From: Dehalococcoidia bacterium
GTDB lineage: Bacteria > Chloroflexota > Dehalococcoidia > DSTF01 > JACRBR01
Direction: 5' to 3'
NCBI GenBank assembly: GCA_041494685.1
Contig: JBGQBE010000033.1
Span: forward strand, 1 to 35,046
Length of the DNA: 35,046 nt
The notes beneath the pieces were generated by a model. The model was given only the letters and a program-made list of their open reading frames with translations, had not been told where the DNA came from and made no database searches. Made by a program: the position numbers and the translations under genes. Positions 1-35,046 of this stretch are shown one piece after another (within the stretch, counting starts at the first letter, position 1; every line of letters starts with the position of its first letter).

Positions 1-443
1 CACAGCGCGCTGGCCTCGTTGCAGTAGACCCCCGGCGACGCGTCCGTACTCACGTCAGCAGCGAATTGCAGCGTGATGGAGTCGCCCGGACCGATCGTCT
101 TGCCATCGTAGAACCAGCCAAAGGGCGGGCAGTCCTGGCTGTCGGGCTCCCCGGGGATGGGGTTGCCGCTCGTGCTGCCCTGCTGGTAGCTGAAGTTCTC
201 CGGCAACGTGTCGGTGATGCAGTTGAGATAGAGGGTGTCGCCCTCGCCCTGGTTCGGGTTGTGGACGATGATCTCGTACCAGACCGTACCGCCCGGATTC
301 GTGTGGTTGACCTTGGTGGTCTGCTTGGTGATTTCCAGCGGCAGCGGTGCCTGCTGCGTGGCGTGCGCCTGCTGGATGAACGCGGGCAGCGCCGCCACAC
401 TGATGCCCAACAGCAGCAGAAAAATCCCTAATCTGCGTTTCAT
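1..443 (-). CDS. Secreted protein with DUF11/Ig-like domain (runs off the window's left edge)
   Basis: Not in the ORF track because it has no stop in the window. Manual translation from ATG at 443 gives MKRRLGIFLLLLGISVAALPAFIQQAHA-TQQAPLPLEITKQTT...PGGTVWYEIIVHN...ITDTLPENFSYQQGS...IGPGDSITLQF...GVYCNEASA: a Sec signal peptide plus the DUF11-type 'ITK..PG..V.Y.I.V.N..ITD.LP..F.Y..GS' pattern. SD GGAGGAG lies upstream. Confidence 0.75.
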   Translation of the reverse strand, partial: MKRRLGIFLLLLGISVAALPAFIQQAHATQQAPLPLEITKQTTKVNHTNPGGTVWYEIIVHNPNQGEGDTLYLNCITDTLPENFSYQQGSTSGNPIPGEPDSQDCPPFGWFYDGKTIGPGDSITLQFAADVSTDASPGVYCNEASAL

Positions 444-743
444 ATGATTCACTCCTCCGCTTCTCAATCAAAGCCAACAGCGCCGAGATTCGAACCGGTG
501 CCGGTTGGCGATCTTCTAAACTGCCGGATTCCTACAAACCCTAACACCGCAGGCAGCCAGATGTGTACTGCCGGAATCGACGAGTTTAGCCGTATGTCAA
601 GTGCCGGTGCGCGCGTGTCCACGCCGCTGGAACGCGCATGGCGGCGCGCAGTGGCGGTGGTCCAAACGAGGTGCAGACAGGTCAACCGGAGCAACGACCA
701 TCATCAGGCAGTCCTCCCTCGTTTGGCCGCCTATGCGGCCCCC

Positions 744-752
744 TGCTATACT
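744..752 (+). promoter_or_regulatory. Extended -10 promoter (TGCTATACT) for the rpsB operon
   Basis: TGnTATACT about 80 nt upstream of rpsB. Confidence 0.55.
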
Positions 753-775
753 GTTGCGTCTATGAATTCGGAAGA

Positions 776-815
776 CCGGACCTGGGGCCGCCTGGCCTCA
801 AATTTATGTCCGGAC
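776..815 (+). promoter_or_regulatory. Structured rpsB 5' leader (possible S2 autoregulatory element)
   Basis: CCGGAC/GTCCGG outer stem encloses a GGGGCC/GGCCTC hairpin, just before SD GGGAG; rpsB leaders are commonly autoregulatory. Confidence 0.35.
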
Positions 816-828
816 GATTGGGAGTCCT

Positions 829-1662
829 ATGGCCACCGCACCTACCCCCTCAGCATCTATGAAGGCGCTCCTCGAAGCGGGCGTGCACTTCGGGCACCAG
901 ACTCGGCGCTGGGACCCGCGCATGAAGCCGTACATCTTCACCGAGCGCAACGGCATCCACATCATCGACCTCCAGCAAACGGTGCCGCTGCTCGAGCAGG
1001 CGATGGACTTCGCCCGTTCTGTCTCCGCGCGCGGCCAGTCGATCCTCTTCGTCGGCACGAAGAAGCAGGCGCAGGAGTCGATCGAGACGGAGGCGCGCCG
1101 CTCAGGCATGCCGTTCGTCACGAACCGCTGGCTGGGCGGCACGCTCACCAACTTCCAGACGATCGAGAGCCGGATCGACCACCTGGTGCGGCTGGAAGAC
1201 CGCCGCGACCGCGGCGAACTCGGCCTCCTCATCAAGAAGGAAGCCGGCAAGATCATGGAAGAGATCGAGCGGATGAACCGCTACTTTGGCGGCATCAAGA
1301 TCATGAAGCGGCTGCCGGGCGCACTCTTCATCGTCGACCCGCCGATGGAGCGCATCGCCGTCACCGAGGCGATGCGCATGCGCATCCCGATCATCGCCAT
1401 GTGCGATACGAACTGCAACCCGAACGAGATCGACTACCCGATCCCGGCGAATGACGACGCGATCCGGGCGGTCAAGCTGATCGCCAGCCGCGTCGCCGAC
1501 GCCGCGCTCGAGGGCAGCAACCTCCAGGGCTACGCGTCGGAGGCCGACGACACCGAGGGGCTCGACATGGGCTCGCTGGCGAGCGCGGGCACGTTCTCCG
1601 CGTCGCCGGATGACCCGGAGCCGCGGGCGGCAGCGCAGGGCGACGCGGCTCCCGGGGCCTGA
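829..1662 (+). CDS. rpsB: 30S ribosomal protein S2
   Basis: [28 protein letters not shown] and [11 protein letters not shown] motifs. Confidence 0.99.
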
Positions 1663-1682
1663 TTCAGAGAGGACAGAGCAAC

Positions 1683-2186
1683 GTGGCATCAGCTGAAGAC
1701 GTAAAGCGCCTTCGCGAGGCGACGAACGCGGGCGTCATGGACTGCAAGCGGGCGCTCGACGAGACCGGCGGAGACTTCGAGAAGGCCAAGCACTACCTGC
1801 GCGAGAAGGGCATCGCCGGCGCCGAGAAGAAGGCCGGGCGCGAGACCTCGCAAGGGCTGGTCGATTCTTACATCCACGCGGGCGGGCGCATCGGCGTGCT
1901 CGTCGAGGTGAACTGCGAGACCGACTTCGTGGCGGCGACGGGCGAGTTCAAGAAGCTCGTGCACGACATCGCCCTCCAGATCACGGGCATCGCCACGACG
2001 CTGGCCATCACGGAGGACGATCTGCCGGCGGACGCCGTGGGCGACCCGGAGGAGACCGTGCTGATGAAGCAGCGCTTCATCAAGGACGGCAGCCAGACCA
2101 TCGAGCAGCTTGTGAAGGAAACGATCGCCAAGACGGGTGAGAACATCCGCATCCGGCGCTTCACGCGGTACGAACTCGGCCAGTAG
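1683..2186 (+). CDS. tsf: Elongation factor Ts (short form)
   Basis: VKRLREATNAGVMDCKRAL, EVNCETDFVA and GENIRIRRF motifs; GTG start; follows rpsB. Confidence 0.98.
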   Translation: MASAEDVKRLREATNAGVMDCKRALDETGGDFEKAKHYLREKGIAGAEKKAGRETSQGLVDSYIHAGGRIGVLVEVNCETDFVAATGEFKKLVHDIALQITGIATTLAITEDDLPADAVGDPEETVLMKQRFIKDGSQTIEQLVKETIAKTGENIRIRRFTRYELGQ

Positions 2187-2942
<756 letters not shown>

Positions 2943-3039
2943 CGGGGGAGGTGCGCCGTGCACGCGCGGCATCTCACATCGGCGGATCCTGAGGTACTAT
3001 AAGGCCGGTCTGACCGGATCGAGAGAGGGCCCACGGGAG

Positions 3040-3597
3040 ATGATCGAAGACACGCTCAGGGACGCCGAGCATCGCATGCAGAGCGCCGTCGGGTCGCTCG
3101 ACCGCGACCTCGACACCGTCCGCACGGGGCGGGCGCGCCCTTCGCTCGTGGAGGCGCTGAAGATCGAGTACTACGGCACGCCGACGCCGCTCAACCAGCT
3201 GGCGACCATCGGCGCGCCCGAGCCGCGGCTGATCACGATCCTGCCGTGGGACAAGACGCAACTCCCCAACATCGAAAAGGCGATCCAGAAGTCCGATCTG
3301 GGCCTCACGCCCACCAACGACGGTAATTTGATCCGCCTGGTCGTCCCGCCACTGAACGAAGACCGGCGCAAGGAGCTGGTGAAAGTCGTCCACAAGAAGG
3401 TCGAGGAGGCGCGCATCGCCGTGCGCAACGTGCGCCGTGACTCGCTCGACCACCTCCGCAAGCTACAGCACGACAAACAGATCACCGACGACGACGAGCG
3501 CCGCGCCCAGGAGCGGCTGCAGAAGATCACCGACCGGTACGTCGCGGAGGTCGATAAGCACGGCCACGCGAAGGAGCAGGAACTGCTCGAAGTCTAG
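3040..3597 (+). CDS. frr: Ribosome recycling factor
   Basis: VRTGRA, YYGTPTPLNQLA and ARIAVRNVRRD motifs. Confidence 0.98.
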   Translation: MIEDTLRDAEHRMQSAVGSLDRDLDTVRTGRARPSLVEALKIEYYGTPTPLNQLATIGAPEPRLITILPWDKTQLPNIEKAIQKSDLGLTPTNDGNLIRLVVPPLNEDRRKELVKVVHKKVEEARIAVRNVRRDSLDHLRKLQHDKQITDDDERRAQERLQKITDRYVAEVDKHGHAKEQELLEV

Positions 3598-3673
3598 GGT
3601 GCCCCGCGTCGCGCGCGCCCGGGAGGCTGCCCGGCGCGCGGACGCCCGCCCTGTCCAGGTCGCGCCCGGGAGC

Positions 3674-4501
3674 ATGGGAAACAGATACGTGAGATTACGC
3701 CAGAAGCCCAAGCCGGCGAAGCAGCACGCCGCGGCACGCCCCTCGAACGGCCAAAAGCCGCGCCCTGCGAAGCAAGCGGTGCCGCAGTCCGAGGCCGCGC
3801 GGGTGCCACGGCACGTCGCGATCATCATGGACGGCAACGGCCGCTGGGCGGAGGAGCGCGGACTCTCACGCCAGGCCGGGCACCGCGCCGGCACCGAGAA
3901 TATCCGCAAGATCATCCAGACGTTCGGCGAGCGCGGCGTGCAGGTGCTGACGCTCTACGCGTTCTCGACCGAGAACTGGACGCGGCCCCGGCGCGAGGTG
4001 AGCGCGCTGATGCGGCTGATCCCGCGCGTCATCAACCGCGAGATCAAGGAGTTGCACAAGAACGGCGTGCGACTCGTCCACATCGGCAGCCTGGAGCCGC
4101 TGGAGCCGAAGATCCGCGAGAAGGTGGAGCAGGCGATCGCGCTGACGAAGGACAACGACCGCATGACGGTCGCGCTGGCCTTCAACTACGGCGGCCGCGC
4201 GGAGATCCTGGACGCGGTAAAGCGCATCGTCGCCGACCGCGTGAGGCCGCAGCGGATCGACGAGGCGCTGTTCTCGTCGTACCTGTACACATCGGAGATC
4301 GGCGACCCCGACCTGGTGATCCGCACCGCGGGCGAGATGCGGCTCTCCAACTTCCTGCTATGGCAGTCCGCCTACGCCGAGTTCTACGCCACGCCAACGT
4401 ACTGGCCCGACTTCGACGAGACCGAGATCGACCGCGCGCTGGCCGCGTACGGGCAGCGCGAGCGGCGCTTCGGCGGCGTCGAGGCGCAGGCCGGCCGGTG
4501 A
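3674..4501 (+). CDS. uppS: Undecaprenyl/polyprenyl diphosphate synthase
   Basis: PRHVAIIMDGNGRWA, YAFSTENW and RTAGEMRLSNFLLWQ motifs; start placed at ATG 3674 after SD GGGAG. Confidence 0.96.
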   Translation: MGNRYVRLRQKPKPAKQHAAARPSNGQKPRPAKQAVPQSEAARVPRHVAIIMDGNGRWAEERGLSRQAGHRAGTENIRKIIQTFGERGVQVLTLYAFSTENWTRPRREVSALMRLIPRVINREIKELHKNGVRLVHIGSLEPLEPKIREKVEQAIALTKDNDRMTVALAFNYGGRAEILDAVKRIVADRVRPQRIDEALFSSYLYTSEIGDPDLVIRTAGEMRLSNFLLWQSAYAEFYATPTYWPDFDETEIDRALAAYGQRERRFGGVEAQAGR

Positions 4502-4508
4502 GCGGCCG

Positions 4509-5294
4509 TTGCTAGCGCAGCGCGTCGCGAGCGCCGCCGTCGGCATTCCCGTCATCCTCCTGCTCATCTACACCGGCGGACACGTCTACGTCGCGGCCGT
4601 CGCGATGGCGCTGGGCGTGGCCACGCTGGAGTTCCAGCACGCGCGCCGGCCCTGGCTCGACCCCGTCTGCGTGCTCTCGGCCGCGCTGACCGCCGGCATC
4701 GCGGTCGGCGCGCACACCGGCCGCTACGAGTGGTGGGCGTGGCTCGTGGCCGCCGCCGTCCTGGCGCCGCTCGCCGCGCTGGCCCGCCCCATCGGCGAGC
4801 CGCTCGTCGAGGACGCGCTCTGGACGCTCGGCGGCGTGACATACGTGGGGTTCCTGGGCGGGTCCATGGTACTGCTGCGGGACATCGATGACGGCCGCAC
4901 CTGGGTGTACTTGGCGGTGCTCAGCACGTTCGCCGTCGATACCGCGGCGTACTTCACGGGCCGCGCGATAGGCCGCCACAAGCTGGCGCCGCGGATCAGC
5001 CCCAAGAAGACGATCGAGGGCTTCGTAGGCGGCTGCGCGTTCGGATTCGCCGCGGTCGTGGCGCTGAACTACGCGTTCGACTTGGGCGTCGAGCCGGCGA
5101 AGATCGTCCCGCTGGCGCTGGCGCTGCCGCTTGCGGCCGCGGCCGGCGACCTCGTGGAGTCGGCGATGAAGCGGGCGATGCACATCAAGGACGCGAGCGA
5201 GCTGATCCCCGGGCACGGCGGTGTGCTCGACCGCCTCGATTCCATCCTGTTCACGGTGGCGCTGGTGTACCTGTATACGCAGTGGGTGGTCTGA
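4509..5294 (+). CDS. cdsA: Phosphatidate cytidylyltransferase
   Basis: Multi-TM protein with DTAAYFTG, ISPKKTIEG, GDLVES.MKR and IPGHGGVLDRLDS. Confidence 0.96.
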   Translation: MLAQRVASAAVGIPVILLLIYTGGHVYVAAVAMALGVATLEFQHARRPWLDPVCVLSAALTAGIAVGAHTGRYEWWAWLVAAAVLAPLAALARPIGEPLVEDALWTLGGVTYVGFLGGSMVLLRDIDDGRTWVYLAVLSTFAVDTAAYFTGRAIGRHKLAPRISPKKTIEGFVGGCAFGFAAVVALNYAFDLGVEPAKIVPLALALPLAAAAGDLVESAMKRAMHIKDASELIPGHGGVLDRLDSILFTVALVYLYTQWVV

Positions 5295-5371
5295 CGGTTC
5301 CGATGCGGGAACTGCATATGCCGTTACGGCTTCATCACGCTTCACCGCGCCGTATGTGGTAGCTTGATCGC

Positions 5372-6547
5372 ATGGCTGAGCCGCCCAAGGGCGTCGCGGT
5401 GCTGGGGTCCACGGGCTCCATCGGCCGCCAGACGCTGGATGTCATCCGCAAGCTGCCGGGGCAGTTCCGGGTCGTCGCCCTCGCCGGCGGTAGCAACCAC
5501 ACCCTCCTCGAAGACCAGTCCCGCGAGTTCAAGCCGGCATTCGTCTGGTGCCAGGCGCAAGAACGCCACATGGACATCAAGGCGGCCGCGGGCGCGCGCG
5601 CCCGCTGGGCGCCGATGGAGGAGATGGCCGCGCATCCTGACGTAGACGTGGTCGTCGTGGGGACGGCCGGCGCCGCGGGCCTGGGCCCGACGCTGGCCGC
5701 GCTGCGCGCCGGCAAGGCCGTGGCGCTGGCGAACAAGGAAGTGCTCGTGATGGCCGGCCACATCGTCACGGCCGAAGCCGAGCGCGGCGGCGGCGAGTTG
5801 CGCCCCGTCGACAGCGAGCACAGCGCGATCTGGCAATGTCTCTGGGGCGAGGACGTTGCCTCGGTCGAGAAGCTCATCCTCACGGCGTCCGGCGGCGCCT
5901 TCCGCGACCTGCCGCAGCGCGACCTGGCGCGCGTGACGCCGCGCGAGGCGCTGCGCCACCCGACCTGGGACATGGGGCGCAAGATCACGATCGACTCGGC
6001 GACGCTGATGAACAAGGGCTTCGAGGCCATCGAGGCGCGCTGGCTGTTCAACGTGCCGATGTCGCGCGTCGAAGTTGTCATGCACCGCGAGAGCATCGTG
6101 CACTCGCTGGTGGAGTTCACGGACGGCAGCGTGAAAGCGCAGCTCGGCGAGCCGGACATGCGGCTGCCGATCCAGTGCGCGCTCAGCTACCCGGAGCGCG
6201 TCGCGTCCGATTCCGTGCCGCGGCTGAACCTGGCGCGCGTGCAAGCGCTGCACTTCGACGAGCCGGACTTCGGCCGCTACCCGTGCCTGCGCCTCGCGCT
6301 CGAGGCAGGCGCGAAGGGAGGGACCTGGCCGGCGGTGCTGGCCGCGGCGGACGAGGTGGCCGTGGAGCAGTTCGCGCAGGGCGTCATCGGTTTCGCGGAC
6401 ATCGCAAGAGTGGTGGATGCGGCACTTTCGGCCCACTCGGGCGTGGCCGATCCTACACTCGAAGAGGTGCTGGCGGCCGACGCCTGGGCGCGCGAGTTCG
6501 CGCTCGCGCACGGCGCCCCCGTCAAGGCGACGGTGCGGCCGCGTTGA
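5372..6547 (+). CDS. dxr: 1-deoxy-D-xylulose 5-phosphate reductoisomerase
   Basis: LGSTGSIG, LANKE, PVDSEHSAI and HPTWDMGRKITIDSATLMNKGFE motifs. Confidence 0.98.
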   Translation: MAEPPKGVAVLGSTGSIGRQTLDVIRKLPGQFRVVALAGGSNHTLLEDQSREFKPAFVWCQAQERHMDIKAAAGARARWAPMEEMAAHPDVDVVVVGTAGAAGLGPTLAALRAGKAVALANKEVLVMAGHIVTAEAERGGGELRPVDSEHSAIWQCLWGEDVASVEKLILTASGGAFRDLPQRDLARVTPREALRHPTWDMGRKITIDSATLMNKGFEAIEARWLFNVPMSRVEVVMHRESIVHSLVEFTDGSVKAQLGEPDMRLPIQCALSYPERVASDSVPRLNLARVQALHFDEPDFGRYPCLRLALEAGAKGGTWPAVLAAADEVAVEQFAQGVIGFADIARVVDAALSAHSGVADPTLEEVLAADAWAREFALAHGAPVKATVRPR

Positions 6548-6611
6548 ACCAGCGACGGCAACCCAACGTACAGAGAGATGGACCGCCCGCGCACGGGCTG
6601 ACGAGGCACGC

Positions 6612-7991
6612 TTGGACCTTCTGACGCACTCTATCCTCCCGTTCGTGGCGATCCTGCTGGGGCTGGTCACGATCCACGAAGCGGGGCACTACGTCACCGC
6701 CAAGATGTTCGGCGTGAAGGTGCTGGAGGCCGGCGTCGGCTTCCCGCCGCGCATCGCCGGATTCCGCTGGCGCGACACCGACTACACGATCAACGCGCTG
6801 CCGCTCGGCGCGTTCGTGCGGCTGCTCGGCGAAGAAGACCCGTCCGACCCGCAGAGCCTGGCGGCGCAGCCCAAGTGGAAACGCACGGTGATCATCGGCG
6901 CGGGCGCGGCGATGAACCTGGTGGCCGCCATCGCGCTGTTCACCGCGGGGCTGATGATCCCGCACACGATCTCGGCGGGCGGCGCGGAGATCCAATCGGT
7001 CGCGCCGGGCTCGCCGGCAGCGAACGCCGGTCTGCAGAGCGGAGACCAGATCCTGAAGGTCAACGGACGCACCACGGAGAGCGTCCAGGATGCGTCGTAC
7101 TTCATCCGCCTGTATCAGGGCTCGACGATCGACTTTACGGTCAAGCGGAAGGACCCCCGGACCGGCTCGGAGATTGTCAGTACGTCGGCCTACGCGCGGT
7201 GGAACCCGCAGCCCCACACCGACGCCTGTGGCGTGAAGCAGAAAGAAGGGCCGACGGGCATCACCATCGGCACGTCGTTCGGACAGGCCGTGCCGCGCAC
7301 GCAGGCGGAGACGGCGACGCTTCTCGAGCAGAGCAAGAATGATGTCGCCGAGTACAACAAACAGGTGGCGCCCGATTCGCCAGCTTCGTGCTACGCGGGC
7401 GGAGATTTCGGGTTCCGCGGGCTGAACGCAGCCCAGTGCTCGGCACTGGAGCCGGACGCGCAGGCGCAGGCACAGGCGCTGAAGCAGGAGCTGTTCACGA
7501 AGACCGACTCCTCGTGCGTGGTGTTCACGCCGCCACCCGGCTTTGCGGCCTACACACGAAAAGTTCACGAGCCGATCTGGAAGGCGCTGCCGCACGGCAT
7601 CCGCATGAGCGGCGAATCGGTGATCATGATCCGCAATCAGCTCTGGACGCTGGTGCGGGGCTTTGCCGGCAAGTCGCCGATCACCGGCCCCGTAGGCATC
7701 GCGCAGGTGACGGGCGAAGTGGTGGACAACGCCGGCTGGCTGACGCTGATCCAGCTCGCAGCTTCGATCAGCATGAGCCTGGCGCTGATCAATGTGATGC
7801 CTATTCCGATGGTGGATGGCGGCCGCCTGGTGTTCATCCTGATCGAGTTCCTGCGGCGCGGAAAGCGCATCGCGCCGGAGAAGGAGGCACTGGTACACTT
7901 GATCGGATTCGCCGCGATGCTCGTGGGGTTCGCCGTCGTTACCTACTTCGACATAATCCGGATTATCGGCGGAGACAGCCTGCTGCGATGA
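6612..7991 (+). CDS. rseP: RIP metalloprotease RseP (M50) with PDZ domain and an extra insertion
   Basis: HEAGH zinc motif, PLGAFV, PDZ (SPAANAGLQSGDQILKVNG), GPVGI and NVMPIPMVDGG; TTG start at 6612 inferred. Confidence 0.93.
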   Translation: MDLLTHSILPFVAILLGLVTIHEAGHYVTAKMFGVKVLEAGVGFPPRIAGFRWRDTDYTINALPLGAFVRLLGEEDPSDPQSLAAQPKWKRTVIIGAGAAMNLVAAIALFTAGLMIPHTISAGGAEIQSVAPGSPAANAGLQSGDQILKVNGRTTESVQDASYFIRLYQGSTIDFTVKRKDPRTGSEIVSTSAYARWNPQPHTDACGVKQKEGPTGITIGTSFGQAVPRTQAETATLLEQSKNDVAEYNKQVAPDSPASCYAGGDFGFRGLNAAQCSALEPDAQAQAQALKQELFTKTDSSCVVFTPPPGFAAYTRKVHEPIWKALPHGIRMSGESVIMIRNQLWTLVRGFAGKSPITGPVGIAQVTGEVVDNAGWLTLIQLAASISMSLALINVMPIPMVDGGRLVFILIEFLRRGKRIAPEKEALVHLIGFAAMLVGFAVVTYFDIIRIIGGDSLLR

Positions 7992-9136
7992 CGAACCCTC
8001 GACGCAAGTCCAAGCCCGTGTTCGTCGGCGACGTGCAGGTCGGCGGCGACGCCCCGATCGCCGTCCAGTCCATGTGCGCGACCATCACCGAGGACATCGC
8101 AGCGACGATCCGCCAACTGCACGAGCTGAAGGACGCCGGCTGCGACATCGTGCGCATCGCCGTGCCCGACAAGGCGGCGGCTGACGCCCTTCCCGAGATC
8201 GTGAAGCAGAAGCCGCTGCCGATCATCGCGGACATCCACTTCGACTACCGCTGGGCGCTGGCCGCCATCCGTTCCGGCTTCGACGGCCTGCGCCTGAACC
8301 CCGGCAACATCCGCGATGCCGAGAAGGTGAAGCTGGTGGCGCGGGAGGCGAAAGAGCGCGGCATGCCGATCCGCATCGGCGTCAACGCCGGCTCGCTGCC
8401 GCCGATCCGCGCGCTTGCCCAAGGTGAGTTGCCCCCGTCACTGCCCGACCGGATGGTCGAGGCGGCGCTGTGGGAGATCAAGGTCTTGAACGACGCCGGC
8501 TTCGACGACATCAAGATCTCGATGAAGGCGTTCGACGTGCCGACGATGGTCGAGGCGTACCGCCGCCTCGCGGCGATGGTGCCGTACCCGCTGCACCTGG
8601 GCGTGACCGAGGCGGGCACGCCGCGCGCGGGCTCCGTCCGCAGCGCGATCGGCATCGGCATCCTGCTGTCGGAGGGCATCGGCGACACGCTGCGCGTCTC
8701 GCTGGCCGCGCATCCCGTCGAGGAAGTGCCGATCTGCTGGGACATTCTGAACACGCTCAACCTGCGCAAGCGCGGCGCGACGCTCGTCGCCTGCCCGACC
8801 TGCGGCCGCATCGAGATCGAGCTGATCCCGCTGGCGAACAAGGTGGAGGAGCACTTCACCAAACGCGGCAAGATCCTGACCGTCGCGGTGATGGGATGCG
8901 TCGTCAACGGGCCCGGCGAGGCGAAGATGGCCGACCTCGGCATCGCCGGCGGCAAGGGCCGCGGTGTGATCTTCCGTAAGGGCGAAATCGTCAAGACGGT
9001 GGACGAGCCGGAATTCATGAGCGCGCTGATCGAAGAGGGCGAGAAGATCATCGCCGAAATGGAAGCAGGCACCTACATCCCCGTCGGCCACGCCGACCCG
9101 AACGTCATCCCGCTGATGGAAGTGCCGAGCCGCTAG
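7988..9136 (+). CDS. ispG: HMBPP synthase (GcpE)
   Basis: IAVQSM, ADIHFD, RLNPGNI, PLHLGVTEAG, CPTCGR and MGCVVNGPGE motifs; ATGA overlap with rseP. Confidence 0.98.
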   Translation: MTNPRRKSKPVFVGDVQVGGDAPIAVQSMCATITEDIAATIRQLHELKDAGCDIVRIAVPDKAAADALPEIVKQKPLPIIADIHFDYRWALAAIRSGFDGLRLNPGNIRDAEKVKLVAREAKERGMPIRIGVNAGSLPPIRALAQGELPPSLPDRMVEAALWEIKVLNDAGFDDIKISMKAFDVPTMVEAYRRLAAMVPYPLHLGVTEAGTPRAGSVRSAIGIGILLSEGIGDTLRVSLAAHPVEEVPICWDILNTLNLRKRGATLVACPTCGRIEIELIPLANKVEEHFTKRGKILTVAVMGCVVNGPGEAKMADLGIAGGKGRGVIFRKGEIVKTVDEPEFMSALIEEGEKIIAEMEAGTYIPVGHADPNVIPLMEVPSR

Positions 9137-9152
9137 GCCGCAGCCAGCGCAT

Positions 9153-10070
9153 ATGCCACCCAGGAAGCACGCCGCCGCACCGGAGCTGTCGCGGCTGAAG
9201 GTGCTGGCCGCGGCCGATCCGGCCGCGTTCCGCGACTACGCCATCGAGCTGCTGACATCCGGCGGCAGGCTGGCGCGCGAAGCCGCGCTCAGCGCGCTCG
9301 TCGAGCGGCCGCTGCCCGAGGCGCGCCCTGCCCTCCGGTCGCTCTACTTCGCGCTCGACCGCGACGGCCTCAAGCTCGACCAGGGCGCGCTCCAGCGCGT
9401 GCCCATCGTGCGCGTCCTCACCGCGCTCGGCGACACGCGCGACGCCGATGTCGCGGCGCGAGCGGCCAGCACGGTCGAGGTCGCGATGGGCGAGGACATC
9501 TCGTGGCAGCTGCGCGTGCTGGGGCTGCGACTTCTGGCGGACGTCGCGCCGGACCTGTTTCCCTACCTCGCCGTCGAGCACCTGGACGACTACGGCGGCA
9601 TCGACGGCGAGCCGGCGAACACGGCGTTCCAGTTGCTGGCGGGCACGGAGCACTACCTGCCGATCTACCAGTGGCTGATCTCCGGCGAGCGCGACCCGGC
9701 ACTCGTGGCTCCTGCGTTCGAGCTGCTGGGCGGAGCGCCGCAGGTCGTGGTACAACGCTACGTCACGCGCACCATGGAAGCGGCGATCCGGCGCAAGCAC
9801 GAGCCGCTCTGCACCGCGCTCGCCGAGGCGATCGTGCAGCGGGAGATCGAGGACGCGTACCCGGCACTGTCAGAACTGATGTTCGCGAAGCTGTCGGACG
9901 AGCTGTACAACTACCTCGCGGTGCTGCTCGCCGGCACGAACCGCGCGCCGTTGCTTGCGATCCTGGAAGACCAGCTGCACCGCGGCCGTTACCAGAAGGC
10001 CGTCGAGGCGGCGCTGCGCATCCGCACGACGCCGGAGCAGGCGGCCATCCTAAGGCGATGGGAGGAATAA
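9153..10070 (+). CDS. Hypothetical alpha-helical (HEAT-repeat-like) protein
   Basis: 305-aa Leu/Ala-rich amphipathic helices ('AREAALSAL', 'RVPIVRVLTALG'); codon usage matches neighbouring genes. Confidence 0.6.
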   Translation: MPPRKHAAAPELSRLKVLAAADPAAFRDYAIELLTSGGRLAREAALSALVERPLPEARPALRSLYFALDRDGLKLDQGALQRVPIVRVLTALGDTRDADVAARAASTVEVAMGEDISWQLRVLGLRLLADVAPDLFPYLAVEHLDDYGGIDGEPANTAFQLLAGTEHYLPIYQWLISGERDPALVAPAFELLGGAPQVVVQRYVTRTMEAAIRRKHEPLCTALAEAIVQREIEDAYPALSELMFAKLSDELYNYLAVLLAGTNRAPLLAILEDQLHRGRYQKAVEAALRIRTTPEQAAILRRWEE

Positions 10071-10178
10071 TCGGGCCTCTGCCGAGCCAGGTTCGCATGA
10101 GCAGATCAGGGGAATCGCCGCCTTGTCCGCGAGATGATGCCAATGGAGCCGGTTACTTCTGCGCTCCGATACCCCTGC

Positions 10179-11402
10179 ATGCTAAAGCGACACACGGCCT
10201 CTGCCCGTTCCCGATCACGCAGGACGTTCCGAGTATTGGCGGCGCTTGCCGCGGTCGCGCTGACGCTGCTCACCATGGGCAGCACCGTGCGCGCCGGGGC
10301 GCCGCCCAACCTGCCAAGCAACGTGCAACTGGAGCAGTGGGAGACGAAACCTGCCGGCAACTGGATCACCGGAAGTCTCAACGCCAACAACTCGGATTAC
10401 ATCGAGGGGCAGGTCGTGCCGTTTCGCCTCGTGATCCCGTCGAACATCGACGCCGGCTCGTACGGCTTCTCCGTCTGCCGCAATTACGAAGACGGCGAAC
10501 GCCGCGGATATCTCTTCCACGCGCCATTCAACACCGACCGAGCGGCCGATCCCGGCGGAACGATCGTCTCGACGCAGGATGGCTTTTCGGCGGTCAACGC
10601 AACGCTGGTGTCCGTGACGGACGTCGGCGGGCGGGGCGACTGCAAGGCGGGCGACCGCCAGGAGATCGTGTCCATCGAGAAGAACGCCGGCGCGGCGTAC
10701 GTGCTCTGGGGCGGCCACCTGGCCGCGCCTGACGATCCCGGCGTGGGCGCAGGCAACAGCGCCGCATTCTGGCCGGGCGCCAGCCTCCACATGAAGCTCA
10801 TGTCGCCATCCAAGGACGTCGCGATCCAGACGTGCACCGGGCTTGCCACTCCGACGCCAGGGATCACCTCAACCGCGGTGATCACCCCGCCCGCGACAAA
10901 CACGTCCGTCCCGCCGACGCACACCACGACGCCGCCTCCTTCGACCGATACACCAGTCGCGGCGACCGCCACGCAGCCACCCACGTCTACCAGCACGCCG
11001 GTGCCGCCCGCGACCGATACGCCGATACCGCCCGCGACCGAGACGCCGGCACCCGGAAACACTCCGACCGCCGCCGCGGCATCCGCAACGCCGGTGAACA
11101 CGGCGACGGCGACGCAGATCCCTTCCGGGTCGCAGACCACGAATACACCCGCTGCTGTCAGGACGCCGACGCCCACGTCCACCAGCGCGGCGGCGACGGC
11201 CACCCGCATCTCGGAGCAGGCGGCGGCCGGCATGCAGCCGCGCCAGCTTCCGAGCACCGGCACCTGCTCAACGGCGCCCGACGCCGGCACGCCGTGGCTG
11301 CCGCTCACGCTCGTGCTCGCCGCCCTCGTGATCGCCGGTACCGGCGCCGGGTTCTGGTTCGCCCAGCGCCGCAACGGCGGAAGTCCCGACGCTCACGCGT
11401 GA
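10179..11402 (+). CDS. Cell-surface protein: signal peptide, beta-rich domain, Pro/Thr linker, LPxTG sorting signal
   Basis: N-terminal signal ending TVRA; long P/T-rich linker; LPSTG followed by a hydrophobic TM and an RR tail. Start uncertain (10134 or 10179). Confidence 0.75.
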   Translation: MLKRHTASARSRSRRTFRVLAALAAVALTLLTMGSTVRAGAPPNLPSNVQLEQWETKPAGNWITGSLNANNSDYIEGQVVPFRLVIPSNIDAGSYGFSVCRNYEDGERRGYLFHAPFNTDRAADPGGTIVSTQDGFSAVNATLVSVTDVGGRGDCKAGDRQEIVSIEKNAGAAYVLWGGHLAAPDDPGVGAGNSAAFWPGASLHMKLMSPSKDVAIQTCTGLATPTPGITSTAVITPPATNTSVPPTHTTTPPPSTDTPVAATATQPPTSTSTPVPPATDTPIPPATETPAPGNTPTAAAASATPVNTATATQIPSGSQTTNTPAAVRTPTPTSTSAAATATRISEQAAAGMQPRQLPSTGTCSTAPDAGTPWLPLTLVLAALVIAGTGAGFWFAQRRNGGSPDAHA

Positions 11403-11445
11403 CCCGCTCCGGGCCGGGGCGACTCCAATCCATGTGTAATCGATA

Positions 11446-11475
11446 TCCACCGCGCGGGCATGCCCGCGCGGTGGA
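11446..11475. repeat. 30-bp perfect palindrome TCCACCGCGCGGGCA|TGCCCGCGCGGTGGA
   Basis: Read directly from the sequence; intergenic, 44 nt after the LPxTG gene; no U-tract. Confidence 0.85.
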
Positions 11476-11583
11476 CGTGCTCCTCGCTCGCACCATGCCT
11501 GAGCACGCGGCGCCGTCAGCTGTGGATGGGAGGGCGGCAACGCCTGACGGTACACTCCGCACAGCGCCGCGGAGGGCGCCGGC

Positions 11584-12399
11584 ATGGACGAGCACATCGA
11601 AGCGAACCGCAGGCACTGGGACGAGATCGTGCCGATCCACGCGGGCAGCGACTTCTACGCCGTGGATGCGTTCCGCACCGGCCATTCGAAGCTGAAGCCG
11701 GTCGAGTTGGCCGAGTTGGGCGACGTGCGCGGCAAGACGCTGCTGCACCTGCAGTGCCACTTCGGACTCGACACGCTGTCGTGGGCGCGGCACGAGGGCG
11801 CTATCGTCACCGGCATCGACTTCTCGGAGCAAGCGATCGCCACGGCACGGGCGCTCGCAGCGGAGTGCGGCATCGACGCGCGCTTCCTCGTGTCGGAGCT
11901 GTACGCGCTGCCCGACAACCTGGACGGCCAGTTCGACGTCGTCTTCACGTCGTACGGCGCGATCACGTGGCTGCCGGACATCCGGCGCTGGGCGGAGGTG
12001 GCGGCGCACTTCGTAAAGCCCGGCGGCACGTTCTACGTCGCCGAGTTCCACCCGTTCTCGTACGTCTTCGACGATGACCCCGGCGTCACTGACCTCCGTG
12101 TGCGCTACCCCTACTTCCACGATGACGAGCCGTTGCGGTTCGAAGGCGAGGCCGACTACGCCGACCGCACGGCGACGTTCGAGAACCGCGTCACGTACAG
12201 CTGGTCGCACCCGATCAGCGACGTGGTGACCGCGCTGATCGAGGCGGGGCTCCGGATCGAGTTCCTGCACGAGTTCCCGTTCAGCACGTACCAGTTCCTG
12301 CCGATCACGGAACAGTCCCCGGACGGCACGGTCCGCCTGTCGAAGCACGACAGATGCGTGCCGCTCCTGTACTCCATCAAGGCGACGAAGCCGGCGTAG
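11584..12399 (+). CDS. Class I SAM-dependent methyltransferase
   Basis: LLHLQCHFGLDTLSWAR, VTGIDFS, FDVVFTSYG and VKPGGTFYVAEFHP. Confidence 0.9.
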   Translation: MDEHIEANRRHWDEIVPIHAGSDFYAVDAFRTGHSKLKPVELAELGDVRGKTLLHLQCHFGLDTLSWARHEGAIVTGIDFSEQAIATARALAAECGIDARFLVSELYALPDNLDGQFDVVFTSYGAITWLPDIRRWAEVAAHFVKPGGTFYVAEFHPFSYVFDDDPGVTDLRVRYPYFHDDEPLRFEGEADYADRTATFENRVTYSWSHPISDVVTALIEAGLRIEFLHEFPFSTYQFLPITEQSPDGTVRLSKHDRCVPLLYSIKATKPA

Positions 12400-12471
12400 G
12401 GGTAAGCTCTTCGCTACAAAGCAGCGATGCATCGTCTCGCGCGTGCGGGACGGCTTCCTTACACTGCGGCC

Positions 12472-13965
12472 ATGCCGAAGTACATCCTTGCGCTGGACCA
12501 GGGCACATCCAGCTCCCGCGCCGTCCTCTTCGACCACGCGGGCGCGCCCGTCGCCCAGGCGGCGATCGAGTTCCCGCAGATCTACCCGCAGCCGGGCTGG
12601 GTCTCGCACGACCCGGAGGCGATCTGGTCGTCCCAGCTCGACGCGGCGAAGCGCGTGCTGGCGGAGACAGGCACGGACGCCGCGGATATCGCCGCCATCG
12701 GCATCACGAACCAGCGCGAGACGACGGTCGTCTGGAACCGGGCGACCGGGCGGGCGATCAACGACGCCGTCGTGTGGCAGTGCCGCCGTACCGCCGCGAT
12801 CTGCGAGGATCTGCGGGCCCGCGGCCTCGAAGCTGAGGTGCGGTCGCGCACAGGGCTGCTGATCGACGCCTACTTCTCCGGCACGAAGGTGCGCTGGCTG
12901 CTCGACAACTCGGGCGCGGGCATGCAGGCGCGCGCCGAGGCGCGCGAGCTGGCATTTGGCACGGTGGACTCGTGGCTGATCCACAAGCTCAGCGGCGGCC
13001 GCGCGCATGTCATCGACGCCACGAACGCCTCCCGCACGATGCTCTACAACCTGCGCGAGGGCCGCTGGGACAAACGGATGCTCGCGGAGCTGGGCGTGCC
13101 CGCGGCGATGCTGCCGCGCGTCGTGGACAGCAGCGGCGTCGCGGCGGAGACCGACCCGGCGATCTTCGGCCGGGCGATCCCGATCGCGGGCATCGCCGGC
13201 GACCAGCAGGCAGCGCTGTTCGGCCAAGGCTGCTTCGATGCCGGCAGCGCCAAGAACACCTACGGCACCGGCTGCTTCATCCTGCAGCATACGGGCGAGC
13301 AGCCGGTCTTCTCGCAGAACGGCCTGCTCACGACTGTGGCCACACGGATCGGCGGCGTGCAGCGCTTCGCCATCGAGGGCAGCATCTTCATTGCCGGCGC
13401 GGCCGTGCAGTGGCTGCGCGACGGGCTGGGCATTATCAAGAGCGCCGCCGAGAGCGAGACGCTGGCCGGGTCGGTGCCGTCGAGCGGCGGCGTGTACGTC
13501 GTGCCAGCTTTCGCGGGGCTGGGCGCGCCGCACTGGGACATGTACGCGCGCGGCACCATCGCCGGCATCACGCGCGGCACGACGGCCGCGCACATCACGC
13601 GGGCGACGCTGGAGTCGATCGCGCTGCAGACGCTGGACGTGGTGGAGCTGATGGAGCGCGAGACGGGCGCGCAGATGCGGGAGCTGCGCGTGGATGGCGG
13701 CGCCGTGGCGAACAACTTGCTGATGCAGATCCAGGCCGACGTGCTCCAGCGCCCGGTCGTGCGCTCAGCCACCGCCGAGACGACGGCACTGGGGGCGGCG
13801 TACCTGGCCGGGCTGGCAACCGGCTTCTGGCGCGACCAGGACGAGATCGCCCGCATCTGGCGTTCGGGCGGCATCTTCGAGCCGCGCATGCCGGCGCCGG
13901 AGCGCGACGCGCTGGTCACCGGCTGGCGGCGCGCCGTCGAGCGCGCAAAGGGCTGGGCCACGTGA
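12472..13965 (+). CDS. glpK: Glycerol kinase
   Basis: [45 protein letters not shown] and RVDGGA motifs. Confidence 0.97.
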
Positions 13966-15542
13966 CCTCACGCCTGAGCGCGGTCGCGGGCACGCGGTTC
14001 GATGTCATCGTCATCGGCGGCGGCATCAACGGCGCAGGCGTCGCCCGGGAGGCGGCGCTGCACGGCTACCGCACGCTGCTCGTCGAGCGGCTGGACTTCG
14101 GGGCAGGCACGACGTCGCGGGCGACGCGGCTGATCCACGGCGGCCTGCGCTATCTGGAGCACGGTGAGTTCGGACTAGTGTACGAGTCGCTGGGCGAGCG
14201 CGAGACGCTGGTGCGCGACGAGCCGCACCTGGTGCGCCCGATGCGGCTGCTGGTGCCCGTGTACCGCGGCGACGCGCGGCCGCCGTGGAAGGTGCGCATT
14301 GGGCTGGCGCTCTACGACCTCCTCTCCTTCCGCAAGTCGCTGCCTCGCCACCGGGCGATGCCACCGGCCGCGATCGACGCCTACGAGCCCGGACTCAGCC
14401 GCGAGGGGCTACGGGCCGCCCACACCTTCTACGACGCGCAGGTGGAGTTTCCGGAGCGGCTCGTCGCCCAGTCGGTGCGCGACCTGACCGATGCGGGGGG
14501 CGTGGCGCTCAACCACGTCGCCGTGACGGCGCTGCGCTCGCCCGGCGGCGTGCTGCGAGCGCTGGCGCTGCGCGACGAGCTGACGGGCGAGACGGCGGAC
14601 GTCGAGACGACGGTGGCGGTGAACGCGACCGGCCCGTGGGTGGACGAGGTGCTGGCCGACAGCGACGCCGAGCGGCACGACCGGCTGATCGGCGGCACGA
14701 AGGGCAGCCACATCGTCGTCGAGTGGGCGGGCGGGCCGCGCCACGGCGTCTTCGCCTCGGCGCACGGGGACGGGCGGCCGTTCTTCATCCTCCCGTGGCA
14801 CCGCTACACGCTCATCGGCACGACGGACCTGCGCTACGACGGCGACCCGTCGCGGGCGCGCTGCACGCCTGAGGAGCTGCGCTATCTGCTCGACGAGGCG
14901 ACGCGGCTGTTCCCGGCGGCGCCCCTGGCGCGCGGCGACGTGCTGTACACGTACTGCGGCGTGCGGCCGCTGCCGTACACGCCGAACGGCGACGAGAGCA
15001 CGATCTCGCGCAGCCACTTCGTCATCGACCACGTGAAGCGCGGCGGGCCGAAGGGGCTGCTCTCGATCGTCGGCGGCAAGCTGACGACGTACCGCGCGCT
15101 GTCGCGCCTGGCGATGCCGGCGATCGCGAAGCACGCCTCCCCATCGGGCGCGACGGCACCGGCAACCGGCGCCTGGACGCCGCGCGCCGGTACCGTGCGC
15201 GACGACGACCCGCTGGCGCTGTACGGCGCGCGCGCAGCCGAGGTGCGCGCGCTCATCGCCGCGGACGCGTCGCTGGGCGCGCCGATCTGCGAGCACAACC
15301 CGGAACTGCTGGCGCAGGTGGCGTACGCGGTGGAGCGCGAGCAGGCGCTGACGCTGGCCGACGTGCTGCTGCGCCGGCTGCCGGCCGGCTGGAGCAAGTG
15401 CCACGCCCTGGACGGCGCGGAGCAGGCCGCCGCGGTCATGGCGCGCGACCTCGGATGGGACGCCGCCCGCATCGCGGCGGAGGTGGCCGCGTACGGGCGC
15501 GAACTGCGCGAGACGCTGGTACCGGTGGACGACATCGACTGA
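13962..15542 (+). CDS. glpD: FAD-dependent glycerol-3-phosphate dehydrogenase
   Basis: [39 protein letters not shown] and [12 protein letters not shown] overlap with glpK. Confidence 0.94.
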
Positions 15543-15554
15543 GCCACCCAGCGA

Positions 15555-15584
15555 TTGACGCCGGCTCAACCTCCACGTTACGAT
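15555..15584 (+). promoter_or_regulatory. Sigma70-like promoter TTGACG-N18-TACGAT for the erm-like unit
   Basis: Near-consensus hexamers just after the glpD stop. Confidence 0.55.
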
Positions 15585-15596
15585 GCGCCCACTTCG

Positions 15597-15629
15597 ATGA
15601 ATAACGCGATGATAAGGCTGCAACGCTAA
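15597..15629 (+). CDS. Putative erm leader peptide MNNAMIRLQR
   Basis: ATG AAT AAC GCG ATG ATA AGG CTG CAA CGC TAA, AT-richer than its surroundings, between the promoter and a series of hairpins. Confidence 0.45.
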   Translation: MNNAMIRLQR

Positions 15630-15630
15630 C

Positions 15631-15789
15631 GTCCGCCCCCGCGGCGGACCACCCGGCCGATCACACCGGCCGGGCTCACCTCCTGTCACAGGACTCGTAG
15701 TTACGTGCCTGCTGACGGCGTCGATGCCGCGCGCCTTCCGTGATCCTGCCGATCCTTCCGCGACATCGCGCCTCCAGCGGGCTGGAGGT
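15631..15789 (+). promoter_or_regulatory. Attenuator-like hairpins; the last one sequesters the SD of the erm-like gene
   Basis: Stems GTCCGCC/GGCGGAC (15631-15649), CCCGGCCG/CGGCCGGG (15652-15674), TCCTG/CAGGA (15681-15693), and CCTCCAG/CTGGAGG (15771-15788) covering GGAGG. Confidence 0.6.
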
Positions 15790-15794
15790 ACAGG

Positions 15795-16628
15795 ATGCGT
15801 CGCTCCGATCCCCGGGTCACCCACCGCCGAGCCGAACTCTCCCAGCACTTTCTGCGCGATGCGACCGTCGCGCGCGCGATCGTACGCCGGCTGCGGTTCT
15901 CGCCAGGCGATCTCGTCGTGGAGGCGGGAGCGGGCGACGGCCTGCTCACGGAGGCATTGGCCGACGCCGGATTCCGCGTCGTCGCTGTCGAGAAGGATGA
16001 GCGGCTGTCCGGCCCGCTGCGGCGGCGGCTCGCGGGCCGGCCGAACGTCGCCTGCCACCACGCCGACTTCCTGGCGTTCCAGCTGCCGTCGATCGCGTAC
16101 CGCGTCGTGTCGAACGTGCCGTACGGCATCACCGCTGCTGTCGTGCGCAAGCTGCTGCACGCCGCCCGACCGCCCGATGAGGCCATGCTCATCGTGCAGC
16201 GGGAGGCGGCCGAGAAGTTCGCCGGCACGCCGCGCGAGACGCTGTTCTCGCTGCTGCACAAGCCGTGGTTCGAGATCGGCGTCGCCGGCGCCGTGGCACG
16301 GCGGGACTTCGCGCCGCCGCCGCGCGTCCGCAGCGCGCTGCTGCGGATCCAGCGACGCGACGCGCCGCTCGTCGCCGGCGACAGCGCGGCGGCCTACCGC
16401 TCGTTTATCACGGCGGCGTTCGGGCACGGCGCGCCAGAGGTGTCGCACGCGCTTCGCCGCTACGTCACCGCGCGGCAGGTGAAGCGCCTCGGTCACGATC
16501 TCGGTTTCTCGCGCGATAGCCGTGCGTCGCAGCTCACCTTCGATCAGTGGCTGAGCATCTTCCGTTTCGTCGAGCACGAGTGCCTGGGCCACGATCCAAC
16601 GCGGCGGCACATCGCGGCCGTGGCTTGA
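15795..16628 (+). CDS. Erm-like 23S rRNA adenine-N6 methyltransferase
   Basis: SQHFL, VEAGAGDG, AVEKD, SNVPYGIT, F.PPPRV.S and C-terminal LTFDQWLSIF. The C-terminus and leader look more like Erm than KsgA. Confidence 0.75.
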   Translation: MRRSDPRVTHRRAELSQHFLRDATVARAIVRRLRFSPGDLVVEAGAGDGLLTEALADAGFRVVAVEKDERLSGPLRRRLAGRPNVACHHADFLAFQLPSIAYRVVSNVPYGITAAVVRKLLHAARPPDEAMLIVQREAAEKFAGTPRETLFSLLHKPWFEIGVAGAVARRDFAPPPRVRSALLRIQRRDAPLVAGDSAAAYRSFITAAFGHGAPEVSHALRRYVTARQVKRLGHDLGFSRDSRASQLTFDQWLSIFRFVEHECLGHDPTRRHIAAVA

Positions 16629-16679
16629 CCCGGCTCCAGGCCGGCGCTACGGAGAATCAGGGTGTTCCCGGAGCCAACC

Positions 16680-16713
16680 AGCAACCAGCGATCAGCGACG
16701 AGGCGACCAGCTA
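16680..16713. repeat. Degenerate heptamer tandem repeats (AGCAACC AGCGATC AGCGACG AGGCGACC AGCTA)
   Basis: Roughly 7-nt periodicity between convergent genes. Confidence 0.45.
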
Positions 16714-17601
16714 AAGCAGTATCTTCTTCGGTGCGCCGGAGGGCTGGCGGCGGAAGTTGTGGATCAGCCAGCGCTTGAAGCCGTCCGCCTCCACTTCCTC
16801 AAGGCGGGCGCGCGATGGCGCCGTCAGCGCCTGCTGGACGCGGGCGGCGTAGTCGGCGAACGACGCGTGCGTCTCCGGGGTGACGTTCAGCACGTCCGGC
16901 ATGTGGGCGGCGACGGCGATCTGGCGCTCGCAGAGGCGGATCAGCCAGCCGAACTCGATCTCCGCCCAGCCGACGTGGAACGCGGAGTCGGCGAACGCGT
17001 ATGCCAGGCGGACGTTGTTCGACTCCGCGCCGGTCTCCAGCAGGGTTGCGCCGAAGTTGGGGCGGCCCAGGTCGCTCGATGCGCGATAGACGAGCCGCAG
17101 CCCGTCGTCGGCGGCGAGCGTGCTGCCGGCGAAGTAGTGGCCCATGCCGACGTCGAACGCCTTGCGCTCCTCGTCCGGCTTCAGGTGACCCAGTAGCCAG
17201 CCGACGTACTCGCCCATCTCGTCATGCTGGACCTGGTGCTCCGCCGCGATCAGTTCGCAGGCCGAGCGGACGAGGTTCGGTACCGACACGTAGGAGCCGC
17301 GCGTGACGAGCAGGCAGGCGTCGGCGAGGGCGGAGTAGGCGCGCGACCAGGTGCTGACGACGGCGGCGTAGGCGTGCGTGCGATAGCGTGAGTGCGACGA
17401 GTCGTGCAGGATACGAAGTTGCAGGCCCATGCCCTCGGCGAAGAGGCGCAGGTCGTTGCCGAGCACGAACTGCGTCTGGCGGTACGCGTCGTGCGGCGCG
17501 GCGCCGGCGGCGTCGTCCGGCTTGCCGGGAAGCGCATACGCCTCCGGGAGGACGATGCCGCTGACGCGCTGTCCGGGTGTGGGGAGAGGCGGCTGCACCA
17601 C
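16711..17601 (-). CDS. Hypothetical helical protein
   Basis: Long ORF with coding-like codon bias. GTG start at 17601 or 17598 abuts the J-domain gene stop. The upstream part of the tracked ORF overlaps that gene and is probably not real. Confidence 0.65.
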   Translation of the reverse strand: MVQPPLPTPGQRVSGIVLPEAYALPGKPDDAAGAAPHDAYRQTQFVLGNDLRLFAEGMGLQLRILHDSSHSRYRTHAYAAVVSTWSRAYSALADACLLVTRGSYVSVPNLVRSACELIAAEHQVQHDEMGEYVGWLLGHLKPDEERKAFDVGMGHYFAGSTLAADDGLRLVYRASSDLGRPNFGATLLETGAESNNVRLAYAFADSAFHVGWAEIEFGWLIRLCERQIAVAAHMPDVLNVTPETHASFADYAARVQQALTAPSRARLEEVEADGFKRWLIHNFRRQPSGAPKKILL

Positions 17602-18302
17602 TACGCGCGCCTCACGGCCTTGCGGCGGCGCGGCGCCACATACGCGGTGTCGGTCGCGGCGTAGACGTTGCGGCGCTTCGCCTCGAAGCCAGTGATCTTC
17701 ACCGGCACCACGCCGGTCCAGTCCCGTGCGACGAAGATGACGCGGGACAGGCCCGGAAAGCGTACCTTCGGCCCCAGCACCTCGACCTCGAACTCCGCCG
17801 TCTCGCCCGGCGCGACGGTGATCCGCCCGACCGGCCCGCGCACCCACGGCTCGGACGTCGATACGACACCGGCGAGCGTGCAGGTGCAGCGGTTGGTGAC
17901 GCACACCTTGCGGCGCACGCGGGCGTCGCCGCGCAGCTCCGACATGTCGACTTCGATCTCGGCGGGCGCGATGTGCGGCTCCGGTGCGTGGACGTGAGGC
18001 GGGCGGGCGGCCGGCACGTGCTCGGCGACGACGTTCTCCCAGTCCTCGTTCTCCGCCCAGGCCTGGTAGCGGCGGGCGTCGCCGCGGCCCCGCGCGCCGT
18101 CGTAAGCGCGGCGGCGGTCGGCGTTACCCAGCGTCTCGAAGGCGTGGTTCAGACGCGCCGCCTTGCGGTTGGCGTCGGGGTCGGCCGTGTTGGCGTCGGG
18201 GTGGACTTGGCGCATCAGGCGGCGGTAAGAGCGCTTGATCTCGGCGTCCGACGCGTTGGGGGCCACCTGCAGCACCTGGTAGTAGTCGAGTTCACGGTCC
18301 AC
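17601..18302 (-). CDS. J-domain (DnaJ class C) protein with C-terminal Ig-like/BACON-like domain
   Basis: [39 protein letters not shown]-terminal beta-sandwich with 'TSEPWV'; GTG start at 18302. Confidence 0.85.
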
Positions 18303-18328
18303 GGTTGACAGTCTACCGTTCACGGTCG
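18294..18328. repeat. Five degenerate heptamer repeats (ACGGTCC ACGGTTG ACAGTCT ACCGTTC ACGGTCG)
   Basis: Exact 7-nt periodicity, consensus ACNGTYN. Confidence 0.6.
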
Positions 18329-18363
18329 GCTGGCGCGCGCGCCTAGTAGTGCCGGGCACGGGC

Positions 18364-18381
18364 TGCGGCGGGGCCGCCGCA
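18364..18381 (-). terminator. GC hairpin downstream of eno
   Basis: TGCGGCG/CGCCGCA stem; no clear U-tract. Confidence 0.3.
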
Positions 18382-18423
18382 CGCTGAACGCGCGGACCAC
18401 GGGAGGATGCGCATTCGGGGGCG

Positions 18424-20245
<1,822 letters not shown>

Positions 20246-20322
20246 GCGACGAGCATACCGGGGCGGCGCACAACGCGCGAGATAACGGGAGGTCCTGCGT
20301 CACCCAGCTGGAGCGTGCGCCC

Positions 20323-22215
20323 TCAGGGCGCGCGTAGCGAGACGGTGTACGGCGCCGGCTGGTTCGTGCCCTCGGTGGAGCCGGCGACCACCAGCGTGGC
20401 GCTCTCAACGCCGGCGGAGCTGAAGCGCAGGTCGCCGCGCTGCGCGGCGTCGAGCGGTACGTCCAGTACCGCTACGTCGCCGCCGGCTTTCTTCTCCAGC
20501 ACGCGCACGATGTACGTCTGCGGCAACTCCTGGTCGATGTCCACCCAGCCGCGCGACTGCCATTCGGCGGACGGAACGCTGCCGCCGGCCGACGTGATCG
20601 TCACGTCCGCGATCGCCCAGCCTTCGCCGTGCGTGCCGCCGTCGGTGATGTATTCGAAGCGGAGGAGGATCTTCTTCCCTGCGTATGCCGACAGGTCGAT
20701 GCTCTCGTCCAGCCACGACGGGGCGTCGCCGCCGCCGCTCTTGCCTGTGTAGCCGGCGCCGAGTGCGACCTTCACGGGGTCATCGGTCGTGGTCTGGCGG
20801 CCGGGCAGCGCCTTCCACGTCGCACCGCCGTCCGCGGAAGCGGAGACGTAGCCCCAGTCGTAGTACGGCTCGATGTCGAACCAGGTGCGGAAGGTCAGCA
20901 CCGGCGCGCTGGCGGCGGTGAGGTCCATCTCGCGCGTCAGCGTCGTGTCGATGTCGTCCTGCGCGTTGCCCCAGAGCATCGACGTGGCGCCTGGCGGCGG
21001 CGCGGTAGGCAGCACGGGTACCTGCTGTTGCCCTTCGAAGTGCAGGACGTACTCGCCGGCGCCTCCGAGCCCGGCAAGGTTGTAGTAGTCTGCGCCGAAC
21101 TGATGGGCGCTGCCGCCGGTGGCGTCCGCACCGGCGGAGAGGTCCTTCGGCACGTACATGGTGTGTGGATGGCCGGGATTGGCGTAGGGGCCCGCCTCGC
21201 GGTTCAGGATGTTGGCGGCGATCCAGTCGGCGAAGACGTCGCGGAAGCGGAGCGGCTGGCCGATCGACTGGAGGAACTCGTCGACGCCCTGCTGGCCGTC
21301 GCCCGGCTGGCGCGCGATCGCGCCGAGCGACGAGTCGCCGCCGAAACGGCTCGCCAGGTAGCGGAAGAACGCCGCGCCCGCGCCGTAGTGGGCCTGGCTG
21401 CCGTTTTCCCAGTTGTTCAGCTGCGTCTCCGGATGCGACTCGAACGACTTCACGGACGAGAGCGCGCCGCCCACCAGATCCGATGCGTCCTCGGACAGCC
21501 CTTCGTTCACCCACGACTCTTCGTCCGCGTCGTTCTTCGCGTGGATCAGGTGTTGGAACTCGTGGGCGAGCACGACGTTGAACGACGTGCCGCCGGGGCG
21601 CAGGGTGCGGTCCATGTACACCATTTCGGCCTCGTTGCTGTACGGGCGGACGGCGCGCAGGTACATGTCGTCACCGCTGAAGTAGCCGCCGGCCGCGCCG
21701 CCGAGGTCGGCCTGCAGCACGATGATGCGGGGGTCGCCATCGATGCCGGGGCTCGCCGGCTCACCGAACGCGGCGGTCACGGTGGGCCAAACGGAGGACT
21801 CGAAGAGATCGGCTGACTGCTGCACCGCTGCCGGGTCGGCCGCGAGGGCCGCGTCCTCGTAGAAGTACGCGCGGGTGCTCTTCGCCAGCAGCGTGGCGGT
21901 GATCGTCACGGTCTCGGGCGGCGACTTGCCGCTGAGCGCGCTGGCGGTCAGATGCGTGACGAAGAAGTCGCGCTGCGTACCGATGGCCGGCTCGCCGACG
22001 AAGGGCTTCGTTGTGGCGGCACGGCCAGCAGTCTTGCCGTAGCGCGCCGCGATGTCGATCGGGTCGGTGGGCGGCAGCGTGCCGCGCACGTCGATCTGCG
22101 CGGCCAGCGGCGATGCCGGCGTAGGTGACGCAACGGCGGCCGTGGACGGCGGCGTGGCGGCGGCGTGCCCCTTCGGTCCGCTGCAGGCAGCGAGCACCAT
22201 CGCCACGAGCAGCAA
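20323..22215 (-). CDS. Lipoprotein zinc metallopeptidase (HExxH; immune inhibitor A/M6- or M30-like)
   Basis: Lipobox LAAC; AHEFQHLIH...WVNEGLSE; InhA-like C-terminal domain (WFDIEPYYDWGYV, DLSAYAGKKILLRFEYITDG). Start codon uncertain. Confidence 0.8.
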   Translation of the reverse strand: MLLVAMVLAACSGPKGHAAATPPSTAAVASPTPASPLAAQIDVRGTLPPTDPIDIAARYGKTAGRAATTKPFVGEPAIGTQRDFFVTHLTASALSGKSPPETVTITATLLAKSTRAYFYEDAALAADPAAVQQSADLFESSVWPTVTAAFGEPASPGIDGDPRIIVLQADLGGAAGGYFSGDDMYLRAVRPYSNEAEMVYMDRTLRPGGTSFNVVLAHEFQHLIHAKNDADEESWVNEGLSEDASDLVGGALSSVKSFESHPETQLNNWENGSQAHYGAGAAFFRYLASRFGGDSSLGAIARQPGDGQQGVDEFLQSIGQPLRFRDVFADWIAANILNREAGPYANPGHPHTMYVPKDLSAGADATGGSAHQFGADYYNLAGLGGAGEYVLHFEGQQQVPVLPTAPPPGATSMLWGNAQDDIDTTLTREMDLTAASAPVLTFRTWFDIEPYYDWGYVSASADGGATWKALPGRQTTTDDPVKVALGAGYTGKSGGGDAPSWLDESIDLSAYAGKKILLRFEYITDGGTHGEGWAIADVTITSAGGSVPSAEWQSRGWVDIDQELPQTYIVRVLEKKAGGDVAVLDVPLDAAQRGDLRFSSAGVESATLVVAGSTEGTNQPAPYTVSLRAP

Positions 22216-22218
22216 CAG

Positions 22219-22248
22219 AACGGCCGCCCCTGCGACGGAGCGGCCGTT
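22219..22248. terminator. Hairpin after xerD, possible bidirectional terminator
   Basis: AACGGCCGCCCC/GGAGCGGCCGTT stem with T-rich tails on both strands. Confidence 0.55.
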
Positions 22249-22273
22249 GTTTGCGTTCGGATAGCGGCGCCTG

Positions 22274-23194
22274 TCAGCGCGCGCGCGGGTGGGCCTTCTC
22301 GTACACCTGGCGGACGTGCTCGTTGGCGATCTGGGTGTAGACCTGCGTGGTAGAGATATTGGCATGCCCTAGCAGTTCCTGCACGTTCCGTAGCGGCGCG
22401 CCGCCCCTCAGCATATGAGTGGCAAAGGAGTGCCGCAACGTGTGCGGGGTCACCGACGTCGCGATGTTGGCTTCCTTGGCGTACTGCTTGAGGATGAGCC
22501 AGAAGCCCTGGCGGGTCAGCCGCTCGCCACGGCGGTTTACGAAGAGCGCGTTCTCCTTGCGGTTCTTCACCAGGTGCGCGCGGCCATCGTTCATGTACTG
22601 CTCGACGGCCGCGGCCGCCTGCTCGTGGATCGGGATCGTGCGCTCCTTCGAGCCCTTGCCCATGCAGCGCACGTAGGGCCCCGACATGTTGATGTCGTCC
22701 ATGTCCAGCGACACCAGCTCGGTGACGCGCAGGCCCGTCGCGTAGAGGAGCTCCAGCATCGCGCGGTCGCGCTTTGCCTCGGGAGAGTTGCGCTTCATCG
22801 GCTGCTCCAGCAACTCATCGACCTCAGTGACCGAGAGCGGCTTCGGCAGCGAGCGGCCGACGCGCGGCGACTCCAGGCTCTCGGCCGGGTTGCCGTGGAT
22901 CGCGCCTTCGGCCTGCATGTACTGGAAGAATGACTTGATCGCGGCGACTTTGCGCGCGACCGTCGCCTCGGCGTAGCCCTTGCCATCGCCGGTCTTGCTG
23001 CGCAGGCTCAGCAGGTAGTCGATGATCAGATCCCGCTCGATCGTCTCCCAGTCGCGCAGCTTACCGTTACCACGGAGCGCGGTGAGGTACACGTCGAACT
23101 GGTGCAGATCGTTCTTGTAGGCGGCGACGGTGTTACCGGACGCACCTTTCTCAACCGACATGAAGTTCAGAAAGTGCCCAATGTGTTCGTCCAT
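22274..23194 (-). CDS. xerD: Tyrosine recombinase XerD
   Basis: RDRAMLELLYATGLRVTEL, GKGSKER, LTRQGFW, TPHTLRHSFATH and LLGHANISTTQVY motifs. Confidence 0.92.
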   Translation of the reverse strand: MDEHIGHFLNFMSVEKGASGNTVAAYKNDLHQFDVYLTALRGNGKLRDWETIERDLIIDYLLSLRSKTGDGKGYAEATVARKVAAIKSFFQYMQAEGAIHGNPAESLESPRVGRSLPKPLSVTEVDELLEQPMKRNSPEAKRDRAMLELLYATGLRVTELVSLDMDDINMSGPYVRCMGKGSKERTIPIHEQAAAAVEQYMNDGRAHLVKNRKENALFVNRRGERLTRQGFWLILKQYAKEANIATSVTPHTLRHSFATHMLRGGAPLRNVQELLGHANISTTQVYTQIANEHVRQVYEKAHPRAR

Positions 23195-23251
23195 TGAAGC
23201 CCTCGATGGATTAGGTTGTGTATGCGCCAAGGGGGGAGGAATTGCAGGCCG

Positions 23252-23279
23252 ATTGTAGCACGGCTCGCGCTGTTGTCTA
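23252..23279 (-). promoter_or_regulatory. xerD promoter TAGACA-N16-TACAAT with extended TG
   Basis: Minus strand reads TAGACA...TGCTACAAT about 58 nt upstream of the ATG. Confidence 0.55.
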
Positions 23280-23354
23280 GTGCATTGCAACACTGATTTC
23301 TGCGGAATCCCATATGAGTTTGAAATAGCCGCGGGGCACGCAGATACGAACCGG

Positions 23355-24053
23355 TTATGGCTCGCTCATTCTTATCGAAGCGCTGCTATCTTCCCACGCT
23401 TCTTCACCGATGAGCGGCACGAACGCGCACTGACCTAACCGCGCGAGTTCCACGCCGTGCGGCGTCTTCGTCGCGCGCACGAGTTCTTGCGATCGTAACG
23501 TGCCGACGGGCAGCACGAGGCGTCCGCCATTGGCAAGTTGATCGAGCAGGGAGCGCGGGACGTGCGGCGCGCCGGCCGTAACGATGATCGCGTCGTAGGG
23601 CGCGCGTTCGGGCCAGCCGAGCATTTCGCCCGCATCGAGCACGCCGACGTTTTCGTAGCCGAGGTCGCGCAGCAGCGCACGTGCAGCCTCCGCGAGCACG
23701 CGTACGCGCTCGACCGTGACCACCTCGCGCACGAGACGGGACAGCACGGCCGCCCCGTAGCCCGAGCCAGTGCCGATCTCCAGCGCACGGTCCTCCGCGC
23801 GAAGCCGCGCCGCCTCCAGCATGAGCGCCACCATCATGGGCTGGGAGATCGTCTGATCCGCGGCGATGGGCAGCGCGGAGTCGTCGTAGGCGCGGAGGCG
23901 GAGGTGCGGCGGCACGAAACGCTCCCGCGGCACCGAGGCCATCGCCTCGACGACGCGGGCGTCGCCGATGTGCGCGCGCAGCAGGTGGACCATGCGCGCT
24001 TGCGCAACCGCGATCGCCGCGTCGTCGCGCTCCAGGTCCGACGCGGTGCTCAC
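23355..24053 (-). CDS. pcm: Protein-L-isoaspartate O-methyltransferase
   Basis: VPRERFVP, QTISQP, LEIGTGSGY, APYDAIIVTAGA and FVPLIG; GTGA overlap with the uvrC stop. Confidence 0.95.
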   Translation of the reverse strand: MSTASDLERDDAAIAVAQARMVHLLRAHIGDARVVEAMASVPRERFVPPHLRLRAYDDSALPIAADQTISQPMMVALMLEAARLRAEDRALEIGTGSGYGAAVLSRLVREVVTVERVRVLAEAARALLRDLGYENVGVLDAGEMLGWPERAPYDAIIVTAGAPHVPRSLLDQLANGGRLVLPVGTLRSQELVRATKTPHGVELARLGQCAFVPLIGEEAWEDSSASIRMSEP

Positions 24054-25927
24054 AGCCCTGCCTTCACCTTCTCCGCCAGGGCGGCCGTGAAGCCCACAGT
24101 GGCGGCTATCTCCTCCATGCTGGCTTCGCGGATGCCCCGGACCGAGCCGAACTTCCGCAGCAGCGCCTTCTTCCGCTTCGGCCCGATGCCGGCGATCGTG
24201 TCGAGCGCCGACTGCATGCCGGCCTTGCTGCGCACGCCGCGGTGGTAGGTGATGGCGAAGCGGTGCGCCTCGTCGCGCAGGCGCTGTACGAGGTACAGCG
24301 CCTGCGACTGGCGCGGCAGGATCACGGGCTCCGACACGTCCTGCACGTAGATCTCCTCGTGCTGCTTCGCCAGGCCCACCGTGGGGATGTCCTTCACGCC
24401 CATCTCGCGCATCACGTCCGTGACGGCCGATAGCTGCCCCTTGCCGCCGTCGATGATCACGAGGTCCGGCAGCGCCGCGAACGAGTCGTCGTCGCGTCCG
24501 TCGCCGGCCGCCTCCACGTCGGGCGCGCTGACGCCGGTCTCCCGCAGCAGGCGCTCGCGCGCGCGGCGGAAGCGGCGGCGCAGCACCTCGGCCATCGAGG
24601 CGAAGTCGTTCGCGCCCTGCACCGTCTTGATGCGGAAGCGACGGTACTCCTGCGGGCGCGGGTGGCCGTCGATGAACACGACCATCGACCCGACCGAGGA
24701 CGTGCCCTGGATGTTCGAGATGTCGTAGCACTCGATGCGCTTCGGCAGCTCTGGCAGTTCGAGTTCGTCCTGTAGTTGCTCCAGGGCGGCGCGCGTCTTC
24801 CCCGTGTCCGCCATCCACTTCACGCGCGCCATGTCCAGCGACTCGCGCGCGTTCGTCATGGCCATCTCGACCAGGCGGCGCTTCTCGGCGCGCTGCGGCG
24901 CCAGCAGTTCGACGCGGCCGCCGCGCCGCTCCGTCAGCCAGCTCTCGATGAGCGCGTGATCGGCCAGCTCCATCGGAACGATGACGCGCTTCGGAACGTA
25001 GGTGGCGGACTCGTAGAACTGCTGGATGAAGCTGGCCATGACATCGGCGTCGCTCTCGCCTTTCGCGCCGTCCATGGTGAAGCTGTCAACTCCCACCATC
25101 TTGATGCCGCGGACAAACAGCACCTGCACTACCGCGTCGTCTTCGCCGCGCGCCAGCCCGAAGATGTCCTCGTCCGCCGGCTTCGTGCTGGCGACGGCCT
25201 GCCGCTCAGTGACGCGCTCGACCGCTTGCACCTGGTCGCGGAGGCGCGCCGCGCGCTCGTACTCCATCGCCTCCGAGGCGGAAGCCATCTGGCGTTGCAG
25301 GCCGCGCACGACCTCGTCGGTCCGACCTTCGAGAAAGAGGATCACCTGGCGGATCACCTCGTCGTACTCCTCCTTGGTGCAGTAGGAAGTACACGGGGCG
25401 ATGCAGCGATTGATGAAGTAGTCCAAACAGGGGCGGGCGTCGGTGCCGGTAATGGTCTTGGTGCAGGAGCGCCAGGGGAACAGCTTGTTGACGATGTCGA
25501 GCGTGCGCCGCACGGAGCCGGCGTTGGCATACGGGCCGAAGTAGCGCGCGCCGTCCTTCTCGACACGGCGGGTGATGTAGACGCGCGGCCAGGGGTCGGC
25601 GAGGTCGACCTTCAGGTACGGATAATGCTTGTCGTCCTTGAGACGGATGTTGAAGAACGGCTGGTGACGCTTGACCAGCTCCGCCTCCAGGTGCAGCGCC
25701 TCCTGCTCAGTGCGGGTCAGCACGTACTCGAAATCGGCGATGGACTCGGAGAGCGCGCGTGTCTTCCCCTCCATGCTGGCGGGCGAGCCGAAGTACGAGC
25801 GGACGCGGTTGCGCAGGTTCGCCGCCTTGCCGACGTAGATCACCTGCCCCTCCGCGGCACGCATGAGGTAGACGCCCGGGCCGGTGGGCACGCGCGCAAG
25901 CTGCTCGGCGAATCGAGAAGCGGTCAC
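24050..25927 (-). CDS. uvrC: Excinuclease ABC subunit C
   Basis: GIY-YIG (PGVYLM...YVGKA), Cys cluster, RIECYDIS, DGGKGQ, RDEAHRFA and HhH GIGPKR. Confidence 0.98.
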   Translation of the reverse strand: MTASRFAEQLARVPTGPGVYLMRAAEGQVIYVGKAANLRNRVRSYFGSPASMEGKTRALSESIADFEYVLTRTEQEALHLEAELVKRHQPFFNIRLKDDKHYPYLKVDLADPWPRVYITRRVEKDGARYFGPYANAGSVRRTLDIVNKLFPWRSCTKTITGTDARPCLDYFINRCIAPCTSYCTKEEYDEVIRQVILFLEGRTDEVVRGLQRQMASASEAMEYERAARLRDQVQAVERVTERQAVASTKPADEDIFGLARGEDDAVVQVLFVRGIKMVGVDSFTMDGAKGESDADVMASFIQQFYESATYVPKRVIVPMELADHALIESWLTERRGGRVELLAPQRAEKRRLVEMAMTNARESLDMARVKWMADTGKTRAALEQLQDELELPELPKRIECYDISNIQGTSSVGSMVVFIDGHPRPQEYRRFRIKTVQGANDFASMAEVLRRRFRRARERLLRETGVSAPDVEAAGDGRDDDSFAALPDLVIIDGGKGQLSAVTDVMREMGVKDIPTVGLAKQHEEIYVQDVSEPVILPRQSQALYLVQRLRDEAHRFAITYHRGVRSKAGMQSALDTIAGIGPKRKKALLRKFGSVRGIREASMEEIAATVGFTAALAEKVKAGL

Positions 25928-25935
25928 GTCTCATT

Positions 25936-27141
25936 CTAGCGAGCGGGCGCGAGGTGCAGCTTTCGGCGCAGCCGGCCGGCTCGGTGAGCGAGAGCAATCC
26001 GGTCGGCACCTTCCGCGCGTATCAATAGCGCGCTCGTGACCTCCTCGGCGGCGTGGAGATCACGAGCGTGATGCTCGAAGTGCTTCGCCAGTTCGAGCCC
26101 TGCGTCGCGGTCGCCCTGCGCCCAGAGCTGATGCCACAGGGCGACCGCCTCCTCCCGCTGCCCTGCCCGCTTGCAGAGCGTGGCGTGGCGCGGCGCCGCC
26201 CAGTCCCAGTCGTCGCCCCCGGCGAGCCACGGCAGCGCCGCACGATACAGCGGCATGGCGCGCGGCGGCTCGCCCGCGTGCTCCCACCAGCGCGCGACGG
26301 CGGCCGCATCGTCCGGGTCAAGGTCGTCGCGCGAGAGCAGGCGGGCCAGCGACGCCAGCACGCCGACGAGCGACAGCACGTCCTCCGCGTTATGTCGCAT
26401 CACGCCGCGCAACGGGCTGGCGCGTCCGGCGCGCAGGTAGTCGAAGTAGAGTTGCGGGATCAGCCAGCCCGGCACATCGTCCGCGCGCTCCAGGCCCAGC
26501 AGGCGGCGCTCCACCTCCGCCAGACGGCAGCCGTTGATCCGGTGCCGGTAGAGCCGCCGCACGGGCTGGAGCAGGTCGAAGTGCGCCATGCCGGCATACG
26601 GCGAGCGGAGCCGCGCCAGCGTCAGGCGCGCCTCAACGCAGGGCACGTCGAAGGCGCGGCCGTTGTACGTGACGACGCCCTCGAATCGCGCCAGATCCCC
26701 GGCGAGCATCGCCAGCATGGCGCGCTCCTGCGCGAGGTCCGCCAGGAAGTACTGGCGCACGCGGAAGCCGTCTGGCTCGAACGAGCCGAGCCCCGCCAGC
26801 ACGACGTACGTGCCGGCGCCGCCGGAGAGTCCGGTCGTCTCGATGTCGAAGAACGCGAGCCGCGAGGCGTGTGGGGCGGCCGGTGCGCCGAGCAGCCGCG
26901 CCAGCTCCGTCTCCGGTACGTCGAGTGCGCTGCCGAGCGCCACCGCCCCGTGCGCGTGGTCGAGCGGATGCCACTGGTCGCGCACGAAGACGGGGCCGTG
27001 CGGCGTCTCGTGCCAGTCCCCGCGCAGGATCTCAGCGATGGGCGGCGCCTCGCGCGGGAGCGGCGGCGCCGGAGGTCGCACGAGGGCGTGCTGCGCCACG
27101 GCGTGGCGGAGGCGATCGCGGAGCGCGGTGTCGGTGGCCAT
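25936..27141 (-). CDS. YprB/MrfB-like DEDDh (RNase H-like) exonuclease with helical TPR-like C-terminus
   Basis: FFDIETTG, TYNGRAFD, HFDLL, L.EVE..LLG.ER.DDVPG and HNAED; adjacent to the DUF1998 helicase. Confidence 0.88.
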   Translation of the reverse strand: MATDTALRDRLRHAVAQHALVRPPAPPLPREAPPIAEILRGDWHETPHGPVFVRDQWHPLDHAHGAVALGSALDVPETELARLLGAPAAPHASRLAFFDIETTGLSGGAGTYVVLAGLGSFEPDGFRVRQYFLADLAQERAMLAMLAGDLARFEGVVTYNGRAFDVPCVEARLTLARLRSPYAGMAHFDLLQPVRRLYRHRINGCRLAEVERRLLGLERADDVPGWLIPQLYFDYLRAGRASPLRGVMRHNAEDVLSLVGVLASLARLLSRDDLDPDDAAAVARWWEHAGEPPRAMPLYRAALPWLAGGDDWDWAAPRHATLCKRAGQREEAVALWHQLWAQGDRDAGLELAKHFEHHARDLHAAEEVTSALLIRAEGADRIALAHRAGRLRRKLHLAPAR

Positions 27142-27145
27142 GGCG

Positions 27146-29458
27146 TCAGGCCCGCGCCAGCGGCTCCGCAGCGATGCCGCCGGCTGGCGAGAGTGTGCGA
27201 TCGTGGTCGCAGAGGCGGCGGAGCAGCAGCACGGCGGCGCGCTTGTTGGTGCCATGCTCGCCGATCGACGGGCCGACGCAGCCGGGGCAGCCGCCGCGGC
27301 AGGCGCAACGCTCCACCAGCTCCAGCGCGGCGTGCATCAGGCGGCCGTGGATCTCGAACAGCCGGCGCGCCATGCCGACGCCGCCCGGCTGGTTCTCGTA
27401 CAGGAAGAGCGTGGGGCGCTCCGTGAACGGCGAGCGCACTTGGGCCACGGCCTGGAGGTCGCGCGGGTCGCACATGAGGAAGATGGGCGCCAGGTTGCGC
27501 AGCGTGTGCGCCATGCCCCAGAGGCCGTCCTGCAGTTCGGCGCGGCCCAGGCCTTCGGTGGCCTCCGGCTCCAGCGCCAGCCAGTAGGACGTCGTGTGGC
27601 GGCTCTCCTCCGGGATGTTGATGCGCCCCCAGCCGACGTTCTCGTTCGTGTCCAGCTTGATCTTCTTGAAGATCGTCGCCACGTCGCGGACGGCGACCTC
27701 GCCGTGGTCCACCTCGCAGGCGGGCGCGGGGGCGCGCTCGAACGACTCCAGCACCTCCAGGTCGACGGCCAGGTTCGCATCGGTGTAGTAGTCCACGTCG
27801 ACGCGACGGACGTACGCCTTCTTCTCGTGCCAGTCCAGGCGGTCGACGTGGTACTGCTGGCCGCCGTGCATGTAGATCGCCTCGTCGTGGATGAGCAGCG
27901 GCGCGGCGGGACGGTCCACCTCGCCGATGACGCGGGGCTTCGGCCCCTGCTCGATGACGACGAAGTTGTCGATTGCGGCGCAGCGCAGGCTGACGGACTC
28001 GGCCGGGAACACCTCGGTCATCCAGTGGTAGCGGCCGCCGGCCTTCACGAGGACGCCCTCGTCGGCCAGCATCTCCAGGAGCTCGTGCGAGTCCGGGCCG
28101 TACTCCTCGCGCTCCTCGAACGGCAGCTCGAAGGCGGCGCACTTCATGTGGCTGATGCGCACCAGCAGGTTATCGGGGTCGACCAGGCCGGCTTCCGGCG
28201 ACGTCTCGAACAGGTACTCCGGGTGCGTGGCCACGTACTGGTTCAGCGGCGACGACGACGCCACGACGCAGGCGAAGGCGAGCCCGTGGCGGCGACCGGC
28301 GCGGCCCATCTGCTGCCAGGCGCTGGCAAGCGTACCGGGGTAGCCGGTCAGCACCGCCGCGTCCAGGCCGCCGATATCGACGCCGAGCTCGAGCGCGTTC
28401 GTGGCCACGACGCCACGGATGCGCCCGTCGCGCAGGCCGCGCTCGACGGCACGGCGCTCGTTAGGCAGGTAGCCGCCACGGTAGCCTTCCACCTTCGGCG
28501 GCTCGCCGACGCGCTGCTTCAGCGCCTCGCGCAGATAGCGAAGCAGCAACTCGACGCGCACGCGGGACGGTGCGAAGACGATGGTCTGGACGCCGGCCTG
28601 CAACAGCTTCGCGCCGATGGCGCGCGACGCATTCACGCTGCTCTGGCGGATGCCCAACTCCTGGTTCACGACGGGCGGGTTGTAGACGGCCACGACCTTC
28701 CGCCCGCGCGGCGCGCCGTTGTCGTCGACGAGTGCGACCGGCGAGCGGACGATGTTCTCCGCCAGCTCGCGCGGGTTGGCGATGGTGGCGGAGCAGCAGA
28801 TGAAGACGGGGTCGGAGCCGTAGAAGCGGCAGACGCGCCGGAGGCGGCGGATGACGTTGGCGACGTGACTGCCGAACACGCCGCGGTACTGGTGCAGCTC
28901 ATCGATGACGACGTAGCGCAGGTTCTCGAACAGCTTCACCCACTTGGTGTGGTGGGGCAGGATCGCCGTGTGGAGCATGTCCGGGTTCGTGACGACGACG
29001 TGGCCGGCCTCGCGCACCTTACGGCGGGCGTCGCCGGGGGTGTCGCCGTCATACGTGAACGTGCGGATCTCGGCGTGCAGGTCGCCGATCAGCCCGTGCA
29101 GCTCCTGCATCTGGTCCTGGGCCAGCGCCTTCGTGGGGAACAGGTAGAGGGCGCGCGCCTCGGGATCGTCCAGGATCGTCTGCACGACCGGCAGGTTGTA
29201 GCAGAGCGTCTTGCCGGAGGCCGTGGGGGTGACCACCACGACGCTCTGGCGCTGCATGACGGCCGAGAACGCCTGGGCCTGGTGGGTGTAGAGCTGGTCG
29301 ATGCCCCGCCCCGCCAGCGCGGCCACGAGGCGCGGATCGGCGCTCAGCGGCCAGGCGCCGTGGCGGGCCGGCAGCTCCGGCAGCTCGCGCCATTCGGCAA
29401 AGCCGCCCACCAGGTCGGGGTCGGTGCGCAACGCGTGCAGGGCGTCTTCCAGCGACAT
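27146..29458 (-). CDS. YprA/MrfA (SftH/Hrq1-family) SF2 helicase with DUF1998 Zn domain
   Basis: TPTASGKTLCYNLP, FPTKALAQDQ, DELH, SATIANP, TNALELGVDIG, QQMGRAGR and C-terminal CACRGGCPGC. Confidence 0.93.
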   Translation of the reverse strand: MSLEDALHALRTDPDLVGGFAEWRELPELPARHGAWPLSADPRLVAALAGRGIDQLYTHQAQAFSAVMQRQSVVVVTPTASGKTLCYNLPVVQTILDDPEARALYLFPTKALAQDQMQELHGLIGDLHAEIRTFTYDGDTPGDARRKVREAGHVVVTNPDMLHTAILPHHTKWVKLFENLRYVVIDELHQYRGVFGSHVANVIRRLRRVCRFYGSDPVFICCSATIANPRELAENIVRSPVALVDDNGAPRGRKVVAVYNPPVVNQELGIRQSSVNASRAIGAKLLQAGVQTIVFAPSRVRVELLLRYLREALKQRVGEPPKVEGYRGGYLPNERRAVERGLRDGRIRGVVATNALELGVDIGGLDAAVLTGYPGTLASAWQQMGRAGRRHGLAFACVVASSSPLNQYVATHPEYLFETSPEAGLVDPDNLLVRISHMKCAAFELPFEEREEYGPDSHELLEMLADEGVLVKAGGRYHWMTEVFPAESVSLRCAAIDNFVVIEQGPKPRVIGEVDRPAAPLLIHDEAIYMHGGQQYHVDRLDWHEKKAYVRRVDVDYYTDANLAVDLEVLESFERAPAPACEVDHGEVAVRDVATIFKKIKLDTNENVGWGRINIPEESRHTTSYWLALEPEATEGLGRAELQDGLWGMAHTLRNLAPIFLMCDPRDLQAVAQVRSPFTERPTLFLYENQPGGVGMARRLFEIHGRLMHAALELVERCACRGGCPGCVGPSIGEHGTNKRAAVLLLRRLCDHDRTLSPAGGIAAEPLARA

Positions 29459-29473
29459 CCTTGCCCTCCGTAT

Positions 29474-29487
29474 CGAACAACCGTACG
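29474..29487. promoter_or_regulatory. Putative LexA box (one mismatch) CGAAC-AACC-GTACG
   Basis: GAAC-N4-GTAC in the 5' UTR of the helicase gene. Confidence 0.55.
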
Positions 29488-29494
29488 AAACAGA

Positions 29495-29523
29495 AGTATA
29501 GGATTAGAACGGAGGTTCGTCAA
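29495..29523 (-). promoter_or_regulatory. Sigma70 promoter TTGACG-N17-TATACT for the mrfA-like operon
   Basis: Near-consensus hexamers with optimal 17-nt spacing. Confidence 0.8.
29506..29519. promoter_or_regulatory. LexA (SOS/DinR) box AGAAC-GGAG-GTTCG
   Basis: Perfect GAAC-N4-GTTC in the promoter spacer, touching the -35 of a DNA repair operon. Confidence 0.78.
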
Positions 29524-29588
29524 CGGGCGATCTGCCGAACGCAGAACGTTATGTGGAGTACGCCAGCCGGTTTTGTGTTATCTGGGCG

Positions 29589-32570
29589 CTACGCTGCGGC
29601 CTGTGCCGTCGTGGAGACCTCGGCCGTAATGGAGACGGCGTTGTCGAAGCGGCTGACCGACACGTAGCCGCCGAAGGCGTCGATAGCGAACTCTGCCTCT
29701 TTCAGCGGCGCGCCGTCGAACGGCGTGCCGTCGGTCTCGGACATGATGCTGAGCATCAGAAAGCCATCGGACTGCTTGAGCGAGCCTGATGCCTTCGAGG
29801 CGCCGGAGGCGCGGAGCGACCCCAGCGACAAGGTGATGAGCGCCTGCACGGCAGCACGGAGCGCCGGAGGCAGGTCCACGCCGCCTTCGTCCAGTTCGAT
29901 CGCCAGGCTCACGTCCATGGTGCCTGCGTAGAAGCCCCGGAGCGCTTCGATCGCGCCCGCGAGGTCGTCCGCCTCGTCCTGAGCGGGCGCAACGAACACA
30001 ACGGCGGCTGGCTCTTCTTCCGGCTTCGGATTGAACGTGCGCACGACCGGCGGAGCCAGCGGATCAGAGTCCTCAGCTTCGTCGTCCGCCTCGGACTCGG
30101 CGTCAGCTTCGGCGGCCGAGTCCGCGGCGCCGTCGTCTTCGGCGAGCGTGAACGTCTGGACGCCGACCGGCGGCACGGGAGCATCGCCAGCTTCGTCATC
30201 AGCACCAGCCACAGACTCGAGGTCGTCGAGCGGCTCGTCATCTTCGAGGTTCAACGCGATGTCGGGCGAGTACTCCGCTATCGGCGGCGCGGGCACCTCC
30301 GCCGTGACCGTCACCCGCGCGTCGCTCCGGCTGATGGCGACGAAGCCGGCAAACGCTTCGACGGCGAGGGTACTAGCAGCGACGTCGGAGCGGTCGAAGC
30401 GGCCGCTCGCCTTCTCGGAGGTGATCCCCGTGATGCGCAGCACAAGGAAATCGCCGTCGCGCTGGAGGGAGATCTCGCACTCCTCCGCCCCGGCGCCCTG
30501 CAGGCCGCGGGCCGCTTCCATCGCAAGGCGATAGAGCACGAGCCGCATGGCCGGGTCGATGCTGGAGCGGCCGGCGGAGGCGCCGATCGAGTCGGTCGTG
30601 GAGTCGATGTCGAGCGTGAAGTCCATCTCGCCCGCGAAGTTCTTGCGCAGGGCGCGCAGGGCTCCCGGCAGGCCGAGCCGGACGAGGCCGGGGTGCAACT
30701 CTTGGCCGATCGCCCGCAGCTCGTGGTCGCGGATCGCTTCCAACTCGGCAAGCACGTGCCGGTGCAGGTTCTGCGCTGCTTCGGCATCGACGGCGACAAG
30801 CTTGTACGCCTCGTCCATCTGTGTCGCGGCGATCAGCAGGCGCGCCTGGACCGTCTCGCGCAGACGTTCGGACAGCCGGGCGTTCCGCTCTTCATACGCT
30901 TCGATCAGGGTCAGCGCGTCGATATCCGGCGGCGGGGGCGCCGGGTGCGCCAACCGTGCGACAGGCGGAGCCATCGGCTCCGCAGCGATCCTGGGCTCGG
31001 CTTCGAGCTCGGGCTCGGGTTCCAAGGCGTGCGCGGGCGCCTGCGCGGAAGCTTCGACCTCCGCCGCCGCGGGGGGCTCATCAACCTCGCTCGCATCGGC
31101 TGCGGGCTCGGCCGAGCGAAACCCGCCCACTGGTCGCAGGCCCAGCTTCAGCATCACAGCGCCCAGCGCGATCGCGAGCACCACGGCGGCGATGGTGACG
31201 AGGCTTTGCTTGCCCATCGCCTGGTTGCTCTCGGCCTGGATGATCGACCAAGGGAGGCACGACGCCACGTTCAGCCCGTGGTCGATCGGGGAATCCTTGC
31301 CGATCGGCGCGAGACCGCAGATTGAATCTGTACCGGCGATATCGGCACGGATGCCGCCGTTGTCGACGGTCGCGCCGCGCCACGGATGGCCGAGGAGGGC
31401 GGCGGGCACACCGGCGGCGAACTGGCCGTTGCTGTTGATGATCACGTTGGTGCTTCCGTCCACCGAGGCAGCCAGCGTGGGCTTCCAGACGCGTGCAGGG
31501 TCGGCGCGGCCGATGAGGATGCCCCAGGCGGACCCGCTCGGGTCGCGGAGCGGCGTGGCGAACTCGATGTAGCCGGGCTTGCCGAGCTCCGGCAGAATGA
31601 TGTCGGAGTTCGCCGGTGACAGATTCGAGCGTGTGGAAACGAAGGTGGGGCTGTTCTGGACGCTCGTCACGGCAGGATCGGTGGTCGCGAGCACGAGTCC
31701 AGACCAGTCGACGATCGCCAGGGAGGCGAGCCGGTTGGTGTTGAGGTACAGCAGCTGCGTCATCGCGTCAAGCCGCGCGGACTGGCGGGCGTTCTTGTCG
31801 TGGACGGTCGGGTCGTTCGCGTAGCGCAGCATCTCGATGTAGCCGTCGAAGGCATCGCCCGTGCCGAGGGTGGCACTGTGCTGCGCGAACGAGGCCGCCT
31901 CGTTGACGGCACGTCGGTCGGCGGCGCGCTCGCTGAACTGCCGCGCGCCGTAGTAGGTGATGCCGGCCAGCAGCACCGCCACGATGATGACGGCGTTGAT
32001 CGCGGCGATCAGCGGCGAGGACCACAGGCGCGCGACGAGGTCGGGCGCGGTCGACGTACCGGGACTCGCCGCGGGCGTAGGCGACGGATCGCCGCTGAAG
32101 ACGGGGCGCAAGCGTGCCCGCAGCGAACTGAGCGCCTGGGCGGCGCGAACGCTGATGCGTCGCATCGCCGCACCTGCTGGAAGCTTCAGAGACGGAGCAG
32201 GAGCCGCCAGCACGGCGTCCGGCGCTGCCGCAGACTCGGTAGCGGCTTCATGGTCCGCTGCCGCTTCGTCGCTACCGGACGCGGCGCGGCGGGGCCGAAG
32301 CGATCCGATGCGGGCGAAGAGACGAGCGCTGATGCTCCGCAAGGAGATCCATGCCCCGGCAAGAGCCCGTGCGGCCCCCGGCTCAGACGGCGCCGCAGGC
32401 ACGTCAGCCGGCTCGGCAGCTTCGAAAGGGCGCGGATTGCGACGCGGCAGCTTCAGGGCAACCTTGGGCAACCCGAAACGCTTGCGGGTTCGACCGTCGC
32501 CGTTCTGCGACTGCTCGGGTGCTGTCCTTGCTCCCATATCGCCGTGTCTATGGTCGGTGCTGGCACCCAT
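29589..32570 (-). CDS. Membrane sensor pseudo-histidine kinase: 2 TM, Cache-like sensor, degenerate HisKA_3, two degenerate HATPase-like domains
   Basis: TM helices flank a Cache-like region (LAIVDWSGLVLATTD, IEFATPLRDPSGSAWGILIG, IINSNGQ); 'ELRAIGQELHPGLVRLGLPGAL' and 'LVLYRLAMEA' resemble NarX-type kinases; catalytic boxes are missing. Start uncertain. Confidence 0.72.
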   Translation of the reverse strand: MGASTDHRHGDMGARTAPEQSQNGDGRTRKRFGLPKVALKLPRRNPRPFEAAEPADVPAAPSEPGAARALAGAWISLRSISARLFARIGSLRPRRAASGSDEAAADHEAATESAAAPDAVLAAPAPSLKLPAGAAMRRISVRAAQALSSLRARLRPVFSGDPSPTPAASPGTSTAPDLVARLWSSPLIAAINAVIIVAVLLAGITYYGARQFSERAADRRAVNEAASFAQHSATLGTGDAFDGYIEMLRYANDPTVHDKNARQSARLDAMTQLLYLNTNRLASLAIVDWSGLVLATTDPAVTSVQNSPTFVSTRSNLSPANSDIILPELGKPGYIEFATPLRDPSGSAWGILIGRADPARVWKPTLAASVDGSTNVIINSNGQFAAGVPAALLGHPWRGATVDNGGIRADIAGTDSICGLAPIGKDSPIDHGLNVASCLPWSIIQAESNQAMGKQSLVTIAAVVLAIALGAVMLKLGLRPVGGFRSAEPAADASEVDEPPAAAEVEASAQAPAHALEPEPELEAEPRIAAEPMAPPVARLAHPAPPPPDIDALTLIEAYEERNARLSERLRETVQARLLIAATQMDEAYKLVAVDAEAAQNLHRHVLAELEAIRDHELRAIGQELHPGLVRLGLPGALRALRKNFAGEMDFTLDIDSTTDSIGASAGRSSIDPAMRLVLYRLAMEAARGLQGAGAEECEISLQRDGDFLVLRITGITSEKASGRFDRSDVAASTLAVEAFAGFVAISRSDARVTVTAEVPAPPIAEYSPDIALNLEDDEPLDDLESVAGADDEAGDAPVPPVGVQTFTLAEDDGAADSAAEADAESEADDEAEDSDPLAPPVVRTFNPKPEEEPAAVVFVAPAQDEADDLAGAIEALRGFYAGTMDVSLAIELDEGGVDLPPALRAAVQALITLSLGSLRASGASKASGSLKQSDGFLMLSIMSETDGTPFDGAPLKEAEFAIDAFGGYVSVSRFDNAVSITAEVSTTAQAAA

Positions 32571-32685
32571 GCGGCGGCAGGGGCAGAACCCCTATTTTCA
32601 GGTTCACGAGACGGCCAGGTGCGTGCGCGTCCGCGTGGCGCGGGGCGCGGACCGGGATCTGGAGCGAACGACGGGGAACTTACAA

Positions 32686-33396
32686 CTATGCGGCGCGGCG
32701 GCCGCGGGGTGCGTCTCCAGGGTCGGCGTCGCCGGAGCCCATGGTCTCCTGCAGGTACAGCAGGACGGCCTTTACGCGAGGGTGGGCCGCATTGTCGCGG
32801 CTCAGGTTCAGCTGCCCGAAGATGGCGTTGATGTGGTTCTCGACGGACTTCTCCTCGAGCACGAGCGACCGGGCGATGGCGGCGTTGTTGTAGCCCTTGG
32901 CCATCAGCGACAGCACTTCAAGCTGACGCTTGGTGAGCGCGGACAGCCGCGTCTCGCGGCGGCCGAGGCTCTCGACGACCAGCGGATCCAGCACCACGAG
33001 GCCCATCGCGGCGCCGTCGATGGCGCGGACGAGCGTGGCGACGTCCGTGACGGACTGGCGCAACAGATACGACCAGCCCGCGGCACGGAAGGCCGGCAGT
33101 GCGGCGAGCGTGCGGCGGTCCGGGTGCTCGCCCAGGAAGACGATGCGCGTGCTGGAGCGCGATCCGGAGATCGCCTGCGCCACGGCGAGGGCATTCTGCT
33201 CGTTCTCGGCATCGAGCCCGACGAGAGCGACGTCGGGCTTCTCCGCGCCGGCGATGCGGATCGCCTCGGCGGCGTCGCCGGTCGCGCCGGCCACCGCGAG
33301 GCCCGGCTGGGCGGCCAGCACGGTGCCCAGCATGTCGCGCAAGAGGCTGTCAGCCTCCACGACCAGGATGTTGATGCGGTTTTGTGAATCAGTCAT
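32686..33396 (-). CDS. NarL/LuxR-family response regulator with atypical receiver domain
   Basis: REC-like N-terminus (ILVVEADSLLRDML, PDVALVGL) and LuxR HTH (LTKRQLEVLSLMAKGYNNAAIARSL...VENHINAIFGQL). Confidence 0.9.
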   Translation of the reverse strand: MTDSQNRINILVVEADSLLRDMLGTVLAAQPGLAVAGATGDAAEAIRIAGAEKPDVALVGLDAENEQNALAVAQAISGSRSSTRIVFLGEHPDRRTLAALPAFRAAGWSYLLRQSVTDVATLVRAIDGAAMGLVVLDPLVVESLGRRETRLSALTKRQLEVLSLMAKGYNNAAIARSLVLEEKSVENHINAIFGQLNLSRDNAAHPRVKAVLLYLQETMGSGDADPGDAPRGRRAA

Positions 33397-33621
33397 ACCT
33401 ACGCCTTCGATTGTCGGCCGGCGCGGCATGCCGGACATACGGGAGTCCGCTGATTCTGCACCAGGGGATGCGAGCTGTGATGTTGCGCGTGGAGCGACCG
33501 CGATCCGAGGGCGGCGTACGGCAAACGCCTAGGAGAACCATAGATCTTGAGGGTGCGCCGCAGATTCGCGCTGGGTGCGGACACCCGGCCAAGTCGGGTG
33601 AACGCACCGTGCGAGAGAACC

Positions 33622-33636
33622 CCTAGGGAAACGAAC
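33622..33636. promoter_or_regulatory. Candidate operator/promoter motif CCTAGG-N3-ACGAAC, copy 1
   Basis: The same spaced motif recurs at 34459-34473 upstream of the second archaellin; a related CCTAGGAGAACC is at 33528. Confidence 0.4.
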
Positions 33637-33737
33637 ACCTATCCGTAAGGAACACGCCGGAACAAAAGCGGGCAGACGGGCGGTCCGCAGAGGCGGGAGA
33701 CGCCGGGCGATGAAGCACCCGGCAAGGAGGAGCGGTC

Positions 33738-34319
33738 ATGAAGCGGATCAGGGAATTCATCCGGAGGGTGCGGGAAGAGCGTGGGATCACAGGCCTGGAG
33801 ACGGCTATCGTCCTGATCGCCTTCGTGGTGGTCGCGGCGGTCTTCGCCTTCGTCGTGCTTAGCACCGGTCTCTTCAGCGCCGAGCGGAGCAAGGAGACAG
33901 TGTACGCCGGTCTGGCGAAGACCCGAGGCTCGATGGAGCTGACAGGCGGCGTGATCGCCGACTCGAACACGACCAAGATCCTGAACGTCAAGTTCGACCT
34001 GACGCTGGCGGCCGGCGGCGACGCGGTCAACCTGAACCCGCTGGACCCGTCGAACCGGACGGTGATCTCGTACATCGACAACAACTACGTGAACAGGAAC
34101 ATCGACTACACCACAACGGTGGTCACGGGGAACGCGGACAGCCTGCTGGAGCAGGGTGAGATGATCGAAGTCACGGTGGACTTCACCGCAGACCCCAGCA
34201 TCGTTATCACGACGAACAAGAACTTCACGCTGGAAGTGAAGCCGCCGTCGGGCTCGTACATGGTGATCCAGCGGACGACGCCGGCCTCCATCGGGCAGAG
34301 CGTGCTCGACCTCAACTAA
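33738..34319 (+). CDS. arlB: Archaellin (archaeal-type flagellin, ArlB/FlaB)
   Basis: Class III signal peptide REERG|ITGLETAIVLIAFVVVAAVFAFVVLSTG; C-terminal DSLLEQGE, FTLEVKPPSGS and terminal 'VLDLN' typical of archaellins; SD AGGAGG. Confidence 0.9.
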   Translation: MKRIREFIRRVREERGITGLETAIVLIAFVVVAAVFAFVVLSTGLFSAERSKETVYAGLAKTRGSMELTGGVIADSNTTKILNVKFDLTLAAGGDAVNLNPLDPSNRTVISYIDNNYVNRNIDYTTTVVTGNADSLLEQGEMIEVTVDFTADPSIVITTNKNFTLEVKPPSGSYMVIQRTTPASIGQSVLDLN

Positions 34320-34378
34320 GGCTTCATCGCACGGAGGGGGCAGGGACGCCGCCTCCGACTCCCTACAAGCATGTTTTC

Positions 34379-34422
34379 AGGCACAGACACCCGCTCCGGA
34401 ACCGGAGCGGGTGTCTGTGCCT
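34379..34422. repeat. Perfect 21-bp inverted repeat between the archaellin genes
   Basis: AGGCACAGACACCCGCTCCGG-AA-CCGGAGCGGGTGTCTGTGCCT. Confidence 0.85.
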
Positions 34423-34458
34423 AGAAGGGATCGGGGGCGCTCACCGTGCTCGTAATCA

Positions 34459-34473
34459 CCTAGGCGCACGAAC
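34459..34473. promoter_or_regulatory. Candidate operator/promoter motif CCTAGG-N3-ACGAAC, copy 2
   Basis: Matches 33622-33636; sits inside a CACCTA-N13-TAGGTG dyad (34457-34481). Confidence 0.4.
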
Positions 34474-34728
34474 CTTAGGTGGTACACGGAGGTATCGGGA
34501 TTCCCCCGCATGGAGTCGCGCAGTTCTGGTCCCCGGGCGTGGTCGCTTTCGGGTGTCAGACGACCGGGAAACGGCGGAGTAGCGCGACCAGGCCTGAGAG
34601 CTACACGGACAGGCTTCACGCGCTTCATGCGAAGGAGGTGGCACGCAGGGCAACGTACCGTTCCGGAGGGAGGCCTCACCCTGAAACAGTGAGGCGGGGA
34701 GTATCCAACCGATTCTGGAGGAACAACG

Positions 34729-35046
34729 ATGAAGCGCATCATGCAATTCGTGCGCAAGGCGCGCGAGGAGCGCGGTATCACCGGCCTGGAGACGGCCATC
34801 GTCCTGATCGCCTTCGTGGTGGTCGCGGCGGTGTTCGCCTTCGTGGTCTTGAGCACTGGTCTCTTCAGCTCAGAGCGAGGCAAGGAGACCGTCTACGCGG
34901 GTCTGGCGAAGACCCGTGGCTCGATGGAGCTGACGGGCGGCGTCATCGCCAAGGGCAACACGACGAAGCTGAACACCGTCATGTTCGACCTGACGCTGGC
35001 CGCCGGCGGCGACCAGGTCAACCTGGACAACTCGAACGCGACCAAC
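34729..35046 (+). CDS. arlB: Second archaellin (ArlB/FlaB), truncated by the window end
   Basis: Manual translation MKRIMQFVRKAREERG|ITGLETAIVLIAFVVVAAVFAFVVLSTGLFSSERGKETVYAGLAKTRGSMELTGGVIAKGNTTKLNTVMFDLTLAAGGDQVNLDNSNATN; SD GGAGG. Confidence 0.9.
   Translation, partial: MKRIMQFVRKAREERGITGLETAIVLIAFVVVAAVFAFVVLSTGLFSSERGKETVYAGLAKTRGSMELTGGVIAKGNTTKLNTVMFDLTLAAGGDQVNLDNSNATN

Follow-up and report, generated by a model that had tools for sequence, protein, structure and literature searches.

Archaella of Archaea are under the control of EarA, ArnR/ArnR1 and ArnA/B. Bacterial flagella rely on feedback pairs, FleQ-FleN and FliA-FlgM, and the antagonists fleN and flgM are encoded within their own regulon. 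Histidine pseudokinases acting by contact are known from DivL, and from RetS, which acts on GacS; both are embedded in networks whose kinases are active and whose receivers can be phosphorylated. That bacterial archaella are functional was demonstrated as recently as 2025.

Pseudo-receiver regulators feature a receiver-like domain devoid of catalytic residues and a DNA-binding output, and are active unphosphorylated, as reviewed in PMC12632262 (see also PMC4395418). How they are activated is termed a mystery in this 2025 review, which adds that the examples studied are almost all orphans. Archaellum loci of Chloroflexota are outlined in the main texts of Sivabalasarma et al. 2025 (PMC12488501) and of a study on SAR202 isolates (PMC10444878), and belong to the same kind of cluster analyzed here, with tandem arlB genes followed by arlF, arlG and arlJ, and arlH-arlI located inside or apart. 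The main text of PMC12488501 makes no mention of two-component, histidine kinase, response regulator, Cache or transcription, and that of PMC10444878 no mention of a regulator; no regulator of bacterial archaella was found in the literature searched, these two main texts included.

The window analyzed is a stretch of 35,046 nucleotides (contig JBGQBE010000033.1) from a Dehalococcoidia bacterium. Next to tandem archaellin genes it hosts a pseudo-histidine-kinase gene, pHK, and a gene for an Asp-less NarL/LuxR-type regulator, pRR. Copies of a 14-bp palindrome, GGGTGC-NN-GCACCC, hereafter the arl box, precede arlB1 (two copies) and pHK (one copy). Starts of pHK and pRR were chosen from conserved upstream sequence, and denote likely starts, not ORF limits. 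For pHK, the choice of Met12 follows from the N-terminal peptide MGARxxPxxSQDGD, which is conserved and varies at third codon positions. The features are as follows.

29525..32685, unstranded: inverted segment with pHK, its own box and the upstream region; breakpoints within 29459-29588 and 32569-32685
29589-32570, minus strand: pHK ORF, 993 codons, open up to 32570
29589..32537, minus strand: pHK from the likely start Met12 (ATG 32537-32535), 982 aa
29595..29963, minus strand: second, C-terminal CA-like domain of pHK (A2 profile match, E 1.6e-11, profile positions 90-219)
30261..30938, minus strand: predicted DHp and first CA-like domain of pHK; Arg571 codon (30858-30860) at the phospho-His position
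31191..31958, minus strand: putative periplasmic dCache-type sensor of pHK, flanked by two membrane helices (predicted model and Foldseek)
32555..32568, unstranded: arl box 5' of pHK, CGGTGCTGGCACCC on the plus strand, ending 17 nt ahead of the likely pHK start codon
32686-33438, minus strand: pRR ORF, 250 codons, open up to 33438
32686..33396, minus strand: pRR from the likely start Met15 (ATG 33396-33394), 236 aa
33217-33219, minus strand: Gly74 codon of pRR, at the phospho-Asp position
33573..33586, unstranded: arl box 1 upstream of arlB1, GGGTGCGGACACCC
33596..33609, unstranded: arl box 2 upstream of arlB1, GGGTGAACGCACCG, 23 bp after box 1
33610..33653, plus strand: conserved block 3' of the arlB1 boxes, CCCCTAGGGAAACGAAC ... 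ATCCGTA, from the alignment of 14 orthologous spacers
33738-34319, plus strand: archaellin gene arlB1 (Pfam Arch_flagellin PF01917, E 1.7e-27)
34729-35046, plus strand: archaellin gene arlB2, truncated by the contig end (PF01917, E 2.7e-20)

A first-pass annotation of the window had placed a regulator and a Cache-type sensor kinase-like gene on the minus strand beside tandem archaellins, and all these are indeed in the sequence. The divergent spacer, given there as roughly 340 nt, measures 341 nt once the pRR start is moved to Met15. The interpretation advanced in that annotation, a phosphorylation-independent pair controlling the archaellum, is on the whole partly supported.

pHK proteins make a family of 62 clusters, all at E <= 3.6e-108. 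Pfam returned nothing at E <= 0.1 on the window protein, the HisKA_3 and HATPase_c models being silent, and HATPase_c matched only 1 of 23 locus-derived pHK sequences, at E 0.15. The predicted model of the cytoplasmic part (mean pLDDT 85.8) is matched in Foldseek by DesK (probability 1.0, E 3.5e-9) and in VIA-align by the CA domain of VraS (Z 15.7, rmsd 2.1 A over 123 residues), DesK (Z 14-15) and DosS (Z 13.9); matches include entries titled DesK-DesR complexes. The cytoplasmic part is thus modelled as a DHp four-helix hairpin plus a Bergerat-fold CA domain, as in DesK, VraS and DosS. In contrast to these, pHK lacks both the phospho-His and the ATP boxes. Arg571 falls on DesK His188 by VIA-align ranges, and on the phospho-His in hhalign comparisons with the genome's own 12 canonical HisKA_3 kinases (97.3%); against the nearest real kinases (99.0%), LRExVQ pairs with their LHGxVQ H-box. 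Arg occupies this position in 62/62 family members and in 23/23 locus-derived sequences. The N-box Asn is absent in 62/62 (the five commonest residues are A in 38, V in 7, G in 5, L in 4 and S in 3), and in the profile alignment G1 is a region of variable sequence with gaps, while G2 lies in a gap. Without N, G1 and G2 boxes the CA domain should not bind ATP. No other His is conserved in the family; the His626 column reads H in 28, Y in 21 and F in 13 of 62. The kinase-like module is under purifying selection, with dN/dS values of 0.16-0.32 in close pairs, in which dS is compressed by GC3 bias. All 10 nearest relatives scanned outside the family carry Pfam HATPase_c, and are real kinases. Sequence and models are best explained if pHK descends from the kinase class pairing with NarL-type regulators, with which VraS and DosS pair likewise.

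The periplasmic part is predicted to fold as a dCache, with a double PAS-like fold and a long N-terminal helix. The model is of moderate quality only (mean pLDDT 73.4), and Foldseek matches are Mlp37, CtaA, PscC, KinD, PctA/B and DctB (probability 1.0, E from 2.2e-10). PF02743 is precomputed for 18/62 homologues; in the window protein Pfam does not detect it. The second CA-like domain is a duplicate of the DHp end plus CA domain, attached through an acidic linker of ~100 residues; short forms found in relatives (~620-700 aa) lack this second domain. A disordered linker of ~70 residues, with many Pro, Ala and Glu and of variable length, runs from the second membrane helix to the DHp. Being flexible, it makes a rigid signalling helix from Cache to DHp unlikely, which counts against a circuit joining pRR, box and pHK.

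pRR residues 22-213 align with VraR, DevR and NarL, and end-to-end alignments with VraR, DevR, NarL and DesR have E values of 1e-12 to 1e-9. The GerE helix-turn-helix (residues 167-213) is intact, at 45.4 bits versus a cut-off of 23.5, in line with the canonical motif of the first-pass annotation, while the receiver part scores 26.9 bits with Pfam Response_reg, under the cut-off of 30.2. Alignment to VraR sets Gly74 at the phospho-Asp, EA at the DD pair, Gly at the Thr and Arg at the Lys. Regulator alignment and GerE are as in the DesK-DesR, VraS-VraR and DosS-DosR systems, from which pRR differs for the missing Asp, Thr and Lys. Gly is found at the Asp position in 21/21 orthologues, and median dN/dS in close pairs is 0.19 (dS compressed by GC3 bias). 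Judged by its sequence, pRR is under purifying selection and is a pseudo-receiver, that is aspartate-less, regulator. The stretch LVLEEKSVENHINAIF, identical in 14/17 rows which otherwise go down to 38-52% identity, probably holds the recognition helix. The loss of phosphotransfer residues claimed for both proteins (Gly74 for Asp, Arg571 for His) is therefore constant in the orthologues examined, which the first-pass annotation had proposed to check. Regulators of families f2 and f3, which have no pHK, keep the Asp in 4/6 and the Lys in 5/6.

pHK is restricted to family f1, and was found in 0/57 genomes outside it. All 28 genomes with the pHK module hold ArlJ or ArlH. In nearly all loci pHK is the gene immediately 5' of arlB, and has the same orientation. 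pRR is divergent from arlB1 in f1, f2, f3 and genus g8 loci, and in f2, f3 and g8 the pairing exists without pHK. Linkage to archaellum genes, anticipated for the two genes together, thus holds for each of them, but pRR-arlB pairing is independent of pHK, and is older and wider (f1, f2, f3). Similarly, pHK and pRR are co-oriented in the window, as had been noted, but this is peculiar to the species: by tblastn strands, they are convergent in 16/17 related loci holding both side by side, an arrangement which also speaks against the circuit. Co-orientation results from a species-specific inversion of 29525..32685, identified by blastn against 4/4 loci compared and by tblastn strands, both junctions of which are bridged by contigs from three other samples. 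A conserved pHK-pRR operon is not supported, and the usual convergence sets the pair apart from DesK-DesR, VraS-VraR and DosS-DosR.

arl boxes are conserved across genera at the arlB1, pHK and arlH positions, the latter on another contig. Box density upstream of arlB1 is 3.9 per kb (17/19 loci), and upstream of pHK 1.3 per kb (13/19 loci, the box standing between the helicase gene and pHK; L023 has a further one, outside this count), versus 0.12 per kb elsewhere over 301 kb. At arlH, 16/30 loci have a single box at -117 to -175, which is the sole box per 3.7-kb stretch. Counted in the window only, matches with <=2 mismatches are 4 versus 4.9 expected; this lack of enrichment goes against the circuit, and the case for the box rests on position and conservation. 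Boxes are found in the pRR-arlB spacer in 4/7 non-f1-type loci as well, and box and pRR co-occur across f1 and f3. In many cases the box is perfectly palindromic at its centre (GGGTGCTAGCACCC), which is more in keeping with a dimeric protein bound to duplex DNA than with a hairpin, and the GGG...CCC half-sites presumably recall the DevR box. Box-like sites occur at other intergenic places of the genome.

A circuit can be drawn from these data, to which we give about an even chance of being right as a whole. pRR would be a transcription factor working without phosphorylation, its dimer binding GGGTGC-NN-GCACCC before arlB1 (two copies), arlH-arlI and pHK, thereby controlling, by activation or repression, a small archaellum regulon, pHK included. 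Because it is paired with arlB, and the box precedes motor, filament and sensor genes, pRR is the likely master of this regulon, though another factor could read the box. pHK, having neither the His nor the ATP boxes, would be unable to phosphorylate anything; it may have joined the archaellum locus in one family as the regulator lost the Asp, and would feed back on pRR, most likely by direct contact at the membrane. A stronger version, in which both partners gave up phosphotransfer and signal by contact alone, as the first such two-component pair, is rather less likely: membrane-tethered pHK would reversibly hold and release pRR depending on a Cache ligand, in a FleQ-FleN-like feedback. The much faster divergence of pHK (mean p-distance 0.54 for DHp-CA versus 0.20 for pRR) does not favour the circuit.

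DivL (4q20) and RetS-GacS (7n0e), both among the structural matches of pHK, keep the kinase fold as a binding module; here, in contrast, both presumed partners are dead, and the output would be a transcription factor. Likeness to EarA and Arn proteins, FleQ-FleN and FliA-FlgM concerns circuit logic only, namely a dedicated regulator of a motility filament and a possible antagonist in its regulon, as the protein families are not known to be related to pRR and pHK. Unlike the pseudo-receivers treated in PMC12632262, pRR usually sits beside a dead kinase-like gene, and is linked to an archaeal machine gained by horizontal transfer. The locus is a concrete candidate circuit, in which a single regulator and a 14-bp operator would serve three promoters or more (arlB1, arlH-arlI, pHK), and a rare case for how pseudo-receivers are controlled, the candidate partner being a kinase relative itself catalytically dead. 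The f2/f3 relatives, with the Asp and without pHK, provide a natural before-and-after series. Were contact-only signalling true, the pair would illustrate how an archaeal organelle came to be integrated by bacteria into their own regulatory logic.

pHK might alternatively not regulate pRR at all, and be a bacterial-specific, co-expressed accessory of the archaellum (a membrane scaffold, a polar or envelope anchor, a motor partner), the dead fold binding a protein and the Cache an envelope or external ligand. We regard this as possible, but rather doubtful. The location directly upstream of arlB suits an accessory, as does the box shared with arlB1 and arlH, which makes pHK a regulon member, and a tether would be well served by the flexible linkers. 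pRR remained next to the helicase gene in the g11 clade, where pHK was relocated along with the arl genes; G007 (92% complete) has pHK with arl genes but no pRR found, and in G036 (90% complete) pHK is likewise present with no pRR found; in G026 the arlB-to-arlJ cluster is deleted, the DHp-CA module is gone along with it, and pRR and boxes are kept. All these cases are at odds with the circuit. Yet archaellated families f2 to f5 and genus g8 manage without pHK, pHK appears together with the Asp loss in pRR, its probable ancestors pair with NarL-type regulators, and in G003 and G021 it lies apart from the arl genes, though, at variance with the circuit too, also from pRR.

That the arl box is not the operator of pRR is unlikely. 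Another regulator might read it, or it might act by forming a structure, of RNA or DNA, within long leaders, the target of pRR being elsewhere, or none being near. Boxes in the arlB1 spacer can pair as RNA (MFE -72.9 kcal/mol, z -2.36; 4/200 shuffles fold as well), one symmetric double change is found (AGGTG...CACCT in L013), G026 retains pRR and boxes in the absence of the arl cluster, and box-like sites elsewhere in the genome are compatible with other readers. Single boxes at arlH and pHK, having a 2-nt centre, cannot however form a stable hairpin, and no Rfam family was matched. Joint occurrence of box and pRR across f1 and f3 argues for pRR as the reader, as does the finding that G007 and G036 have no box upstream of arlH, and G007 none upstream of arlB1 either. 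Residual phosphosignalling, either through non-canonical residues or other intact partners, is very improbable. At least 90% of regulators retain Asp76 of pRR, which follows the lost site by two residues, and 61/62 members of alignment A1 retain His603 of pHK, but the former is Ser in L018 and the latter Leu in 4/23 locus-derived sequences, all four from the g11 clade; the 12 canonical HisKA_3 kinases could cross-talk, but the receiver Thr and Lys are gone too, and ATP binding by the CA domain is not expected.

The conserved block at 33610..33653, in which no sigma-70 consensus and no Rfam family match were found, may be a promoter or leader. ArlB proteins have the Arch_flagellin domain with a class III signal peptide N-terminus, and score above the cut-off of TIGR02537. 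Beyond arlB2 the arl cluster continues in contig C51.

The final 5.5 kb of the window are occupied by four genes.

Positions 29589–32570, minus strand: ORF of pHK, a pseudo-histidine-kinase, 993 codons
Positions 32686–33438, minus strand: ORF of pRR, a NarL/LuxR-type regulator, 250 codons
Positions 33738–34319, plus strand: archaellin gene arlB1, complete
Positions 34729–35046, plus strand: archaellin gene arlB2, truncated by the contig end

The window is one complete contig (C33) of a genome, G000, made up of 87 contigs and 3.29 Mb. Contig C51 features, in this order, an archaellin C-terminus, two further arlB genes, a 234-aa coiled-coil gene, arlF- and arlG-like genes, a 531-aa membrane protein, a 137-aa acidic protein and an Amidase_3 gene. 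The 531-aa protein is read as ArlJ, because its orthologues come after arlI in complete clusters. Two genes read as arlH (KaiC-like) and arlI (T2SSE ATPase) reside on C19, separate from the arlB contigs, and an orphan archaellin gene on C27. The pHK and pRR genes therefore head a genuine, split archaellum system. The assembly is broken within the tandem archaellin genes, as C33 stops within the N-terminal half of arlB2 (window position 35046) and position 1 of C51 falls in an archaellin C-terminus; since both ends lie inside archaellin genes, the two contigs are probably adjacent. CheF was not found in G000. Two MCP matches and three CheW-domain matches were, one of the latter in a 688-aa frame taken for CheA, and the idea that pHK substitutes for a missing chemosensory system was dropped on account of these matches.

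The helix-turn-helix of pRR looks canonical, as noted in the first-pass annotation: the GerE domain scores over its Pfam cut-off, the receiver domain slightly under its own. Among NCBIfam models MadR, NarL, MctR and NarP rank at the top, all far under their own cut-offs. Alignment with VraR (E 1.1e-12) places Gly74 at the phospho-Asp position; the acidic pair is Glu-Ala, and the conserved Thr and Lys are changed to Gly and Arg, respectively. Gly occupies the site in 21/21 orthologues from related loci, which bears out the alleged lack of the phosphotransfer residue. Asp76, two residues past the lost site, is Ser in one orthologue. Nearly all positions are invariant across orthologues in the DNA-binding domain and in a receiver region read as the alpha4-beta5-alpha5 face. 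The likely start, Met15 (33396), is indicated by the aligned 5' ends of orthologous genes and by a Shine-Dalgarno-like GAAGG, and leaves a spacer of 341 nt to arlB1, in keeping with the divergent region of roughly 340 nt originally described.

Pfam gave no match for pHK, and a single NCBIfam kinase model, MctS, matched residues 555–760 (E 2.1e-9). Its family is made up of 62 clusters (90% identity), all at E <= 3.6e-108; the sources of its members and the titles of related loci denote Chloroflexi/Chloroflexota, Chloroflexia or Dehalococcoidia MAGs. Searches of Protein Data Bank sequences with pHK or its family profile returned nothing useful. The periplasmic part is modelled as a dCache domain (pLDDT 73.4), best matched in Foldseek by the ligand-binding domains of Mlp37, CtaA, PscC, KinD, PctA/B and DctB. 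The second membrane helix is followed by a Pro/Ala/Glu-rich linker of about 70 residues, variable in length, and this by a DHp-plus-CA module (pLDDT 85.8). The latter superimposes in VIA-align on VraS (Z 15.7, rmsd 2.1 A, 123 residues), DesK (Z 14–15) and DosS, and Foldseek assigned DesK a probability of 1.0. A second CA-like domain, found beyond an acidic linker, is absent from short forms in relatives.

Three alignments set the invariant Arg571 on the phospho-His, as expected from the claim that the sensor lacks this residue. The first compares profiles, with 12 canonical HisKA_3 kinases encoded in G000 on the other side (97.3%, E 2.6e-11). The second (99.0%) pairs the H box LHGxVQT[RK]LL of the nearest real kinases outside the family with LRExVQARLL in pHK. 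In the third, the VIA-align ranges assign residue 27 of the model to His188 of DesK. No other His is conserved in pHK: one clade has Leu at His603, and Tyr or Phe replaces His626 in 34/62 clusters. The N-box Asn is missing in 62/62, as is the G2 box from the alignment, and gaps and variation mark the G1 region. Close pairs show pRR and the DHp-CA module to be under purifying selection. The median dN/dS of pRR is 0.19, and close pairs of the DHp-CA module gave 0.16, 0.23 and 0.32; only close pairs were considered, values from distant pairs (DHp-CA median 0.52) being inflated by saturated and GC3-biased dS.

In a profile search of 1.84 billion representatives, 47 proteins were found at E <= 1e-30 and taken to be the pHK family itself. 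Weaker matches form a continuous tail of real kinases, and HATPase_c was detected in 10/10 of the tail proteins scanned. Because real kinases stand directly below the family, pHK is, judged by these matches, a dead offshoot of the kinase class typified by DesK, VraS and DosS. Each of these kinases works with a NarL-type regulator. Distances of pHK and of pRR are correlated (r 0.56 to 0.76), which mirrors nothing but shared descent and was set aside.

The two minus-strand genes are co-oriented in the window, as first reported, but do not form a conserved operon. In tblastn searches pHK lies on the arlB strand, convergent with pRR, in 16/17 loci holding both; the exception is G011, where pRR is inverted instead and lies 33 nt beyond pHK. 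In blastn comparisons with four related loci the flanks are collinear with the window and the pHK segment is reversed in 4/4. The inverted segment spans 29525–32685, and includes pHK, its own box (see below) and its upstream region. Junctions were checked on Logan contigs from three other sediment samples. The left one is bridged by X4 (29376–30265) and X3 (29492–29954), the right one by X2 (31809–32793) and X3 (32203–32759), all in the window orientation. No strand-changing joint is listed among these contigs, and some low-depth odd joints were met at 90% likeness. Since contigs of three other samples bridge both junctions without a strand change, the inversion is real and fixed in this species, with no assembly error behind it and no switching visible. 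Inverted repeats were not found at the breakpoints among the 25 longest of 86 pairs, and no mechanism emerged.

Distribution was analyzed in 93 genomes of the order, sorted into families f1 to f5.

Genomes with each gene (the f1 column excludes G000; pRR-like proteins counted at E <= 1e-30; genome G025 enters the tallies only)
Gene; all; f1; f2; f3; f4; f5
pHK module; 28/93; 27/35; 0/2; 0/18; 0/16; 0/21
ArlJ; 68/93; 30/35; 2/2; 17/18; 6/16; 12/21
pRR-like; 43/93; 29/35; 1/2; 12/18; 0/16; 0/21

ArlJ or ArlH is encoded in each of the 28 genomes that have the pHK module (27 of f1, and G000). Synteny of both genes with arl clusters, which the first-pass annotation proposed to test, holds in related loci, though in varied arrangements. 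In f2, f3 and genus g8 a regulator homologue (38–52% identity) is divergent from arlB and heads a complete cluster, with neither pHK nor an adjacent kinase. The phospho-Asp is kept in 4/6 f2/f3 regulators (Asn in 2) and the Lys in 5/6; in the two g8 regulators the Asp site is Leu or Ile. In the g11 clade pHK immediately precedes arlB and adjoins arlH-arlI, and the regulator remains beside the helicase gene. In G003 and G021 pHK is located apart from arl genes. In G026 (locus L042, C2 4825–8808 and about 10476–10550) a deletion has left of arlB to arlJ only an archaellin stub of 25 codons. This genome retains the regulator with its boxes, and in its pHK the Cache and membrane portion is joined to about 980 unrelated residues, for which neither a Pfam match nor likeness to the kinase module was found. 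To regard this genome as archaellum-less is wrong, as it has arlH, an orphan archaellin and the arlB stub.

Alignment of 14 orthologous pRR-arlB1 spacers revealed a common block with two copies, 23 bp apart, of GGGTG-N4-CACC(C), hereafter the arl box, a predicted operator. Four boxes mark the system in G000.

Positions 33573–33586: arl box 1 upstream of arlB1
Positions 33596–33609: arl box 2 upstream of arlB1
Positions 32555–32568: arl box upstream of pHK, inside the inverted segment
Contig C19, position 34486: arl box 153 nt before arlH

The arlH box was predicted from the window first, and then checked on other contigs. In family f1 exactly one box is found at −117 to −175 from arlH in 16/30 loci, as the sole box per 3.7 kb. 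In 19 related loci boxes measure 3.9 per kb upstream of arlB1 (17/19 loci), 1.3 per kb upstream of pHK (13/19), and 0.12 per kb elsewhere, where some stand before further arlB copies. At pHK the box is in many cases a perfect 14-nt palindrome (GGGTGCTAGCACCC), which ends 17 nt before the conserved start codon. The pattern has 37 strand hits genome-wide, and is not enriched in the window alone (4 matches vs 4.9 expected); the case for a putative operator is position and conservation. The upstream regions of the five G000 arlB copies, aligned mutually, share no block, and only orthologous spacers gave one. No Rfam family matches the box region. The two arlB1 boxes may pair mutually as RNA (z −2.36), single boxes with a 2-nt centre may not. 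A sigma-70 consensus scan of 32500–35046 found no promoter, and no −35/−10 elements were assigned. Contig C20, which carries the prepilin-peptidase gene, has no box.

We infer that pRR reads the box. It is the helix-turn-helix protein divergently encoded at arlB in f1, f2, f3 and g8, and the stretch LVLEEKSVENHINAIF, likely to contain the recognition helix, is identical in 14/17 rows spanning 38–100% overall identity. Boxes occur in 4/7 pRR-arlB spacers not of the f1 type. Two genomes in which pRR was not found, G007 (92% complete) and G036 (90% complete), both lack a box before arlH, and G007 lacks one before arlB1 as well. pRR would be constitutively competent, or controlled by partners instead of by phosphate; it would bind the boxes, and set transcription of arlB1, arlH-arlI and pHK. 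Repression is suggested at pHK, because the box is only 17 nt from the start codon, and activation at arlB1 and arlH, where boxes are further upstream.

pHK would be unable to phosphorylate anything. Classical transmembrane signalling is also unlikely because the linker is floppy, and the kinase fold would probably serve as a tethered binding module. What the module binds may be viewed in two ways. In the slightly preferred reading, itself of rather low probability, pHK binds pRR and closes a feedback loop; Asp loss and pHK gain fall on the same single branch, which makes one event and not statistical support. Alternatively, and about as likely, pHK would bind the archaellum itself and not pRR; in G007, one of the genomes in which pRR was not found, pHK immediately precedes arlB. 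The observation in the first-pass annotation of a doubly degenerate pair beside archaellin genes is confirmed, and its interpretation as a candidate phosphorylation-independent regulator of archaellum expression is supported in part. By sequence, the window features a pseudo-receiver regulator and a pseudo-kinase with a defined, predicted operator, attached to a bacterial archaellum.

In the accessible text of the Nature Microbiology article on Chloroflexota archaella (PMC12488501) the terms two-component, histidine kinase, response regulator, Cache and transcription are all absent, as is the term regulator in that of the SAR202 paper (PMC10444878). A preprint on chemosensory coupling covers, in its available part, only a 129-aa CheY-like protein of L. 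aerophila. According to the accessible portion of a review on pseudo-receivers (PMC12632262), almost all studied cases are orphans. In the main text of articles, literature combining archaellum with response regulator and pseudokinase yielded nothing on this subject.

Additional elements were observed near the boxes and the arl genes. About 10 nt upstream of the pHK box an inverted repeat, AGGGG-N5-CCCCT, preceded by AAATA (window 32569–32610, read on the minus strand), is conserved in 13 related loci, and is a possible second operator or promoter element of pHK. A perfect box (GGGTGGCTGCACCC) resides on C19 (26192–26205), in the spacer between a 1404-aa PAS-GAF-GGDEF-HD gene (minus strand) and an APH-family gene (plus strand). 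Further intergenic boxes of G000 stand before genes for a subtilase (C1:129300) and an enoyl-CoA hydratase (C60:8198). The left neighbours of pHK, conserved in most loci, are an MrfA-like helicase gene (DEAD, Helicase_C and MrfA Zn-binding domains) and, upstream of it, a 439-codon ORF (together 25936–29458); the latter carries a FDIETTG motif, which we take to be reminiscent of DnaQ-like exonucleases. The 234-aa coiled-coil gene (locus L008 on C51, 2030–2734), which separates the last arlB from arlF, gave no match in Pfam at E 0.01; it is conserved in all types of cluster seen, and its product is a possible counterpart of ArlC/D/E or ArlX. The small acidic proteins of 137 aa after arlJ (C51 5410–5823) and 132 aa after arlI (C19:37317–37715) share the C-terminal motif D-x-D-D-L-x-E-D-L-x-T-I-A-A-A; Pfam matches neither, and related loci have homologues at equivalent places. 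The Amidase_3 gene (N-acetylmuramoyl-L-alanine amidase; C51 5831–6847) is 3' of arlJ in f1-, f2- and f3-type clusters, keeps its position at the cluster end in most related loci, and encodes a candidate for the wall remodelling involved in archaellum passage through peptidoglycan.

Follow-up and report, generated by a model that had tools for sequence, protein, structure and literature searches.

Two archaellin genes at the end of a Dehalococcoidia contig

The window, by which we mean the whole 35,046-nt stretch of DNA analysed here, belongs to a Chloroflexota/Dehalococcoidia MAG of 87 contigs that is 97.6% complete. It carries the bacterial genes rpsB, tsf, frr, uppS, cdsA, rseP, ispG, glpK, eno and uvrC together with genes for a pyrH-type kinase and a xerD-type recombinase, and it ends inside the second of two archaellin genes. 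The features at this end are:

29589..32570, minus strand: 993-aa membrane protein with a sensor-kinase-like core (weak kinase-core match)
32686..33438, minus strand: NarL/LuxR-type response regulator gene, divergent from arlB1
33573..33608, no strand assigned: two inverted-repeat boxes GGGTG-N4-CACC, spaced 23 bp; candidate operator
33623..33647, plus strand: promoter-like block CTAGGGAAACGAAC-N4-ATCCGTA, ~90-115 nt upstream of the arlB1 start codon
33738..34319, plus strand: arlB1, complete, encoding a 193-aa pre-archaellin
34374..34428, plus strand: stem-loop directly after arlB1, with no T-run
34729..35046, plus strand: arlB2, first 106 codons of another archaellin gene, truncated by the contig end

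A sequence-only reading of the window had located two tandem archaellin genes contiguous with bacterial core genes, and we found both the same-strand open reading frames and these neighbours (rpsB, tsf, frr, the xerD-type gene and uvrC) in place. An HMM search assigned both genes to the archaeal flagellin family. ArlB1 scored 97.2 bits against Pfam PF01917 (Arch_flagellin) over profile positions 1-161 of 162, and the partial ArlB2 scored 73.7 bits over positions 1-88, far above the cut-off of 29.5 bits. Both also exceeded the 20-bit cut-off of TIGR02537 for the archaellin/type IV pilin N-terminal domain, with 36-38 bits (ArlB1, 36.2). Bacterial pilin families (N-methylation motif, Flp) were absent from their Pfam matches at E<=1, and the other Pfam matches (DUF4244 at 14.8 bits, TpcC and Synaptobrevin) were all sub-threshold. 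The type IV pilin reading was dropped because Arch_flagellin is the sole significant family for both genes.

The N-terminus of ArlB1 is MKRIREFIRRVREERG|ITGLETAIVLIAFVVVAAVFAF, a basic 16-residue leader followed by a hydrophobic helix, and the class III signal peptide and helix motif G|ITGLETAIVLIAFVVVAAVFAF noticed earlier is present in both ArlB1 and ArlB2. Across 25 aligned copies, drawn from 8 genomes, G16 (position -1), T18, G19, L20 and E21 are invariant. Leader cleavage is predicted between G16 and I17, and the solved chain of the Litorilinea aerophila archaellum starts at the Ile aligned with the ArlB1 residue after G16. This archaellum (9i5h) was the best PDB sequence match of ArlB1 (E 1.1e-39, residues 17-189), and all eight matches in that search were flagellin/archaellin chains. 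The AlphaFold2 model of ArlB1 (mean pLDDT 81.9) has a helix at residues 19-63 and then eight strands. Foldseek with this model returned 9i5h first (E 1.2e-14, 48% identity), and ranks 1-17 among the matches listed were all archaellin or archaeal flagellin structures. As modelled, the head is a beta-sandwich behind a long N-terminal helix, as in solved archaellum filaments.

The bacterial translation signals and host-like, GC-rich codon usage ascribed to these genes were also borne out. GGAGG-type Shine-Dalgarno sequences lie upstream of both start codons, and the arl genes have a GC3 of 0.81-0.95 compared to a genome mean of 0.877 (sd 0.064; 1617 long ORFs). This host-like synonymous-site composition fits the old transfer inferred in the available text of Sivabalasarma et al. 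2025 (PMC12488501). The tree puts ArlB1 in one group (support 99/98) with the copies that stand first in the arrays of two relatives. arlB2 and arlB4, the latter on contig C51, have identical stretches as long as 45 nt in common.

The genome encodes the machinery of an archaellum

Genome-wide, there were seven Arch_flagellin-type matches; the arlB array has at least four copies, and a single satellite arlB sits at a third site. The expectation that the rest of the cluster would be found just beyond the window held in part: further arlB copies, arlG, arlF and arlJ follow by synteny, whereas arlH-arlI are in a separate locus. The genome has arlH, arlI and arlJ, as well as a single Peptidase_A24 gene. 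ArlI scored 636 bits against the archaellum-motor equivalog NF058587 (cut-off 550) and ArlH 263.6 bits against NF004723 (cut-off 194). ArlJ, encoded on C51, scored 456.7 bits (E 8e-137) against NF004703, below the model's equivalog cut-off of 570. The best PDB match of ArlI was FlaI (4ii7, E 7e-127), compared to E 1.5e-43 for CpaF, and ArlH matched FlaH (4yds, E 3.7e-32). Between a coiled-coil gene and arlJ sit an ArlG-like gene, with 31.6 bits on PF01917 (cut-off 29.5) and a weak NF052591 match of 32.2 bits (cut-off 110), and an ArlF-like gene, with weak matches to NF052590 (23.9 bits, cut-off 110) and FlaF_Ig-like (19.3 bits, cut-off 28.4). All archaellum components are open frames free of internal stops. 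In this GTDB order, 62 of 93 species genomes have ArlI over the cut-off (62 of 92 when the unpublished G028 is left out).

Flagellin_N and FHIPEP (FlhA) had no match in this 97.6% complete genome. The Pfam searches of the genome likewise gave no match to Arch_fla_DE at E<=1 or to CheF-arch at E<=0.001, and no detectable ArlCDE or ArlX family. The ArlCDE position is occupied by a 234-aa coiled-coil protein with no Pfam match at E<=10; its profile against the Bathyarchaeal Arch_fla_DE-like positional equivalents gave a non-significant E of 0.21. The u132 profile matched the N-terminus of a Bathyarchaeal protein over nine GKKK columns only (E 0.049), a comparison that was abandoned, and in PDB searches the u132 and u137 profiles returned one match at E 0.71 and none, respectively, with nothing significant. 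No STT3/AglB match exceeded the cut-off (best 23.1 bits, cut-off 24.5), and a search of the genome for a FliW partner of the CsrA homologue found none. A che operon (CheW-CheA-CheC-CheD-CheY-CheB) and two Tad-type pilus loci are present. The single A24 peptidase could equally serve the two Tad loci only.

Together, these results make it very probable that the two genes are the first of a tandem arlB array, part of a complete, horizontally acquired Dehalococcoidia archaellum. Family membership, gene order, conservation and an intact contig junction carry this assignment, and from them we infer expression, processing, assembly and motility along the following lines. The pre-archaellins, each bearing a short basic class III leader, would have it removed after Gly16 by the membrane Peptidase_A24 enzyme. 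The mature subunits, with their hydrophobic N-terminal helix and beta-sandwich head, would then be put together at the ArlJ platform through the action of ArlH and the ATPase ArlI, while ArlF and ArlG would serve as the stator and ATP hydrolysis would rotate the filament for swimming. The machine is encoded in two places, the array-coiled-coil-arlG-arlF-arlJ locus and arlH-arlI, with the satellite arlB at a third.

It is very unlikely that the genes instead build a non-rotating archaeal-type type IV adhesion pilus. Such a pilus would be in keeping with the undetected ArlCDE, ArlX and CheF families, with the weak ArlF and ArlG scores and with the two Tad-type loci, one of which has an operon with the same putative promoter type as archaellum genes (see below). 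However, ArlH is present, ArlI is above the archaellum-motor cut-off and far nearer FlaI than CpaF, and the ArlG-/ArlF-like stator genes keep their order in all eight relatives' loci examined that contain arlJ. In addition, the closest filament with a solved structure comes from an archaellum for which swimming is proven, according to the available text of PMC12488501.

Comparison with known archaella

Archaella have already been reported in more than 240 Chloroflexota genomes. The portions of Sivabalasarma et al. (Nat Microbiol 2025, PMC12488501) and Lim et al. (Nat Commun 2023, PMC10444878) available to us describe archaellum gene clusters in this phylum, and those of the former also show swimming of L. 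aerophila and report that CheF is absent in Chloroflexota. The sequence-only reading had named the Chloroflexota as a known exception, in agreement with the host phylum and with these publications of 2023 and 2025. In the published phylogeny, Dehalococcoidia ArlI and ArlJ are nested inside the archaellum clade, and the archaeal affiliation of ArlB/ArlI is taken here from the published tree. The archaellum in this genome is a further example of the published archaea-to-Chloroflexota borrowing; it adds one uncultured Dehalococcoidia genome to the known carriers and changes nothing conceptually.

ArlB1 aligns over its whole mature length with the L. aerophila archaellum (9i5h). As far as the available text of PMC12488501 goes, the two also have in common a mature N-terminal Ile after Gly and an arl2-type order with arlG before arlF. 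Reading the alignment against the ligands given there, three of the four published metal ligands of 9i5h (D127, E131 and E134) correspond to D, E and E of ArlB1, and the fourth, D121, falls in a 5-residue deletion. The genome also resembles the Chloroflexota carriers in that text in being without flagellar genes or CheF, in having Tad loci and in having a bacterial-type A24 peptidase outside the locus. Unlike the carriers described in those portions, it has no pilN, pilO or LysM neighbours but an Amidase_3 gene after the operon, and in place of their single locus, arlJ follows arlF with arlH-arlI elsewhere. The host is an uncultured sediment Dehalococcoidia, whereas L. aerophila is a thermophilic member of the Caldilineales.

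The SAR202 bacterium 'Candidatus Lucifugimonas marina', as covered in the available part of PMC10444878, is likewise a member of the class Dehalococcoidia with tandem flaB/arlB genes, scattered extra copies and a Peptidase_A24 candidate. According to that part of the paper, its six tandem flaB are followed by flaGFHIJ in one cluster, whereas the present genome has H and I apart from the rest and, besides one satellite, four or more array copies. Archaeal arl2-type loci (e.g. Sulfolobus acidocaldarius; 4ii7, 4yds, FlaF/FlaG 5tug) have the same core of ArlB, G, F, H, I and J. They differ from the present case in its bacterial host, promoters and Shine-Dalgarno sequences, in its split locus, and in that ArlX/ArlCDE are undetectable and STT3/AglB below the cut-off in this genome.

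arlH-arlI lie at a separate locus

The arlH-arlI pair is on contig C19, flanked by CoA-ligase, DUF1786 and thiolase genes. In the closed chromosome of a relative (G001), ArlI is at ~0.057 Mb and ArlJ at 1.63 Mb, ~1.57 Mb apart. No arlB or arlJ was found on the stretch around arlH-arlI in any of the 20 loci with an ArlI identity of >=77% (L020-L038 and L044). In its available text, the 2025 Chloroflexota survey (PMC12488501) states that all machinery genes stay within one locus; as far as that text goes, this single-locus description does not hold in this lineage. Because the single-locus rule is broken here, MacSyFinder-type rules might score the system as incomplete. Besides the split-locus genomes, L039 represents a divergent arrangement of the genes and L049 a canonical one.

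A decaying relic, with intact genes left over from a machine that was lost since the locus broke apart, could account for the detached arlH-arlI, for the adaptor families that Pfam did not find in the genome and for the outcome of a look-up of RNA runs, which listed none containing this stretch. We regard this as highly improbable, since no component has an internal stop and since arlB and arlJ are absent from the stretch around arlH-arlI in all 20 of these loci. Furthermore, a promoter-like block is conserved before arlH in 15 of 27 loci, and genomes have conserved the lineage of the first arlB copy as well as the block and the operator-like boxes upstream of it.

The regulator-arlB1 junction and the placement of C51

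The interval 33280-33836, and with it the regulator-arlB1 junction, is spanned by contigs of four sequencing runs, which show 0-2 differences; the one from X1 extends back to 32600. If X1 is the source sample, as it may be, three independent runs bridge the junction. The bridging contigs all end at the repeated N-terminal archaellin coding stretch, and contig depth rises ~3-fold from 34732 onward. Across 33400-33740, for which a check of read coverage had been proposed, these contigs show no assembly break.

C51 opens with an archaellin C-terminus matching the arlB2 truncated at the window end, and continues with arlB, arlB, the coiled-coil gene, arlG, arlF and arlJ. In the closed relative chromosome and in two other relatives, the order is regulator, three to five arlB, coiled-coil gene, arlG, arlF and arlJ, followed by a small acidic gene, Amidase_3, PfkB and SIS. 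As the window end followed by the start of C51 gives the same order, we placed C51 directly after the window. The end of the window contig (C33) had no direct overlap of 15-60 nt with other contig ends, so the join is set by synteny and the matching truncated genes, with no spanning read.

Archaeal DNA joined to a bacterial contig by an assembly or binning artefact, as a MAG of 87 contigs and a window ending inside the second archaellin might suggest, has a negligible probability, and a chimeric assembly was rejected, given the bridging contigs, the regulator-arlB adjacency in the closed chromosome and two other relatives, the host-like GC3 and ArlI in 62 of the 93 species of the order.

Promoters, candidate operators and the adjacent two-component system

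The promoter-like block at 33623..33647 is conserved in four of four close genomes, in which the flanking intergenic DNA has diverged, and occurs in full once in the genome. A sigma-70-type promoter scan of 33300-35046 gave no match. Of the two palindromic boxes, box 2 fits a relaxed RGGTG-N4-CACC at the same site upstream of the first arlB in all four close genomes (AGGTG in G003), and three of the four also retain box 1, its 3' arm varying. Directly next to the candidate arlH promoter there is one further box of this form. The boxes may act as an operator.

Upstream of arlH, the motif TA(A/C)A-N15-G(C/T)CGA(C/T)A, always with a spacing of 15, was found in the 15 loci mentioned above. The satellite arlB is preceded by CTAAAG-N14-GCCGACAA and cpaB of a Tad operon by TAAAG-N14-GCCGATAC. 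These three motifs resemble sigma-28 class 3 flagellar promoters, for which the available text of PMC2859248 gives the FliA/SigD/WhiG consensus TAAAGTTT-n11-GCCGATAA; the architecture that we sought upstream of genes was TAAA-N15-GCCGATAA. Unlike flagellar sigma-28 promoters, the candidate motif precedes archaeal-type and Tad-type filament genes in a host that is without flagella. The arlB1 block departs from the consensus, with CTAGGG, a 13-nt spacer and TCCGTAAG. A putative sigma-28 (FliA/WhiG)-type promoter may therefore be common to arlH-arlI, the satellite arlB and the Tad pilus operon, and the palindrome accompanies it at all three.

Two FliA/WhiG-family sigma factors are encoded in the genome (190.8 and 182.5 bits; cut-off 189.6); C4:79162-79839 and C52:10552-11223 are the coordinates of the pair. 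Such a sigma factor occurs in 90 of the order's 93 genomes, irrespective of ArlI, and co-occurrence with the archaellum (ArlI in 62 of 93) was set aside as uninformative. The strict sigma-28-like pattern was not enriched in three relatives, with 4, 6 and 4 occurrences compared to 5, 8 and 2 for a reversed-pattern control. Since the genome-wide counts are at control level, the information in the motif lies in its placement alone.

The regulator at 32686..33438 scored 45.4 bits for GerE and 26.9 bits for Response_reg, and its best NCBIfam matches, MadR, NarL and MctR, were all below their cut-offs. Its orthologue adjoins the first arlB in three close relatives; in L049, a distant Dehalococcoidia locus, the same position is taken by a homologue with 32% identity. 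Residues 554-759 of the neighbouring 993-aa protein matched the MctS kinase core at E 2.1e-9 (36 bits, far under the cut-off); in Pfam it has a weak dCache_1 match alone (E 0.24). A homologue of this protein lies beside the archaellin array in seven relatives' loci (L039, L040, L042, L043, L057, L058 and L059). The 993-aa membrane protein is a probable partner of the NarL-type regulator, and the resulting two-component system may read the GGGTG-N4-CACC palindrome on the arlH and arlB1 promoters. If the palindrome is read by one system, both halves of the machinery would stay co-regulated.

Integration into bacterial control and accessory proteins

The possible import of this locus concerns how a machine from another domain plugs into bacterial control and envelope biology. 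The split locus and the sigma-28-type promoters with their common palindrome bear on this question, as do the NarL-type two-component system fixed beside the array and the amidase and two acidic proteins travelling with the motor genes. One speculative scenario, which we put forward tentatively, is that the imported archaeal motor was rewired into a bacterial motility/adhesion regulon and then allowed to split into separate loci. The new leads would be limited to the division of the genes between loci and to their regulation, plus the accessory proteins. The available text of PMC12488501 and bioRxiv 10.64898/2026.05.11.724246 contains nothing relevant on sigma factor, promoter or FliA control of the archaellum, and our literature search returned no paper joining archaellum, Chloroflexota and sigma factor. 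The split locus, the NarL-type system, the amidase and the acidic proteins are not mentioned in the parts of the archaellum literature that were searched.

The two small acidic proteins are paralogous; one is encoded after arlI and the other after arlJ, and the peptidoglycan amidase gene (Amidase_3) also lies after the arlJ operon. Both paralogues carry, in a C-terminal helix, a conserved motif of the VDxDDLLEDLxTxAAAL type, which may resemble the CheY-binding peptides of FliM and CheZ. The lineage-specific acidic paralogues could be new motor accessories, and they may supply the missing connection from bacterial CheY to the archaellum, in place of archaeal CheF.

Within the arlB array itself, the stem-loop at 34374..34428 has a minimum free energy of -49.8 kcal/mol (z-score -8.64), and none of 200 shuffled sequences folds as well. 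Rfam gave no family at gathering score in the arlB regions, the hairpin yielding sub-threshold miRNA-like matches alone. The stem-loop is a candidate terminator or attenuator.

Two archaellin genes adjoin bacterial core genes

The window is an entire contig (C33) of an assembly of 87 contigs (3.29 Mb, 68% G+C, 97.6% complete), and two archaellin-like ORFs lie at its end:

33738-34319, same strand as arlB2: arlB1, ORF of 193 aa
34729-35046, same strand as arlB1: arlB2, 106 aa, open at the contig end

The sequence-only reading had called both archaellins. Profile searches agreed: arlB1 and arlB2 matched PF01917 (Arch_flagellin) at 97.2 and 73.7 bits, far over the cut-off of 29.5, and both exceeded the cut-off of TIGR02537 (archaellin/type IV pilin N-terminal domain). 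The alternative that they are pilins was not borne out, as neither ORF matched a bacterial pilin family in Pfam at E<=1. The sequence across leader and helix is MKRIREFIRRVREERG|ITGLETAIVLIAFVVVAAVFAF; an alignment covering 8 genomes and 25 copies showed no variation at Gly -1, T18, G19, L20 and E21. All eight PDB sequences matched by ArlB1 were flagellin/archaellin chains, the best being the Litorilinea aerophila archaellum filament (9i5h, E 1.1e-39, residues 17-189), whose chain starts at the Ile aligned with ArlB1 I17. The AlphaFold2 model of ArlB1, built from the 25-sequence alignment (mean pLDDT 81.9), has a long helix (19-63) and a beta-sandwich, and the Foldseek ranks listed for it (1-17) were all archaellin or archaeal flagellin structures. 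The metal ligands of the L. aerophila archaellin are D121, D127, E131 and E134 (PMC12488501). In the ArlB1-9i5h alignment the last three correspond to D, E and E, whereas D121 falls within a 5-residue deletion in ArlB1. ArlB1 has three N-x-S/T sequons, and no STT3/AglB exceeded the cut-off in the genome (best match 23.1 bits vs 24.5), which is consistent with O-glycosylation as reported for L. aerophila (PMC12488501).

Elsewhere the window is clearly bacterial: it carries rpsB, tsf, a pyrH-type kinase gene, frr, uppS, cdsA, rseP, ispG, glpK, eno, an xerD-type recombinase gene, uvrC and an MrfA-type helicase gene. The contiguity with core genes and the host-like GC-rich codon usage noted from sequence both held; the GC3 of the arl genes (0.81-0.95, genome 0.877 +/- 0.064) shows that they are host-adapted. 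Four sizeable window ORFs had no Pfam match at E<=1e-5. Two of them (9153-10070 and 16711-17904) passed a filter for host-like codon positions; the other two (10134-11402 and 14409-16610) failed it and may not be genes.

A relative of the genome's own ArlI is encoded at 34 loci. By record title, 26 of them come from Dehalococcoidia, Chloroflexota or 'Chloroflexia' MAGs: the 25 most similar (74-87% identity) and one more distant (54%). Next come Bathyarchaeia (45-47%) and one 'Acidiferrales' contig with archaeal-looking gene order. The latter (L045, 'Candidatus Acidiferrales bacterium', 9.4 kb) has the archaeal order of arlB, arlG, arlH, arlI and arlJ. Its ArlI is 47% identical to the genome's own, similar to Bathyarchaeia loci, and the contig is probably misbinned archaeal DNA rather than an Acidobacteriota archaellum. 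Within the same GTDB order, 62 of 93 species genomes, spread over all five families, have an ArlI above the curated cut-off (62/92 when G028, an unpublished genome without ArlI over the cut-off, is left out). The window genes are a real archaellin array of a known bacterial archaellum lineage on a sound assembly.

The array probably continues on a second contig

A chimeric assembly at the junction between arlB1 and its divergent neighbour, a regulator gene, was ruled out because contigs from four sequencing runs cover it (X1, 32600-33836, 0 differences; X2, 33280-33841; X3, 32816-33841; X4, 33245-33836); X1 may be the source sample. All four end at the start of the repeat, and depth over 34732-35046 was about 3-fold higher. 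In the helix-coding stretch the array copies are identical at 117-134 of 150 nt, and unbroken identical runs reach 45 nt; this similarity accounts for the assembly break at arlB2. In three relatives, including one with a closed chromosome (G001), the order is regulator, five, five or three arlB copies, coiled-coil gene, arlG, arlF, arlJ, acidic gene, Amidase_3, PfkB and SIS, exactly that of the C33 end followed by the start of contig C51. Synteny thus suggests that C51 continues C33.

Archaellum genes on C51
1-135: archaellin C-terminus, last 44 codons, 127/135 nt identical to the arlB4 end
357-944: arlB3, PF01917
1365-1952: arlB4, PF01917
2030-2734: coiled-coil and Pro-rich protein, 234 aa, no family match
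2816-3268: ArlG-like, weak ArlG and PF01917 matches
3276-3788: ArlF-like, weak ArlF matches
3802-5397: ArlJ, NF004703, 456.7 bits
5410-5823: acidic protein, 137 aa, no family match
5831-6847: Amidase_3, Pfam, 113 bits

The expectation that the rest of the cluster lay just beyond the window therefore held, by synteny, for arlB, arlG, arlF and arlJ but not for arlH-arlI, which are on contig C19, flanked by a thiolase gene at one end and by CoA-ligase and DUF1786 genes at the other. ArlH scored 263.6 bits (NF004723, cut-off 194) and ArlI 636 bits (NF058587, cut-off 550). Against PDB sequences, ArlI matched FlaI (4ii7) at E 7e-127 and CpaF at 1.5e-43, and ArlH matched FlaH (4yds) at E 3.7e-32. The genome has one Peptidase_A24 gene (C20, 249 aa, sole domain), two Tad-type loci (C9 and C10) and a cheW-cheA-cheC-cheD-cheY-cheB operon (C2); Flagellin_N, FlhA and CheF were not found in the genome (97.6% complete).

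There are seven Arch_flagellin-type matches across the genome. A fifth, satellite arlB (C27:10411-11134) is flanked by rpmA/rplU-like and FtsH-like ORFs, named from their translations. In its metal-site motif an Asp is replaced by Asn (GNANQLLEPGE). Amidase_3, an N-acetylmuramoyl-L-alanine amidase, lies 3' of the arlJ unit here and at seven relatives' loci; its product may help to remodel peptidoglycan so that the machine can be inserted through the bacterial wall.

arlH-arlI is detached from arlJ

The 2025 survey states that archaellum genes 'remain within one locus' (PMC12488501). In contrast, arlH-arlI is detached from arlJ in this lineage; in G001 the two map near 0.057 Mb (ArlI) and 1.63 Mb (ArlJ). 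Relatives show three layouts; L041, the fifth locus of the 74-77% band, was too short to assign.

Layouts by ArlI identity
77% or more (20 loci, L020-L038 and L044): arlH-arlI alone, no arlB/arlJ on the fetched stretch (up to 10 kb per side, contig permitting)
74-77% (4 loci, L039, L040, L042, L043): one locus, two divergent units, amidase<arlJ<arlF<arlG<coiled-coil<arlB<arlB<kinase-like gene and arlH>arlI>acidic gene
54% (1 locus, L049): canonical, regulator<, arlB, coiled-coil, arlG, arlF, arlH, arlI, arlJ, acidic gene

Only three features go further than the text of the published accounts consulted: the split architecture, a candidate sigma-28-type wiring in common with Tad pili, and the acidic protein pair. 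The supplements and source-data files of PMC12488501 may list split systems or the source genome itself.

A sigma-28-type motif precedes arlH and other filament genes

Upstream of arlH, the alignment of this genome and 12 relatives shows GGGTGCGCGCACC, then TA(A/C)AT, a spacer and GCCGACA. Here (C19:34486-34524) the perfect palindrome GGGTGCGCGCACC is fused directly to the sigma-28-like promoter motif TACAT-N14-GTCGATAT. The pattern TA[AC]A-N15-[GT][CT]CGA[CTG]A precedes arlH at 15 of 27 loci (own and 26 others), always with a spacing of 15, and GGGT[GA]-N4-CACC abuts the arlH promoter motif at 17 of the 27. For sigma-28 of E. coli, the consensus reads TAAAGTTT-n11-GCCGATAA (PMC2859248). The strict pattern occurred five times in the whole genome, and three of these sites closely precede type IV filament genes: arlH, the satellite arlB (CTAAAG-N14-GCCGACAA) and cpaB (RcpC, 74 bits), which opens a Tad locus. 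The cpaB site played no role when the pattern was defined. It is a near-consensus sigma-28-type motif (TAAAG-N14-GCCGATAC, C9:22660-22685), 13 nt before cpaB (C9:22699-23598), and is kept in three relatives. In three relatives the pattern precedes both arlH and cpaB (2/4, 2/6 and 2/4 matches). Two findings speak against a sigma-28 reading: the total counts in these three relatives equalled the reversed-pattern control, and 90 of the order's 93 genomes, irrespective of ArlI presence, carry FliA/WhiG-family sigmas, of which this genome has two (190.8 and 182.5 bits). From the motifs, we infer that arlH, the satellite arlB and the Tad operon may be under sigma-28-type control.

Directly 5' of the cpaB site is a gene for an ECF-type sigma factor. 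A CsrA homologue (C4:75401-75856; L069:3401-3856, minus strand) is extended by 80 aa at its N-terminus and scored 62.7 bits, just below the cut-off; a FliA/WhiG-type sigma gene lies about 3.3 kb away from it. FliW was not found in the genome.

Conserved elements flank a possibly distinct first archaellin

Two elements lie upstream of arlB1:

33573-33608: two GGGTG-N4-CACC boxes, candidate operator
33623-33647: block CTAGGGAAACGAAC-N4-ATCCGTA, promoter-like

The block is kept in 4/4 close genomes, and the full block is unique in its own genome. Box 2 is present in all four as relaxed RGGTG-N4-CACC (AGGTG in G003, one of them), and box 1 is kept in three, with a variable 3' arm. The box motif alone is weak evidence, since it has 37 strand-wise matches genome-wide. 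The divergent neighbour of arlB1 encodes a NarL-type response regulator. The adjacent gene product (993 aa) resembles the MctS kinase core over residues 554-759, and relatives keep both genes in synteny with the array. In a relative's closed chromosome (L057:7619-8357) the regulator aligns as two pieces one base apart, suggesting either a frameshift or an error in the long-read consensus.

A stem-loop of -49.8 kcal/mol lies 3' of arlB1. In the tree, arlB1 and the first array copies from two relatives formed one group (support 99/98), and middle copies clustered within genomes, which together suggest that the first archaellin is distinct, possibly major. The 410-420 nt spacers before arlB2 and arlB4 (34320-34728 and C51:945-1364) have several conserved blocks in common, also found in a relative's spacers (e.g. 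GCGCGACCARGCCTGAG and GCGAAGGAGGTG). A long structured leader is one possible reading of these; another is a second ribosome or CsrA-type site.

Acidic proteins follow arlI and arlJ

A 114-aa acidic protein starting MAFGKKK is encoded after arlI (C19:37371-37715). Neither it nor the 137-aa protein after arlJ matched a known family. The arlI-side family comprises 68 database clusters, all unnamed or 'hypothetical', the named ones being Dehalococcoidia. Alignments of the two families (18 and 6 sequences) matched over 44 C-terminal columns (probability 95%, E 3.5e-8). They have a motif in common at the C-terminus, and Ala-Ala is the final residue pair in nearly all homologues. By this comparison the two proteins are paralogous. 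The 91-aa acidic protein after arlJ at the canonical locus (L049) gave a weaker match (probability 50%, E 1.6e-4).
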